Virus record (IMG/VR): IMGVR_UViG_3300013901_000011
Coordinates: 28,923 to 92,922 of that record
Origin: a virus
Length of the DNA stretch: 64,000 bases
Strand: one strand, 5' to 3'
Of this stretch, positions 1-64,000 are shown one piece after another. The notes under the pieces are model-generated. The model worked only from the letters and a program-made list of their open reading frames with translations, made no database searches and had not been told where the DNA came from. The number at the start of each line of letters is the position of its first letter. Position 1 is the stretch's first letter. A program made the position numbers and the translations under genes.

Positions 1-8990: not shown

Positions 8991-10935
8991 AGTATTTTTC
9001 TTTGAAATCTTTTTCCGACAAGATGGGGATACCCAATTTTTTGGCAGAAACATTCTTTGAACTAGAACTATTAACATCATTATTAATCAGAATATTAGTA
9101 TTCTTGCTAACTGAACCCACTACCTGACCGCCGCAAGATTCAATAAGTTCTTTAAGTTCGTTTCTATTCTTAAACGTATTTAATTTACCAGTAATTACAA
9201 CCTTAATACCAGACAAACTTTGAGTATGCTCTTCTTTTGGCTCTACTTCATTAAAGATGATAATACCTTTATCAACCATTTCTTTAGCTAATACATAATC
9301 AAAATTAATCAAGGCATCATGCATTTCTGGTCCAAAGCCATCCCAAAGATAAAATTTATTCACAGAATTTATATCATTAATAAAATTCTCCCAAGTCTCC
9401 TCTTTTTCAGCTATGATTTTAGCATATCTTCTACCAATTAAAGGAATTCCCAACGCCGCAATATAGTTCTCCAAATTACAGTGCCGTGCAGCTTCAATAG
9501 ATTCAAGCATCTTATCAACTGATTTAACTCCAAAACCATCTTTTTTAATCCATTCTTCCCTATGTTTTTTTAAATTAAAAATATCTTCAGCACAATTAAT
9601 CCAACCCCAATCAATTAATTTTCCAAAAGTAGCTTTAGATATTCCTTTTATATCAAGGCCCTTTTTACCCGCAAAATGTTCAATACGATTAATAAGCTTT
9701 CCATCACAATCTGGGTTCATACAAAAAAGATTAATAACTCCAGAAGCAGAAGTAATCATTTTTGTTTCACTGCCGCAAATAGGACATTTAATAGGTACTT
9801 GAAATACACCAGTAATTTCTTCTACTGGTTTTACTTCTGCTCGCACAATCTGTGGAATAATCATATTCATTTTAGCAACATATACTTTCTGACCTTTATG
9901 CGGAGTTGTTAATGTCTGCATGAGTACACTTACATTGTGCATACTAGCACGAGACACAGTTGTTCCATCTATATCTATTGGGTCAAAAATTGCAATAGGA
10001 GTTAAAATAGAAGTTCTTCCCATACTCCATTCAATATCTTGAAGCGTAGTCTCATATTCTTCATCGTAAAACTTAAAAGCATAAGCCGCTTTTGCATGAT
10101 GTCCAGTTTCACCAAGACTGGCGCCATATGTTACATCGTCAAAACGTCCAACTAAACCATCAGAAGGATAACCTAATTTCTTTGCGGTTTCAATAAGATA
10201 ATCTTTTGCATCCCAATCAAAAGAAGAAGTATAAGGTACAATAAGAAAACCTAACTTTTTCGCTGCATCTAAACGTGCCATAAAAGAATTTTCATCATAA
10301 AAACCTTTTACAACATTCCACACAACAAAAGTTAAATGACGTTTCTTACATTCGTTTGCATCTAAAAGACGAATACTACCAGAAGCAAAATTGCGAGGAT
10401 TCTTATATTCATCTTTAAACTCTTCAAAATCACCTATTGTACAAATAACTTCACCGTCAATGACCAATTCACTATCATAATCAATATACTGCGGGACTGA
10501 AGCCATTGTTAAAATATTATGAAGAACATCTTCGCCAATTTCTCCATCGCCTCTAGTCTCTGCGGAAATCAGTTTACCACCCGCATATCTCAAGCTACAT
10601 GTTAAACCATCAAGTTTGACCATTCCACAAACATCTTTTGAGGAATCTAAACCTGCAAAATAATTAAGAAACTCATCCCAATCTTTAGTTTTATCCAAAG
10701 AAAGCATTTTATGATTATGCTTAACTTTTTTAAGTTCTGATTTAACTTCATATGAAATTTTACCTGTTGGAGAACCTGGTAATGCAATACCAGATTCATC
10801 CTCAAGTTTCTTCAATTTAAAGTATAATTCATCCCATTCTTTATCTGAGACTACTGGATGCCCTTCATCATATGCTTTTGTCCACTCATTTAAAATCTGA
10901 ATCATTTCATACATCTCTTTTTCAATTTTATCCAT
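8977..10935 (-). CDS. ligA: NAD-dependent DNA ligase
   Basis: KxDG adenylation motif VCGMVKLDGLTCSL, Cys4 zinc finger CPICGSE...CMNPDC, C-terminal BRCT-like region; length 652 aa. Confidence 0.85.
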   Translation of the reverse strand: MDKIEKEMYEMIQILNEWTKAYDEGHPVVSDKEWDELYFKLKKLEDESGIALPGSPTGKISYEVKSELKKVKHNHKMLSLDKTKDWDEFLNYFAGLDSSKDVCGMVKLDGLTCSLRYAGGKLISAETRGDGEIGEDVLHNILTMASVPQYIDYDSELVIDGEVICTIGDFEEFKDEYKNPRNFASGSIRLLDANECKKRHLTFVVWNVVKGFYDENSFMARLDAAKKLGFLIVPYTSSFDWDAKDYLIETAKKLGYPSDGLVGRFDDVTYGASLGETGHHAKAAYAFKFYDEEYETTLQDIEWSMGRTSILTPIAIFDPIDIDGTTVSRASMHNVSVLMQTLTTPHKGQKVYVAKMNMIIPQIVRAEVKPVEEITGVFQVPIKCPICGSETKMITSASGVINLFCMNPDCDGKLINRIEHFAGKKGLDIKGISKATFGKLIDWGWINCAEDIFNLKKHREEWIKKDGFGVKSVDKMLESIEAARHCNLENYIAALGIPLIGRRYAKIIAEKEETWENFINDINSVNKFYLWDGFGPEMHDALINFDYVLAKEMVDKGIIIFNEVEPKEEHTQSLSGIKVVITGKLNTFKNRNELKELIESCGGQVVGSVSKNTNILINNDVNSSSSKNVSAKKLGIPILSEKDFKEKYFDFL

Positions 10936-11091
10936 GTAATCTCTCCATTTCTAAAATAATATAATCTGAAGTAAATTGTATTATTGTTAAACCTTTTAAG
11001 GATAAATTAATAAAATCCTCTAAAGTCATAGCTATTAATCCTTGGGGATAAATACTTGCTCTATCCCCAGGTTGTAATTCATATGCTTTTA

Positions 11092-13428
11092 TCATACTTT
11101 TGTTATTGAACTAATATTGCCACGTTTAATCAACTGATTTCCAACAGCATTTCTACCCTGTAAAGGAATATCTTTAGCAGAAATACAAATTGAATTTGGC
11201 ACTCCTACCAGAAGAATAGAATCTTCATCAGAAATTAAACTCGCTCCAACCACTTCACCAGATACATCAGTTGGTTTATAACAAATTAAACCTTTACCTG
11301 CACGTTTCTGTTTGATAGCTTCTTTAAGGGCAATTTTCTTTCCAAGACCCTTCTCAGAAACAATGGCAATCTGGTCGTCCTCATGACGAATAGGTAAAGC
11401 TGAAACAACTTTATCACCATCCGCAAGATTAATACCTTTCATACCCATCGTTGCACGAGAACTAGATGTAACCTCATTAGAAGTAAATCTAATCATCATA
11501 CCTTTCTTAGTAATAAGAAGAATATCTTCATCTTTGATAAGATTTACAGAAGCTAAACTATCATCTTCCCGCAAATTAATTGCCGCAAGACCAGTTTTCT
11601 TTTTAGTTTTAATATATTCTTCAAGGCTTGTTTTCTTAACAATACCATTTTTAGTTGCAAATAAGACATAATTTGCATCAGTATCTCTGTAAATGGAATA
11701 AATTAAAGTTGGCTTCTCATCACTTTCCATCTCAATAAGAGATTGTAATGACTGACCTTTAGTTGTATTTGTTCCTACTGGAATATTATCAACTAAAATA
11801 CGATACATCTTACCTTTATTTGTAAATACCATAAGAGAATCAATAGTATTTGTGCGGATAACCGCAGATACTACATCATTTTCAGTTTTGATACCCTTAC
11901 CATTTCTTCTCTGTGTGCGGAAACTAGAACTTGGAATTCTTTTAACAAGACCACCCTCAGTCATAACTACAACACATTTTTCAGGTTCTACAAATGCAAT
12001 TTCTTTCTCTTCTGGTTTAACTTCAATATGAGTTAATTCCGTTTTTCTAGAACCACCATATTTTTTTATAAGATTAAAAATATTTTCAACAAGAATATTT
12101 TTACGTTTATCAGAACTCTCAAGTAATTCAATCAGATTTGCTATAGTTGCATTTAACTCATTTAGTTCATTTTTAATTTTAATTCCATCAAGTTTTGTCA
12201 ACTGACCAATCGTCATTTTTAATACACAATCAGCTTGACGAGAAGTAAAATTCCATTTAGATATTAAGTTATTTTTTGCTTCTATTTTATCATTACTACC
12301 TCTGACTACTTCAATTATTTCATCAATATGAGCAATAGCAATTAATAAACCTTCGCATTCTTCTTTTCTTAACTCAGCTTTTTCTTTATCAAAATTATAT
12401 TCACGCATTAAACATTCATCATTGTGTTTATATAATAACTGAAAATATTTTTCAGTATTTACAAGCTGAGGAATTTTATCAATTAGTAAATTCTGGTTGG
12501 CAGAATATGATTTCTGCAAGTCAGTTTTCTTATAAAGCATTTGTAATACTTTATATGGGTCAGCTTTTTTCTCACAGATTATTTTAATATTAATTCCTTT
12601 TTTACCAGAATTATTTAAAATATCTACAACACCAGGCAATTCATCTTGGTCATAAAGCTTTTTGAAATCTTCCATAAGGTCTCTTACACAAGTCTGATAG
12701 CAAATTTCTGTAATGATAATTGCATTTTTCTCAACTTCTGCTTTAGCCCTTAAAATAACCTTGCCTTTTCCAGTTTTTAAGATAGTACCTAGCTCTTTCT
12801 GGTTAATAATTATACCACCAGAAGGAAAAGATGGACTTAAAGTATAATCCATTTCTCCTGTTTTAATATAATTAGCATAAGCTGTGGATACTTCTGCTAA
12901 ATCATAAGGTAACCATTTCTGCGCGATTGTGGTTCCAATTCCTTCACTACCGTTAATCATTAACATTGGAAGCGGAGAAGGAAGTACTTCCGGCCACTCA
13001 ACTGTCTCATCGAAGTTCATAATGAATGGAACATTTTTCTTTTTAATTCCATCAAACATTTCTAAACCAGCTTTGCTGAGTCTTACCTCAGTATAACGAC
13101 TAGAAGCTGCTTCTGGAATAATCTGATTACCATTAGAACCATGAAATTCACAAAGTGGAACATTATTTGTGAATCCTTGAGACATACGAGCAAAGGTTTC
13201 ATAAATTGCGGTGTCTCCATGCGGCCACAGCTCTGCGATAACTCCGCCGGATACTTTAGCACTTTTAACATGCGGTTTATTTGGAAGATAGCCTCGTCTA
13301 TACATTTCATATAGACAAGCTCTCTGTCCTGGCTTCAACCCATCAATCGCTGGGAAAGCTCTCTCTACATTTGTCTGATAACAATAATCCAAAAAGTCTT
13401 GTGACATCTCTTCAATAAAATCTATCAT
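11092..13428 (-). CDS. type II DNA topoisomerase subunit A (GyrA/ParC-like, T4 gp52-like)
   Basis: DGLKPGQR hallmark near N-terminus, 778 aa, directly downstream of the B-like subunit. Confidence 0.8.
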   Translation of the reverse strand: MIDFIEEMSQDFLDYCYQTNVERAFPAIDGLKPGQRACLYEMYRRGYLPNKPHVKSAKVSGGVIAELWPHGDTAIYETFARMSQGFTNNVPLCEFHGSNGNQIIPEAASSRYTEVRLSKAGLEMFDGIKKKNVPFIMNFDETVEWPEVLPSPLPMLMINGSEGIGTTIAQKWLPYDLAEVSTAYANYIKTGEMDYTLSPSFPSGGIIINQKELGTILKTGKGKVILRAKAEVEKNAIIITEICYQTCVRDLMEDFKKLYDQDELPGVVDILNNSGKKGINIKIICEKKADPYKVLQMLYKKTDLQKSYSANQNLLIDKIPQLVNTEKYFQLLYKHNDECLMREYNFDKEKAELRKEECEGLLIAIAHIDEIIEVVRGSNDKIEAKNNLISKWNFTSRQADCVLKMTIGQLTKLDGIKIKNELNELNATIANLIELLESSDKRKNILVENIFNLIKKYGGSRKTELTHIEVKPEEKEIAFVEPEKCVVVMTEGGLVKRIPSSSFRTQRRNGKGIKTENDVVSAVIRTNTIDSLMVFTNKGKMYRILVDNIPVGTNTTKGQSLQSLIEMESDEKPTLIYSIYRDTDANYVLFATKNGIVKKTSLEEYIKTKKKTGLAAINLREDDSLASVNLIKDEDILLITKKGMMIRFTSNEVTSSSRATMGMKGINLADGDKVVSALPIRHEDDQIAIVSEKGLGKKIALKEAIKQKRAGKGLICYKPTDVSGEVVGASLISDEDSILLVGVPNSICISAKDIPLQGRNAVGNQLIKRGNISSITKV

Positions 13429-15350
13429 TCTTCACTCTCCCATAAATCATTTGCTTTATTACCATTATTTAACAAGAACTGTCTTCTACCAACAACACTT
13501 GTGCCCATTAACATTTCAAGATGTTTTTCAGCTGCGATTGCATCTTCTACAACAAGCTGCTTAACATTTCTTGTTTTTGGGTCAAGAAGAACATCTGATA
13601 ACTCATCTGCATCACATTCTCCAAGACCTTTCATACGATTAACTCGGTATTTCTCTCCGATATGTTTCTGTTTATACTCTTCTAATGCTTGAGCATCTTT
13701 GATATAAATGTATTCATTTTTATTTGTTGTTATTCTAAACAATGGTGCATATGCAACATAAAAATGACCATTTATAATAAGCTCTGGACATAAACTCCAA
13801 AGATTAACTGCAATTAACATTCTAATATTTTGTCCATCTGGGTCACCATCAGTATCTGCAATAATCTTACCATAGCGTAATTTACTTTTATCATAAATTA
13901 ATTTACCTTTTTCATTAAGCTCTAAACCTAATGCTTTGATAAGGTTATTTACTTCTTGATTAGCCATTACTTTTTCATTTTTATTTTTAAAACTGTTTAT
14001 CATTTTTCCTCTAATTGGAAAGATAGCTTGATACTCAGCTATTCTTGCACCGACTAGACCTGAAGCAGCACTATCCCCCTCACAAATATGCAGTTCTGCA
14101 TCCATACGATTTTCTGTTGAACAATCAACTAATTTAGATGGGAGATTTGCCAATTTAGATTTTTTATTACCTTTTGTAGCCCTTGCGACTTCACGAGCTT
14201 TCTTTGCCGCATTTCTAGCTCTTCGCGCAAGTAACGCTTTTTCAATGATTGTTTTTACGTCTTTTGGATTCTCATTCATCCACTCAACGAAATTCACATT
14301 AATTGCTTCAAGAATAAGAGCTTTGTCAATGTCTGTTACACGCACTTTGGTCTGACTATCGTATTTAACAGATTTTGCTTTTAAGTTAAACACAATAATC
14401 AATCCTTCATTTAACTCCGCACCAGTTAGATTTGTTTCATCTTTCTTATACAACTTATTATCATTTGCATATTTATTTAATGCACGAGTTAAGTTTGCTC
14501 TAAGAGTAGTAAGATGGATACCACTTTCTACCTTACCATAATTAACATAACTTACAATATCCTCTGAATAACCAGAAGTGTAAGTCATACAAATGTCAAT
14601 CAAATCATTACCCTTGACAATATGTGCGTTAAAACGCTTTTTAATAATTTCATCATCTTTAACTTTTTTATCCACAAGGTCATTAATACCATTTTTAGAA
14701 TGAAAATCTTCTTCTTTTCCATCAACGATTAATTTAATTGTTAAAGTTGGGCTAAGAGCAGACTCTTCTTTAAATAATGTGCGGATGTCATTTAGGTTTG
14801 CTTCTGGGTTTTGAAAGAACTGCGGGTCCGGTGTATAAATGACTTTAGTACCATGAACGCCCACTTTCTCTTTGGTAATCTCTCTTTTTTGGAATAATCC
14901 ATCTTTATACCAAAGAGTCTCTCTTTGACCTTTGCCGTCAGATGTAGTAATCATTGAGCTGGATGAAAGGTAGCAGACAAGCTTCATTCCGATGCCGTTA
15001 AGTCCAAGTGCACTGCCGCCATAAATAGAATCATCAGAATCGTCATATTTTCCAGAAGTATTAATTACAGAAAAACATTCAGAAAGCATTGTCTCACCGT
15101 CTGGTCTTTCTACTCCTGGAATAAAACCTTGTGCAAAATCCTCACAGGTATATTCATTTTTCCTTGTATCCACAGTAATAACAATTTCAGTTCCATGACC
15201 GATAATATGTTCATCATGTGCATTCGCAAACAGCTCTTTTAAAAGCTGTGTGCTATATTCAGTAGAACCGCAATATGTACTAGGTCTTTTTCTTGTAAAT
15301 TCTCTAGCATCAATATGTTGCGTACTATTCTCATTATATTTTTTTGACAT
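13425..15350 (-). CDS. type II DNA topoisomerase subunit B (GyrB-like ATPase plus toprim, T4 gp39-like)
   Basis: Toprim motif ICEGDSAASG, GHKL ATPase N-terminus; likely true start MSKKYNE at 15350 (RBS AGGAAAAA) rather than 15425. Confidence 0.8.
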   Translation of the reverse strand: MSKKYNENSTQHIDAREFTRKRPSTYCGSTEYSTQLLKELFANAHDEHIIGHGTEIVITVDTRKNEYTCEDFAQGFIPGVERPDGETMLSECFSVINTSGKYDDSDDSIYGGSALGLNGIGMKLVCYLSSSSMITTSDGKGQRETLWYKDGLFQKREITKEKVGVHGTKVIYTPDPQFFQNPEANLNDIRTLFKEESALSPTLTIKLIVDGKEEDFHSKNGINDLVDKKVKDDEIIKKRFNAHIVKGNDLIDICMTYTSGYSEDIVSYVNYGKVESGIHLTTLRANLTRALNKYANDNKLYKKDETNLTGAELNEGLIIVFNLKAKSVKYDSQTKVRVTDIDKALILEAINVNFVEWMNENPKDVKTIIEKALLARRARNAAKKAREVARATKGNKKSKLANLPSKLVDCSTENRMDAELHICEGDSAASGLVGARIAEYQAIFPIRGKMINSFKNKNEKVMANQEVNNLIKALGLELNEKGKLIYDKSKLRYGKIIADTDGDPDGQNIRMLIAVNLWSLCPELIINGHFYVAYAPLFRITTNKNEYIYIKDAQALEEYKQKHIGEKYRVNRMKGLGECDADELSDVLLDPKTRNVKQLVVEDAIAAEKHLEMLMGTSVVGRRQFLLNNGNKANDLWESEE

Positions 15351-15709
15351 AAAGAATTTTTCCTTTCTCTTTATTTCTTTATATATTATATAAAAATTTT
15401 TATAAAAAATCAATAAGATTACCATTTTATCGTGAAAGCATTTTTTATTAAAATTAATTAACTGTGGAATTGCCAGAGTTAATAAAAAATATTAAAGCTA
15501 AAATTTTCCCTCAAAAGATTAGCTGTTAAAAAATTTACATTTGACTTTGAAAAAATTTTTGAGTAACATATATAAAGAAGAAGAAAAAAGAAAAAACAGG
15601 TCGAAATATTATTATATATAATTAATAATAAATATTATAATATGTTAATATAGGGCAGTTTTGGAAAAAATATGGAAAATAAATCTCCTTAAATAATAAA
15701 AACAGAGTA

Positions 15710-16213
15710 TTAAATACTCTGTTTTTTTAATATATCATTTATCTTAGGTTTATTATCTGCCGCAAGCGCATCTGCTAACTCATTACCTATAATTCCCGCA
15801 TGTCCATGTACTTTTAATATTTCTATATTATCTTTCTTCTTCTGGATTCCTTGTATATTTTCTTGCCAATATAACGGATACATCTTTTCAAATAAATCTT
15901 GATTTTTAACCTCTTGATTTTTTGGGCGTTTCCAACCCGCTTTTCGCCAACTTAAAATCCAATCATTCATTGCATTAACGCAATATGCTGAATCACAGTA
16001 TATTTTAATCTCTTCATCTTCTGGAAGATTATTCGCAAACAATAACCCATAAGCTAAAGCCATTAATTCCATTCTATTATTAGTAACACTATCGTGATAT
16101 TCTGCTCTATGCGTTACATAATATCCATCTTTATAGATTACAGTAGCCCATCCACCTTTTCCCGGATTTCCTTTGCTACTTCCATCACAATATATTTCAA
16201 TCATTCTTATCAC
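15710..16213 (-). CDS. rnhA: ribonuclease H (RNase HI-like)
   Basis: IEIYCDGSSKGNPGKGGWATVI, DSAYC, HGH motifs typical of RNase HI. Confidence 0.8.
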   Translation of the reverse strand: MIRMIEIYCDGSSKGNPGKGGWATVIYKDGYYVTHRAEYHDSVTNNRMELMALAYGLLFANNLPEDEEIKIYCDSAYCVNAMNDWILSWRKAGWKRPKNQEVKNQDLFEKMYPLYWQENIQGIQKKKDNIEILKVHGHAGIIGNELADALAADNKPKINDILKKQSI

Positions 16214-16254
16214 CTTTTTTCTCTTTTAAATATATTACTGTAAAAAAGTTATAA

Positions 16255-16300
16255 AATCAAGAAAAAGCCCTATGCAGATATAAAATCTACATAGGGCTAA
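16255..16300 (-). terminator. terminator hairpin followed by TTGATTTTATAAC
   Basis: Minus strand AGCCCTATG-tagattttatatctg-CATAGGGC-TTTTTCTTGATTTTATAAC. Confidence 0.45.
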
Positions 16301-16302
16301 AT

Positions 16303-16764
16303 TTAACCTTGAGCTTCTTCAGAGGAATTATCCTCTTCTGGCTCTTCTTCGATTGGGTCATTGTTATTAAATGATTGTTGCGCCATCATATATGTTATTC
16401 CATTAGCAGTATTCTCTTTGGTAGCTTTTATTGCATAAACAGCAAATCCCATTACTTCAGTTACTACTGCCCCGATAAGGGTAACCAATGGAGAAAAATC
16501 CATTGGATTACCAGTCATATATGAAATCTTTAAACTTTGTGCGGTTGCCCATCCAGTAAATAATTCTACAAGGGTGCAATTTATAAACAAAAATCCAACT
16601 AAAAGTTTAGTAGTTGACATTTTTTTGGGTTTCCGCATTTCTCTCTTTTCATTGCGCAATTTTTGTTCTCTTTCGAGAAGAGATTTTTCAGCGTTCCAAT
16701 AAATCTCTTCTCGTCTTATTTCATGTTCTTTTTCACGCAGACTCTTTTTTCTGAATAAACTCAT
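16303..16764 (-). CDS. membrane protein, holin/lysis-accessory candidate
   Basis: Two hydrophobic helices (LLVGFLFINCTLVELFTGW and LVTLIGAVVTEVMGFAVYAI) immediately downstream of lysin gene. Confidence 0.4.
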   Translation of the reverse strand: MSLFRKKSLREKEHEIRREEIYWNAEKSLLEREQKLRNEKREMRKPKKMSTTKLLVGFLFINCTLVELFTGWATAQSLKISYMTGNPMDFSPLVTLIGAVVTEVMGFAVYAIKATKENTANGITYMMAQQSFNNNDPIEEEPEEDNSSEEAQG

Positions 16765-16766
16765 AA

Positions 16767-18470
16767 TTATTTCTTTCTAAGATAATTTTTAGAAGCAAAT
16801 CCAGTATAAGTCACATTTTTATAAGTAAATTGAATATAAAGCCAAACATCTCCGCCAGATACATTATAATATCCGTAGTTTTTAACTTCTGTTCCTTTTG
16901 GAACTGCTACTAAAATAGATTTTTTAGTTCCAGCACCATCTCTAACATTTAAAGTTCCACCATTAGTATTTACAACATAAGTACCTGCAAGATTTTTATT
17001 AAAAGAGTCTGCTCCTTCTTTTGCTGTAACTTTTTTAATGTTAGTTGTAGTTGTGGTTGTTTGTTGTTTTTTAGCAACATATTTATAATAAGTATTTTTT
17101 TCACAAGAAGTATAAGCGTATCCTTTAGCTGCGCCAGGCCATACAATCTTATACCAATTATTACTTGTTTTCTCAAGAACTTCAACTGCGGTTCCCGCAC
17201 TGATTGAGCCATAAGAGGTGTATGAAGTTCCATTACCGGAACGAATATTCATTTCACATAAGGCTGTTGCAGTTCCAATACCTTTGCCAGAATATGATGT
17301 ATTTCCCTGTGGTACTGTTGCTCCACCGGTGCTTGTAGAAGTTCCTGGATTAAAGTTTACGTAAGCACCTTTAGTTACATTTGTAGCTGTATGAGAACGT
17401 TCATTAAGAAGAATATCGCCAGGAAGAAGATATCCATATCCAGTAGTGTATTTACTATCTGTTAAAATAGTGAATCCCGCACGACTATATGCGGCTCTCA
17501 TATCTCCTGTATATGTTGCACTAATGGTTTGAAGTGCCGGAATACCAAGTAAATGTCCTACCGCTCTAGTATTCGCGATAACCCCAGCAGAACAATCACT
17601 TTCGCATTTCTTTGTAATTTTAGATGGGTCGTATCCAACTAATCTTAAATTGCTCCAATAGCTATCTCTTTCATATTGGTCATATCCAATATTATCATTT
17701 AAGGCTGCGGCGCAACCTAATTCTGCTAATTTAAGTCCTACTTGTGGATTTTTTGTATATCTAATTACACAATTCCATGGTCTATTATACCAAGAGCGCA
17801 GATACCATTCATCCCCTGATTGGTCTCCTGCGGTGCCACCATGATATTGACCTCTTTCATCATGCCCAGAATTAGAAATATAATGAGTTCCTTTGCTATA
17901 AATATAATTGTCATATCTTCCCATGTTAGTTACCTTACCTCCTGCATATTTATTATAATATTGTTTTCCATAGTTTGCTCTTGTGGTTTTAACGCTACTT
18001 CCTGTATTTGCTGGACACTCGAATCTTGTTAATACTATATCAGAAGCTTCTTGAACACTTTTTGCATTTTTTAATGTTTTTAATACTGTTGGATAAGTTG
18101 TAGTTAATTCTTTTACTAACCATTCTAATTGTGTGTTTTCATCACTTATTGATACACCTTTTGATTTTACTAAATCATATAAACCTGCTTTGCGACTAGG
18201 ACTAGTCCATTGACATAGACCATAACCATATTGTTTACCAGGTAAAGGATTCAAAAACGTGGCTCTAGAAATCTTACCAGAATCTATTGCCGCGGTATAA
18301 GTAGTATCATTGTAATTCTGTCCATTTTGGGAAAGTCGTTTTAGGCATAACATTTCTACTCTATTGGCTTTCATGCCAGATTCAGCATAAATGTTTCCCA
18401 TTAAACCTGCAACACCATATTCATTTCCTAGTTGCTTTAACAAATAATCCCATATGTTTTTATCTGCCAT
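16767..18470 (-). CDS. peptidoglycan hydrolase (phage lysozyme-like N-domain plus SH3-like C-terminal repeats)
   Basis: N-terminal GVAGLMGNIYAESG resembles the phage tail lysozyme family signature; C-terminal NWYKIVWPGAAKGYAYTS SH3b-like. Confidence 0.5.
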   Translation of the reverse strand: MADKNIWDYLLKQLGNEYGVAGLMGNIYAESGMKANRVEMLCLKRLSQNGQNYNDTTYTAAIDSGKISRATFLNPLPGKQYGYGLCQWTSPSRKAGLYDLVKSKGVSISDENTQLEWLVKELTTTYPTVLKTLKNAKSVQEASDIVLTRFECPANTGSSVKTTRANYGKQYYNKYAGGKVTNMGRYDNYIYSKGTHYISNSGHDERGQYHGGTAGDQSGDEWYLRSWYNRPWNCVIRYTKNPQVGLKLAELGCAAALNDNIGYDQYERDSYWSNLRLVGYDPSKITKKCESDCSAGVIANTRAVGHLLGIPALQTISATYTGDMRAAYSRAGFTILTDSKYTTGYGYLLPGDILLNERSHTATNVTKGAYVNFNPGTSTSTGGATVPQGNTSYSGKGIGTATALCEMNIRSGNGTSYTSYGSISAGTAVEVLEKTSNNWYKIVWPGAAKGYAYTSCEKNTYYKYVAKKQQTTTTTTNIKKVTAKEGADSFNKNLAGTYVVNTNGGTLNVRDGAGTKKSILVAVPKGTEVKNYGYYNVSGGDVWLYIQFTYKNVTYTGFASKNYLRKK

Positions 18471-18496
18471 ATTTTTCTCCTTTCAAAAATTATAAT

Positions 18497-18523
18497 AAAA
18501 AAGGAAGACCTTTCGGTCTCCCT
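18497..18523 (-). terminator. rho-independent terminator after phoH
   Basis: Minus strand GGGAGACC-GAAA-GGTCTTCC then TTTTTTATTATAA. Confidence 0.55.
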
Positions 18524-19771
18524 TTACATTAATTCTGCTTGTTCAGCTATTTTACTTCTATAGATTTTTTGTAATTCAATTTCACCATAATAATCGCAAC
18601 CTCTGAACACTTCAGACATTTTCCGCATACCATTATTTGCGCCACTATATAAAATTGAATCTACTTGATGTTTAGTATCTCCGTCAATAATACAAATACT
18701 ATCTTCTCCAATACGCTGGAGGGCAAGTCTCATTAATTCAACACTTAAATTTTGAGCTTCTGTAATATATATACCTGCATTTAATCCAGTAGTATCGAAA
18801 CCACGCAAATCAGACATAGGCAATAACATAAGTTTTCTATCAGTAATTAATCTTTCTACCTCGATTCTATCACCAAGTTTACTAGAAAGCATATTACCTA
18901 TCTGTGAATCTAATAACTTGTCATTCTTATCACCTGGGTAATATCCAAGTTTTGCTGCACCCTGCGCGGCGATTGTATTACAGAATACTATAATTTTATC
19001 TATTTTTCGCTTTTCAAGCTGCTCAAATAGAAATCCGAGGCTTAAATAGCTCTTACCAGAACCCGCACGTCCTTGAATCATTGTAATCTGATTATTATTA
19101 AAAGATTCTAAAGCCGCACATTGGTAAGCATCTTTTGGAGTAATTTTACCAAACATATAACTTTCTGTTTTATAATACTGAAATTGTTCAAAACCATTTT
19201 CAGTTCTTTTATATTTATCTATTATTTCTCCTTGTGGATTTTTAATAAATAAATATTCATTAATTAAGCAACCAAATTTTTCAGAAATTTCTTTATCAAA
19301 TAGGTCTGCATAAATTTGTGCTAATTCTTCATCGGAAGAATATGTAATTTCTTTAAAGCCAGTATAATCATCTGTACTTTCTTCTGCAACTGAAACTATA
19401 TGCTCGTCATCAAAAAAGATTGTAGCTAATGATTTTAAGCACAAATCATTAGAACAAAAATAAATTTCGTCAGGATAATTATAAGCAGAAATTAAGATTC
19501 TACTATCATTATTATCTGGTAAATTATATTTTTTAATTAATTCAGATAAATCATAATAAATATCAGTAATGAACTTTCCTTTATTTTTATCTAAAATTCT
19601 AGTTAAATGTCTCGCGGCGTATTTAACGTCGGCATCTTTTTTATCAGAATTTTTTATATCTTCCAATTCCCGCAATGAAACTGAAGAAATAATTACTTGT
19701 TCTTCTGGATTATCAAATAAAGTATCTGCTGTTAATAGTAGACTACAAGTATCATAATAGATATTTTTCAT
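18524..19771 (-). CDS. phoH: PhoH-like ATPase with N-terminal PIN domain
   Basis: Walker A GRAGSGKSYLSLG, PhoH-like C-terminal region, N-terminal MKNIYYDTCSLL PIN-like. Confidence 0.75.
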   Translation of the reverse strand: MKNIYYDTCSLLLTADTLFDNPEEQVIISSVSLRELEDIKNSDKKDADVKYAARHLTRILDKNKGKFITDIYYDLSELIKKYNLPDNNDSRILISAYNYPDEIYFCSNDLCLKSLATIFFDDEHIVSVAEESTDDYTGFKEITYSSDEELAQIYADLFDKEISEKFGCLINEYLFIKNPQGEIIDKYKRTENGFEQFQYYKTESYMFGKITPKDAYQCAALESFNNNQITMIQGRAGSGKSYLSLGFLFEQLEKRKIDKIIVFCNTIAAQGAAKLGYYPGDKNDKLLDSQIGNMLSSKLGDRIEVERLITDRKLMLLPMSDLRGFDTTGLNAGIYITEAQNLSVELMRLALQRIGEDSICIIDGDTKHQVDSILYSGANNGMRKMSEVFRGCDYYGEIELQKIYRSKIAEQAELM

Positions 19772-20019
19772 TCGTCTTCTTCTGCCTCGCTTTCGTCCTC
19801 TTCTACTATTGGTTCTGTAACAAAACCTATTGAATTAGAAGCGGTTTCCTGTGGTTGAGTTGCTTTTTCATAATCGGCTCGTAATTTAGCTACTTGAACT
19901 TGCATTTTTCCTTTTTCAACTTCGCACTTTTGGAGTACTAAGCTAGAAATAGAATTAAGTAATCCAAGTCCTACTTCTGCTGTAAACATGCCAAGTAAGA
20001 AATATTTTAATTTATTCAT
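19768..20019 (-). CDS. small membrane protein
   Basis: 83 aa, N-terminal hydrophobic segment, acidic C-terminus; overlaps phoH start. Confidence 0.35.
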   Translation of the reverse strand: MNKLKYFLLGMFTAEVGLGLLNSISSLVLQKCEVEKGKMQVQVAKLRADYEKATQPQETASNSIGFVTEPIVEEDESEAEEDE

Positions 20020-20067
20020 ATATTTCCTCCTTATATAGATTTATAATTTTTAAATTAAAATATTTAT

Positions 20068-20493
20068 TTATTTCTGACCTTTATTACGATTGCGCCTGAT
20101 TTTTTGGTAAAATTTGTCCTTTTCTGTAATGTATTCTGCTAAAGCGCTTTTCATCTCTTTAAGTGAATTTTCATTTTCTTGAATATCTTTTTCTCTTCTT
20201 CTTATTTCTCTTATAAGTAAATGAGTTTCACGAACGTCTTTATTGTAATAAGGATTAAATTTAAGTAGGCTATGAAAATCTTTTAAAGCCTTTAATTCTC
20301 TTTTGGAATCTTTAATCAAATGTTTTAAAAATTTAATATTGGCGCGAGTTTCTGCAATCTGTAATCCAGTCTTTTCACTCATCATGTCTGTGTCTTCTGG
20401 ATGACAGTGAGCCTCGCCAGTATAAATAGTTCCATCATTATCTATAATAATACATCTAGCGATTCCGTCATTATATGTGTAAGATGTTTTCAT
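20068..20493 (-). CDS. hypothetical protein
   Basis: 141-aa ORF with RBS GGAGATATATTATATG. Confidence 0.35.
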   Translation of the reverse strand: MKTSYTYNDGIARCIIIDNDGTIYTGEAHCHPEDTDMMSEKTGLQIAETRANIKFLKHLIKDSKRELKALKDFHSLLKFNPYYNKDVRETHLLIREIRRREKDIQENENSLKEMKSALAEYITEKDKFYQKIRRNRNKGQK

Positions 20494-20621
20494 ATAATAT
20501 ATCTCCTTTATTTTATTAAAAAATTATACAATAAAATAAGGTAATTATCAAATTTAGATATTTTGCTTAAAAAATTTGTATAGGCGAGTGGAAACCAACA
20601 AGCGGACCTGACGCTAAATGC

Positions 20622-20660
20622 GGGTATTAAAAAAGGAGACCTACGAATAGGTCTCCTTGT
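20622..20660 (-). terminator. rho-independent terminator after flotillin gene
   Basis: Minus strand AAGGAGACC-TATTCGTA-GGTCTCCTT then TTTTTAATACC. Confidence 0.55.
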
Positions 20661-20662
20661 AA

Positions 20663-22204
20663 TTATTCATTTACATCTGTTTCTTTGAAAGACTCAATAG
20701 CTTTTGTTCCAAGAACACCAGCTAAAAGAGATTTAACATCAATACCAAGAGATTCACTTAATCCCTCAGATACCTGAGTTACATTTGTCATAATATCTCC
20801 TGCTAGTTTGGAAGTATCTCCACCAAGCATTACAATTTTATCAACGTTTGTATACCCTTTACCAACAGCCTCAGCAATAGCAGGTAACTGCTCGAAGTAA
20901 AGTTTGAGTGCCTGCAACTGCATGTCCTGCTTAGCGGCCTCGCCATACTGTTTCATAGCTTCTGCTTTCTTCTGAAGACCTTCAGCCTCAGCTTCAAGTT
21001 TTGCTCTAATTGCGGCAGCTTCTGCCTCACCTTTTGCTCTAGCTGCAGCCGCATCAGCTTCACCCTGTGCTTTTACTGCATCCGCAAGTGCTTTCTTAGC
21101 TTCAGAATCTCTCTGTGCTTCTGCAAGAGACGCTTCTGCCTGTTTTGTTCTCTCGAACAACTCAGCTTCAGATTTCTTCTGAGTTTCATACAGTTTTGCA
21201 TCAGCTCTCTGCTGTGCTGCATATTTTTCAGCTTCTGCGGTTTTCTTAACTTCAGCTTCCAGAGCACGTTCTTTAATAGCTACTTCTCTCTCTTTTAACT
21301 CAATCTGTTTCTCTTGACGAGCAATGTCTGCTTCAGTAGCAGCAACGTCTTTAATCTGACGCTGTTTCTCATCCTCGATAGCTTTTGCTGCATCAGCCTG
21401 CGCTTTGCGGGTATCCGCACTTTTCTTTAAATCTGCCTGTTTGATTTCAAATTCGTTGTTACGAACTGCAATCTGTTCAGCAGCTGCAACCTTAGCATCA
21501 TTAGCTTCTTTGGAGTTCTGAGCTTCTGCGATAGCTACTTCTCTTTCAGCATTGGATTTTGCAATAGCGGCGTTTTTAGAAATCTGCGCCATATTGTCCT
21601 GACCAAGAGCAGTGATAAGATTTTTCTCATCTTCTAACTTCTGAATATTACAGGATTCAATCCAAATACCAAGAGCGTTCATGTCTTTCTGCGCTTTTGC
21701 CTGAACTTCATCTCCAAAGGCTTTACGGTCATTACATAACTGTTTTAATTCCTGGGTTCCAATAATTTCTCGCATATTACCCTGTAAAGAATCCTGTAAA
21801 GACTGTTCAATCTGCTCTTTAGACATATTAAGGAAGTTCTTCATTGCTGCGGCAACCATCTCAGGTGTAATACCTTTTTCTTCATCATTGAGGTCATTCT
21901 CAGTAAGAACTCTTACTTTTGCTACTGCGTCAATGTTTACACCAATAAAGTCTTTAGTTGGAATATAACCATTTGTTTTGATGTCAATAGACATCTGACG
22001 CAAGGTTAAGGTATCCATTCTTTCAAAGAAAGGAATCTTAATACCGGCTTTACCAATCAGGATTCGAGGCTCTTTGTGAAAACCAGAAATAATGTAAGCT
22101 GTATCCGGCGGAGCTTTAACATATCCTGAAGCAATTACTGCGATAATGACAACCGCAAGTAAAACAAAAGGTACAAACGGTAAGATAGTTGTTAGAAAAT
22201 TCAT
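20663..22204 (-). CDS. SPFH/band-7 (flotillin-like) membrane protein
   Basis: N-terminal TM helix, SPFH core (YVKAPPDTAYIISGF...), long EA-rich coiled-coil typical of bacterial flotillins (FloT/YuaG-like). Confidence 0.75.
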   Translation of the reverse strand: MNFLTTILPFVPFVLLAVVIIAVIASGYVKAPPDTAYIISGFHKEPRILIGKAGIKIPFFERMDTLTLRQMSIDIKTNGYIPTKDFIGVNIDAVAKVRVLTENDLNDEEKGITPEMVAAAMKNFLNMSKEQIEQSLQDSLQGNMREIIGTQELKQLCNDRKAFGDEVQAKAQKDMNALGIWIESCNIQKLEDEKNLITALGQDNMAQISKNAAIAKSNAEREVAIAEAQNSKEANDAKVAAAEQIAVRNNEFEIKQADLKKSADTRKAQADAAKAIEDEKQRQIKDVAATEADIARQEKQIELKEREVAIKERALEAEVKKTAEAEKYAAQQRADAKLYETQKKSEAELFERTKQAEASLAEAQRDSEAKKALADAVKAQGEADAAAARAKGEAEAAAIRAKLEAEAEGLQKKAEAMKQYGEAAKQDMQLQALKLYFEQLPAIAEAVGKGYTNVDKIVMLGGDTSKLAGDIMTNVTQVSEGLSESLGIDVKSLLAGVLGTKAIESFKETDVNE

Positions 22205-22257
22205 AAATTCTTTTCTCCTTTTTATTTAGTTTTCAATGTACTTATTTATTCAAAAAG

Positions 22258-22824
22258 CTACATAGCTCTTTGTTCGTTAAATTTTGCTTTCATATCTTCA
22301 ATAATTGTATCTAAAGAAACTGGAAAGCAATTATGAGCATCAACTGCTACGTTATAAAGATATGGAATATTTTCATAAAATTTTTCTTTTGAATGTGTGT
22401 GTCCCGAAATCCCGCAGGTAACTTGATGAAGAGATTCAATTTCTCCATTACTTGTTACTGTTGGATAATGGCTTAAATAAAAATGATATTTTCTATATTT
22501 AAGCATCATAGCATATCCTTCATCAATAATGCCGATTTCAGAGTAAAGGCGGCATCGAGTCTGGGTGTCATGATTTCCATGAATGAAATGTTTAATTCCA
22601 TTTAATTGCTGCAAACATTCAAGACCATGTTCATTGTCATTTAACATTAAATCTCCTAAAAGATATAAGTCATCTTCTGGAGTTACGATTGAATTGCAAT
22701 TTTTAATAATTGCTTTATCATGTTCTTCAATCGAAGTAAAACCTCGTGCTTCATAGACAAATGGTTTTGAATGGCCCAGGTGTAAATCACTCATCAGGTA
22801 AATCAACTGTAACGCCTCCTTCAT
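22258..22824 (-). CDS. calcineurin-like metallophosphoesterase
   Basis: DLHLGH, GDLMLND, GNHD, GHTH motifs; stop/start overlap (ATGAGTGA) with upstream kinase gene. Confidence 0.65.
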   Translation of the reverse strand: MKEALQLIYLMSDLHLGHSKPFVYEARGFTSIEEHDKAIIKNCNSIVTPEDDLYLLGDLMLNDNEHGLECLQQLNGIKHFIHGNHDTQTRCRLYSEIGIIDEGYAMMLKYRKYHFYLSHYPTVTSNGEIESLHQVTCGISGHTHSKEKFYENIPYLYNVAVDAHNCFPVSLDTIIEDMKAKFNEQRAM

Positions 22825-23320
22825 TTACTCGAATAATTGCTGAATATTTATACTTCTCAATAAAAGTAGGTTTCTCGAACTGCTCATTCATTCTACGAAT
22901 AACACTTCGTGGAACATAAGCAAGTTTATCGTCTCTCCTTAGTTCATTTCTTTGCAAACAAGTTTCAAGAAGATTTTCAAAACTTATTGGAACAATTCTT
23001 ACATTATCAAGATTTAAACTATCAAGTAATTTATTTCTTGATTTCTGCGTAAGTTGTGTAGCATCTGCTATAATATAATCAACACCTTCATTAATGTATT
23101 TCTGAATAGTTTCAATATATTCTTTCCAAACTTCTTTTTCTCTATCAAAATACTGAGAGTTTTCATCTTCTTGAAGTTTAGCAAAACGAATAATATCTCT
23201 TGATACTATTTCAAGTTCATAATCACCTTTTAAGTATTGCTTTGCATTTTCTTTTGAGTCGCGGAACCAAGTAGATTTTCCAGAACCAGGAATTCCGCAT
23301 CCAACATATAAAGTTGTCAT
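22787..23320 (-). CDS. P-loop polynucleotide kinase-like protein
   Basis: Walker A GCGIPGSGKST at N-terminus, ~177 aa, translationally coupled to a phosphoesterase (split Pnkp-like arrangement). Confidence 0.55.
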   Translation of the reverse strand: MTTLYVGCGIPGSGKSTWFRDSKENAKQYLKGDYELEIVSRDIIRFAKLQEDENSQYFDREKEVWKEYIETIQKYINEGVDYIIADATQLTQKSRNKLLDSLNLDNVRIVPISFENLLETCLQRNELRRDDKLAYVPRSVIRRMNEQFEKPTFIEKYKYSAIIRVNEGGVTVDLPDE

Positions 23321-23321
23321 A

Positions 23322-23591
23322 TTAAATCAACTCTCCCTTTAAATATTCTAAACTTTCTTCTAATTCTTCTTTAAAAACGCCATCCTCAAAATCCTGTTTG
23401 AACTGAAATACATCTTCATCATTTCTACATTCAACATGATTTACTTCAATCCTACAATGCGGACAATACATTTTTTTTCTATGAAATCTAGCTTTCTGCC
23501 CACCCTTTTTTCTTGGCAAATCATAGCTTTTATTGCCACATTTCATGCAATAAAAGCTATTAAATACGATATTATTGTTTCTTCTTCCCAT
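23322..23591 (-). CDS. zinc-ribbon protein
   Basis: CMKCGN ... CPHCRIE Cys4 pattern. Confidence 0.4.
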   Translation of the reverse strand: MGRRNNNIVFNSFYCMKCGNKSYDLPRKKGGQKARFHRKKMYCPHCRIEVNHVECRNDEDVFQFKQDFEDGVFKEELEESLEYLKGELI

Positions 23592-23658
23592 TTCTTTTCT
23601 TTTCCTTATCTTTATTTGATAAATATATTATATAATATTTTTAATAATTTATCAATAA

Positions 23659-24339
23659 TTATACTTTGAAATAAATGGTTTCAAAAGTGTCAAGGTCTAA
23701 AAGAGCTACTGTATTAGTCCAAAAAGAACCGCAATCAATATCAATTTTATGACCAAGAGCATATGTATATACATATGGTTCTGATTCATCATCTACATCT
23801 GCGACATAGCACCAAGGTGTATGACCGTGCACTACATATACGTCAGAAAACTCTTTAACATCAAAAGCATCATGAATATGCTTTCTATCCCAGATAAAGT
23901 CAGTAAATTTAGAACCAGGAGTAAAACCAGCATGTGACATTATAACAATTTTGCCATCTTTGCGGTGATAGGTTGCGGTTTTCTGTAAGCCATTGATTTT
24001 GCGGCACCAGGTTAAATCTGCCCCATCTGCTTCCCATTCAGCACAAGTTAATTCTCCACCATTTTTAGTATGAAGATAATAATTATCGCCGCAAAAACTT
24101 CCATATTCTGCATAGTCATAAATACTTCTAGCTAGCATATCCTCATGGTTTCCTTTAAGGAAAATAAACTGCGGGTCATAATAAATTGATTTAAAACATT
24201 TCCAAGGTTCTGGACCACGGTCAACTGCGTCACCTAAGAAATATACTTTATCTTCTGGACCGATAAAGTTTTTAATTTTTTCATAAAGACCATAAACTCC
24301 ATGAATATCTGAACAACAATAAGTACTCATTCCAATCAC
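23659..24339 (-). CDS. PPP-family metallophosphoesterase (lambda phosphatase/ApaH-like)
   Basis: GDAVDRGP, GNHE, HAG, GHT motifs. Confidence 0.65.
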   Translation of the reverse strand: MIGMSTYCCSDIHGVYGLYEKIKNFIGPEDKVYFLGDAVDRGPEPWKCFKSIYYDPQFIFLKGNHEDMLARSIYDYAEYGSFCGDNYYLHTKNGGELTCAEWEADGADLTWCRKINGLQKTATYHRKDGKIVIMSHAGFTPGSKFTDFIWDRKHIHDAFDVKEFSDVYVVHGHTPWCYVADVDDESEPYVYTYALGHKIDIDCGSFWTNTVALLDLDTFETIYFKV

Positions 24340-24345
24340 TCCTTG

Positions 24346-24513
24346 TTAAAATCTCATTACTGGTAAGCCTTCTTCTTTTAGCTTCTGGTAAATATCTTCT
24401 TCTCTGACATCGTACCAGGTAGGATGCTCATGTTGAATTAATTGAGCCGCTAAAGTTTCACATACATCCTGTAACTGACTTTTTTCACAACCGCCAAATT
24501 CAATCATTATTAA
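24346..24513 (-). CDS. small hypothetical protein (55 aa)
   Basis: ORF MIEFGGCEKSQLQDV... not in ORF track (below cutoff); strong RBS GGAGGATTTAATAATG and promoter motif at 24550-24565. Confidence 0.3.
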   Translation of the reverse strand, partial: LIMIEFGGCEKSQLQDVCETLAAQLIQHEHPTWYDVREEDIYQKLKEEGLPVMRF

Positions 24514-24519
24514 ATCCTC

Positions 24520-24566
24520 CCTTTAATTTATATATATATTATATATTATTTATAATAAAAAATCAA
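24520..24566 (-). promoter_or_regulatory. conserved phage promoter (TTGATT-N17-TATAAT) plus conserved leader
   Basis: Minus strand TTGATTTTTTATTATAAATAATATATAATATATATATAAATTAAAGGGAGG. Confidence 0.5.
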
Positions 24567-24567
24567 A

Positions 24568-24608
24568 ATAGGACTTTTATCTTAATAGATAAAAGTCCTA
24601 TTTGTTAA
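24568..24608 (-). terminator. terminator hairpin fused to downstream TTGATT promoter
   Basis: Minus strand AGGACTTTTATC-TATTAA-GATAAAAGTCCT-ATTTTGATTTTTTATTATAAA. Confidence 0.5.
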
Positions 24609-24749
24609 AAGTGGAAAATCTCTATTGCTACATAAAGCGCAGTACAAGAGAAAAATCCTGTATAAAAATATCTTGCAATACCAGGATGAACAATATTATA
24701 ATGACACATAAAACAAATAACTAAAACCCAAAGTATCGCTCCAATTATT

Positions 24750-25208
24750 TTACTCGGTTTCATCTATAAGCTCCTCCAATGCTACCGCGGCGACGCGCAA
24801 ATCTACACGTTCACCAAGCACATTTGTAATTTTGTACATTAGTTCCTGTTTATTTTCTGTGGTAATTAACATATTGTATTTATCTGCAATTTTTATAATT
24901 CCCTCTTTAATTGCTTCTTTATTAGTAATAATTGGTGGCATATATATTGTAAGATAACTTAATTCTTTATAATAATTTTTAAGAGTCTTTGATTTAGAAA
25001 CTGGACAAGCCAATATAAAGGTTTTTGTCTTACGGACTTGATTAATTACAACCGCATCTATTAATTGTTGCGGAGGGTCTGAAAACCCTTTCTTTGCAGA
25101 CAGAACTTTAATCTCTGTCATTAATTTAGAAAGGGTTGTCATTTTTATTCTATTGTTTTTCTTTTTAGCTGCTTCATAATCATATTCAATTTCTTTTAAA
25201 TTTGCCAT
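24750..25208 (-). CDS. hypothetical protein
   Basis: 152-aa ORF. Confidence 0.35.
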   Translation of the reverse strand: MANLKEIEYDYEAAKKKNNRIKMTTLSKLMTEIKVLSAKKGFSDPPQQLIDAVVINQVRKTKTFILACPVSKSKTLKNYYKELSYLTIYMPPIITNKEAIKEGIIKIADKYNMLITTENKQELMYKITNVLGERVDLRVAAVALEELIDETE

Positions 25209-25210
25209 AG

Positions 25211-25753
25211 TTAAATATCCTGAAAAATAAATTCACCATTATGTTTCTTCATATATTCTCTATATTTATCCCTATTATATCCAATTTTAGGGTCAGAGAA
25301 AGCTGCGGCATATGCTTTACGTTCACAAATCCCGCAAACACAAGCACCTACAGTTCCAATGCTGGTAGGAGTAAAATGATAATCGAAACCGCCACCAATA
25401 GCCCCATGATAGCCACGAGGATTTTTATGTTCTTTTTCATCATGTTCTTTAGACCAATTACGAATAGCTTCTTTCTCTTCCTCTGTAATTGGGAAGCCTC
25501 TGTACATATCTTTTCTCATGGCTTCTCTATCGGCTTGTGCAATCTCAACTTGCTTTTTCATTGCGGTTAATTCATCATCTTTGTAATTATCTGTTTTAAG
25601 TTGTGCATTTTCTGCTTTTAATCTTTGAATTTCGTTGTCTTTGCTCTTAGATAATTCTTTAATATCCATTAAATAATCTTCAATAGTTTTATCAGATACA
25701 AAAACTCCACTATGTTTAAATAATCTTCTTGCTCTTTCATTATCTACTGGCAT
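25211..25753 (-). CDS. hypothetical protein
   Basis: 180-aa ORF, Cys-rich segment GACVCGICERKAY. Confidence 0.35.
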   Translation of the reverse strand: MPVDNERARRLFKHSGVFVSDKTIEDYLMDIKELSKSKDNEIQRLKAENAQLKTDNYKDDELTAMKKQVEIAQADREAMRKDMYRGFPITEEEKEAIRNWSKEHDEKEHKNPRGYHGAIGGGFDYHFTPTSIGTVGACVCGICERKAYAAAFSDPKIGYNRDKYREYMKKHNGEFIFQDI

Positions 25754-25811
25754 ATTTATCTTCTCCTTTTTATTATATATAAATAATATAATAAAAAGAG
25801 CAATAAATCAA

Positions 25812-26144
25812 TTATTGCTCCTTATAGTTTTTTACCAAGATTTTATAAATTTCATTACAACGTATAAAATCCTCAGAATTTCCACCATTATCAGGATGGG
25901 TATTTTTTAATGCAATTTTCATAAACTTTAATGTATCTTTCGGTAATACTTTGCCCTTTTTTAAATCTGTTTGCGGCATTGTGTTCTGAAATCTTAATTT
26001 TGAATTTAAAACTTCAAGAGCATATATATGACTTTTTAAAGTTCTATTTTCTATTTTTAAAGTTTCATTTTCTCCTAAGCAGCTCATAAGAAGACCTAAA
26101 TTTACTACTAGAATAAATAAGAGCAAAGTAATAATAATTTTCAT
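25812..26144 (-). CDS. J-domain (DnaJ-like) protein with N-terminal TM/signal segment
   Basis: C-terminal LKNTHPDNGGNSEDFIRCNEIYKIL matches J-domain HPD helix pattern. Confidence 0.45.
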   Translation of the reverse strand: MKIIITLLLFILVVNLGLLMSCLGENETLKIENRTLKSHIYALEVLNSKLRFQNTMPQTDLKKGKVLPKDTLKFMKIALKNTHPDNGGNSEDFIRCNEIYKILVKNYKEQ

Positions 26145-26178
26145 TCTATCTCCTTTTAGTAAGGAGAGTTACCTCTCC

Positions 26179-27561
26179 TTACATTTCACTCAGCAAATCT
26201 TCAGATACATTATCAGTTTCTCCAGAAGCTTCAGCCTGAGCCACAGCAATTCCAGATAAACATTTAAAGTCATAATTTTTGTGCTTATATGCGGCAAATC
26301 CTGGACGATTCAGAATTCTGCATACAACACCTTCCCGCACATGAGTTTTACCTACTGGGTCTGGACCATCATAGTATTTCTCTGCGATTTCTTTAATATA
26401 TTCTCCTGGATTTACTTCCTCTGGAATAAAGCCTCTCCACAGAAGTGGAACACATTTAACTCCCATCTGTTCACAACGATAACGCATAAAGTCTGGAGTA
26501 TATTCTACTACATCACCATCTTCATTTGTAGTTGTCATACGGTAAACGTATAAATCAGATTTTTTGTTATCTGGGTCACAGCCATAAGAGAATACAGTTT
26601 CTTCTCCATACTGTTTGATAAATTCTTTATTATTTAACTTTTTATTGCTAGCTTTTGGCATGATTGGAACACCATCATCAGTAAAACCAACAATTTCATA
26701 ATAAACAGTTTCGTCTTTATGAAGTTTTCCCTCAAAGACTTTTTCGTGCTTTTCTCTAAACTCATTGGAGCCATAAAAACCACCATCGAAGGAATCTAAT
26801 ACGGTTCTGCGGGTTCCAGATACAAGACCCCAATCGTATTTAGGTTTGCTATGCTTATCGAAGTAAGCAACCATAGCTTTCTGCAATTTATTGAGTTTTC
26901 TATCTCGGTCTTTAATTTCACAGAAAACCGCAAGTACATTTGTTGGAACAATATCCACTAATCTTGGTAGATATCCAGTTCTACCAGAAGTACCGTGCAT
27001 TTTAAGAGTAATCTCCACAAGGTCACCATTTTTAAAAGCTCCCATATTATAAGCAAGCTGCTCTGTGTCAGCATGTTCAACAAAAAGTGGAGCGATTGGT
27101 ACTTTCTTTTTGCGGGTTTTATTTACTCTATTATCAGCAGAGTGATGTTTGCGGATAGGAATATATTTCTTACAAATTTCATGTCCATTCAAAGTAGTAA
27201 CAGTATCACCAATATTGAGTTCGTCAAGGTTGATTCCTGTATAAACTACACATTTAAGAGGAAGAAACAAGCCATCAGATTTTTCACCTCTTAACCGCAC
27301 AGCAGTAACATTTCTTTTCTTTGGGTCCATATATCCAGTATCTGGAGTACCATCTGGTTTCTTTCTCAGGAGATGATTCTCAAGGCAAAATTCCTCAGAA
27401 AGCTGAAGGTCTACTGGAAAATAAATACCAATCTCACCCATAGTAATATCAAGAGAAACGCAAGTGTCATTTCCAAAGAAAGTAGCAATATTTAATCGGT
27501 CAGCATTTGGATGTTTTCTCAGTTCATTTACTTTTACTACATAACCGCAATGTTCAGACAT
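26179..27561 (-). CDS. ATP-dependent RNA ligase (Rnl2-like KxHG nucleotidyltransferase) with N-terminal tRNA-binding OB-like domain
   Basis: N-terminal KHPNADRL motif typical of Trbp111/EMAP-II tRNA-binding fold; ITLKMHGTSG resembles Rnl2 motif I KxHG. Confidence 0.5.
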   Translation of the reverse strand: MSEHCGYVVKVNELRKHPNADRLNIATFFGNDTCVSLDITMGEIGIYFPVDLQLSEEFCLENHLLRKKPDGTPDTGYMDPKKRNVTAVRLRGEKSDGLFLPLKCVVYTGINLDELNIGDTVTTLNGHEICKKYIPIRKHHSADNRVNKTRKKKVPIAPLFVEHADTEQLAYNMGAFKNGDLVEITLKMHGTSGRTGYLPRLVDIVPTNVLAVFCEIKDRDRKLNKLQKAMVAYFDKHSKPKYDWGLVSGTRRTVLDSFDGGFYGSNEFREKHEKVFEGKLHKDETVYYEIVGFTDDGVPIMPKASNKKLNNKEFIKQYGEETVFSYGCDPDNKKSDLYVYRMTTTNEDGDVVEYTPDFMRYRCEQMGVKCVPLLWRGFIPEEVNPGEYIKEIAEKYYDGPDPVGKTHVREGVVCRILNRPGFAAYKHKNYDFKCLSGIAVAQAEASGETDNVSEDLLSEM

Positions 27562-27584
27562 ATAAATCTTCTCCTTTTCTTTTT

Positions 27585-28418
27585 TTATTTACTTGTAATA
27601 AACCAATATTTATCACAATATTTTTTCTTCTGAGCAGCAGCATTACGAATTTTATTCATAATTCTGTTATGTGTTGCTTCTGTAATGATAATTTTATTTT
27701 TACCATGATTCATTTCATGTGTAATAAGATATTCAGCGGTATCAAATAAAGAATCAAATCCTTTATAAACCTTTTTCCCTTTCTTATCAAGGCTGATAAA
27801 AACTTTGTGTGAATCTTTTTTCATATCTATATAAGTTTCAACCGGTCCTTCTTCAATAGTATTTTCAACTCTATACTCAGCTAATTCCGCGCAAGTATTA
27901 TCAATAGGAGTAGATTCTACTTTATCAAATACATATTTCAGAAGGCGAGCATCATCAAGTGCATTATGATTTTGCTCAATTTCATTTCCACGAATATAAT
28001 TAGCAATTTTTCCAAGATTAATTGGTTTAATTAAACCATAATGCACTTTTACTTTTGGTGCATAGTCAGTTAAACTAGACTTAATGTAACTTAACATTGC
28101 CCCTGCTTTAAAATTTGTAGACCTTTTAATATTGGCTTTGAGAAACTGCACGTCAGTATTACCATAACAATAAAATACATTCTGTTCATTTGGAGATTTT
28201 TCCATACACCAATCGAATAAATCAGAAAACACTTCATTTGGTAAAGCTGCGTCTACAAGCATTTCATTTGTAATGCCTGTTAAATCAGTGATAAATTTAG
28301 TAATCTTTCCTTCTGGTTTTACTAAAGAATAAAATGTATCTCCATTCTCATTAATGCATCCAACAGAGATAATTTCATTTGTAAACTGTGCTGCCTCAAA
28401 GTCAATAAAAAAATTCAT
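27585..28418 (-). CDS. DEDDh 3'-5' exonuclease (DnaQ/RNase T-like)
   Basis: Exo I FIDFEA, Exo III HNALDDARLL. Confidence 0.65.
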   Translation of the reverse strand: MNFFIDFEAAQFTNEIISVGCINENGDTFYSLVKPEGKITKFITDLTGITNEMLVDAALPNEVFSDLFDWCMEKSPNEQNVFYCYGNTDVQFLKANIKRSTNFKAGAMLSYIKSSLTDYAPKVKVHYGLIKPINLGKIANYIRGNEIEQNHNALDDARLLKYVFDKVESTPIDNTCAELAEYRVENTIEEGPVETYIDMKKDSHKVFISLDKKGKKVYKGFDSLFDTAEYLITHEMNHGKNKIIITEATHNRIMNKIRNAAAQKKKYCDKYWFITSK

Positions 28419-28421
28419 AAG

Positions 28422-29246
28422 TTATTCCGCCTTTTCTTTTTTCTTTTCTAATTCCTTAAATACTTCTACTGCTTTCTGGTAATTATCTCCATGTACTGAA
28501 TCTGGAATTGCATATATTACCTGTTTAAAATTTTTTCTTTCATCGGCAAGATACTTATTAAACAAAGTAATAACTTCTGTTGCATCCTGACCAAATACGC
28601 CACATCCAAAAGCTCCAAGAATAAGTGTATCTACTCCTTCTCTTGCGGCGATGTCAAGAACAAATTTAATGCGGCTTTCCAAAATTTTGGAATTTTCTTC
28701 CGCAGTAATTCCATATCCATATTTTTTGTTTGGTGTAAGATTTGGAGCTGCACAAGTAATTACATTGATAAACTCTTGGTCATCTCCCTGTTCAAACATA
28801 ATATGTGGAGAAAAAATAGCTCTATTCTCATACATTGCTTTATTAAGATGTTTATTATTCCAATCATAGTAATAATCAAACTCTCTTAATACGTTATATA
28901 AATAAGAATTCTGGCATAAACACTCTTCCTGAGCTCTTGAGCCTTGAAGAAAGCCGCCTCCTGGATTCTTATATGAAGCAAAATTTAAAACACAAATGGT
29001 TCCTTTACCAAAAGTTTTTCTTGCTTTAAAGATTGCTTCAACGCTTCCAACATCCCACAGATAAACTGGCATATTCTCACGATACAAAGGATGTGGAACA
29101 TAAGTATTTCCAGTATAAACATGGCTATTCTTTTTTGCATAAACAATATCTTCTTTATATTTATGAGCCATATCTAAAGTTCTTTTCTTAGCAGTTTCTG
29201 CTCTGCCTTGACGATTACCATCCCAATAATATTTAATTTTGCCCAT
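28422..29246 (-). CDS. bacterial-type poly(ADP-ribose) glycohydrolase-like macrodomain protein (DUF2263/PARG-like)
   Basis: TICVLNFASYKNPGGGFLQGSRAQEE carries the PARG signature GGG-X7-QEE. Confidence 0.6.
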   Translation of the reverse strand: MGKIKYYWDGNRQGRAETAKKRTLDMAHKYKEDIVYAKKNSHVYTGNTYVPHPLYRENMPVYLWDVGSVEAIFKARKTFGKGTICVLNFASYKNPGGGFLQGSRAQEECLCQNSYLYNVLREFDYYYDWNNKHLNKAMYENRAIFSPHIMFEQGDDQEFINVITCAAPNLTPNKKYGYGITAEENSKILESRIKFVLDIAAREGVDTLILGAFGCGVFGQDATEVITLFNKYLADERKNFKQVIYAIPDSVHGDNYQKAVEVFKELEKKKEKAE

Positions 29247-29700
29247 TTAATAACTCCATAACTACTTTATTAATAAGTTTGCCGTCAGCCTTTCCTTTAA
29301 GCTTTGGCATAATATTTTTCATAACCAAACCTTTCATCTTTGGATTAATTGGTTCAGTAACCGCCTGAGAAAGTTCAACTAATTCAGCATTGATGAACTT
29401 TTTAACCTCGTCTTCAGACATCTGCTTCGGCGCAATCTCATTAATATATTTCATGTTTTCTTTGTACATATTAAGTAAATCTGTACGGTTTGCAGGACAA
29501 GTATCAATCTGTTCCTGGCAAGTTTTTTTACATTTCAAAATAGCTGCATCAACAATCTCTTCTGTAATGTTGTCCTTGCATTTCTTCTCGATTGCCATAT
29601 TTTTGGTACAAGTCACGATATCTGCAATTACAGCTTTTTTAACTCGATTTTGCTGCTTCATACTATCAGTCAAATCTTTCATCAACTTCTCGAAAGTCAT
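29233..29700 (-). CDS. GatB/YqeY-domain protein
   Basis: C-terminal MPKLKGKADGKLINKVVMELL matches the YqeY consensus MPKVKGRADGKLVNQIV. Confidence 0.7.
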   Translation of the reverse strand: MTFEKLMKDLTDSMKQQNRVKKAVIADIVTCTKNMAIEKKCKDNITEEIVDAAILKCKKTCQEQIDTCPANRTDLLNMYKENMKYINEIAPKQMSEDEVKKFINAELVELSQAVTEPINPKMKGLVMKNIMPKLKGKADGKLINKVVMELLNGQN

Positions 29701-29905
29701 CTAAGTCAACCTCCTCTTTTTTCTTTATCTTTTCTACTAAATCTTCATATTCTGCAAGTCGTTTGATATGCTCGAAGAAAGGGCAGGTACTACATATATC
29801 ATCTGCTTTTGGATACATACCGTAAAGGTCATCCATCCACTCCTCTGCACCACATTCATCAATACGACATTCCCAATTATCTTTTGGTCTAGTCATTCGA
29901 CTCAT
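29666..29905 (-). CDS. hypothetical protein
   Basis: 79 aa, CSTCPFFEH motif. Confidence 0.3.
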   Translation of the reverse strand: MSRMTRPKDNWECRIDECGAEEWMDDLYGMYPKADDICSTCPFFEHIKRLAEYEDLVEKIKKKEEVDLDDFREVDERFD

Positions 29906-29963
29906 TTTTATTTTTCCCTTCCTTAACTTTCTATAATTATTATAATATTTTTATAATAAAAAA

Positions 29964-47629: not shown

Positions 47630-48099
47630 ATATTTAAGTCGCGTGAGAAAGATTTGCACTTTCCTAATAGCCTTATCCTCATTCTTTCAGGTTTGCCATT
47701 CTATCATGTTAATCTTAACTAGCCACCAGCTAACACTTCAAGCAATAACCATACTTAAAATTTACTATCCAGCCCTGTCTCAACAGCCCTACCTATTCAC
47801 CTCATCCAAAAGCTAGTCTTAATTTAGAAGCAGAAATAGCTGTGCACGCGATAATGTTTAGTATTTAATGTGCTGTTACGCCAAAAGGGAAATTGTCCTT
47901 ACCAATTACGGGGTGACGCATTTTAACTCTTTACATCCCATCCTTTTACTCTTTTATCTTCAAAAGAAGTTTTTCATACTTTCGGATTTAAAGCCCTACT
48001 CTTTAAAGGATGGCTGCTTTTAAGCCTACCTTTTAAATACTAACAGACTAGAATATGTGCGATTTGAACGCCGCCTCGAGCTCCAGAGAACAATGTCTA

Positions 48100-48870
48100 T
48101 TAAATTTTACTCCATTCTTCATCAGTATACATCTTTATTTCTGTTTTTTTACTAGGTAAATTTTCTGCTTTACACCATTTTCTAATAGCATTATCAGATA
48201 CACCGTATTTTTCTCCTATACTTAAAAAAGATTCATTTCTAATCAAATCTTTCAACTCCTCTCTATTAGGTCTTTCAACAGAACGAGTTGTTTTTGTATA
48301 ACATTCTAAACATAATCCAGATTTAGAACATGAACTAATTTGCTTACCGCAAGAAGAACAATAATAAATTTTTTCTTCTTTCGGTGCAGTTCTTTTTTCA
48401 AAATTTTCTTTTGAAAATATTAGCTCATCAGAATAATTAATTATTTTTTCAATTTCATAATCTTCAGCTTTATTATAATTATTATTACCATTCTGAGGAG
48501 GACTAAAACGTAATGTTTTACTTGTTGAACACTCCTCAACAGGTATTAAATAAACCTGACCTTTATAATAAGTAGCAAAATAATCAATTTGTTCTTTGGT
48601 ATAAAGATGTCTTACTGTTTTTTGAGTGTTTGTTGTTTGAGACATAGTTGTTATCTGAATTGCAGATGTATCATAACCACCCGCAGCTCCTTTTGATTTT
48701 GGATTAGAGCATGATTTACATTGTATTCGTAAAAATTCTCCATTTACATCAGCAACAAAATCATATTTAGCTCCATTACCATAAGGAATAGAAACTTCAT
48801 ATCCCAATTCAATAAATTTTGAAATACATTGCAATTCTACAATATTTCCAATAGATTGCGTATAATTCAT
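48100..48870 (-). CDS. putative homing endonuclease (PD-(D/E)xK-like N-domain plus shared C-terminal DNA-binding module)
   Basis: C-terminal KDLIRNESFLSIGEKYGVSDNAIRKWC is near-identical to the C-terminus of the GIY-YIG endonuclease at 54605-55372; N-terminal YDFVADVNGEFLRIQCK fits D-E-K nuclease core; embedded in tRNA field. Confidence 0.5.
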   Translation of the reverse strand: MNYTQSIGNIVELQCISKFIELGYEVSIPYGNGAKYDFVADVNGEFLRIQCKSCSNPKSKGAAGGYDTSAIQITTMSQTTNTQKTVRHLYTKEQIDYFATYYKGQVYLIPVEECSTSKTLRFSPPQNGNNNYNKAEDYEIEKIINYSDELIFSKENFEKRTAPKEEKIYYCSSCGKQISSCSKSGLCLECYTKTTRSVERPNREELKDLIRNESFLSIGEKYGVSDNAIRKWCKAENLPSKKTEIKMYTDEEWSKI

Positions 48871-49147
48871 AATTCGCTATTCATTTTAATAGATTTGCTT
48901 TCCAAAGCCCGCGTGCTACCATTACACCACATACTCTTTATTGGAGTAGACTATTGCGAACTTGCCGTCTACCATGGCGACTCATTTAATTTATTATCCG
49001 CAGTGACATAACTGTGGAATTGTGTGGGTGCGGTTATGCCTAGGTTCATCCCTTTACCCCGGAGGCTATAGTGCAGGCACCATTTCCTCTGTGTCCCTCA
49101 AACCCTCGTTCGAGTACCGTTCACCGCATTTAATAAAGGTTTTTCAA

Positions 49148-49229
49148 AGCTCGGGGTGGGATTCGAACCCACGAGGGATTTCTCCGGCAGATTACAAATC
49201 TGCTACCATCGCCGCTAGGTGACCCGAGC
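49148..49229 (-). tRNA. tRNA with anticodon TGT (Thr-like) but a 14-nt variable arm
   Basis: Acceptor GCTCGGG/CCCGAGC, anticodon stem-loop GCAGA TTTGTAA TCTGC, variable region CGGAGAAATCCCTC, T-arm GTGGGTTCGAATCCCAC. Confidence 0.55.
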
Positions 49230-49247
49230 AAAAATTAAGGCGAGTTT

Positions 49248-49268
49248 CCTCGCCTAATAAAAACTTTT
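49248..49268 (-). terminator. hairpin GGCGAG-GAAA-CTCGCC with T-run, immediately 5' of tRNA 49148-49229
   Basis: Minus strand GGCGAGGAAACTCGCC-TTAATTTTTG. Confidence 0.4.
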
Positions 49269-50152
49269 AGGCTGAGATTATTGACCTACTTTTATTAGCT
49301 TTGCTTACCGTTGGAAGTAAGTAATCACACGGAAGATTAATCCGTAGCTAATAGCGACACCAGTTTCAGTGGCTCCTGGCAAACTCTTACTACATAGTAT
49401 CATAAATTTCCTTTCGGCACATTCTTCCTTGCGGGATTCAGAGATTGCGGTCTCTTAGAGTTGCACTTAATCGTACTTTTTCACATCTCACCTTGCGAGT
49501 TAAATGCGTGTCCATATTACAGAACAATAAGTCGCTTTTCTCTATGTAGTCATGCACACTTTTGCTGTATAAGTAAATGTTTATCTTTATCTTCTCATAT
49601 AATATTGAAGAAAATATCGGTCTTTTCCGAACAAATCCCCAATGCATCCATGTACATATATTTTTGGATTACGAGGTACACATTTGAGCATCTATACCTT
49701 TTGAGTACAGCCCACTCATCGCAACCCTGCTCGTCTTGCTATCGACTCACTTTAGGCTATTCCAACTATCTTTCGATTTAAGTCAGAAATGACTAATTAA
49801 TATAGCACTTGCTCTTGCGGAACTCGCACCATACAACAACCTTACTATCCACCCATTTCTGAGTTTATGTATAGCACCTTTCACATGATACCCGACCAAC
49901 CATTGTCCTCAGCGGACGCCCCAAGACTTTAGGTTGGAACGTTAGTAAGTATTGGCTTTCCATTACCCCTCTTTAGGAGGAGGCATTTTCATGCTTTATA
50001 CGTGTCACCACGTTTATTTAACGACTTGAAGCCAGCCGATTGGTTTTTTAGACGTTTTCATCGAAGCTATTGCGGCTTTGGATAACCAATAATCCAGATT
50101 CTAAGATGAGGGAATCGAACCCTCAATGACTTTACGCCAACACCAGTCTTAA

Positions 50153-50503
50153 TCATTCATAATCAACTTTATCATACATAGGAGCATAACTCTTAACATG
50201 ATTATGAGTTAAAGTTCCTAATAACATTTCATTATCATTTTCTTCTAAAATATAAATATAAGCTTTGTCTGTTGTAATTGCTTGCCTACCCTTTGGGGCA
50301 GTAAGTAATTTTGCACATTTTTCAACTCTACTCATATCAACAGTATTTACTTCCATGCGTCCACCGCCCGCAACTATTACAAAAATAGGTTTATTATTTT
50401 TGAATTTGGGCTTAGCATCAAGAATTTTTCCTGACCACTTTATGCTATATTCCTCATGGATGTCTGTTACTATAAGATGTGTCTTTACTAAAACTTCAGC
50501 CAT
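50153..50503 (-). CDS. hypothetical protein
   Basis: 116-aa ORF inside tRNA field. Confidence 0.3.
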   Translation of the reverse strand: MAEVLVKTHLIVTDIHEEYSIKWSGKILDAKPKFKNNKPIFVIVAGGGRMEVNTVDMSRVEKCAKLLTAPKGRQAITTDKAYIYILEENDNEMLLGTLTHNHVKSYAPMYDKVDYE

Positions 50504-50707
50504 TTATTTCTCCTTTAATGAATTAAAGAAATTTACTATATCACTACTAACCTGTCTAATCTCAATGTTTTTACCTCTTGGTGCAGATTTAGATTTATGA
50601 AAAGGATGCTGTTCTTTCCAACAACTTAAAAAATGCTTTTGAAGTATTTCTTCCTTTTCAAATTTTTTATTACAAGTTGGACAAATATACATATCTCTTC
50701 TCCTCAT
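50504..50707 (-). CDS. small C2H2-type zinc-finger protein
   Basis: CPTCNKKFEKEEILQKHFLSC C-x2-C-x12-H-x4-C pattern. Confidence 0.3.
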   Translation of the reverse strand: MRRRDMYICPTCNKKFEKEEILQKHFLSCWKEQHPFHKSKSAPRGKNIEIRQVSSDIVNFFNSLKEK

Positions 50708-50919
50708 TAAAAGCGGTTAAACCTAATGATGGCACATTAAGCCAACCTAGCTTTAGGTGACAGCCACCTCTGGTGTGCCCTTAGCTTACAAGGACTCATG
50801 CTTCCTGTTGTTTAACGAGGCTATAGCACAAATCAACCTCGGAAATTTTTACGAGTTTAACCTCGGGAAAATCCCGTCCTGCCATAGACACCAAGCCATT
50901 TCCAAAACTTGGCTTTGAA

Positions 50920-51049
50920 CTGGGGTAGCTGGATTCGAACCAGCGTAATGCAGGAGTCATAGAGAATGGAGAGTCTTGAACTCACATCTTAGGTCTTACG
51001 TTTAAACGACATTCCCAAGTCCTGTGCCTTACCGCTTGGCGATACCCCA
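50920..51049 (-). tRNA. tRNA-Pro (TGG)-like gene with ~57-nt insertion in anticodon loop (putative intron)
   Basis: 5' part TGGGGTA-TC-GCC..GGC-A-CAGGA-CTTGGG, then 57 nt, then C-TCCTG, T-arm GCTGGTTCGAATCCAGC, acceptor TACCCCA; total 130 nt. Confidence 0.45.
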
Positions 51050-51269
51050 ATATTCTGAAGCATGAGACTTACCTAGAACGTTCTCTTACAGACAAGCTTC
51101 TGTGCCATCCCCGCGTGTTTCCAGTTTTTGTTGAGTCATGCGGCAGACATACACGGTTTCAAGCCAGGACTCTAATCATTTCGAGATACATTCTGGGTGT
51201 TTGATTAAAAGTCAAATCCAAAATTATTTGCTGTATGTATCTCTTTATATTATATAATTATTATATAAT

Positions 51270-51300
51270 ATTTTAATTTAAAAATCAATTAAAATATTAA
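51270..51300 (-). promoter_or_regulatory. conserved phage promoter directly upstream of insertion-containing tRNA at 51302-51439
   Basis: Plus strand ttaatttaaaaatcaattaaaat, reverse complement TTGATTTTTAAATTAA. Confidence 0.45.
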
Positions 51301-51301
51301 A

Positions 51302-51439
51302 CTGGGGATGTGGGACTCGAACCCACGACACAGCGGTTAATCAGAAGATAAGACTTGAACTTAAATTTCTTCAAAATGAAGCGTATTACTTATACTACTT
51401 CCGCACAGCCGCTTGCTCTACCTACTGAGCTAAACCCCA
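51302..51439 (-). tRNA. tRNA (anticodon region CTGTG, His-like GTG) with ~65-nt insertion in anticodon loop (putative intron)
   Basis: Canonical 5' half TGGGGTT-TA-GCTC-AGTAGGTA-GAGC-A-AGCGG, 72 nt, then CCGCT-GTGTC-GTGGGTTCGAGTCCCAC-ATCCCCA; promoter motif directly upstream at 51275-51300. Confidence 0.45.
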
Positions 51440-51692
51440 ATAAACAAGGTGCATATTTTTATTAAAATTATTTGATTTACAATCAAAGCATTTTCTTAAT
51501 ATCGAATTTATCGAAATATTGCTGTTACGCACCTTTATTTTTATTACATATTTATTATACAATATTTTTTATAAAAAATCAATTTAAGATTTTAGGGTTA
51601 CAGCTAAGTTTTTTATGTGGTTGCTTATCCCACTATTTTTGTCCCTATTCTTATTTTCTTCAAATCTTAAATTTATTATACAATAAATTTAT

Positions 51693-52601
51693 TTAAAAAT
51701 CAAATACTTCCTTTAACTTTTTAGCACGAGTCGGCTGACGAAGTTTTTGCAATGCTTTTGCTTCAATCTGTCGAATACGTTCTTTAGTTAAATCATAAAT
51801 CTTTCCAACTTCTTCAAGAGTCTGCGGTTTACCTGTTTTTAATCCAAAACGATAACGAAGAATATCTCCCTCACGCTCCGGAAGTGTATCAAGAATTTTC
51901 TCAATAATGTTCTGTCTTTCAACTTCAAGATAAGCAGTTGCCGGATTCACACAAGTTGTATCTTCAATAAGAGAAGCAACTGTTGCATCATCATCACTAT
52001 CTCCAAGAGACATATCAAGACTGCCAATATCCGCAGAATATTCCAAAAGCTCTCTAACCTCAGAAACTTTCATATCCATTTCTTTAGCGATTTCCGCAGG
52101 TTTCGGGTCTCTACCAAGCTTCATAGATAATTCTCGCTCAGTTTTCTTTACTTTGCTAATGGATTCAACAATATGTGCGGGAATACGAATTGTTCTACTC
52201 TGGTCAGAAATAGCTCGTGTAATCGCCTGTTTAACCCACCAAGTTCCATATGTTGAAAAACGATAACCTTTTGTGTAATCAAATTTTTCAACAGCTTTCA
52301 TTAAGCCAACATTTCCTTCCTGAATTAAATCAAGAAAAGGAATGCCGCATCCAATATAATGCTTTGCCACAGAAATTACAAGACGTAAATTTGCATTTAC
52401 AAATTCATTTCTTGCTTCCATATCTCCTTCCTGGACTCTTTTGGCTAATTCAAGCTCTCTTTCTTCGGTTAAAAGAGGGTATTTACTTACCTCTTTCATA
52501 TACATTTTTATACTGTTATCACTAATAACAACCTCTTTCTCATTTTTGATTTCTTTTTCTTCATCGTTATTCTCTTCTACAAAATTCTCTAAATCGGTCA
52601 A
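51693..52601 (-). CDS. sigma-70 family RNA polymerase sigma factor
   Basis: Region 2 [41 protein letters not shown], region 4 [27 protein letters not shown], region 1.2-like [15 protein letters not shown]. Confidence 0.8.
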
Positions 52602-52604
52602 TAA

Positions 52605-52672
52605 TTTTTCCTCTCTTTCTTAACTTTGTAAAATTATTATAACATTTTAAAAATAAAAAATCAATAAAGTAA
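52605..52672 (-). promoter_or_regulatory. conserved phage promoter plus leader upstream of sigma factor gene
   Basis: Plus strand tctttcttaactttgtaaaattattataacattttaaaaataaaaaatcaataaag. Confidence 0.5.
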
Positions 52673-52781
52673 TTATAACTCGGCGGGAAATTCCGTGCCT
52701 ATCCCATACGTTAAATTTATTTTCCATTTTGCCTGTAACCTAAATTTACCTTTCACGCTACAACTACTTTATTGAATTAAG

Positions 52782-52854
52782 TGCACCAGGCGGGACTTGA
52801 ACCCGCGGTACCTTGATTAAAAGTCAAGTGCATTAGCCACTGTGCTACTGGCGC
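52782..52854 (-). tRNA. tRNA-Lys (TTT)
   Basis: Acceptor GCGCCAG/CTGGTGC, anticodon stem-loop CTTGA CTTTTAA TCAAG, T-arm GCGGGTTCAAGTCCCGC. Confidence 0.75.
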
Positions 52855-52957
52855 AAATTGCGGATGACGAAACCGCAAGAACCATATGTTGTCATCATTT
52901 GGTGCGAGCCTAGCCAAATACATGGCAGACGAAATTAATTTCGTTTAAGACTCTAAG

Positions 52958-53030
52958 GGTGACCGACGGGGCTTGAACCCGCATAGGGCGGAACCACAAT
53001 CCGCTGCATAGCCATTTCTGCCACAGCCAC
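52958..53030 (-). tRNA. tRNA-His (GTG)
   Basis: Acceptor GTGGCTG/CGGTCAC (two G-U), anticodon stem-loop GCGGA TTGTGGT TCCGC, T-arm GCGGGTTCAAGCCCCGT. Confidence 0.65.
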
Positions 53031-53231
53031 AATAGATTTTGAGGAATTGCACCTCGCTTATTCTCGTAAGAAATAAGGACAACCTATCTTATGTTGTCTA
53101 AAATCTATGACAGTCCAGTTTCTGTCTGTATGCCCCACATTGCCTTCCTTTATTAATATTAGATTTGGCGGAAGACGTGCAAACATACTTTTATCATATC
53201 CTAACCGGTATTGGGTATGAATACTGTTAAA

Positions 53232-53303
53232 CGAGCCTGCGGGGAGTTGAACCCCGGCTTCCGGAGAGACAGTCCGGCACACTAGCCGCTATGTTACAAG
53301 CCC
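53232..53303 (-). tRNA. tRNA-Asp (GTC)
   Basis: Acceptor GGGCTTG/CAGGCTC, anticodon stem-loop CCGGA CTGTCTC TCCGG, T-arm CGGGGTTCAACTCCCCG. Confidence 0.7.
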
Positions 53304-53416
53304 TTAACAAGACAGGTTTTAATTTCGCACTTAAAATCCCCTATTTTACGCTGTAATTATAATTTGAAATTTTGCAGTTCCTGTCTTTAATTTATATATT
53401 TATTATATAATATTTT

Positions 53417-53785
53417 TTAAATATTATCAATTAAATTATTTAGATACTCACTATTAAGAAGAATACCTTCCAAATAGACATCCACAAGGTCTAAATCATC
53501 AAAATCAATCTCCTCACTTCCAAACTCATATTCCTGCTCCTGGTTTTCAAGTTCATTGATTTTAAGTAAATCAGAATGCTTCCAATTTCTTTTAGCATAA
53601 TATCTACTCTTGCGGTTTTTGCTCTTAATGGAACACATAGGACAAGAGCAATGAATCTTTCCTTTAGAATAACATCCATCATGGTCATAATAATCCCAAC
53701 CATATTCTTTCTGACATATTCTTTTCTTTCTGCGGATATGCTTTGCTCGCTGTCTGCGATAGTAAGCTCTATCTCTATTAGCCAA
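53417..53785 (-). CDS. hypothetical Cys-rich protein
   Basis: 122-aa ORF; CYSKGKIHCSCPMCS. Confidence 0.3.
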   Translation of the reverse strand: MANRDRAYYRRQRAKHIRRKKRICQKEYGWDYYDHDGCYSKGKIHCSCPMCSIKSKNRKSRYYAKRNWKHSDLLKINELENQEQEYEFGSEEIDFDDLDLVDVYLEGILLNSEYLNNLIDNI

Positions 53786-53820
53786 AATACATCACTCCTT
53801 ACCTTTTAAATTGTATCCAA

Positions 53821-53904
53821 TGGGAGTAGAGGGAATCGAACCCACTCGGTGCCAAAGCCACGAGATTTACAGTCTCGCCGAACTCCTTAGTCGTCTACAC
53901 TCCC
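53821..53904 (-). tRNA. tRNA-Tyr (GTA), second copy, long variable arm
   Basis: Acceptor GGGAGTG/TACTCCC, anticodon stem-loop CGAGA CTGTAAA TCTCG, long variable arm, T-loop TTCGATT. Confidence 0.6.
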
Positions 53905-54217
53905 GCAAACATATTAAGTTGGACAGCTATCCTTCAGAAGACGATGCTTCTGGAGCCTTAATAACACCCCAAGTAGTTTACCATCTCTACAAACTACCAA
54001 AGTAATAGAACAATTTTCTCGTTTTGTTCAGTAACGTCAGACTTTTCAGCTACGAGGTATCTGAAACATACCCTTCATTACATTCATCCCAAGTGAGGAT
54101 TTATGCCCTCGACTTAAAGATATAGTCTGTGTACTTTAGACTGCCATTTACTTCACCCACTAAATGGTCAAAACGCAACCGGGGCCTTGGGCGCTACCCA
54201 CGCATACCAGTTGAAAA

Positions 54218-54288
54218 CACGCCCTCAAGGAGTCGAACCCTGATTAACCGGGTTGGAGCCGGTTGTAATACCATTATACCAAAGGCGT
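54218..54288 (-). tRNA. tRNA-Trp (CCA)
   Basis: Acceptor ACGCCTT/AGGGCGT, anticodon stem-loop ACCGG CTCCAAC CCGGT, T-arm CAGGGTTCGACTCCTTG. Confidence 0.7.
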
Positions 54289-54530
54289 AAACATGACAGA
54301 CACCACACTCTCTGCCACTCTCATACTTAGCAATGAGTTTCCTGCAACGTGGAAGCTATACTCACTTTTTCTCAAGCTAAAGAAGTACAAGTAAAAAGCT
54401 ACATTTACCTACATTCAGGTGTAGTTCCCTCTTCAACTACAAAGCCAGGTCATATAAAATGTATAGACCAAACATTCTGTGCCAAGTAATCTAAAGCGCG
54501 CACTCAACTTACTACGACACATAATTGCTA

Positions 54531-54606
54531 CGCCGAGGAGTTGAACCTCGTTCACCGAGCTTATGAGGCTCAGTTAGATTCCGACCTACCGCCAGCTTTA
54601 TAAATT
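54531..54606 (-). repeat. 76-bp exact direct repeat copy 2 (tRNA-Met-like), abutting stop of GIY-YIG endonuclease gene
   Basis: Identical to 45631-45706. Confidence 0.6.
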
Positions 54607-55372
54607 AAATATCTACCCAAGAAGCATCAGAATATTGCTTAATTTCTTTTTTTGTCCTAGGTAAATTATAAAAATCACACCATTTTCTTATTGCATTATC
54701 TGATACACCAAATTCTTCACCTATTTTTACAAAAGATTGACTACGAATTTTTTCTTTTAATTCTTCTCTTGAAATAATAGAAATACGACTATTATTTTTT
54801 CTACGTTTTTGTTCGCATTCTAAACAACGTTTACTATTTTTATAAACTTCTTTTCCACAATCTACACAATAATAAATTTTTTTATTTCTACTATCATATT
54901 TAGTTAAATGTAAAGGATAAGTTAAATTAGAATTAACCCAAGTTCTTCCAGCATTAATACTTTGAATTGTATCAGGAGAAACATTATACTTTAATGCAAG
55001 TTCTTTATGAGAAACAACACTTTCAGTATCTTTTACTAAAATTTGTTGAATTTCTTGAACTTGATTATATGTTAATTTTCCATGAACTTGATAATCTCCT
55101 CCTGAAGTTTGATTATATTCAGGTTTTAACTTATTAATCCAATAATTTTCTCTTTCATTTAAATCATCAGTACTACATTCTTCAATAACTTCAAAAGTAA
55201 AATTTTGTATACCATATTTACGAAAAGCTCTACTTAATGGATAATTATAACTTTTACTAGTTACATCACTTGAAGCACTTTTTTCATTGTTCCAACGTCT
55301 TTTAATGTTTTTGCTTTGTCCAATATAGCTATGATGATTAATATTATTTGTAATTTTATAAATTCCAATCAT
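54605..55372 (-). CDS. GIY-YIG homing endonuclease
   Basis: N-terminal MIGIYKITNNINHHSYIGQSKNIKRRWNNE GIY-YIG motifs; C-terminal DNA-binding module shared with 48100-48870 protein; stop abuts the 76-bp tRNA-Met-like repeat. Confidence 0.7.
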   Translation of the reverse strand: MIGIYKITNNINHHSYIGQSKNIKRRWNNEKSASSDVTSKSYNYPLSRAFRKYGIQNFTFEVIEECSTDDLNERENYWINKLKPEYNQTSGGDYQVHGKLTYNQVQEIQQILVKDTESVVSHKELALKYNVSPDTIQSINAGRTWVNSNLTYPLHLTKYDSRNKKIYYCVDCGKEVYKNSKRCLECEQKRRKNNSRISIISREELKEKIRSQSFVKIGEEFGVSDNAIRKWCDFYNLPRTKKEIKQYSDASWVDI

Positions 55373-55596
55373 ATTTCTTCCCCCATATTTTATCTGATAT
55401 TATATATCAAAAATATATGAGAATTATTCATAACTTTTGACCAAAGGTTCGAAACATTACTCTTTCCCGCACCATTTACAAGACACTTTTAAATAACCAA
55501 TATACTTTTTGAGAGTTATTAAATAAGTTTTGCTGAAAAGTGTCTTTTTATTTATTTTGTATATTTATTATACATTAATTTTAATAAAAAATCAAT

Positions 55597-55917
55597 TTAA
55601 GTTTTTACTCTAAGTATAAATGGTACTGTTCTTTTCTTGCTGAAATACTTATTCGATTTTGGATATCGAAAATCAATTCTATACTTTCTATTTGGACGAA
55701 CATTTGAAAATCTCTTTAAAAAAATAAATTCTTTTTTATGAGAAGTTTCATGTGTTGCCTGATAATCTAACCAATCAAGAATATCCTGACCAGTAATGGG
55801 AGTAATATAACTTAAAATATTTTTCATTTTCTTTTCTCCATAAACACAAGACATTTGTAAAGGTTTTGTTTTTACGGTTACTAAACTCTTTACTCTAAAC
55901 CTACCGACGTTCATCAT
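55597..55917 (-). CDS. hypothetical protein
   Basis: 106-aa ORF with promoter motif at 55995-56015. Confidence 0.3.
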   Translation of the reverse strand: MMNVGRFRVKSLVTVKTKPLQMSCVYGEKKMKNILSYITPITGQDILDWLDYQATHETSHKKEFIFLKRFSNVRPNRKYRIDFRYPKSNKYFSKKRTVPFILRVKT

Positions 55918-56020
55918 ACCAAAAATGATAACCTTTTTCTTGTTAGAAAATATTTGCTGTTTAAATGTCTTTATTTATTTTGTATATTTATTATATATTA
56001 TTTTTTATAAAAAATCAATG

Positions 56021-56362
56021 TTAAGAAAATGACCAGCCATTTCTTTTAATAATTCTTATCATGTTTTCTCTTCCAACAGGATTCATAGAATGAACATGAA
56101 AATTAGCATCAATTCTCCATCCTTCTGCCTGTTGTTTTCTTTCAAGCCACTCTAAGAACTTTATATAATCTCCTCCAAAAGACCGCATATCTCCCGCATC
56201 ATGGTCAAGATTTACGTCACCGAGATATAAACACATTTTACCAGAAGCGGAAAGATAACTTTCTTCAACGCAAGCAACAATCGCCGCAGTTACAGTCTTA
56301 ATCCAAATATAACCTTCTGGAGCAGGTCTCACATCATCAATCCAAAGATTCATACTCTCCAT
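56021..56362 (-). CDS. hypothetical protein
   Basis: 113-aa ORF. Confidence 0.3.
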   Translation of the reverse strand: MESMNLWIDDVRPAPEGYIWIKTVTAAIVACVEESYLSASGKMCLYLGDVNLDHDAGDMRSFGGDYIKFLEWLERKQQAEGWRIDANFHVHSMNPVGRENMIRIIKRNGWSFS

Positions 56363-56606
56363 CTTCTTTCATAACCTTTCTTACACCAACACCGATAAGA
56401 TAACGTTCCCATTTTTCTGGATGCCCTGTGCTTCCCACTAAAGTATTAAGCATTTCTGGAGTATATAACCCTAAATCTCCAGGAGGATTAGTACTAAATA
56501 TATCCGCCGCCTCTTTAACTGCGGCTCTCAGCATTCTCACCTTTTTCTCTAAATGAAGAATTTGAGTGTATAAAATTTCTTCTTTTGTACTACTTAATTC
56601 ACTCAT
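56337..56606 (-). CDS. hypothetical protein
   Basis: 89-aa ORF with promoter/leader at 56615-56670. Confidence 0.3.
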   Translation of the reverse strand: MSELSSTKEEILYTQILHLEKKVRMLRAAVKEAADIFSTNPPGDLGLYTPEMLNTLVGSTGHPEKWERYLIGVGVRKVMKEDGEYESLD

Positions 56607-56611
56607 TTTAT

Positions 56612-56670
56612 TTTTCTTCCTCTCTTAACTTTCTATAAATATTATATTATAATTTTTATAAAAAATCAAT
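56612..56670 (-). promoter_or_regulatory. conserved phage promoter plus leader
   Basis: Minus strand TTGATTTTTTATAAAAATTATAATATAATATTTATAGAAAGTTAAGAGAGGAAG. Confidence 0.5.
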
Positions 56671-56682
56671 TAGGGATAAAGG

Positions 56683-64000: not shown

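Follow-up and report, generated by a model that had tools for sequence, protein, structure and literature searches.

Why would a phage carry a flotillin, the protein that bacteria use for membrane cages? SPFH cages, flotillins among them, are understood structurally, and their physiological role in bacteria is debated. The question is raised by an open reading frame in the 64,000-nucleotide stretch of DNA analysed here (the window), which an earlier note, made from the sequence alone, had read as a phage-encoded flotillin, an unusual cargo that might reorganise host membrane microdomains. We asked whether the gene is a genuine flotillin, whether it belongs to the phage, and what it could contribute to infection. 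The features on which the answers depend are collected in Table 1.

Table 1. Features of the flotillin locus and of the MVP-like gene, in window coordinates
Feature	Position	Strand	Evidence
PhoH-PIN (18524-19771), 83-aa protein with TM segment and acidic tail (19768-20019) and 141-aa conserved protein (20068-20493), right border of slot	18524..20493	-	ORFs; PhoH and PIN_4 domains
Sigma-70-like promoter of next unit, 11/12 matches	20523..20551	-	Promoter scan; sequence conserved in close relatives
Intrinsic terminator hairpin, 11 bp stem and T-run, starting 5 nt past the flotillin stop	20633..20658	-	Terminator scan
Flotillin-family CDS, 513 aa and stop codon	20663..22204	-	ORF, Pfam Band_7 and Flot, NCBIfam FloT-like, flotillin-1 match, dN/dS
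C-terminal region, residues 441-513	20666..20884	-	Pfam Flot (match spans 382-462), alignment to flotillin-1 residues 307-419
Ala/Glu/Lys-rich helical (predicted coiled-coil) region, residues 221-440, phage-lineage module	20885..21544	-	Composition, AF2 helices, identities
SPFH/Band_7 domain, residues 30-220, host-like module of the mosaic	21545..22117	-	Pfam Band_7, identities, domain tree
Codons of predicted N-terminal hydrophobic membrane anchor, residues 3-27	22124..22198	-	Sole segment with Kyte-Doolittle 19-residue mean >1.6 (maximum 3.06); helical in AF2 model (H3-7, H10-25)
Shine-Dalgarno AGGAG, 10 nt upstream of the flotillin ATG	22215..22219	-	Read from sequence
Gene 3 of unit, metallophosphoesterase (phrog_547), left border of cargo slot	22258..22824	-	PHROG E 6e-41; directly upstream of flotillin in relatives with gene tables
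Gene 2 of unit, P-loop kinase (AAA_33)	22787..23320	-	Pfam AAA_33 E 1e-18; syntenic in relatives
Gene 1 of unit, 89-aa Cys-rich small protein	23322..23591	-	ORF; Pfam matches weak only; conserved in relatives
Sigma-70-like promoter TTGATA-17-TATAAT, 11/12 matches, likely start of the four-gene unit ending with flotillin	23627..23655	-	Promoter scan; consensus match only
MVP-like protein, 823 aa	32767..35238	-	Pfam MVP_shoulder 5.3e-21 and Vault_3 3.2e-8

The window derives from a large phage of gut Bacillota

The window covers the arm for replication and nucleotide metabolism of a large tailed gut phage, about 180 kb in size, that infects Bacillota. This assignment is based on the genes present, the tRNAs, the IMG/VR classification and the resemblance to large phages of Bacillota. 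It carries 21 tRNA genes and has PHROG matches to primase, DnaB, Sak4, gyrase, ligase, RNase H, endolysin, a sigma factor and homing endonucleases, and the nearest cultured homologues of its PhoH-PIN protein are found in Bacillus, Geobacillus and Enterococcus phages of 140-170 kb. Flotillins 97-98% identical to that of the window occur on IMG/VR contigs of 92-178 kb, and a 184-kb ENA contig encodes a protein identical to one from the window. Megablast of the 8 kb around the flotillin gene against GenBank phages gave no match, and no virion structural or packaging genes were found in the 64-kb window or the flanks fetched for it. By gene content, tRNAs, relatives in IMG/VR and cultured PhoH-PIN homologues the replicon is phage-like, and the earlier claim that the flotillin is phage-encoded is upheld. 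The host is probably a member of the Lachnospiraceae.

The open reading frame encodes a full-length flotillin

The reading frame occupies its coordinates exactly from ATG to stop. The Band_7/Flot HMM search that the earlier note had proposed as a check placed both domains above their Pfam cut-offs. Band_7/SPFH (PF01145) matched residues 30-220 at 77.4 bits (E 1.9e-21; cut-off 23.6), and the C-terminal Flot domain (PF15975) matched residues 382-462 with an E-value of 9.6e-7, at 29.4 bits barely over its cut-off of 27. A PDB sequence search corroborated this marginal match by an alignment to residues 307-419 of flotillin-1; overall, human flotillin-1 was matched at E 1e-45 over residues 32-337 and 379-493 of the window protein. 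Strong hydrophobicity is confined to residues 3-27, the predicted N-terminal membrane attachment segment. Between residues 221 and 440, Ala makes up 26%, Glu 15% and Lys 13%; the region has 16 EA and 12 AE dipeptides and lacks proline.

Pfam, NCBIfam, PDB and composition thus agree with the original description of a full-length FloT-like protein with a TM anchor, an SPFH domain and an EA-repeat coiled coil, although the name needs qualification. The NCBIfam FloT model (NF058507) aligned to the window protein over positions 52-474 of 477, at a score of 206.3 bits, whereas its equivalog threshold is at least 700 bits. The label therefore stands for family membership and alignment to nearly the entire model and falls away as a claim of equivalence, and by the NCBIfam cut-off the protein is classed as a flotillin-family member and not as a FloT orthologue. 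We conclude that the reading frame is, as judged from its sequence, a genuine full-length flotillin comprising anchor, SPFH domain, EA-rich helices and Flot C-terminus. A flotillin HMM search of the window found no second copy.

Structural comparison points the same way. The AF2 monomer model was built on a shallow 27-sequence alignment (pLDDT 60, pTM 0.32) and is of low confidence, which limits its use to local fold matches; it contains two long helices at residues 196-316 and 325-448. Foldseek searches with this model returned solved flotillin complexes as the best hits (9l3g and 9bq2, E 1e-19), followed by HflK/C, stomatin and prohibitin, and then by vaults. The best matches are chains of solved flotillin cages, a kind of assembly that the window protein may also form. 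No SPFH family in PHROGs was matched by the protein; a PHROGs match to tape-measure proteins was spurious and reflected the coiled coil only.

Flotillin closes a four-gene transcription unit

The unit comprises four genes, ends with flotillin and is closed by a terminator hairpin found in nearly every lineage inspected. A hairpin with a T-run follows the flotillin stop in 11 of the 12 relatives inspected, the sole exception being contig L008, where no hairpin was found. The stem seen in the window is common to its closest relatives, and the stems differ in L001, L004, L007, L012, L023 and L028. At the other end, the putative promoter of the unit should be read with the result that promoter-like sites in the region showed no enrichment over shuffles. 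Between this promoter and position 20658 the terminator scan found no convincing minus-strand terminator; the sole other call on that strand, a weak one at 20745-20769, is internal to the flotillin gene. Pfam scans detected no NfeD domain in the genes of the operon or in either of the two downstream genes, and NfeD is also absent at the chromosomal Waltera-type flotillin locus that was inspected.

This setting bears on whether flotillin could be a component of the virion or of its assembly, as has been reported for SPFH proteins that mass spectrometry revealed in the particles of certain jumbo phages. SPFH-domain proteins have been detected in virion preparations of Eneladusvirus and of RisingSun-type Erwinia phages (PMC7760394, PMC6034870). 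The window gene, however, has genes of replication, repair and nucleotide metabolism as neighbours, follows a host-type promoter and has no structural gene in its vicinity; its product carries a membrane anchor, and its close cellular homologues are ordinary chromosomal flotillins. We regard a virion role as highly improbable.

Flotillin occupies a fixed slot in its phage family

The gene order of the right border is the same in relatives with and without flotillin, and the metallophosphoesterase serves as the left marker of the slot in a sample of 62 PhoH-anchored relatives. Flotillin lies between the phosphoesterase and PhoH-PIN in 36 of these 62, a proportion that is descriptive only, since the sample was chosen by peptide patterns and includes many near-identical contigs from one metagenome. 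The synteny is repeated across contigs from ENA, Logan, JGI and IMG/VR. Among deposited phages few records have a flotillin (8 of 50,697), and the gene is likewise rare in plasmids (8 of 72,556 records). The description of the gene as unusual cargo is accordingly correct for deposited phages at large, but not for its own phage family, where the gene recurs in one fixed slot.

What the slot holds varies: flotillin, another SPFH protein, a nucleobase permease, or nothing. Any SPFH gene is absent from the flotillin position in 26 of the 62 sampled relatives and in the cultured relatives found, and the function is therefore dispensable or host-dependent. Among cultured phages the closest PhoH-PIN relative, Alicyclobacillus phage KKP_3916, lacks an SPFH protein in the vicinity of PhoH. 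An 88-109-aa polytopic membrane protein present in the slot of some flotillin-less phages was considered as an alternative cargo or holin and rejected, as its homologues occur elsewhere in flotillin-positive genomes.

The gene is under purifying selection and has adapted to the phage

Against close relatives, dN/dS is 0.03-0.12 for flotillin, 0.04-0.05 for PhoH and 0.02-0.13 for RNA ligase, with values of 0.16-0.22 for the phosphoesterase and 0.29-0.40 for the kinase. Purifying selection on flotillin matches in strength that on the phage RNA ligase and PhoH. Flotillin has a GC3 of 0.29, between the 0.15-0.24 of the replication and repair genes around it and the 0.61-0.65 of Waltera flotillins on the chromosome. 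Its codon composition has largely ameliorated to that of the phage, which indicates long residence.

These results speak to the possibility that the gene does not belong to a phage and is either host DNA misassembled onto a phage or part of a bacterial contig mislabelled as viral. Some records elsewhere would fit such an account: the flotillins of IMG/VR contigs such as L022, L036 and L046 nest among bacterial sequences, L022 shares just a ligase gene with the window, and small GenBank "phage" records at 25-28% identity may be host fragments. The window gene, however, is found in the same slot in dozens of independent assemblies from differing samples and sources, its GC3 departs from the host-type value, purifying selection acts on it within the phage lineage, and its terminator and promoter architecture is phage-specific. 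We consider a non-phage origin of the locus effectively refuted.

Selection also bears on superinfection exclusion or counter-defence, in which a membrane cage would shield the infected cell from DNA injection by competing phages or from membrane-disrupting abortive-infection effectors. The slot is operon-terminal and polymorphic for presence and absence, in the style of accessory moron-like loci, and SPFH proteins and the dynamin DynA have been implicated in membrane repair, with DynA affecting phage lysis (PMC8581546, PMC8844932). Strong conservation and deep phage-only clades are nonetheless unlike fast-turnover defence cargo. PADLOC-DB defence models matched the window flotillin in 0 families at E <= 0.01, and the literature searched gave no link between SPFH proteins and anti-phage defence. 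We judge a role in exclusion or counter-defence to be quite unlikely.

A mosaic gene, and one SPFH protein replaced by another

The two parts of the protein have different affinities. The SPFH head (residues 30-215) is 73-78% identical to Lachnospiraceae flotillins and just 47-52% identical to those of phage clades B and C, and in the SPFH-domain tree it groups with bacteria at a bootstrap of 91. The coiled coil and C-terminus are 79-87% identical to phage clade B and 61% identical to Waltera. When the window is compared with L004, the coiled-coil part gives a dS of 0.98 and the SPFH part one of about 2.1, which is close to saturation. From these comparisons the gene is best described as a mosaic, in which a host-like SPFH head is joined to a coiled-coil and C-terminal body of the phage lineage. 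Because of this domain mosaic, whole-gene NJ trees place the window clade unstably, with bootstraps ranging from 26 to 74. Among phage flotillins no module varies more than the head, which occurs in three types with mutual identities of only 30-52%; database matches to the phage-type head are mostly short metagenomic fragments, together with a few MAG-labelled partial proteins, at 59-80% identity.

In contigs L200, L201 and L219 the slot is occupied by a different SPFH protein, prohibitin/QmcA/HflK-like, with a Band_7 match of E 4e-27 and no significant similarity to the window flotillin (E 0.06). The DNA of L200 and L189 is 94-96% identical on both sides of a non-homologous segment (1.0 kb versus 1.6 kb). 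The alignments indicate that flotillin was swapped precisely, in one sublineage, for a prohibitin/HflK-like SPFH protein of unrelated sequence. Replacement of one SPFH protein by another in the slot implies that selection acts on the SPFH scaffold function, and we infer that the need of the phage is for generic SPFH activity.

A host-like head could also serve host take-over by mimicry. It would engage the clients of host flotillin (for instance FtsH, signalling kinases or secretion machinery) or co-assemble with host flotillin itself, such that host microdomains are redirected or poisoned and, for example, division or differentiation is blocked. The combination of host-like head and phage-type body in the window lineage is in keeping with this idea, and the variability of heads among phage flotillins fits adaptation to differing host clients. 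Hetero-oligomers are common in SPFH families, with the flotillin-1/2, HflK/C, PHB1/2 and erlin1/2 complexes among the fold matches, and in B. subtilis overproduced flotillin stabilises FtsH and disturbs division and differentiation (PMC3892786). The very low dN/dS, however, is unlike an arms-race interface, and exchange for a sequence-unrelated prohibitin-like protein argues against one specific host partner. We think mimicry unlikely.

An MVP-like protein is encoded nearby

The earlier note had placed an MVP-like protein within 15 kb of flotillin, and such a gene, with both MVP_shoulder and Vault_3 domains, is indeed present 10.6 kb away in a separate transcription unit. The 735-kb uncultured phage LR756501 encodes a homologue with 43% identity, and phage MVPs have been described previously (preprint 10.1101/2023.11.10.566534). 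Chance is excluded for the domain matches, the sequence features and the second scaffold gene. The note had further called the MVP shoulder SPFH-like. This is borne out at the level of fold, where the flotillin model matches the solved vaults 9z4w and 9r86 with a Foldseek E-value of 1e-6, but not by profile-profile comparison of the flotillin and MVP-like alignments, which detected no SPFH/shoulder homology and returned a coiled-coil match alone, at a probability of 18%. Because that comparison was negative, the description of two SPFH-related scaffolds rests on fold similarity and literature. A neighbouring DUF2828/DUF7788 protein was considered as TROVE/Ro60, an identity that PDB and NCBIfam sequence searches did not confirm.

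Could flotillin and the MVP-like protein form one system, for instance with flotillin marking the membrane patch to which a vault-like particle is tethered or on which it assembles? The window contains both genes, the flotillin model resembles solved vaults, and the MVP-like gene was detected in 12 of 36 flotillin-positive and 0 of 26 flotillin-negative relatives (Fisher p = 7e-4, uncorrected for phylogeny), with detection by two short peptide patterns in contigs many of which are incomplete. The separate transcription units and the restriction of the profile-profile match to the coiled coil argue against this, however, and whole flotillin clades (the 72% and 63% groups, on contigs of 140-196 kb) have no detectable MVP gene. 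A joint system appears decidedly improbable.

A proposed role in membrane upkeep

The presence of flotillin or another SPFH member at a fixed position makes it seem that these phages need a membrane scaffold of their own. The reading that we favour, with moderate confidence, is that flotillin is a stable cargo of this tailed gut Bacillota phage of about 180 kb and supplies generic SPFH membrane upkeep during infection. The protein would be expressed during infection from the host-type promoter, its N-terminal helix would insert it into the cytoplasmic membrane, and its EA-rich helices would drive oligomerisation into a dome of the flotillin type that encloses a patch of membrane. The dosage of flotillin in the infected cell would rise. 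Over the lengthy cycle of a large phage this could preserve the fluidity and integrity of the membrane and the operation of machines that depend on flotillin (secretion, wall synthesis, FtsH); premature envelope failure would also be prevented. The mechanism may thus be a membrane cage that keeps or reshapes the membrane of the infected cell. In B. subtilis, flotillins set membrane fluidity (PMC7360373), and PspA is linked to the membrane by an SPFH protein (PMC8581546).

More speculatively, and with a low probability in our estimation, these phages may build a membrane compartment of their own from SPFH-type shells. The flotillin dome would then be a phage-specified organelle and not a housekeeping helper, acting in some lineages with the MVP-like shell and the DUF2828/DUF7788 protein. 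It might sequester FtsH, a membrane-acting defence effector or another such host factor, or offer a platform for phage replication or assembly, with interchangeable SPFH heads tuned to hosts.

This family of phages, abundant in the gut, presents a natural experiment: a flotillin has been strongly conserved, its modules shuffled, and once it was swapped for a prohibitin-like SPFH protein, all at a single locus. The experiment points to a generic SPFH scaffold activity that is useful in infection, and a one-gene phage knockout or swap would be a compact system in which to ask what membrane cages do. Control of membrane microdomains is a possible new layer of phage-host interaction in Lachnospiraceae. 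If the role is ordinary membrane maintenance, flotillin would be an auxiliary host-derived gene of a kind uncatalogued in PHROGs.

Comparison with known systems

MVP, with its shoulder and cap helix, is related to the window flotillin in the fold of an SPFH domain and long helix, with no sequence-level homology between the two window proteins. MVP is a soluble protein and is not known to carry a membrane anchor. The SPFH fold and cage-forming helices are also common to HflK/C-FtsH, QmcA-YbbJ, prohibitin, stomatin and erlin; unlike these other cages, the window protein has a Flot domain and matches flotillins best, and genes for a paralogous partner, NfeD or FtsH are absent next to it. In this it likewise differs from the SPFH-NfeD pairs YuaF-FloT and YbbJ-QmcA, in which an NfeD gene is adjacent.

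The eukaryotic flotillin-1/flotillin-2 complex (9BQ2, 9L3G) is homologous over the SPFH, helical and C-terminal parts and provides the model for a membrane-attached dome. It is built from two paralogues at about 25% identity to the window protein, whereas the window has a single gene whose product begins with a hydrophobic helix. The eukaryotic complex is not known to use such an N-terminal helix for membrane attachment.

Phage-encoded SPFH proteins are also found in RaK2-like phages, Eneladusvirus and Erwinia phage RisingSun (PMC7760394, PMC6034870). Those jumbo phages are myoviruses infecting Gram-negative bacteria, and their SPFH proteins are detected in virions and are too distant for the window flotillin to match them in a search of GenBank phages. 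The window gene, in contrast, encodes a full FloT-type flotillin near to host flotillins and occupies a slot in the replication module.

The closest likeness is to bacterial flotillins. Those of Lachnospiraceae (Waltera and Acetatifactor) and B. subtilis FloT (YuaG) have the same architecture of anchor, SPFH domain, EA helices and Flot domain, and the Waltera and Acetatifactor proteins are 63-67% identical to the window protein overall and 73-78% in the SPFH head. Unlike any of these, the window gene lies in a phage operon, has a phage-like codon composition and carries the body of a phage-only lineage.

A phage operon encodes a full-length flotillin

The earlier note had described a full-length FloT-like protein with a membrane anchor, an SPFH domain and an EA-repeat coiled coil. 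The ORF limits proved exact, and both that observation and its interpretation were supported. An AGGAG ribosome-binding site precedes the ATG by 10 nt. The domain search that the note had proposed placed SPFH/Band_7 at residues 30–220 (E 1.9e-21) and the flotillin C-terminal domain at residues 382–462 (E 9.6e-7), both over the curated Pfam cut-offs, and the NCBIfam FloT model was covered nearly end to end at 206 bits, far under its 700-bit equivalog cut-off. The sole strongly hydrophobic segment, the predicted membrane anchor, spans residues 3–27. Ala (26%), Glu (15%) and Lys (13%) abound in residues 221–440, a proline-free stretch that contains 28 EA/AE dipeptides. The top sequence match among solved structures was human flotillin-1 of the flotillin cage (9l3g, 9bq2; E 1e-45), aligned over residues 32–337 and 379–493. 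AF2 modelling from a shallow alignment gave a structure that was poor overall (pLDDT 60) but of the expected topology. Locally its fold was matched best by flotillin complexes (E 1e-19), followed by HflK/C, stomatin, prohibitin, erlin and QmcA, and then by major vault protein (MVP; E 1e-6).

Flotillin is the last gene of a four-gene unit, after genes for a small Cys-rich protein, an AAA_33 kinase and a metallophosphoesterase, and a second near-consensus promoter, for the next gene, follows the hairpin. A hairpin with a T-run was found after the flotillin stop in 11 of 12 relatives inspected, the exception being L008. The window's stem is common to its closest relatives; the stems of six more distant contigs (L001, L004, L007, L012, L023 and L028) differ in sequence, which argues for a real terminator.

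Against close relatives, dN/dS was 0.03–0.12 for flotillin, 0.04–0.05 for PhoH, 0.02–0.13 for RNA ligase, and 0.16–0.22 and 0.29–0.40 for the phosphoesterase and kinase of the flotillin operon. GC3 is 0.29 for flotillin, 0.15–0.24 for adjoining replication and repair genes and 0.61–0.65 for chromosomal Waltera flotillins. We therefore conclude that the gene is functional and is neither a recent capture nor an assembly artefact.

Features of the window and of related contigs (L numbers)
Feature	Position	Strand	Remark
Flotillin-family CDS	20663-22204	-	ATG to stop, 513 aa
Sigma-70-type promoter	23655-23627	-	near-consensus; precedes four tightly packed genes
Hairpin and T-run	20658-20633	-	11 bp; begins 5 nt past flotillin stop
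141-aa coiled-coil-rich protein and 83-aa protein (TM helix, very acidic tail)	20068-20493 and 19768-20019 (respectively)	-	just upstream of PhoH-PIN
MVP-like protein	32767-35238	-	MVP_shoulder, Vault_3
DUF2828+DUF7788 protein	37069-38637	-	522 aa; phrog_850, 'RNA-binding protein'
PARG	28422-29246		near MVP-like gene
RNA ligase	26179-27561		near MVP-like gene
Nucleotidyltransferase	31545-32324		near MVP-like gene
SH3-domain cell-wall hydrolases	16767-18470 and 39033-40592	-	
Gyrase B	13425-15425		unbroken
21-tRNA array	38693-57953	-	mixed with short ORFs, homing-endonuclease-like genes, phage sigma factor
Homing-endonuclease-like genes	48100-48870 and 7300-8289		
Phage sigma factor	51693-52601		
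Flotillin	L189:7509-9116		1.6 kb
Replacement SPFH gene	L200:8070-9117; L201:5147-6118; L219:1775-2746		1.0 kb, 323 aa
Xanthine/uracil permease family protein	L196:6747-8024		425 aa; in flotillin slot; Pfam E 8e-82
Split gyrase B	L007:16915-19943; L008:16404-18608		two ORFs; GIY-YIG homing endonuclease gene between them in L007

The replicon

Every window gene lies on the minus strand, and nearly all sizeable ORFs match phage protein families, including primase, DnaB, a Sak4-like protein, NAD ligase, gyrases A and B, RNase H, RNA ligase, PhoH-PIN, an endolysin with SH3 domains, a sigma factor and homing endonucleases. IMG/VR contigs of 92–178 kb carry flotillins 97–98% identical to the window's, and a 184-kb contig of an ENA assembly (~1,500-fold coverage) encodes the identical protein. 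The closest cultured PhoH-PIN homologues belong to 140–170-kb phages of Bacillus, Geobacillus, Alicyclobacillus and Enterococcus. Assignment to a phage is strong, if indirect because the 64-kb window holds no virion genes. Some jumbo phages have SPFH proteins in their particles (PMC7760394, PMC6034870), and an unlikely rival proposal is that this flotillin might likewise serve in the virion. One SH3 hydrolase combines Phage_lysozyme2 with an endolysin-like domain and the other NlpC/P60 with 3D, consistent with a Gram-positive host.

Flotillin occupies a fixed, polymorphic slot

The gene had been called unusual phage cargo, which holds for GenBank, where 8 of 50,697 phage records match (all at ≤51% identity, none annotated), but not for metagenomes, where flotillin is common within one phage family. 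Plasmid matches numbered 8 of 72,556, and no SPFH family in PHROGs matched the window flotillin. The slot is bounded by the phosphoesterase on one side and by a 141-aa protein, a ~80-aa TM protein and PhoH-PIN on the other, an arrangement kept in ENA, Logan, JGI and IMG/VR contigs as flotillin identity falls from 98% to ~44%. Both small proteins, which have no Pfam or NCBIfam match, recur beside PhoH-PIN regardless of flotillin; homologues of both are present in most relatives inspected, and one of the two is missing from a few. Flotillin is among the best-conserved proteins between divergent relatives (71% between the window and L004, against 41% for gyrase A, 34% for gyrase B and 49% for PhoH).

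Among 80 PhoH-PIN-anchored IMG/VR relatives, 62 had enough upstream DNA to be judged, and flotillin filled the slot in 36 and was missing from 26, a descriptive proportion from a pattern-selected sample that was not dereplicated. The slot is empty in some relatives and holds a nucleobase permease in another. L200 and L189 share 94–96% DNA identity on either side of it, and in the exact place where L189 has flotillin L200 has a gene for a 323-aa protein that combines a TM segment with a Band_7 domain (E 4e-27) and lacks a Flot domain. This protein most resembles prohibitin, QmcA and HflK and has no significant similarity to flotillin. No other finding argues so strongly as this non-orthologous swap inside a single superfamily that selection at the locus is for generic SPFH scaffold activity. 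The polymorphism of the slot would favour superinfection exclusion or counter-defence, a less likely rival role.

Flotillin modules have been shuffled

Among cellular proteins, the nearest are flotillins of the Lachnospiraceae Waltera and Acetatifactor (63–67% identity). One of this type has an ordinary chromosomal setting with ligA and type IV pilus genes; other Lachnospiraceae-type flotillins lie in mobile-element-like contexts. Two Waltera-type genes on ENA human-gut contigs (L009, L127; 66–67% identical to the window protein) are surrounded by TraG/DUF87 ATPases, DNA methylases, SLT and many small ORFs, and in L127 another Band_7 protein is encoded 2 kb upstream.

In NJ trees of the whole gene the position of the window clade was unstable because its domains differ in affinity. 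The head (SPFH part, residues 30–215) is 73–78% identical to Lachnospiraceae flotillins versus 47–52% to phage clades B and C, and groups with bacteria (bootstrap 91), whereas the body (coiled coil and C-terminus, 225–513) is ~61% identical to Waltera versus 79–87% to phage clade B, and falls inside an all-phage clade (bootstraps 85 and 94). Comparison of the window with L004 gives a dS of 0.98 for the body and ~2.1, near saturation, for the head, which points to module exchange and not merely to unequal constraint. At least three types of head and two of body occur among phage flotillins, in five combinations, the shuffled ones including L004, L008, L023, L040, L152, L167, L179, L218 and others. 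The head types share only 30–52% identity, and the junction lies near residues 215–225. The host-like head favours another, less likely rival, that the phage protein might hijack clients of the host flotillin.

The MVP-like neighbour

Phage MVPs from human-gut metagenomes have been described, with no TEP1 or vPARP homologues reported (preprint 10.1101/2023.11.10.566534). The suggestion that the window encodes two SPFH-related scaffolds stands as to the MVP-like ORF and the fold match; no sequence-level homology links the two proteins. An MVP-like gene was picked up on 12 of the 36 contigs with flotillin and on 0 of the 26 without it, in a pattern-limited comparison that ignores phylogeny; none was detected in entire flotillin clades. 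Cooperation of flotillin with an MVP shell is a tentative possibility. The MVP-like gene lies 1.8 kb downstream of the DUF2828+DUF7788 gene, whose product was not confirmed as TROVE-like in PDB and NCBIfam sequence searches. MVP-like proteins at 40–43% identity also occur in 462–735-kb 'uncultured phage' genomes (H9–H11; LR756501.1 17368-19590, LR756500.1 20952-23363), and phage MVPs therefore reach huge phages.

Proposed role

Identity, architecture, operon position, conservation under selection, the mosaic and the exchange of one SPFH protein for another are shown; the mechanism proposed here is inferred. Membrane fluidity in B. subtilis is set by flotillins (PMC7360373), and excess flotillin there stabilises FtsH and disturbs division (PMC3892786). 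PspA is recruited to the membrane by an SPFH protein (PMC8581546). Because it is homologous to the solved cages, the phage protein would enter the host membrane and form a dome of flotillin type. It would also increase the amount of scaffold in the cell during infection. Upkeep of the membrane over a long infection would be the most economical reading. The value of the system lies in its evolutionary pattern, where a fixed slot, module shuffling and analogous replacement together offer an experimental handle on SPFH function. The protein itself adds a new member, carried by a phage, to the flotillin family, and the kind of system is one already known.

Follow-up and report, generated by a model that had tools for sequence, protein, structure and literature searches.

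The locus analysed here raises the question of what a phage would do with a poly(ADP-ribose) glycohydrolase (PARG) of the bacterial type, and on which ADP-ribosylated substrate such an enzyme would act. The gene was studied within a 64-kb stretch of viral DNA, hereafter called the window, and the initial annotation had assigned it to the DUF2263 proteins from a GGG-X7-QEE motif. HMM searches, homology to solved structures, the predicted fold and the conservation of the active site all agreed with this assignment. The gene and the two sites of interest within it are:

28422..29246, minus strand: PARG gene, encoding a bacterial-type poly(ADP-ribose) glycohydrolase macrodomain (ATG-to-TAA ORF, 274 aa)
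28923..28961, minus strand: catalytic signature GGG-X7-QEE, residues 96-108, located by regular expression and alignment to 3SIG
28584..28616, minus strand: Gly-rich diphosphate-binding loop GAFGCGVFGQD, residues 211-221, located by alignment to 3SIG

The signature at residues 96-108, confirmed by a regular-expression check, reads GGGFLQGSRAQEE, and the 274-aa ORF contains NFASYKNPGGGFLQGSRAQEE. When the whole protein was searched against profile HMMs, a check that the initial annotation had suggested, the Pfam model PF10021 (PARG_cat_microb) scored 95.2 bits (E 6e-27; gathering score 23.5) and the NCBIfam model TIGR02452 scored 188.7 bits (E 1.4e-55; cutoff 50) over model positions 56-260 of 266, both being above their cutoffs. 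The solved bacterial PARGs 3SIG and 5ZDA-G were matched at E ~1e-22 over residues 74-253. A fortuitous resemblance lacking a macrodomain fold was refuted by the 3SIG/5ZDA alignment and by an AlphaFold (AF2) model of the protein (pLDDT 90.4, pTM 0.90); judging from its sequence, GGG-X7-QEE in this phage protein is not a chance motif. The protein does not belong to the canonical eukaryote-type PARGs, which combine a catalytic and an accessory domain: this family was absent from the Pfam scan even at E<=1, and baculovirus PARG models matched at E ~1e-5 with TM <0.5. Neither is it of the MacroD/Poa1 type, as the PF01661 match, confined to residues 181-227, reached 13.9 bits (cutoff 22), and the NCBIfam macro equivalogs reached ~14 bits against cutoffs of 215-252.

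The active site is intact. Residues E114/E115 of Thermomonospora curvata PARG (TcPARG, 3SIG), which is the best match (E 5.7e-23; Foldseek E 3.7e-18, TM 0.78/0.80), align to E107/E108 of the phage protein, the numbering of the catalytic Glu residues in TcPARG being that of a review (PMC8120803). Across 40 PARG homologs G96, G97, Q106, E107 and E108 are invariant. The Gly-rich loop LILGAFGCGVFGQD aligns to TcPARG LVLGAWGCGVFGND, with F218 corresponding to TcPARG F227, and its residues G211, A212, G214, C215, G216, F218 and Q220, whose roles are described in the same review (PMC8120803), are likewise invariant in 40 homologs. With these catalytic residues in place, the phage PARG is apparently active. 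Bacterial PARGs of the TcPARG type have a C-terminal ribose cap and are exo-only, whereas in the DrPARG type the site is open and both endo and exo cleavage occur; the alignments of the phage protein extend to a point before the cap residue. In the AF2 model, helices at residues 4-40 precede the first strand and form an N-terminal helical extension. The 13 best Foldseek matches in the PDB were all TcPARG or DrPARG (E 4e-18 to 8e-14, TM 0.67-0.81), followed by generic macrodomains (E ~1e-6, TM <0.5), and the listing of the 50 best PDB fold matches contained neither DarG nor TARG1. The modelled structure thus groups with PARGs and not with TARG1/DarG.

This grouping bears on one part of the earlier proposal, namely that the phage reverses DarT-like ADP-ribosylation by removing ADP-ribose from thymidine or guanosine bases of its own DNA. 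It is known that phages carry orphan ADP-ribosylglycohydrolases against DarTG1, the AdfN NADARs (PMC11825919), and the PARG gene lies in the replication and nucleic-acid metabolism region. The resemblance to AdfN is one of concept only, in that both would be phage erasers of nucleic-acid ADP-ribosylation; AdfN has a NADAR fold rather than a macrodomain, and its linkage is at guanine N2 on DNA (PMC11825919). Moreover, guanosine-ADPr was reversed by NADARs only, and thymidine-ADPr is reversed by DarG/TARG1-type macrodomains, Drosophila Parg being inactive (PMC12879935). A PADLOC search with the PARG protein returned no family, DarG included, at E<=0.001. Taken together with the structural grouping, these data make base-linked DNA a very improbable substrate, and this part of the proposal is disfavoured, while the reversal of RNA ADP-ribosylation gained support from the gene context and from published activity of the family, as described below. 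PHROGs likewise returned no family for the protein and, as a result, PARG carries no phage-specific or defence-system label.

The presumed phage origin was upheld by viral-contig relatives, phage-like proteins, an array of tRNAs and the one-strand gene arrangement. Close relatives of the window are IMG/VR viral contigs of 92-178 kb; nearly every gene lies on one strand; and proteins resembling phage tail lysozyme/endolysin, T7 gp5.9 and SPbeta YorF/YorH are encoded. These features support the view that the window derives from a large gut phage. A megablast search of 50,697 phage records with a 6-kb region found nothing; this phage has no close sequenced relative in GenBank. The dN/dS of PARG (0.08-0.20) indicates that the gene is under purifying selection, and its GC3 of 0.20 is the same as that of GyrA and LigA (0.20). 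Since its composition equals that of core genes, the gene is a long-standing resident of the phage genome.

The LigA gene is the NAD-dependent ligase mentioned in the initial annotation, and it was indeed found:

8977-10935: NAD-dependent DNA ligase

In the LigA reaction NAD+ serves as the AMP donor, and NMN rather than ADP-ribose is released. Hence the suggestion that PARG processes an ADP-ribose by-product of this ligase is chemically wrong. A by-product role would need Tpt1/KptA or a sirtuin, enzymes that stand beside PARG in relatives and not in the window.

PARG belongs to a compact block with the following features:

29939..29967, minus strand: promoter-like site TTGATT-N17-TATAAT in the gap before the 79-aa ORF, upstream of the PARG block
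29666..29905, minus strand: 79-aa Cys-rich ORF with no family match, first in the predicted transcription unit
29233..29700, minus strand: YqeY (GatB/YqeY-domain) protein (PF09424, E 9e-19)
27585..28418, minus strand: DEDDh (RNase T-type) 3'-5' exonuclease (PF00929, E 3e-15; PADLOC DEDDh, 4e-16)
26179..27561, minus strand: Rnl5-family ATP-dependent RNA ligase with N-terminal OB and nucleotidyltransferase domains
25812..26144, minus strand: 110-aa ORF with no family match, last before the terminator-like hairpin
25795..25823, minus strand: terminator-like hairpin with T-run, a 12-bp stem followed by TTATTAT and probably the end of the unit (consensus match only)

The order is therefore promoter, 79-aa ORF, YqeY, PARG, DEDDh exonuclease and Rnl5-type RNA ligase. 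The end of YqeY and the start of PARG share 14 nt, with a GGAG ribosome-binding site at the junction; the PARG stop is separated from the exonuclease start by 3 nt, and the gap before the ligase is 23 nt. A gene is also called at the position of the 79-aa ORF on contigs with an identical PARG. The promoter-like sequence TTGATT-N17-TATAAT was found 20 times as an exact match, each time on the minus strand, whereas 0.08 occurrences would be expected. This packing is operon-like, and a single transcription unit is predicted. The ligase gave weak matches to PF21189 and PF09414; a profile of its family matched the Naegleria gruberi RNA ligase (NgrRnl, 5COT) at E 4e-28. An RNA ligase thus shares the gene block with PARG, one gene downstream of it.

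Additional candidate RNA-repair genes and an array of tRNAs flank this block or lie elsewhere in the window:

30791..31543, minus strand: calcineurin-like metallophosphoesterase, candidate RNA-end phosphatase (PF00149, E 1.5e-12)
31545..32324, minus strand: Pol-beta-superfamily nucleotidyltransferase, 259 aa, possibly RlaP-like (GS...DxD motif by eye)
22787..23320, minus strand: AAA_33/KTI12-type P-loop kinase, candidate polynucleotide kinase (PF13671, E 1e-18)
22258-22824: second Metallophos (weak Pfam match)
32767-35238, minus strand: MVP-shoulder/Vault_3 protein, candidate scaffold near the repair block
35356-36693, minus strand: 445-aa unknown protein, candidate scaffold near the repair block
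37069-38637, minus strand: DUF2828/DUF7788 protein, candidate scaffold near the repair block
38693..57953, minus strand: array of 21-23 tRNAs (ARAGORN and Rfam)
56021..56362, minus strand: cREC domain protein, distal from PARG, predicted to process cyclic phosphate/ADPr>P (PF20274, matching contig)

A kinase, a phosphatase and a nucleotidyltransferase of the kinds used in RNA-end healing are present, and they would presumably act on RNA. The nucleotidyltransferase had no Pfam match, and nothing useful came from a PDB profile search; its homolog at L012:13379-14200 matches Polbeta/NTP_transf_2 weakly. A firm RlaP assignment for the 259-aa protein was consequently dropped. The tRNAs, the only RNAs that Rfam identified in the window (no Y RNA or other repair-linked ncRNA was seen), may plausibly be what the repair module acts on.

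Relatives of this PARG were found on at least 137 IMG/VR contigs, and bacterial-type PARGs as a whole form ~7,600 clusters at 50% identity. To survey neighbours we took 61 PARG lineages at <70% identity and a 10-kb radius, using iterated profiles and unbiased neighbour clustering; the iterated profiles replaced single-sequence phmmer searches with the window neighbours, which were too insensitive. The linkage of PARG to RNA-end enzymes was found to recur: a gene for Rnl, Thg1, Tpt1 or a nucleotidyltransferase lies within 10 kb in 9 of the 16 viral lineages, Rnl itself being within this distance in 7 viral lineages and directly adjacent in one. By these local profiles, 7 of the 16 viral and 40 of the 47 bacterial lineages had no recognisable RNA-repair neighbour. 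The commonest neighbour was the calcineurin-like metallophosphoesterase (18 of 61 lineages within 10 kb); the AAA_33 kinase accompanies PARG in 9 lineages, the nucleotidyltransferase family of 31545-32324 in 8, and DUF2828 lies within 10 kb in 6 viral lineages. The genes for GyrA, DnaB and a sigma factor are located 15-27 kb from PARG in the window, and their absence within 10 kb elsewhere is therefore of little value as a synteny control.

The order of the direct neighbours varies: Rnl5 is downstream of PARG in one lineage, and YqeY and Thg1 are found on either side, another lineage having YqeY directly beside PARG with the order reversed. At ~50% PARG identity the context DUF2828, PARG, (YqeY), Thg1, Metallophos, cREC, RNase_T and Rnl5 is kept. 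When 243 ORFs neighbouring PARG in other phage lineages were scanned with Pfam, the top 25 families listed included RlaP (four), Metallophos (four), RNA_ligase, CCA-adding enzyme, AAA_33 and HD (two each) and Tpt1. In phage L047, Tpt1 and SIR2 lie upstream of PARG; the positions of the Tpt1 and SIR2 ORFs were found with E. coli KptA and CobB seeds, and their family identity was taken from Pfam. Chromosomal loci of Acetatifactor have the arrangement AAA_33-Thg1-PARG-x-x-Tpt1, or PARG followed directly by Tpt1. We considered whether these PARG-Tpt1 loci could be prophages and rejected this, as no ORF there other than those for PARG, Tpt1 and Thg1 matches a phage ORF. The gene linkage seen in phages partly reflects shared ancestry and the functional clustering of early genes.

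The presence of Tpt1 and SIR2 next to some PARGs speaks for a different substrate, namely soluble metabolites. PARG could hydrolyse ADPr-1''-phosphate, O-acetyl-ADPr or, once cREC/2H has opened the ring, ADPr>P, detoxifying the products of NAD-dependent RNA repair or sirtuins and feeding ADP-ribose to Nudix or NAD salvage. Such a role has been predicted for the Macro domains of KptA/sirtuin-based phage RNA repair, as has that of cREC (PMC7824862; PMC9503650). A cREC gene is present in the window and a Nudix gene immediately outside it, and the PARG neighbours of other lineages include SIR2, an isochorismatase (nicotinamidase-like), NAPRTase, NAD synthase and an NMNAT-like protein, which as NAD-salvage or NAD-consuming genes fit this role equally well. 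In addition, the C1''-O-P bond of ADPr-1''-P may be chemically like the 5'-P-ADPr-RNA bond cut by the Streptomyces coelicolor enzyme SCO0909. However, the source of the metabolites is not visible, since a six-frame hmmsearch of the window for Tpt1/KptA and sirtuins gave nothing at E<=10. Appr-1''-p processing is known for MacroD/Poa1-type macrodomains and not for PARGs, the phage protein is sub-threshold on the Macro model, and we found in the literature no test of a PARG on ADPr-1''-P, ADPr>P or O-acetyl-ADPr. On balance we consider metabolite clean-up unlikely.

A protein target has to be weighed as well. PARG could degrade poly- or oligo-ADP-ribose on proteins, placed there by a PARP-like or other ADP-ribosyltransferase (ART) of the host defence, or by a phage-encoded ART with which PARG would form a writer-eraser pair. 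Hydrolysis of poly-ADP-ribose (PAR) is the founding activity of the family, as established for TcPARG, HaPARG and DrPARG (PMC8120803); the PARP-like type is one of the most frequent among viral ARTs (PMC9503650); and an ADP-ribosylglycohydrolase (ARH) gene is a neighbour of PARG in one phage lineage. Nevertheless, no PARP/ART Pfam match was obtained among the scanned window ORFs of >=110 aa or among the top 25 families listed for the 243 neighbour ORFs. The conserved neighbours of PARG target RNA ends and not proteins, and little evidence exists that bacteria make PAR of their own (PMC8120803). We therefore regard de-ADP-ribosylation of proteins as distinctly unlikely. The same conserved RNA-end enzymes count against the destruction of immune signals, in which PARG would cleave the 1''-2' or 1''-3' glycocyclic ADPR made in Thoeris-type TIR signalling and thereby weaken NAD-derived signalling defence. 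These signals do contain ribose-ribose O-glycosidic links (PMC9503650, section 10), and cADPR-type signals are among the predicted targets of Macro domains (PMC7824862; PMC9503650). There are, though, no TIR-related or sponge genes near PARG, and the anomeric configuration may not suit the enzyme, the hydrolases tested on T-ADPr being strictly alpha-specific (PMC12879935). Signal cleavage is accordingly rated as scarcely probable.

We favour RNA as the substrate: since an apparently active PARG is encoded beside RNA-repair genes, it would most likely strip ADP-ribose off damaged RNA. That the phage PARG performs the RNA de-ADP-ribosylase step in tRNA/RNA repair or in counter-defence is a reading to which we give an even chance of being correct. 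According to this model, a host-type early promoter would co-transcribe PARG with YqeY, the DEDDh exonuclease and the nick-sealing ligase Rnl5. PARG would act as a macrodomain O-glycohydrolase through the Glu-Glu of GGG-X7-QEE and remove ADP-ribose from the 2'-OH of the RNA backbone or from a terminal phosphate; the C1''-O-2' bond of 2'-OH ADP-ribose in RNA is the same as that in poly-ADP-ribose. Once freed, the tRNA or other RNA might regain its function or be a suitable substrate for the neighbouring enzymes, which would trim and ligate it. Possible sources of the ADP-ribose itself are ADP-ribosyltransferase toxins or defence systems of the host and enzymes of the Tpt1/KptA type. No ART, Tpt1/KptA or sirtuin was detected in the 64-kb window together with flanks of ~10 kb on the low-coordinate and ~9 kb on the high-coordinate side. 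To our knowledge, there is no Clostridia host defence system that ADP-ribosylates the RNA 2'-OH. CmdT is the one anti-phage RNA ART known so far; the position it modifies is reported to be adenine N6 (PMC11833690), a linkage that is not of the PARG type.

The RNA substrates in this model are those of published work on homologs, while their use by the phage PARG in vivo and the identity of the writer are our inference. SCO0909 and Deinococcus radiodurans DRB0099 were the only tested bacterial hydrolases to reverse the 2'-OH ADP-ribosylation of RNA made by RhsP2, and each of them protected E. coli from RhsP2; SCO0909 also had the highest activity on Tpt1-made 5'-phospho-ADPr-RNA (PMC11833690). 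Hydrolysis of RNA 2'-OH and 5'-P-ADPr, as displayed by SCO0909, may be expected of the phage PARG, although TcPARG and SCO0909 are cellular actinobacterial enzymes with only ~25% identity to it. DRB0099 (5ZDA-5ZDG) shares ~26% identity with the phage protein over the whole fold (E ~3e-22, TM 0.73-0.80), including GGG-X-QEE and the Gly-rich loop. As in the phage, the neighbours of DRB0099 are an RNA/DNA ligase and phosphatase/kinase functions for end healing, in the ligase-PARG-phosphatase/kinase operon DRB0100-DRB0099-DRB0098 (PMC11833690). Compared with that operon, the phage block has YqeY and the DEDDh exonuclease in addition; its kinase and phosphatases are encoded separately, at a distance of 1.5-6 kb, whereas those of Deinococcus are fused as HD-Pnk; and, unlike the Deinococcus operon, the block adjoins a tRNA array. 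The founding Rnl5 ligase, DraRnl, is DRB0094 of the same Deinococcus locus as DRB0099.

Among viruses, one of the closest described systems is the NAD+-dependent RNA repair of jumbo phages (Iyer et al. 2021, 2022), in which KptA/sirtuin occurs with 2H/cREC, Macro, ligase, kinase, calcineurin-like phosphoesterase, RlaP, Thg1 and CCA enzyme components. The window shares its syntax, with a ligase, end-healing enzymes, a nucleotidyltransferase, an ADPr-processing domain and tRNAs, but is devoid of the KptA or sirtuin that define the NAD-dependent branch. Both reports discuss generic Macro domains without naming the PARG type, the word 'PARG' being nowhere in the 2022 text (PMC7824862; PMC9503650). 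Viral homologs of the same family (tblastn, 29-39% identity; BFVD Foldseek, E 1e-15 to 1e-17) include gp114 of Bacillus phage G and ORFs of Lak megaphages, all of them unannotated, gp114 also lying ~6 kb from a tRNA cluster. The giant-virus 'Microbial-type PARG' proteins belong to the family as well; these copies occur in viruses of eukaryotes, which have PARPs.

With regard to novelty, the phage PARG shows no new fold, chemistry or architecture and is a solid but unsurprising addition to a known enzyme family. Current views are not overturned, as the literature already describes NAD-linked RNA repair and the presence of Macro domains in large phages. What is recent is the RNA de-ADP-ribosylase activity of bacterial-type PARGs, reported only in 2025. 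The occurrence of PARG in phage RNA-repair operons, the matching kinase-Thg1-PARG-Tpt1 operons of gut Clostridia and the number of contigs with relatives make specific what had been a loose idea of anti-ADP-ribosylation. We tentatively put forward a wider proposal, one that we would sooner doubt than accept: phage PARGs may be a widespread counter-defence that erases ADP-ribose from structured RNAs, tRNA among them, at the 2'-OH or at phosphate ends, with hypothetical RhsP2- or Tpt1-like anti-phage ARTs of gut Firmicutes as the writers, YqeY as an RNA-binding partner, and the DEDDh exonuclease and Rnl5 completing the repair. If this were true, ADP-ribosylation of the RNA backbone would be a regular front in the conflict between phages and their hosts.

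A minus-strand ORF of 274 aa, with ATG start and TAA stop, coincides exactly with the position 28422–29246 given in the initial annotation. The peptide NFASYKNPGGGFLQGSRAQEE was found within it, and a regular-expression check located the GGG-X7-QEE signature at residues 96–108. The DUF2263-type poly(ADP-ribose) glycohydrolase (PARG) identity read from this signature was borne out by HMM searches, in which PF10021 (microbial-type PARG catalytic domain) scored 95.2 bits (gathering score 23.5) and NCBIfam TIGR02452 scored 188.7 bits (cutoff 50) over almost its full length. A search of PDB sequences matched residues 74–253 to the PARGs of Thermomonospora curvata (TcPARG, 3SIG; E 5.7e-23) and Deinococcus radiodurans (DrPARG, 5ZDA–5ZDG; ~3e-22). 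The catalytic E114/E115 of TcPARG aligned with the phage QEE (Q106, E107, E108), and since its GAWGCGVFGND loop aligned with the phage GAFGCGVFGQD, F218 is the equivalent of TcPARG F227 (residue roles from PMC8120803). These signature and loop residues were invariant in a 40-sequence alignment. The AlphaFold2 model (40 homologs; pLDDT 90.4, pTM 0.90) had TcPARG or DrPARG as all of its best 13 Foldseek PDB matches (E 4e-18 to 8e-14, TM 0.67–0.81), with ordinary macrodomains ranking behind them (E ~1e-6, TM <0.5). A chance motif lacking a macrodomain fold is therefore ruled out by the HMMs, the PDB homology and the predicted fold. Three other identities were rejected: canonical eukaryote-type PARG (Pfam/NCBIfam and structure comparisons), MacroD/Poa1-type macro (13.9 bits vs 22) and DarG-type antitoxin (PADLOC and PDB fold comparisons). 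The gene is under purifying constraint (dN/dS = 0.08–0.20 with its three nearest orthologs), and its GC of 0.33 and GC3 of 0.20 equal the values for GyrA, LigA and other core genes, indicating a long-resident gene and not a recent insert.

PARG lies within a compact block of genes. A GGAG precedes its start codon, a 14-nt overlap ties this start to the upstream gene's stop, and 3 nt separate its own stop from the next start. The promoter-like motif TTGATTTTT(T)-N-TATAAT (TTGATT-N17-TATAAT) occurs at 20 sites in the window, each on the minus strand and spread between 15385 and 63254, where 0.08 would be expected; given this excess on a single strand, it behaves as a host-type promoter of the phage. 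Since the sites fall mostly in intergenic gaps 5' of gene blocks and tRNAs, it is probably a host-sigma-A-type early promoter. From promoter to terminator, the ORF coordinates show only overlaps or gaps of ≤35 nt.

Features of the PARG block and its surroundings (all minus strand)
30289–30549: T7 gp5.9 RecBCD-inhibitor family protein, 86 aa (E 4e-10), four genes upstream of PARG
29939–29967: promoter-like copy in the gap upstream of the 79-aa ORF
29666–29905: 79-aa ORF without family match
29233–29700: YqeY (PF09424, E 9e-19)
28422–29246: PARG (PF10021, TIGR02452, PDB matches)
27585–28418: DEDDh/RNase T exonuclease (E 3e-15)
26179–27561: RNA ligase (family profile against Naegleria gruberi RNA ligase)
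25812–26144: 110-aa ORF without Pfam match, last gene of the block
25823–25795: terminator-like hairpin at the downstream end of the block
24538–24566: next promoter-like copy downstream (motif match)
23659–24339: 226-aa ORF, no family at E≤0.01 in the window scan
20663–22204: flotillin/Band_7 protein, on the opposite side of the repair block from the vault-like protein

The ligase-family profile matched the Naegleria gruberi RNA ligase (E 4e-28) across both the N-terminal OB and the nucleotidyltransferase domains, which identifies the window ligase as Rnl5-type; the Rnl5 clade was founded by Deinococcus DraRnl. The terminal 110-aa ORF starts with a hydrophobic stretch, and visual inspection suggests a J-domain-like 'HPD' motif in it (…ALKNTHPDNGGNSEDF…). 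Upstream of the block are a Pol-beta-like nucleotidyltransferase, a metallophosphoesterase and the T7 gp5.9-like protein, a likely anti-RecBCD factor. Farther upstream, within 32767–38637 (minus), an 823-aa protein whose domains are of the Major Vault Protein shoulder and Vault_3 repeat types is adjoined by a 445-aa ORF of no known family and a DUF2828/DUF7788 protein. Downstream are an AAA_33/KTI12 kinase, a weaker metallophosphoesterase match and the flotillin; contrary to the window scan, precomputed Pfam calls the 23659–24339 gene Metallophos (223 aa, on contigs with identical PARG). The vault- and SPFH-like scaffold genes are kept on contigs bearing identical PARG, and an Rfam scan of the window found no partner ncRNA. 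Overall, the layout of ligase, end-healing kinase/phosphatases, nucleotidyltransferase, scaffolds and tRNAs fits the RNA-repair syntax of jumbo phages (PMC7824862).

The large ORFs of the window are all minus-strand. Among their products are DnaB, an AAA_24 protein, an NAD-dependent DNA ligase, GyrA, GyrB, RNase H, PhoH-PIN, a flotillin, a sigma-70 factor and a phage tail lysozyme/endolysin-like protein; some genes are homing-endonuclease-like. ARAGORN called 21 tRNAs and Rfam 23 in the interval 38.7–58 kb, and coding density is low from 41 to 58 kb.

Features of the tRNA region and related genes
38693–57953, minus strand: tRNA array (ARAGORN, Rfam)
41521–41594, in the array: tRNA-Phe with the unusual anticodon AAA
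50920–51049: Rfam-only 130-nt tRNA-like match, with a possible insertion or intron
51340–51404: Rfam-only weak tRNA match
7300–8289 and 54605–55372, minus strand: GIY-YIG endonuclease-domain proteins
48100–48870, minus strand: PD-(D/E)XK endonuclease
56021–56362, minus strand: cREC domain protein, predicted cyclic-phosphate/ADPr>P processing (precomputed Pfam, matching contig)

The three endonuclease genes, close to replication genes and within the tRNA region, look like homing endonucleases; a further GIY-YIG gene separates two DnaE polymerase fragments on a matching contig. Flanks on matching contigs carry DnaE, DHH (RecJ-like), SPbeta YorF/YorH-like, cREC and Nudix proteins, the Nudix hydrolase lying ~6.4 kb past the high-coordinate end of the window (precomputed Pfam). 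The cREC and Nudix genes belong to the NAD–ADPr/RNA-repair toolkit.

The published biochemistry of the family is, in our view, decisive for the plausibility of an RNA substrate. Among the hydrolases tested, only the bacterial-type SCO0909 (Streptomyces coelicolor) and DRB0099 (DrPARG) and human PARG reversed the 2'-OH RNA ADP-ribosylation made by RhsP2, a linkage equal to the C1''-O-2' bond of PAR (Lu et al., 2025; PMC11833690). Both bacterial enzymes shielded E. coli from RhsP2, and activity on the 5'-phospho-ADPr RNA made by Tpt1/KptA was highest with SCO0909 (PMC11833690). DRB0099 is encoded in a ligase–PARG–phosphatase/kinase operon (PMC11833690), an arrangement closely paralleled by the phage operon. 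From this biochemistry, the operon analogy and the PARG–Tpt1 gene pairs described below, which match the 5'-P-ADPr activity of SCO0909, we rank first, at about even odds, that the phage PARG would remove ADP-ribose from RNA and so serve phage RNA/tRNA repair or counter-defence. Fold, active site, selection, operon packing and recurrent linkage come from the present analysis, whose substrate range is borrowed from homologs; the in vivo substrate and the writer, i.e., the enzyme adding ADP-ribose, are what we infer. The RNA part of the earlier suggestion, reversal of host ADP-ribosylation, agrees with the gene neighbourhood and with the activity published for family members. Its DNA part, repair of DarT modification, is very improbable: guanosine-ADPr reversal is confined to NADARs, which phages are known to deploy against DarTG1, and thymidine-ADPr is reversed by DarG/TARG1-type macros, fly Parg being inactive on it. 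Equally remote is cleavage of glycocyclic ADPR immune signals, for which no supporting gene context was found. The by-product role suggested earlier in connection with the NAD-dependent ligase does not hold chemically, since the product set free by LigA is NMN rather than ADP-ribose.

Phage homologs at ~50% identity share a gene set in shuffled order (Pfam-annotated contexts): DUF2828/DUF7788, PARG, (YqeY), Thg1, Metallophos, cREC, YAcAr, RNase_T and Rnl5 ligase. Across 85 viral and 80 bacterial-genome loci, PARGs formed 61 lineages at 70% identity (16 with viral loci, 47 with bacterial-genome loci, 2 with both). A Rnl, Thg1, Tpt1 or NTase gene was present inside the PARG locus in 9/16 viral and 7/47 bacterial lineages, counts to be read knowing that phage gene order is partly inherited and that local profiles overlook diverged homologs; with these profiles, many of the 61 lineages lack a recognisable RNA-repair neighbour. 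Unbiased clustering of every ORF ≤3 kb from PARG ranked metallophosphoesterases (8 and 6 lineages) and Thg1 (7) highest, followed by nucleotidyltransferase (5), HD-domain protein (5) and isochorismatase/nicotinamidase-like protein (4). Direct neighbours vary in order: Rnl5 is immediately 3' in one viral lineage, YqeY adjoins PARG on the 5' side in one lineage and on the 3' side in another, and Thg1 occurs on either side. Pfam scans of twelve further phage loci covered 243 neighbour ORFs, and the matches listed included RlaP (4), RNA_ligase (2), Tpt1/KptA, CCA-adding enzyme (2), AAA_33 (2), Metallophos (4) and HD (2), and, on an NAD theme, SIR2 (2), LigA (2), NAPRTase, NAD synthase, NMNAT-like enzymes and one ARH.

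PARG-bearing loci with Tpt1 or SIR2
L091, Acetatifactor/Lachnospiraceae genome, 6736–10871: AAA_33 kinase, Thg1, PARG, two other genes, Tpt1/KptA
L090, L094, L098, L104, L117 and L124, Acetatifactor/Lachnospiraceae genomes: compact PARG–Tpt1-type operons
L114, 6087–8798 of a 158-kb contig, 'Candidatus Absconditabacterales' MAG: Thg1, SIR2 and PARG, consecutive
L047, phage, 2783–10783: Tpt1 and SIR2 ≤7 kb upstream of PARG

Tpt1/KptA is immediately 3' of PARG in six loci of the Acetatifactor/Lachnospiraceae lineage, which look chromosomal since the surrounding genes lack matches to phage ORFs. The PARG–Tpt1–Thg1 association was not found described in the literature searched. In L114, whose contig may really be a large phage, the SIR2 stop abuts the PARG start; this set and that of L047 are candidate writer–eraser sets. 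Neighbours such as Tpt1, SIR2, cREC, Nudix and NAD-salvage genes support a role in disposing of soluble ADPr derivatives that arise in NAD-dependent repair, which we nevertheless consider unlikely: a six-frame hmmsearch of the window (E≤10) found neither Tpt1 nor sirtuin, and such activity is a property of MacroD-type macros. The family's founding activity is protein de-PARylation; this, or erasure of the marks of a phage ART, is a quite doubtful role here, as the Pfam matches listed for the window and neighbour ORFs include no ART or PARP.

The exact PARG protein occurs on at least 10 contigs, and near-identical ones (P0001, 99%) on contigs up to 184 kb. The nearest relatives are IMG/VR viral contigs of 92–178 kb; at the nucleotide level, GenBank contains no close phage. 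By tblastn, GenBank phage homologs are nearly all in huge phages, namely Lak megaphages (~39% identity), Bacillus phage G gp114 (29.5%) and two uncultured ~600-kb phages, all unannotated. In phage G (L010, JN638751.1), gp114 (66154–66984) is ~6 kb from a tRNA cluster, and a separate 'Appr-1-p processing' macro, gp122 (70350–70829), lies 3.4 kb beyond it, placing two macrodomain types side by side. The closest cellular homologs (40–51% identity) come from Clostridia, gut Lachnospiraceae among them, pointing to host range or gene source. The family is large, with 7,601 cluster representatives at E≤1e-3, of which 720 also pass E≤1e-30, and at least 137 IMG/VR contigs bear relatives. The top-scoring representative in a 1.84-billion-protein library, P0121 (512 aa), consists of two PARGs in tandem, each giving a matched stretch.

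According to published surveys, 56% of jumbo phages have Macro domains, and NAD-linked RNA-repair neighbourhoods exist in phages (PMC9503650; PMC7824862). Viral PARGs from giant viruses and a few phages already carry the automatic labels 'Microbial-type PARG' or 'TIGR02452', and the Deinococcus operon is a published precedent for PARG beside RNA-repair genes. Our literature search found no paper characterising a phage PARG or noting PARG-type macros in phage NAD-linked RNA-repair operons. The phage context is useful and only partly anticipated. A phage PARG would not surprise specialists; the locus offers a concrete and timely test of whether ADP-ribosylation of the RNA backbone or ends matters in phage–host conflict.

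Follow-up and report, generated by a model that had tools for sequence, protein, structure and literature searches.

A compact RpoD-like sigma factor without region 1.1 in the early region of a large phage and its near-consensus promoter class

Introduction

Phage sigma factors are usually seen as devices that change promoter specificity. The known late sigma factors are highly diverged in their DNA-recognition regions, and SPO1 gp28 and gp34 and T4 gp55, which act as phage-encoded specificity subunits for host RNA polymerase, serve promoters that are not of the sigma-A type. Bacillus phages also carry sporulation-type sigma factors (SigF/SigG type) that read non-sigma-A promoters (PMC9429907). 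Phage RpoD-like sigma factors are another category that is already recognised. The "complete" factors of this kind, found in large phages without an RNA polymerase of their own, are thought to recruit host core enzyme (Iyer et al. 2021, PMC7824862).

Here, we analysed a sigma factor gene in a 64,000-nucleotide stretch of viral DNA (positions 28,923 to 92,922 of the IMG/VR record IMGVR_UViG_3300013901_000011; hereafter the window). This gene adds a member to the RpoD-like category. Like the phage factors of PMC7824862 and PHROG 351, it is phage-borne, close to cellular RpoD and a presumed recruiter of host core. The PMC7824862 examples come for the most part from T4-like jumbo phages that infect Proteobacteria, Cyanobacteria and Bacteroidota. 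Unlike them, its lineage is found on low-GC contigs with Gram-positive-type wall hydrolases, has a conserved self-promoter and is embedded in a tRNA array. In contrast to gp28, gp34 and gp55, it is primary-type in sequence and in predicted specificity. A literature search yielded no description of this lineage and no experimental characterisation of such a phage RpoD-like factor.

Domain architecture of the phage sigma factor

The sigma factor gene spans 51693–52601 on the minus strand of the window and encodes 302 aa, from a TTG start codon (52601–52599) to a TAA stop. A Shine-Dalgarno sequence, AGAGAGGA, can be read at 52609–52616 on the minus strand, 7 nt before the TTG. The TTG start is credible because of this sequence at 7 nt and because acidic N-terminal residues are kept in relatives. 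The N-terminal tail (aa 1–29; 52515–52601, minus strand) contains 11 D/E versus 3 K/R by charge count, and its acidic character is conserved in the aligned relatives P0005, P0006, P0007 and P0010. The tail stands in place of region 1.1 and is similar to the acidic linker found ahead of region 1.2 in bacterial SigA.

Behind the tail, Pfam assigned four sigma-70 regions, all on the minus strand and all far above the gathering scores (cut-offs 22–25). Region 1.2 (aa 30–61; 52419–52514) matched Sigma70_r1_2 (PF00140) at 50.4 bits versus a cut-off of 22. Region 2 (aa 68–137; 52191–52400; PF04542, 77 bits) contains the core-binding 2.2 motif and the −10 recognition and melting residues, and region 3 (aa 146–221; 51939–52166; PF04539, 71 bits) contains the H/E pair of 3.0 for the extended −10 element and a divergent 3.2 finger. 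Region 4 (aa 237–289; 51735–51893; PF04545, 68 bits) carries the −35 recognition helix LTKERIRQ, with K at the position of E. coli R584. The protein had no other Pfam match. The original prediction, made from the sequence, had named a sigma-70 family factor with regions 1.2, 2 and 4; these three are present in the 302-aa ORF, and so is region 3, which it had not listed.

The Pfam search of the protein returned neither Sigma70_r1_1 (PF03979) nor Sigma70_ner. Regions 1.2 and 2 are separated by only 6 residues, and the non-conserved insert is therefore missing. Bacillota SigA, too, normally lacks a large non-conserved region, and this lack is not a special feature. Alignments with the SigA structures of C. 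difficile, S. aureus and B. subtilis start at chain residues 116, 94 and 98, respectively, so that about 95–115 N-terminal residues are missing from the phage protein, which correspond to region 1.1 and part of the linker. The predicted lack of region 1.1 and of the non-conserved region is thereby borne out. A split gene with region 1.1 encoded elsewhere in the window was rejected, as a custom region 1.1 profile gave nothing significant there (best E value 0.11). Neither a second sigma-like ORF nor an RNA polymerase subunit was found in the window.

Relation to known sigma factor families

The sigma-70 superfamily model TIGR02937 scored 126 bits versus a cut-off of 42.9, phrog_351 ("RNA polymerase sigma factor") scored 309 bits (E = 2.3e-91), and all of the listed top NCBIfam models and all three PHROG matches are RNA polymerase sigma-factor families. 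The regions of the sigma-70 family profile (2 and 4, plus 3) are all present, and the profile match together with the phage genome assigns the protein to the phage sigma factors of PHROG 351. No anti-sigma or non-sigma HTH family appeared among the Pfam, PHROG and listed top NCBIfam matches. The best structure match was C. difficile SigA (7L7B, E = 2.8e-94), and S. aureus 8X6F and B. subtilis 7CKQ, which are also primary sigma factors of Bacillota, were close as well (Bacillota SigA structures, E 1e-92 to 1e-94). The factor is compact and primary-like, as had been predicted.

With Bacillota SigA/RpoD (7L7B, 8X6F, 7CKQ) the phage protein shares collinear regions 1.2, 2, 3 and 4 at about 50–56% identity, the same core-binding motif, the same −10, extended −10 and −35 contacts, and the lack of a large non-conserved insert. 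It differs from them in that about 95–115 N-terminal residues are absent, that it is encoded by a phage and that it scores below the RpoD cut-offs. The RpoD equivalog models NF006666 (375 bits versus 572) and TIGR02393 (RpoD_Cterm, 310.6 versus 354) both failed, and every other curated RpoD model was likewise below its cut-off. Region 1.1, a mark of group 1, is not found in the phage sigma factor, while the primary-type −10, extended −10 and −35 contact residues of group 1 are present except for R584K.

Group 2 factors, such as RpoS and M. tuberculosis SigB, share with the phage protein the 1.2-2-3-4 arrangement without a full region 1.1, primary-like recognition residues and a length of about 300 aa, but the likeness is in architecture only. 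The RpoS model TIGR02394 (302 bits versus 378.7) and the cyanobacterial model TIGR02997 (304.5 versus 384.5) failed; RpoS models scored lower than RpoD models, with both sets below their cut-offs. The structure of M. tuberculosis SigB (7PP4) matched at 261 bits and RpoS structures at 212–223 bits. In contrast to the phage gene, group 2 factors are cellular regulators of stress and stationary phase. The MzaA model of the MZA anti-phage system (NF041931) also failed (329 bits versus 800), and only its RpoD-like C-terminal part was matched. The phage sigma factor is group-2-like in architecture and, in sequence, has its affinity to group 1.

DNA-contact and core-binding residues

The phage sigma factor and its clade (n = 12) were compared with 108 bacterial RpoD sequences, with E. 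coli numbering for R584 and with residue roles taken from PMC2613000 and PMC12262734. Bacterial RpoD has 181 positions with a conservation of at least 95%, of which 122 are kept in the phage protein and 59 are changed. The core-binding motif of region 2.2 is intact. The −10 recognition and melting residues Y425, Y430, W433, W434, Q437, T440 and R441 are all kept, as are H455 and E458 for the extended −10 element, and four of the five residues of the −35 recognition helix are kept (E585, R586, R588 and Q589). From the region 2.2 motif and the sequence of region 4, we infer that the phage sigma factor binds core and initiates in a promoter-specific way.

At 36 positions that are at least 90% conserved in RpoD the phage factor has non-bacterial residues, for example R584K, F580Y, V454A, M456I and residues of the 3.2 finger, and at 23 of the 36 the clade residue is absent from all of the 108 bacterial sequences. 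The region 3.2 finger is divergent in the phage clade where bacteria have E(E/D)DSHLGDFIED, with five clade-specific changes at bacterial-invariant sites (positions 203, 207, 208, 210 and 211). V454A and M456I lie around the 3.0 helix. On the surface of region 4.2, the conservation screen found F580Y, R584K, H600Q and S604A; R596Q was read from the region 4.2 alignment blocks and is outside the list of the screen. Because 59 of the 181 conserved positions are changed, including five in the 3.2 finger, initiation properties may differ in an unpredictable way.

R584 contacts the guanine of the −31 C:G pair (PMC2613000, PMC12262734). This position is R in 108 of 108 bacterial RpoD sequences and K in 11 of the 12 clade members. 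R584K had looked like a possible match to the T at −31 of TTGATT, because −31 and −30 are the very positions at which the phage promoters depart from TTGACA. This match was rejected, since relatives that keep R584 (L011/L240 and L200–L204) share the TTGATT promoters. Across the viral lineage K and R alternate at 584 with no relation to the upstream −35 hexamer, and constraint on the 584 contact seems to be relaxed in the phage lineage as a whole.

A near-consensus promoter class in the window and in related contigs

The gene had also been predicted to have its own conserved promoter, and this was confirmed. The promoter, TTGATT-N17-TATAAT at 52636–52664 (minus strand), has TG at −15/−14 and therefore a canonical extended −10 element (TGnTATAAT). 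It is one of 20 exact TTGATT-N16-18-TATAAT sites in the window, which all lie on the minus (coding) strand, versus 0.35 expected by chance. When TTGAT[TA] was allowed, 25 sites were found, and the spacer was 17 bp in 24 of them. The consensus of the class is aTTGATTTTTtat.AaAAaTAttaTATAATA. This extended consensus recurs in about 90 IMG/VR stretches from dozens of contigs, mostly of 150–197 kb. In L003, L005 and L007 about 35 nt separate the end of the same promoter from the sigma start codon, and TTGAT[TA]-N17-TATAAT occurs within 150 nt upstream in about 25 of the about 38 compact viral sigma genes. As read from their sequences, these are near-consensus sigma-A promoters, which should already suit host sigma-A.

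The next promoter of the same class (51675–51703, minus strand) drives the downstream non-coding and tRNA region, and takes its −35 TTGATT from the last codons of the sigma gene. The C-terminal codons TTT GAT TTT TAA (F-D-F-stop, 51693–51703) double as this −35 element. The FDF ending and the promoter overlap are conserved in relatives, with the overlap seen in L003 and L005, and thus protein and promoter constrain each other at this place.

An old lineage of compact sigma factors on viral contigs

A search of 5.8 billion proteins recovered a tight clade of compact sigma factors of 287–338 aa as called, with 60–98% identity and without region 1.1. Some of its members are on 178–181 kb contigs. 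The next tier after this clade was full-length Bacillota RpoD at about 55%. Relatives of the phage sigma factor were also found on IMG/VR contigs of 90–400 kb, and an alignment-based scan of IMG/VR returned 80 sigma loci. About 38 of them are compact ORFs of 279–316 aa without region 1.1, on low-GC contigs up to 402 kb; full-length ORFs that include region 1.1 look bacterial and mostly come from short contigs with higher GC. In L003, L005 and L007 the sigma gene lies in the same tRNA-rich neighbourhood as in the window, and the synteny is kept in contigs of 175–195 kb. The sigma family is thus wider than the original prediction could know.

In a neighbour-joining tree, 36 of 37 sigma factors from viral contigs were separated from bacterial RpoDs with a bootstrap of 140/200, a value to be read with the caveat of long-branch attraction, and the subclade of the window's sigma factor was recovered in 200/200. 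Identity is about 52% among the viral sigma factors versus about 84% among bacterial RpoDs. None of the bacterial RpoDs examined is above about 56% identity to the phage sigma factor, so the gene was not captured recently. Pairwise dN/dS within the window's clade is 0.10–0.23, with synonymous sites near saturation. The sigma gene of this clade is under purifying selection and is maintained. The family is an old, fast-evolving lineage of mostly compact RpoD-like sigma factors on low-GC viral contigs of 130–400 kb.

Longer members also exist. L212 (IMGVR_UViG_3300045988_112927, 190 kb) and L236/L237 (up to 192 kb) encode sigma factors of 338–341 aa that match a region 1.1 profile (1e-8 to 1e-9) and are placed with the compact viral sigma factors in the tree. 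These members suggest that region 1.1 was lost within the phage lineage.

Two other, apparently close full-length relatives with region 1.1, both on 1.5–1.7 kb contigs, were rejected. Windowed identity showed that P0008 (368 aa) is a chimera, which is bacterial-like at first and 97–100% phage-like from the FLDLIQEGN motif onwards, and P0009 (452 aa) is an assembly chimera with a duplicated region 2. Chimeric metagenome contigs were also seen at the DNA level (L001, ERZ27253213 k141_145115; L002, ERZ27286984 k141_1077070). In such contigs the 5′ half of an rpoD is joined to the 3′ half of the phage sigma gene at the stretch coding for FLDLIQEGN, or region 2 is duplicated, and they give misleading "full-length" homologues in protein databases.

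Phage context of the window

The window is an early/replication region of a large phage. All large ORFs are on the minus strand and the GC content is about 33%. The replication and repair genes encode a primase, a DnaB-like helicase, a Sak4-like annealing protein, an NAD-dependent ligase, both topoisomerase II subunits, PhoH and an RNA ligase (26179–27561), and further genes encode wall hydrolases with SH3_3/NlpC-P60 and phage-lysozyme domains. The window carries 23 tRNAs, 21 found by ARAGORN and two interrupted ones found by Rfam, and the sigma gene sits within the tRNA array. This gene content, together with the relatives on IMG/VR viral contigs, supports the original view that the factor is phage-encoded.

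Megablast found no close cultured phage relatives. The best helicase matches (36–40%) were from Enterococcus phages of about 140 kb and SPbeta-type phages. High-scoring "phage" records were not accepted as relatives, as they are unannotated or unverified and probably host DNA; the MaAM05 rpoD was also set aside, because it encodes 358 aa and lies among cyanobacterial-type genes. The Gram-positive-type wall hydrolases, the Shine-Dalgarno usage and the nearest cultured relatives point to a Bacillota host. An assignment of the host from the bacterial half of P0008 was rejected. Its best matches reached only 60–67%, to uncultured gut Bacilli/Clostridium MAGs, and the RpoDs of those MAGs are about 50% identical to the phage sigma factor, no closer than those of other Bacillota.

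Two small ORFs on the minus strand adjoin each other near the sigma gene, one for a 67-aa C2HC-type zinc-finger protein (50504–50707) and one for a 116-aa protein (50153–50503). In L005, L007 and L008, both are within 1–2.5 kb of the sigma gene, on either side. The two ORFs are candidates for transcription-related partners.

A possible role in recruiting host RNA polymerase

On balance, and with moderate confidence, we favour the reading that the phage protein is a functional primary-type sigma factor without region 1.1, which loads host core onto sigma-A-like phage promoters in a feed-forward manner. Early in infection, host sigma-A holoenzyme would transcribe the sigma gene from its near-consensus TTGATT-17-TATAAT promoter; the first sigma transcripts would have to come from host sigma-A, because the gene carries a promoter of this class. 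The phage sigma factor would then use its intact surfaces of regions 2.2, 3.2 and 4 to bind the core RNA polymerase of the host, and the resulting holoenzyme would initiate at the same promoter class, which serves the sigma gene, the tRNA array, and genes for replication and auxiliary functions. Such a feed-forward loop would raise or maintain the share of RNA polymerase on phage DNA. Observed directly were how the domains and the promoters are arranged, which contact residues are conserved, the phage surroundings of the gene, its conservation across the family and the purifying selection on it; core binding, the promoter class served, the loop and any competitive advantage are what we infer.

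Host sigma-A should read TTGATT-17-TATAAT promoters well, and therefore specificity does not account for the benefit of a second, similar sigma factor. The loss of region 1.1 and the changes at sigma-A-invariant sites probably alter core competition, retention and regulation, and probably leave unaltered the core promoter elements that are read. When region 1.1 is missing, E. coli sigma-70 remains bound to core during elongation, and competitor in 25-fold excess fails to displace it (PMC12478191). Like the phage factor, that construct is a primary-type sigma factor lacking region 1.1; unlike it, the construct is a laboratory deletion, and its stable retention through elongation is a lead only for the phage sigma factor. 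In B. subtilis, sigma-A already shows this stable retention (PMC12478191), so it is uncertain what a phage with a Bacillota host would gain by the loss of region 1.1.

If the feed-forward model is true, the benefit of the phage sigma factor would be competition for RNA polymerase, retention on it or regulatory escape, and not a new specificity. The factor looks able to read housekeeping promoters of the host type, yet its lineage is old and occurs on many large uncultured phages. The model would offer a simple and testable case of sigma competition exploited during infection. The lineage provides a natural "region 1.1-less" primary sigma factor and natural R584K variants for biochemical comparison. 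The practical value is modest and lies in better annotation of large phages of the gut or rumen type and in a candidate part with which orthogonal transcription could be built in Gram-positive bacteria.

The main rival is a late-gene sigma factor, which would be expressed from an early or middle promoter and send host core to a distinct promoter class at structural genes outside the window. This is the classic phage strategy, known from SPO1 gp28/gp34 and T4 gp55 (PMC13401047). In related contigs the TTGATT class was seen only beside early and auxiliary genes and never beside recognisable structural genes, and therefore another promoter class probably exists; the promoter-anchored related loci span the early/auxiliary region only, and neither they nor the window contain recognisable structural genes. 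The many substitutions at RpoD-invariant positions, including R584K and the 3.2 finger, would also fit this role. However, the phage protein keeps nearly all of the primary −10, extended −10 and −35 contacts, unlike known late sigma factors, and no late motif was seen in the window or in the related early/auxiliary loci. The original prediction had left open whether host RNA polymerase is redirected to the abundant TTGATT/TATAAT promoters or to a late class not visible in the window. Because the DNA-contact residues are those of a primary sigma factor, the TTGATT/TATAAT class is favoured over an unrelated late class, and we regard the late-gene role as rather unlikely.

Two further readings turn on escape from a silencing of host sigma-A. 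The compact sigma factor may be an orthogonal or inhibitor-resistant stand-in, which by its loss of region 1.1 and its altered region 4.2 and 3.2 surfaces would hold core more tightly and escape a phage or host regulator that silences sigma-A. We consider this quite unlikely; if true, it would mean phage takeover by a near-copy of the housekeeping sigma factor and not by a new specificity, a strategy common to a whole lineage of low-GC phages of 130–400 kb. The other reading is a resistant replacement of sigma-A, in which a phage factor silences host sigma-A through region 1.1 or the region 4 surface, while the phage sigma factor, with no region 1.1 and a changed region 4 surface, escapes and keeps the phage promoters active. 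Phage proteins that bind region 4 of sigma-A exist, for example G1 gp67. The clade changes cluster on region 4.2 at bacterial-invariant sites (F580Y, R584K, H600Q and S604A; also R596Q), region 1.1 is absent from the phage sigma factor, and the small zinc-finger ORF and the 116-aa ORF stay near the sigma gene in relatives. Against this, no anti-sigma gene was found in the window, and the argument comes from substitution patterns only. The replacement reading is unlikely.

The phage protein could also be a dominant-negative competitor, which sequesters host core or blocks host promoters unproductively and thereby shuts off host genes. More stable core binding by a sigma factor without region 1.1 (PMC12478191) would suit such a role, and the divergent 3.2 finger could impair initiation. 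In contrast, the promoter-melting and initiation regions are all conserved and under purifying selection, and with no phage RNA polymerase in the window, the many sigma-70-type promoters need host polymerase. A dominant-negative function is therefore very improbable. Finally, although chimeric rpoD/phage-sigma contigs such as P0008 and P0009 exist in public assemblies and several matching "phage" records are probably host DNA, the reading of the gene as a recently captured host rpoD fragment or an assembly or contamination artefact is effectively refuted by the absence of any bacterial RpoD above about 56% identity, the phage promoter, the phage-type GC content, the synteny in 175–195 kb contigs, and the separate viral lineage (bootstrap 140/200) under purifying selection.

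Other features of the window

Downstream of the sigma gene are the two interrupted tRNAs, both on the minus strand. A tRNA-Asn (51301–51440) carries a 65-nt insert in the anticodon loop, and a tRNA-Pro(TGG) (50919–51050) carries one of 57 nt. Default ARAGORN missed both of them, and Rfam and the intron mode of ARAGORN found both. Scored as a tRNA, the tRNA-Asn insert (51340–51404) alone reaches 36 bits. A T-arm-like GTTCAAG hairpin is present in both inserts, which are too short for group I introns. The interrupted Asn is kept in L009 and L010 and the interrupted Pro in L005, and uninterrupted copies occur in relatives.

Three homing endonuclease genes of the GIY-YIG and HNH types (54605–55372, 48100–48870 and 7300–8289, all minus strand) lie among the tRNA and replication genes, and their positions vary between relatives. 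The gene at 20663–22204 (minus strand) encodes 513 aa with SPFH/Band 7 and flotillin domains, an unusual cargo for a phage. At 37069–38637 (minus strand), a gene for a 522-aa protein adjoins tRNA-Cys; it matches phrog_850 ("RNA-binding protein", 5e-129) and Pfam DUF2828 and DUF7788. This gene is upstream of one for an 823-aa protein like the major vault protein (32767–35238, minus strand; Pfam MVP_shoulder 5e-21, Vault_3 3e-8). Related viral contigs encode homologues of the vault-like protein, of 818–831 aa, immediately downstream of promoters of the same class.
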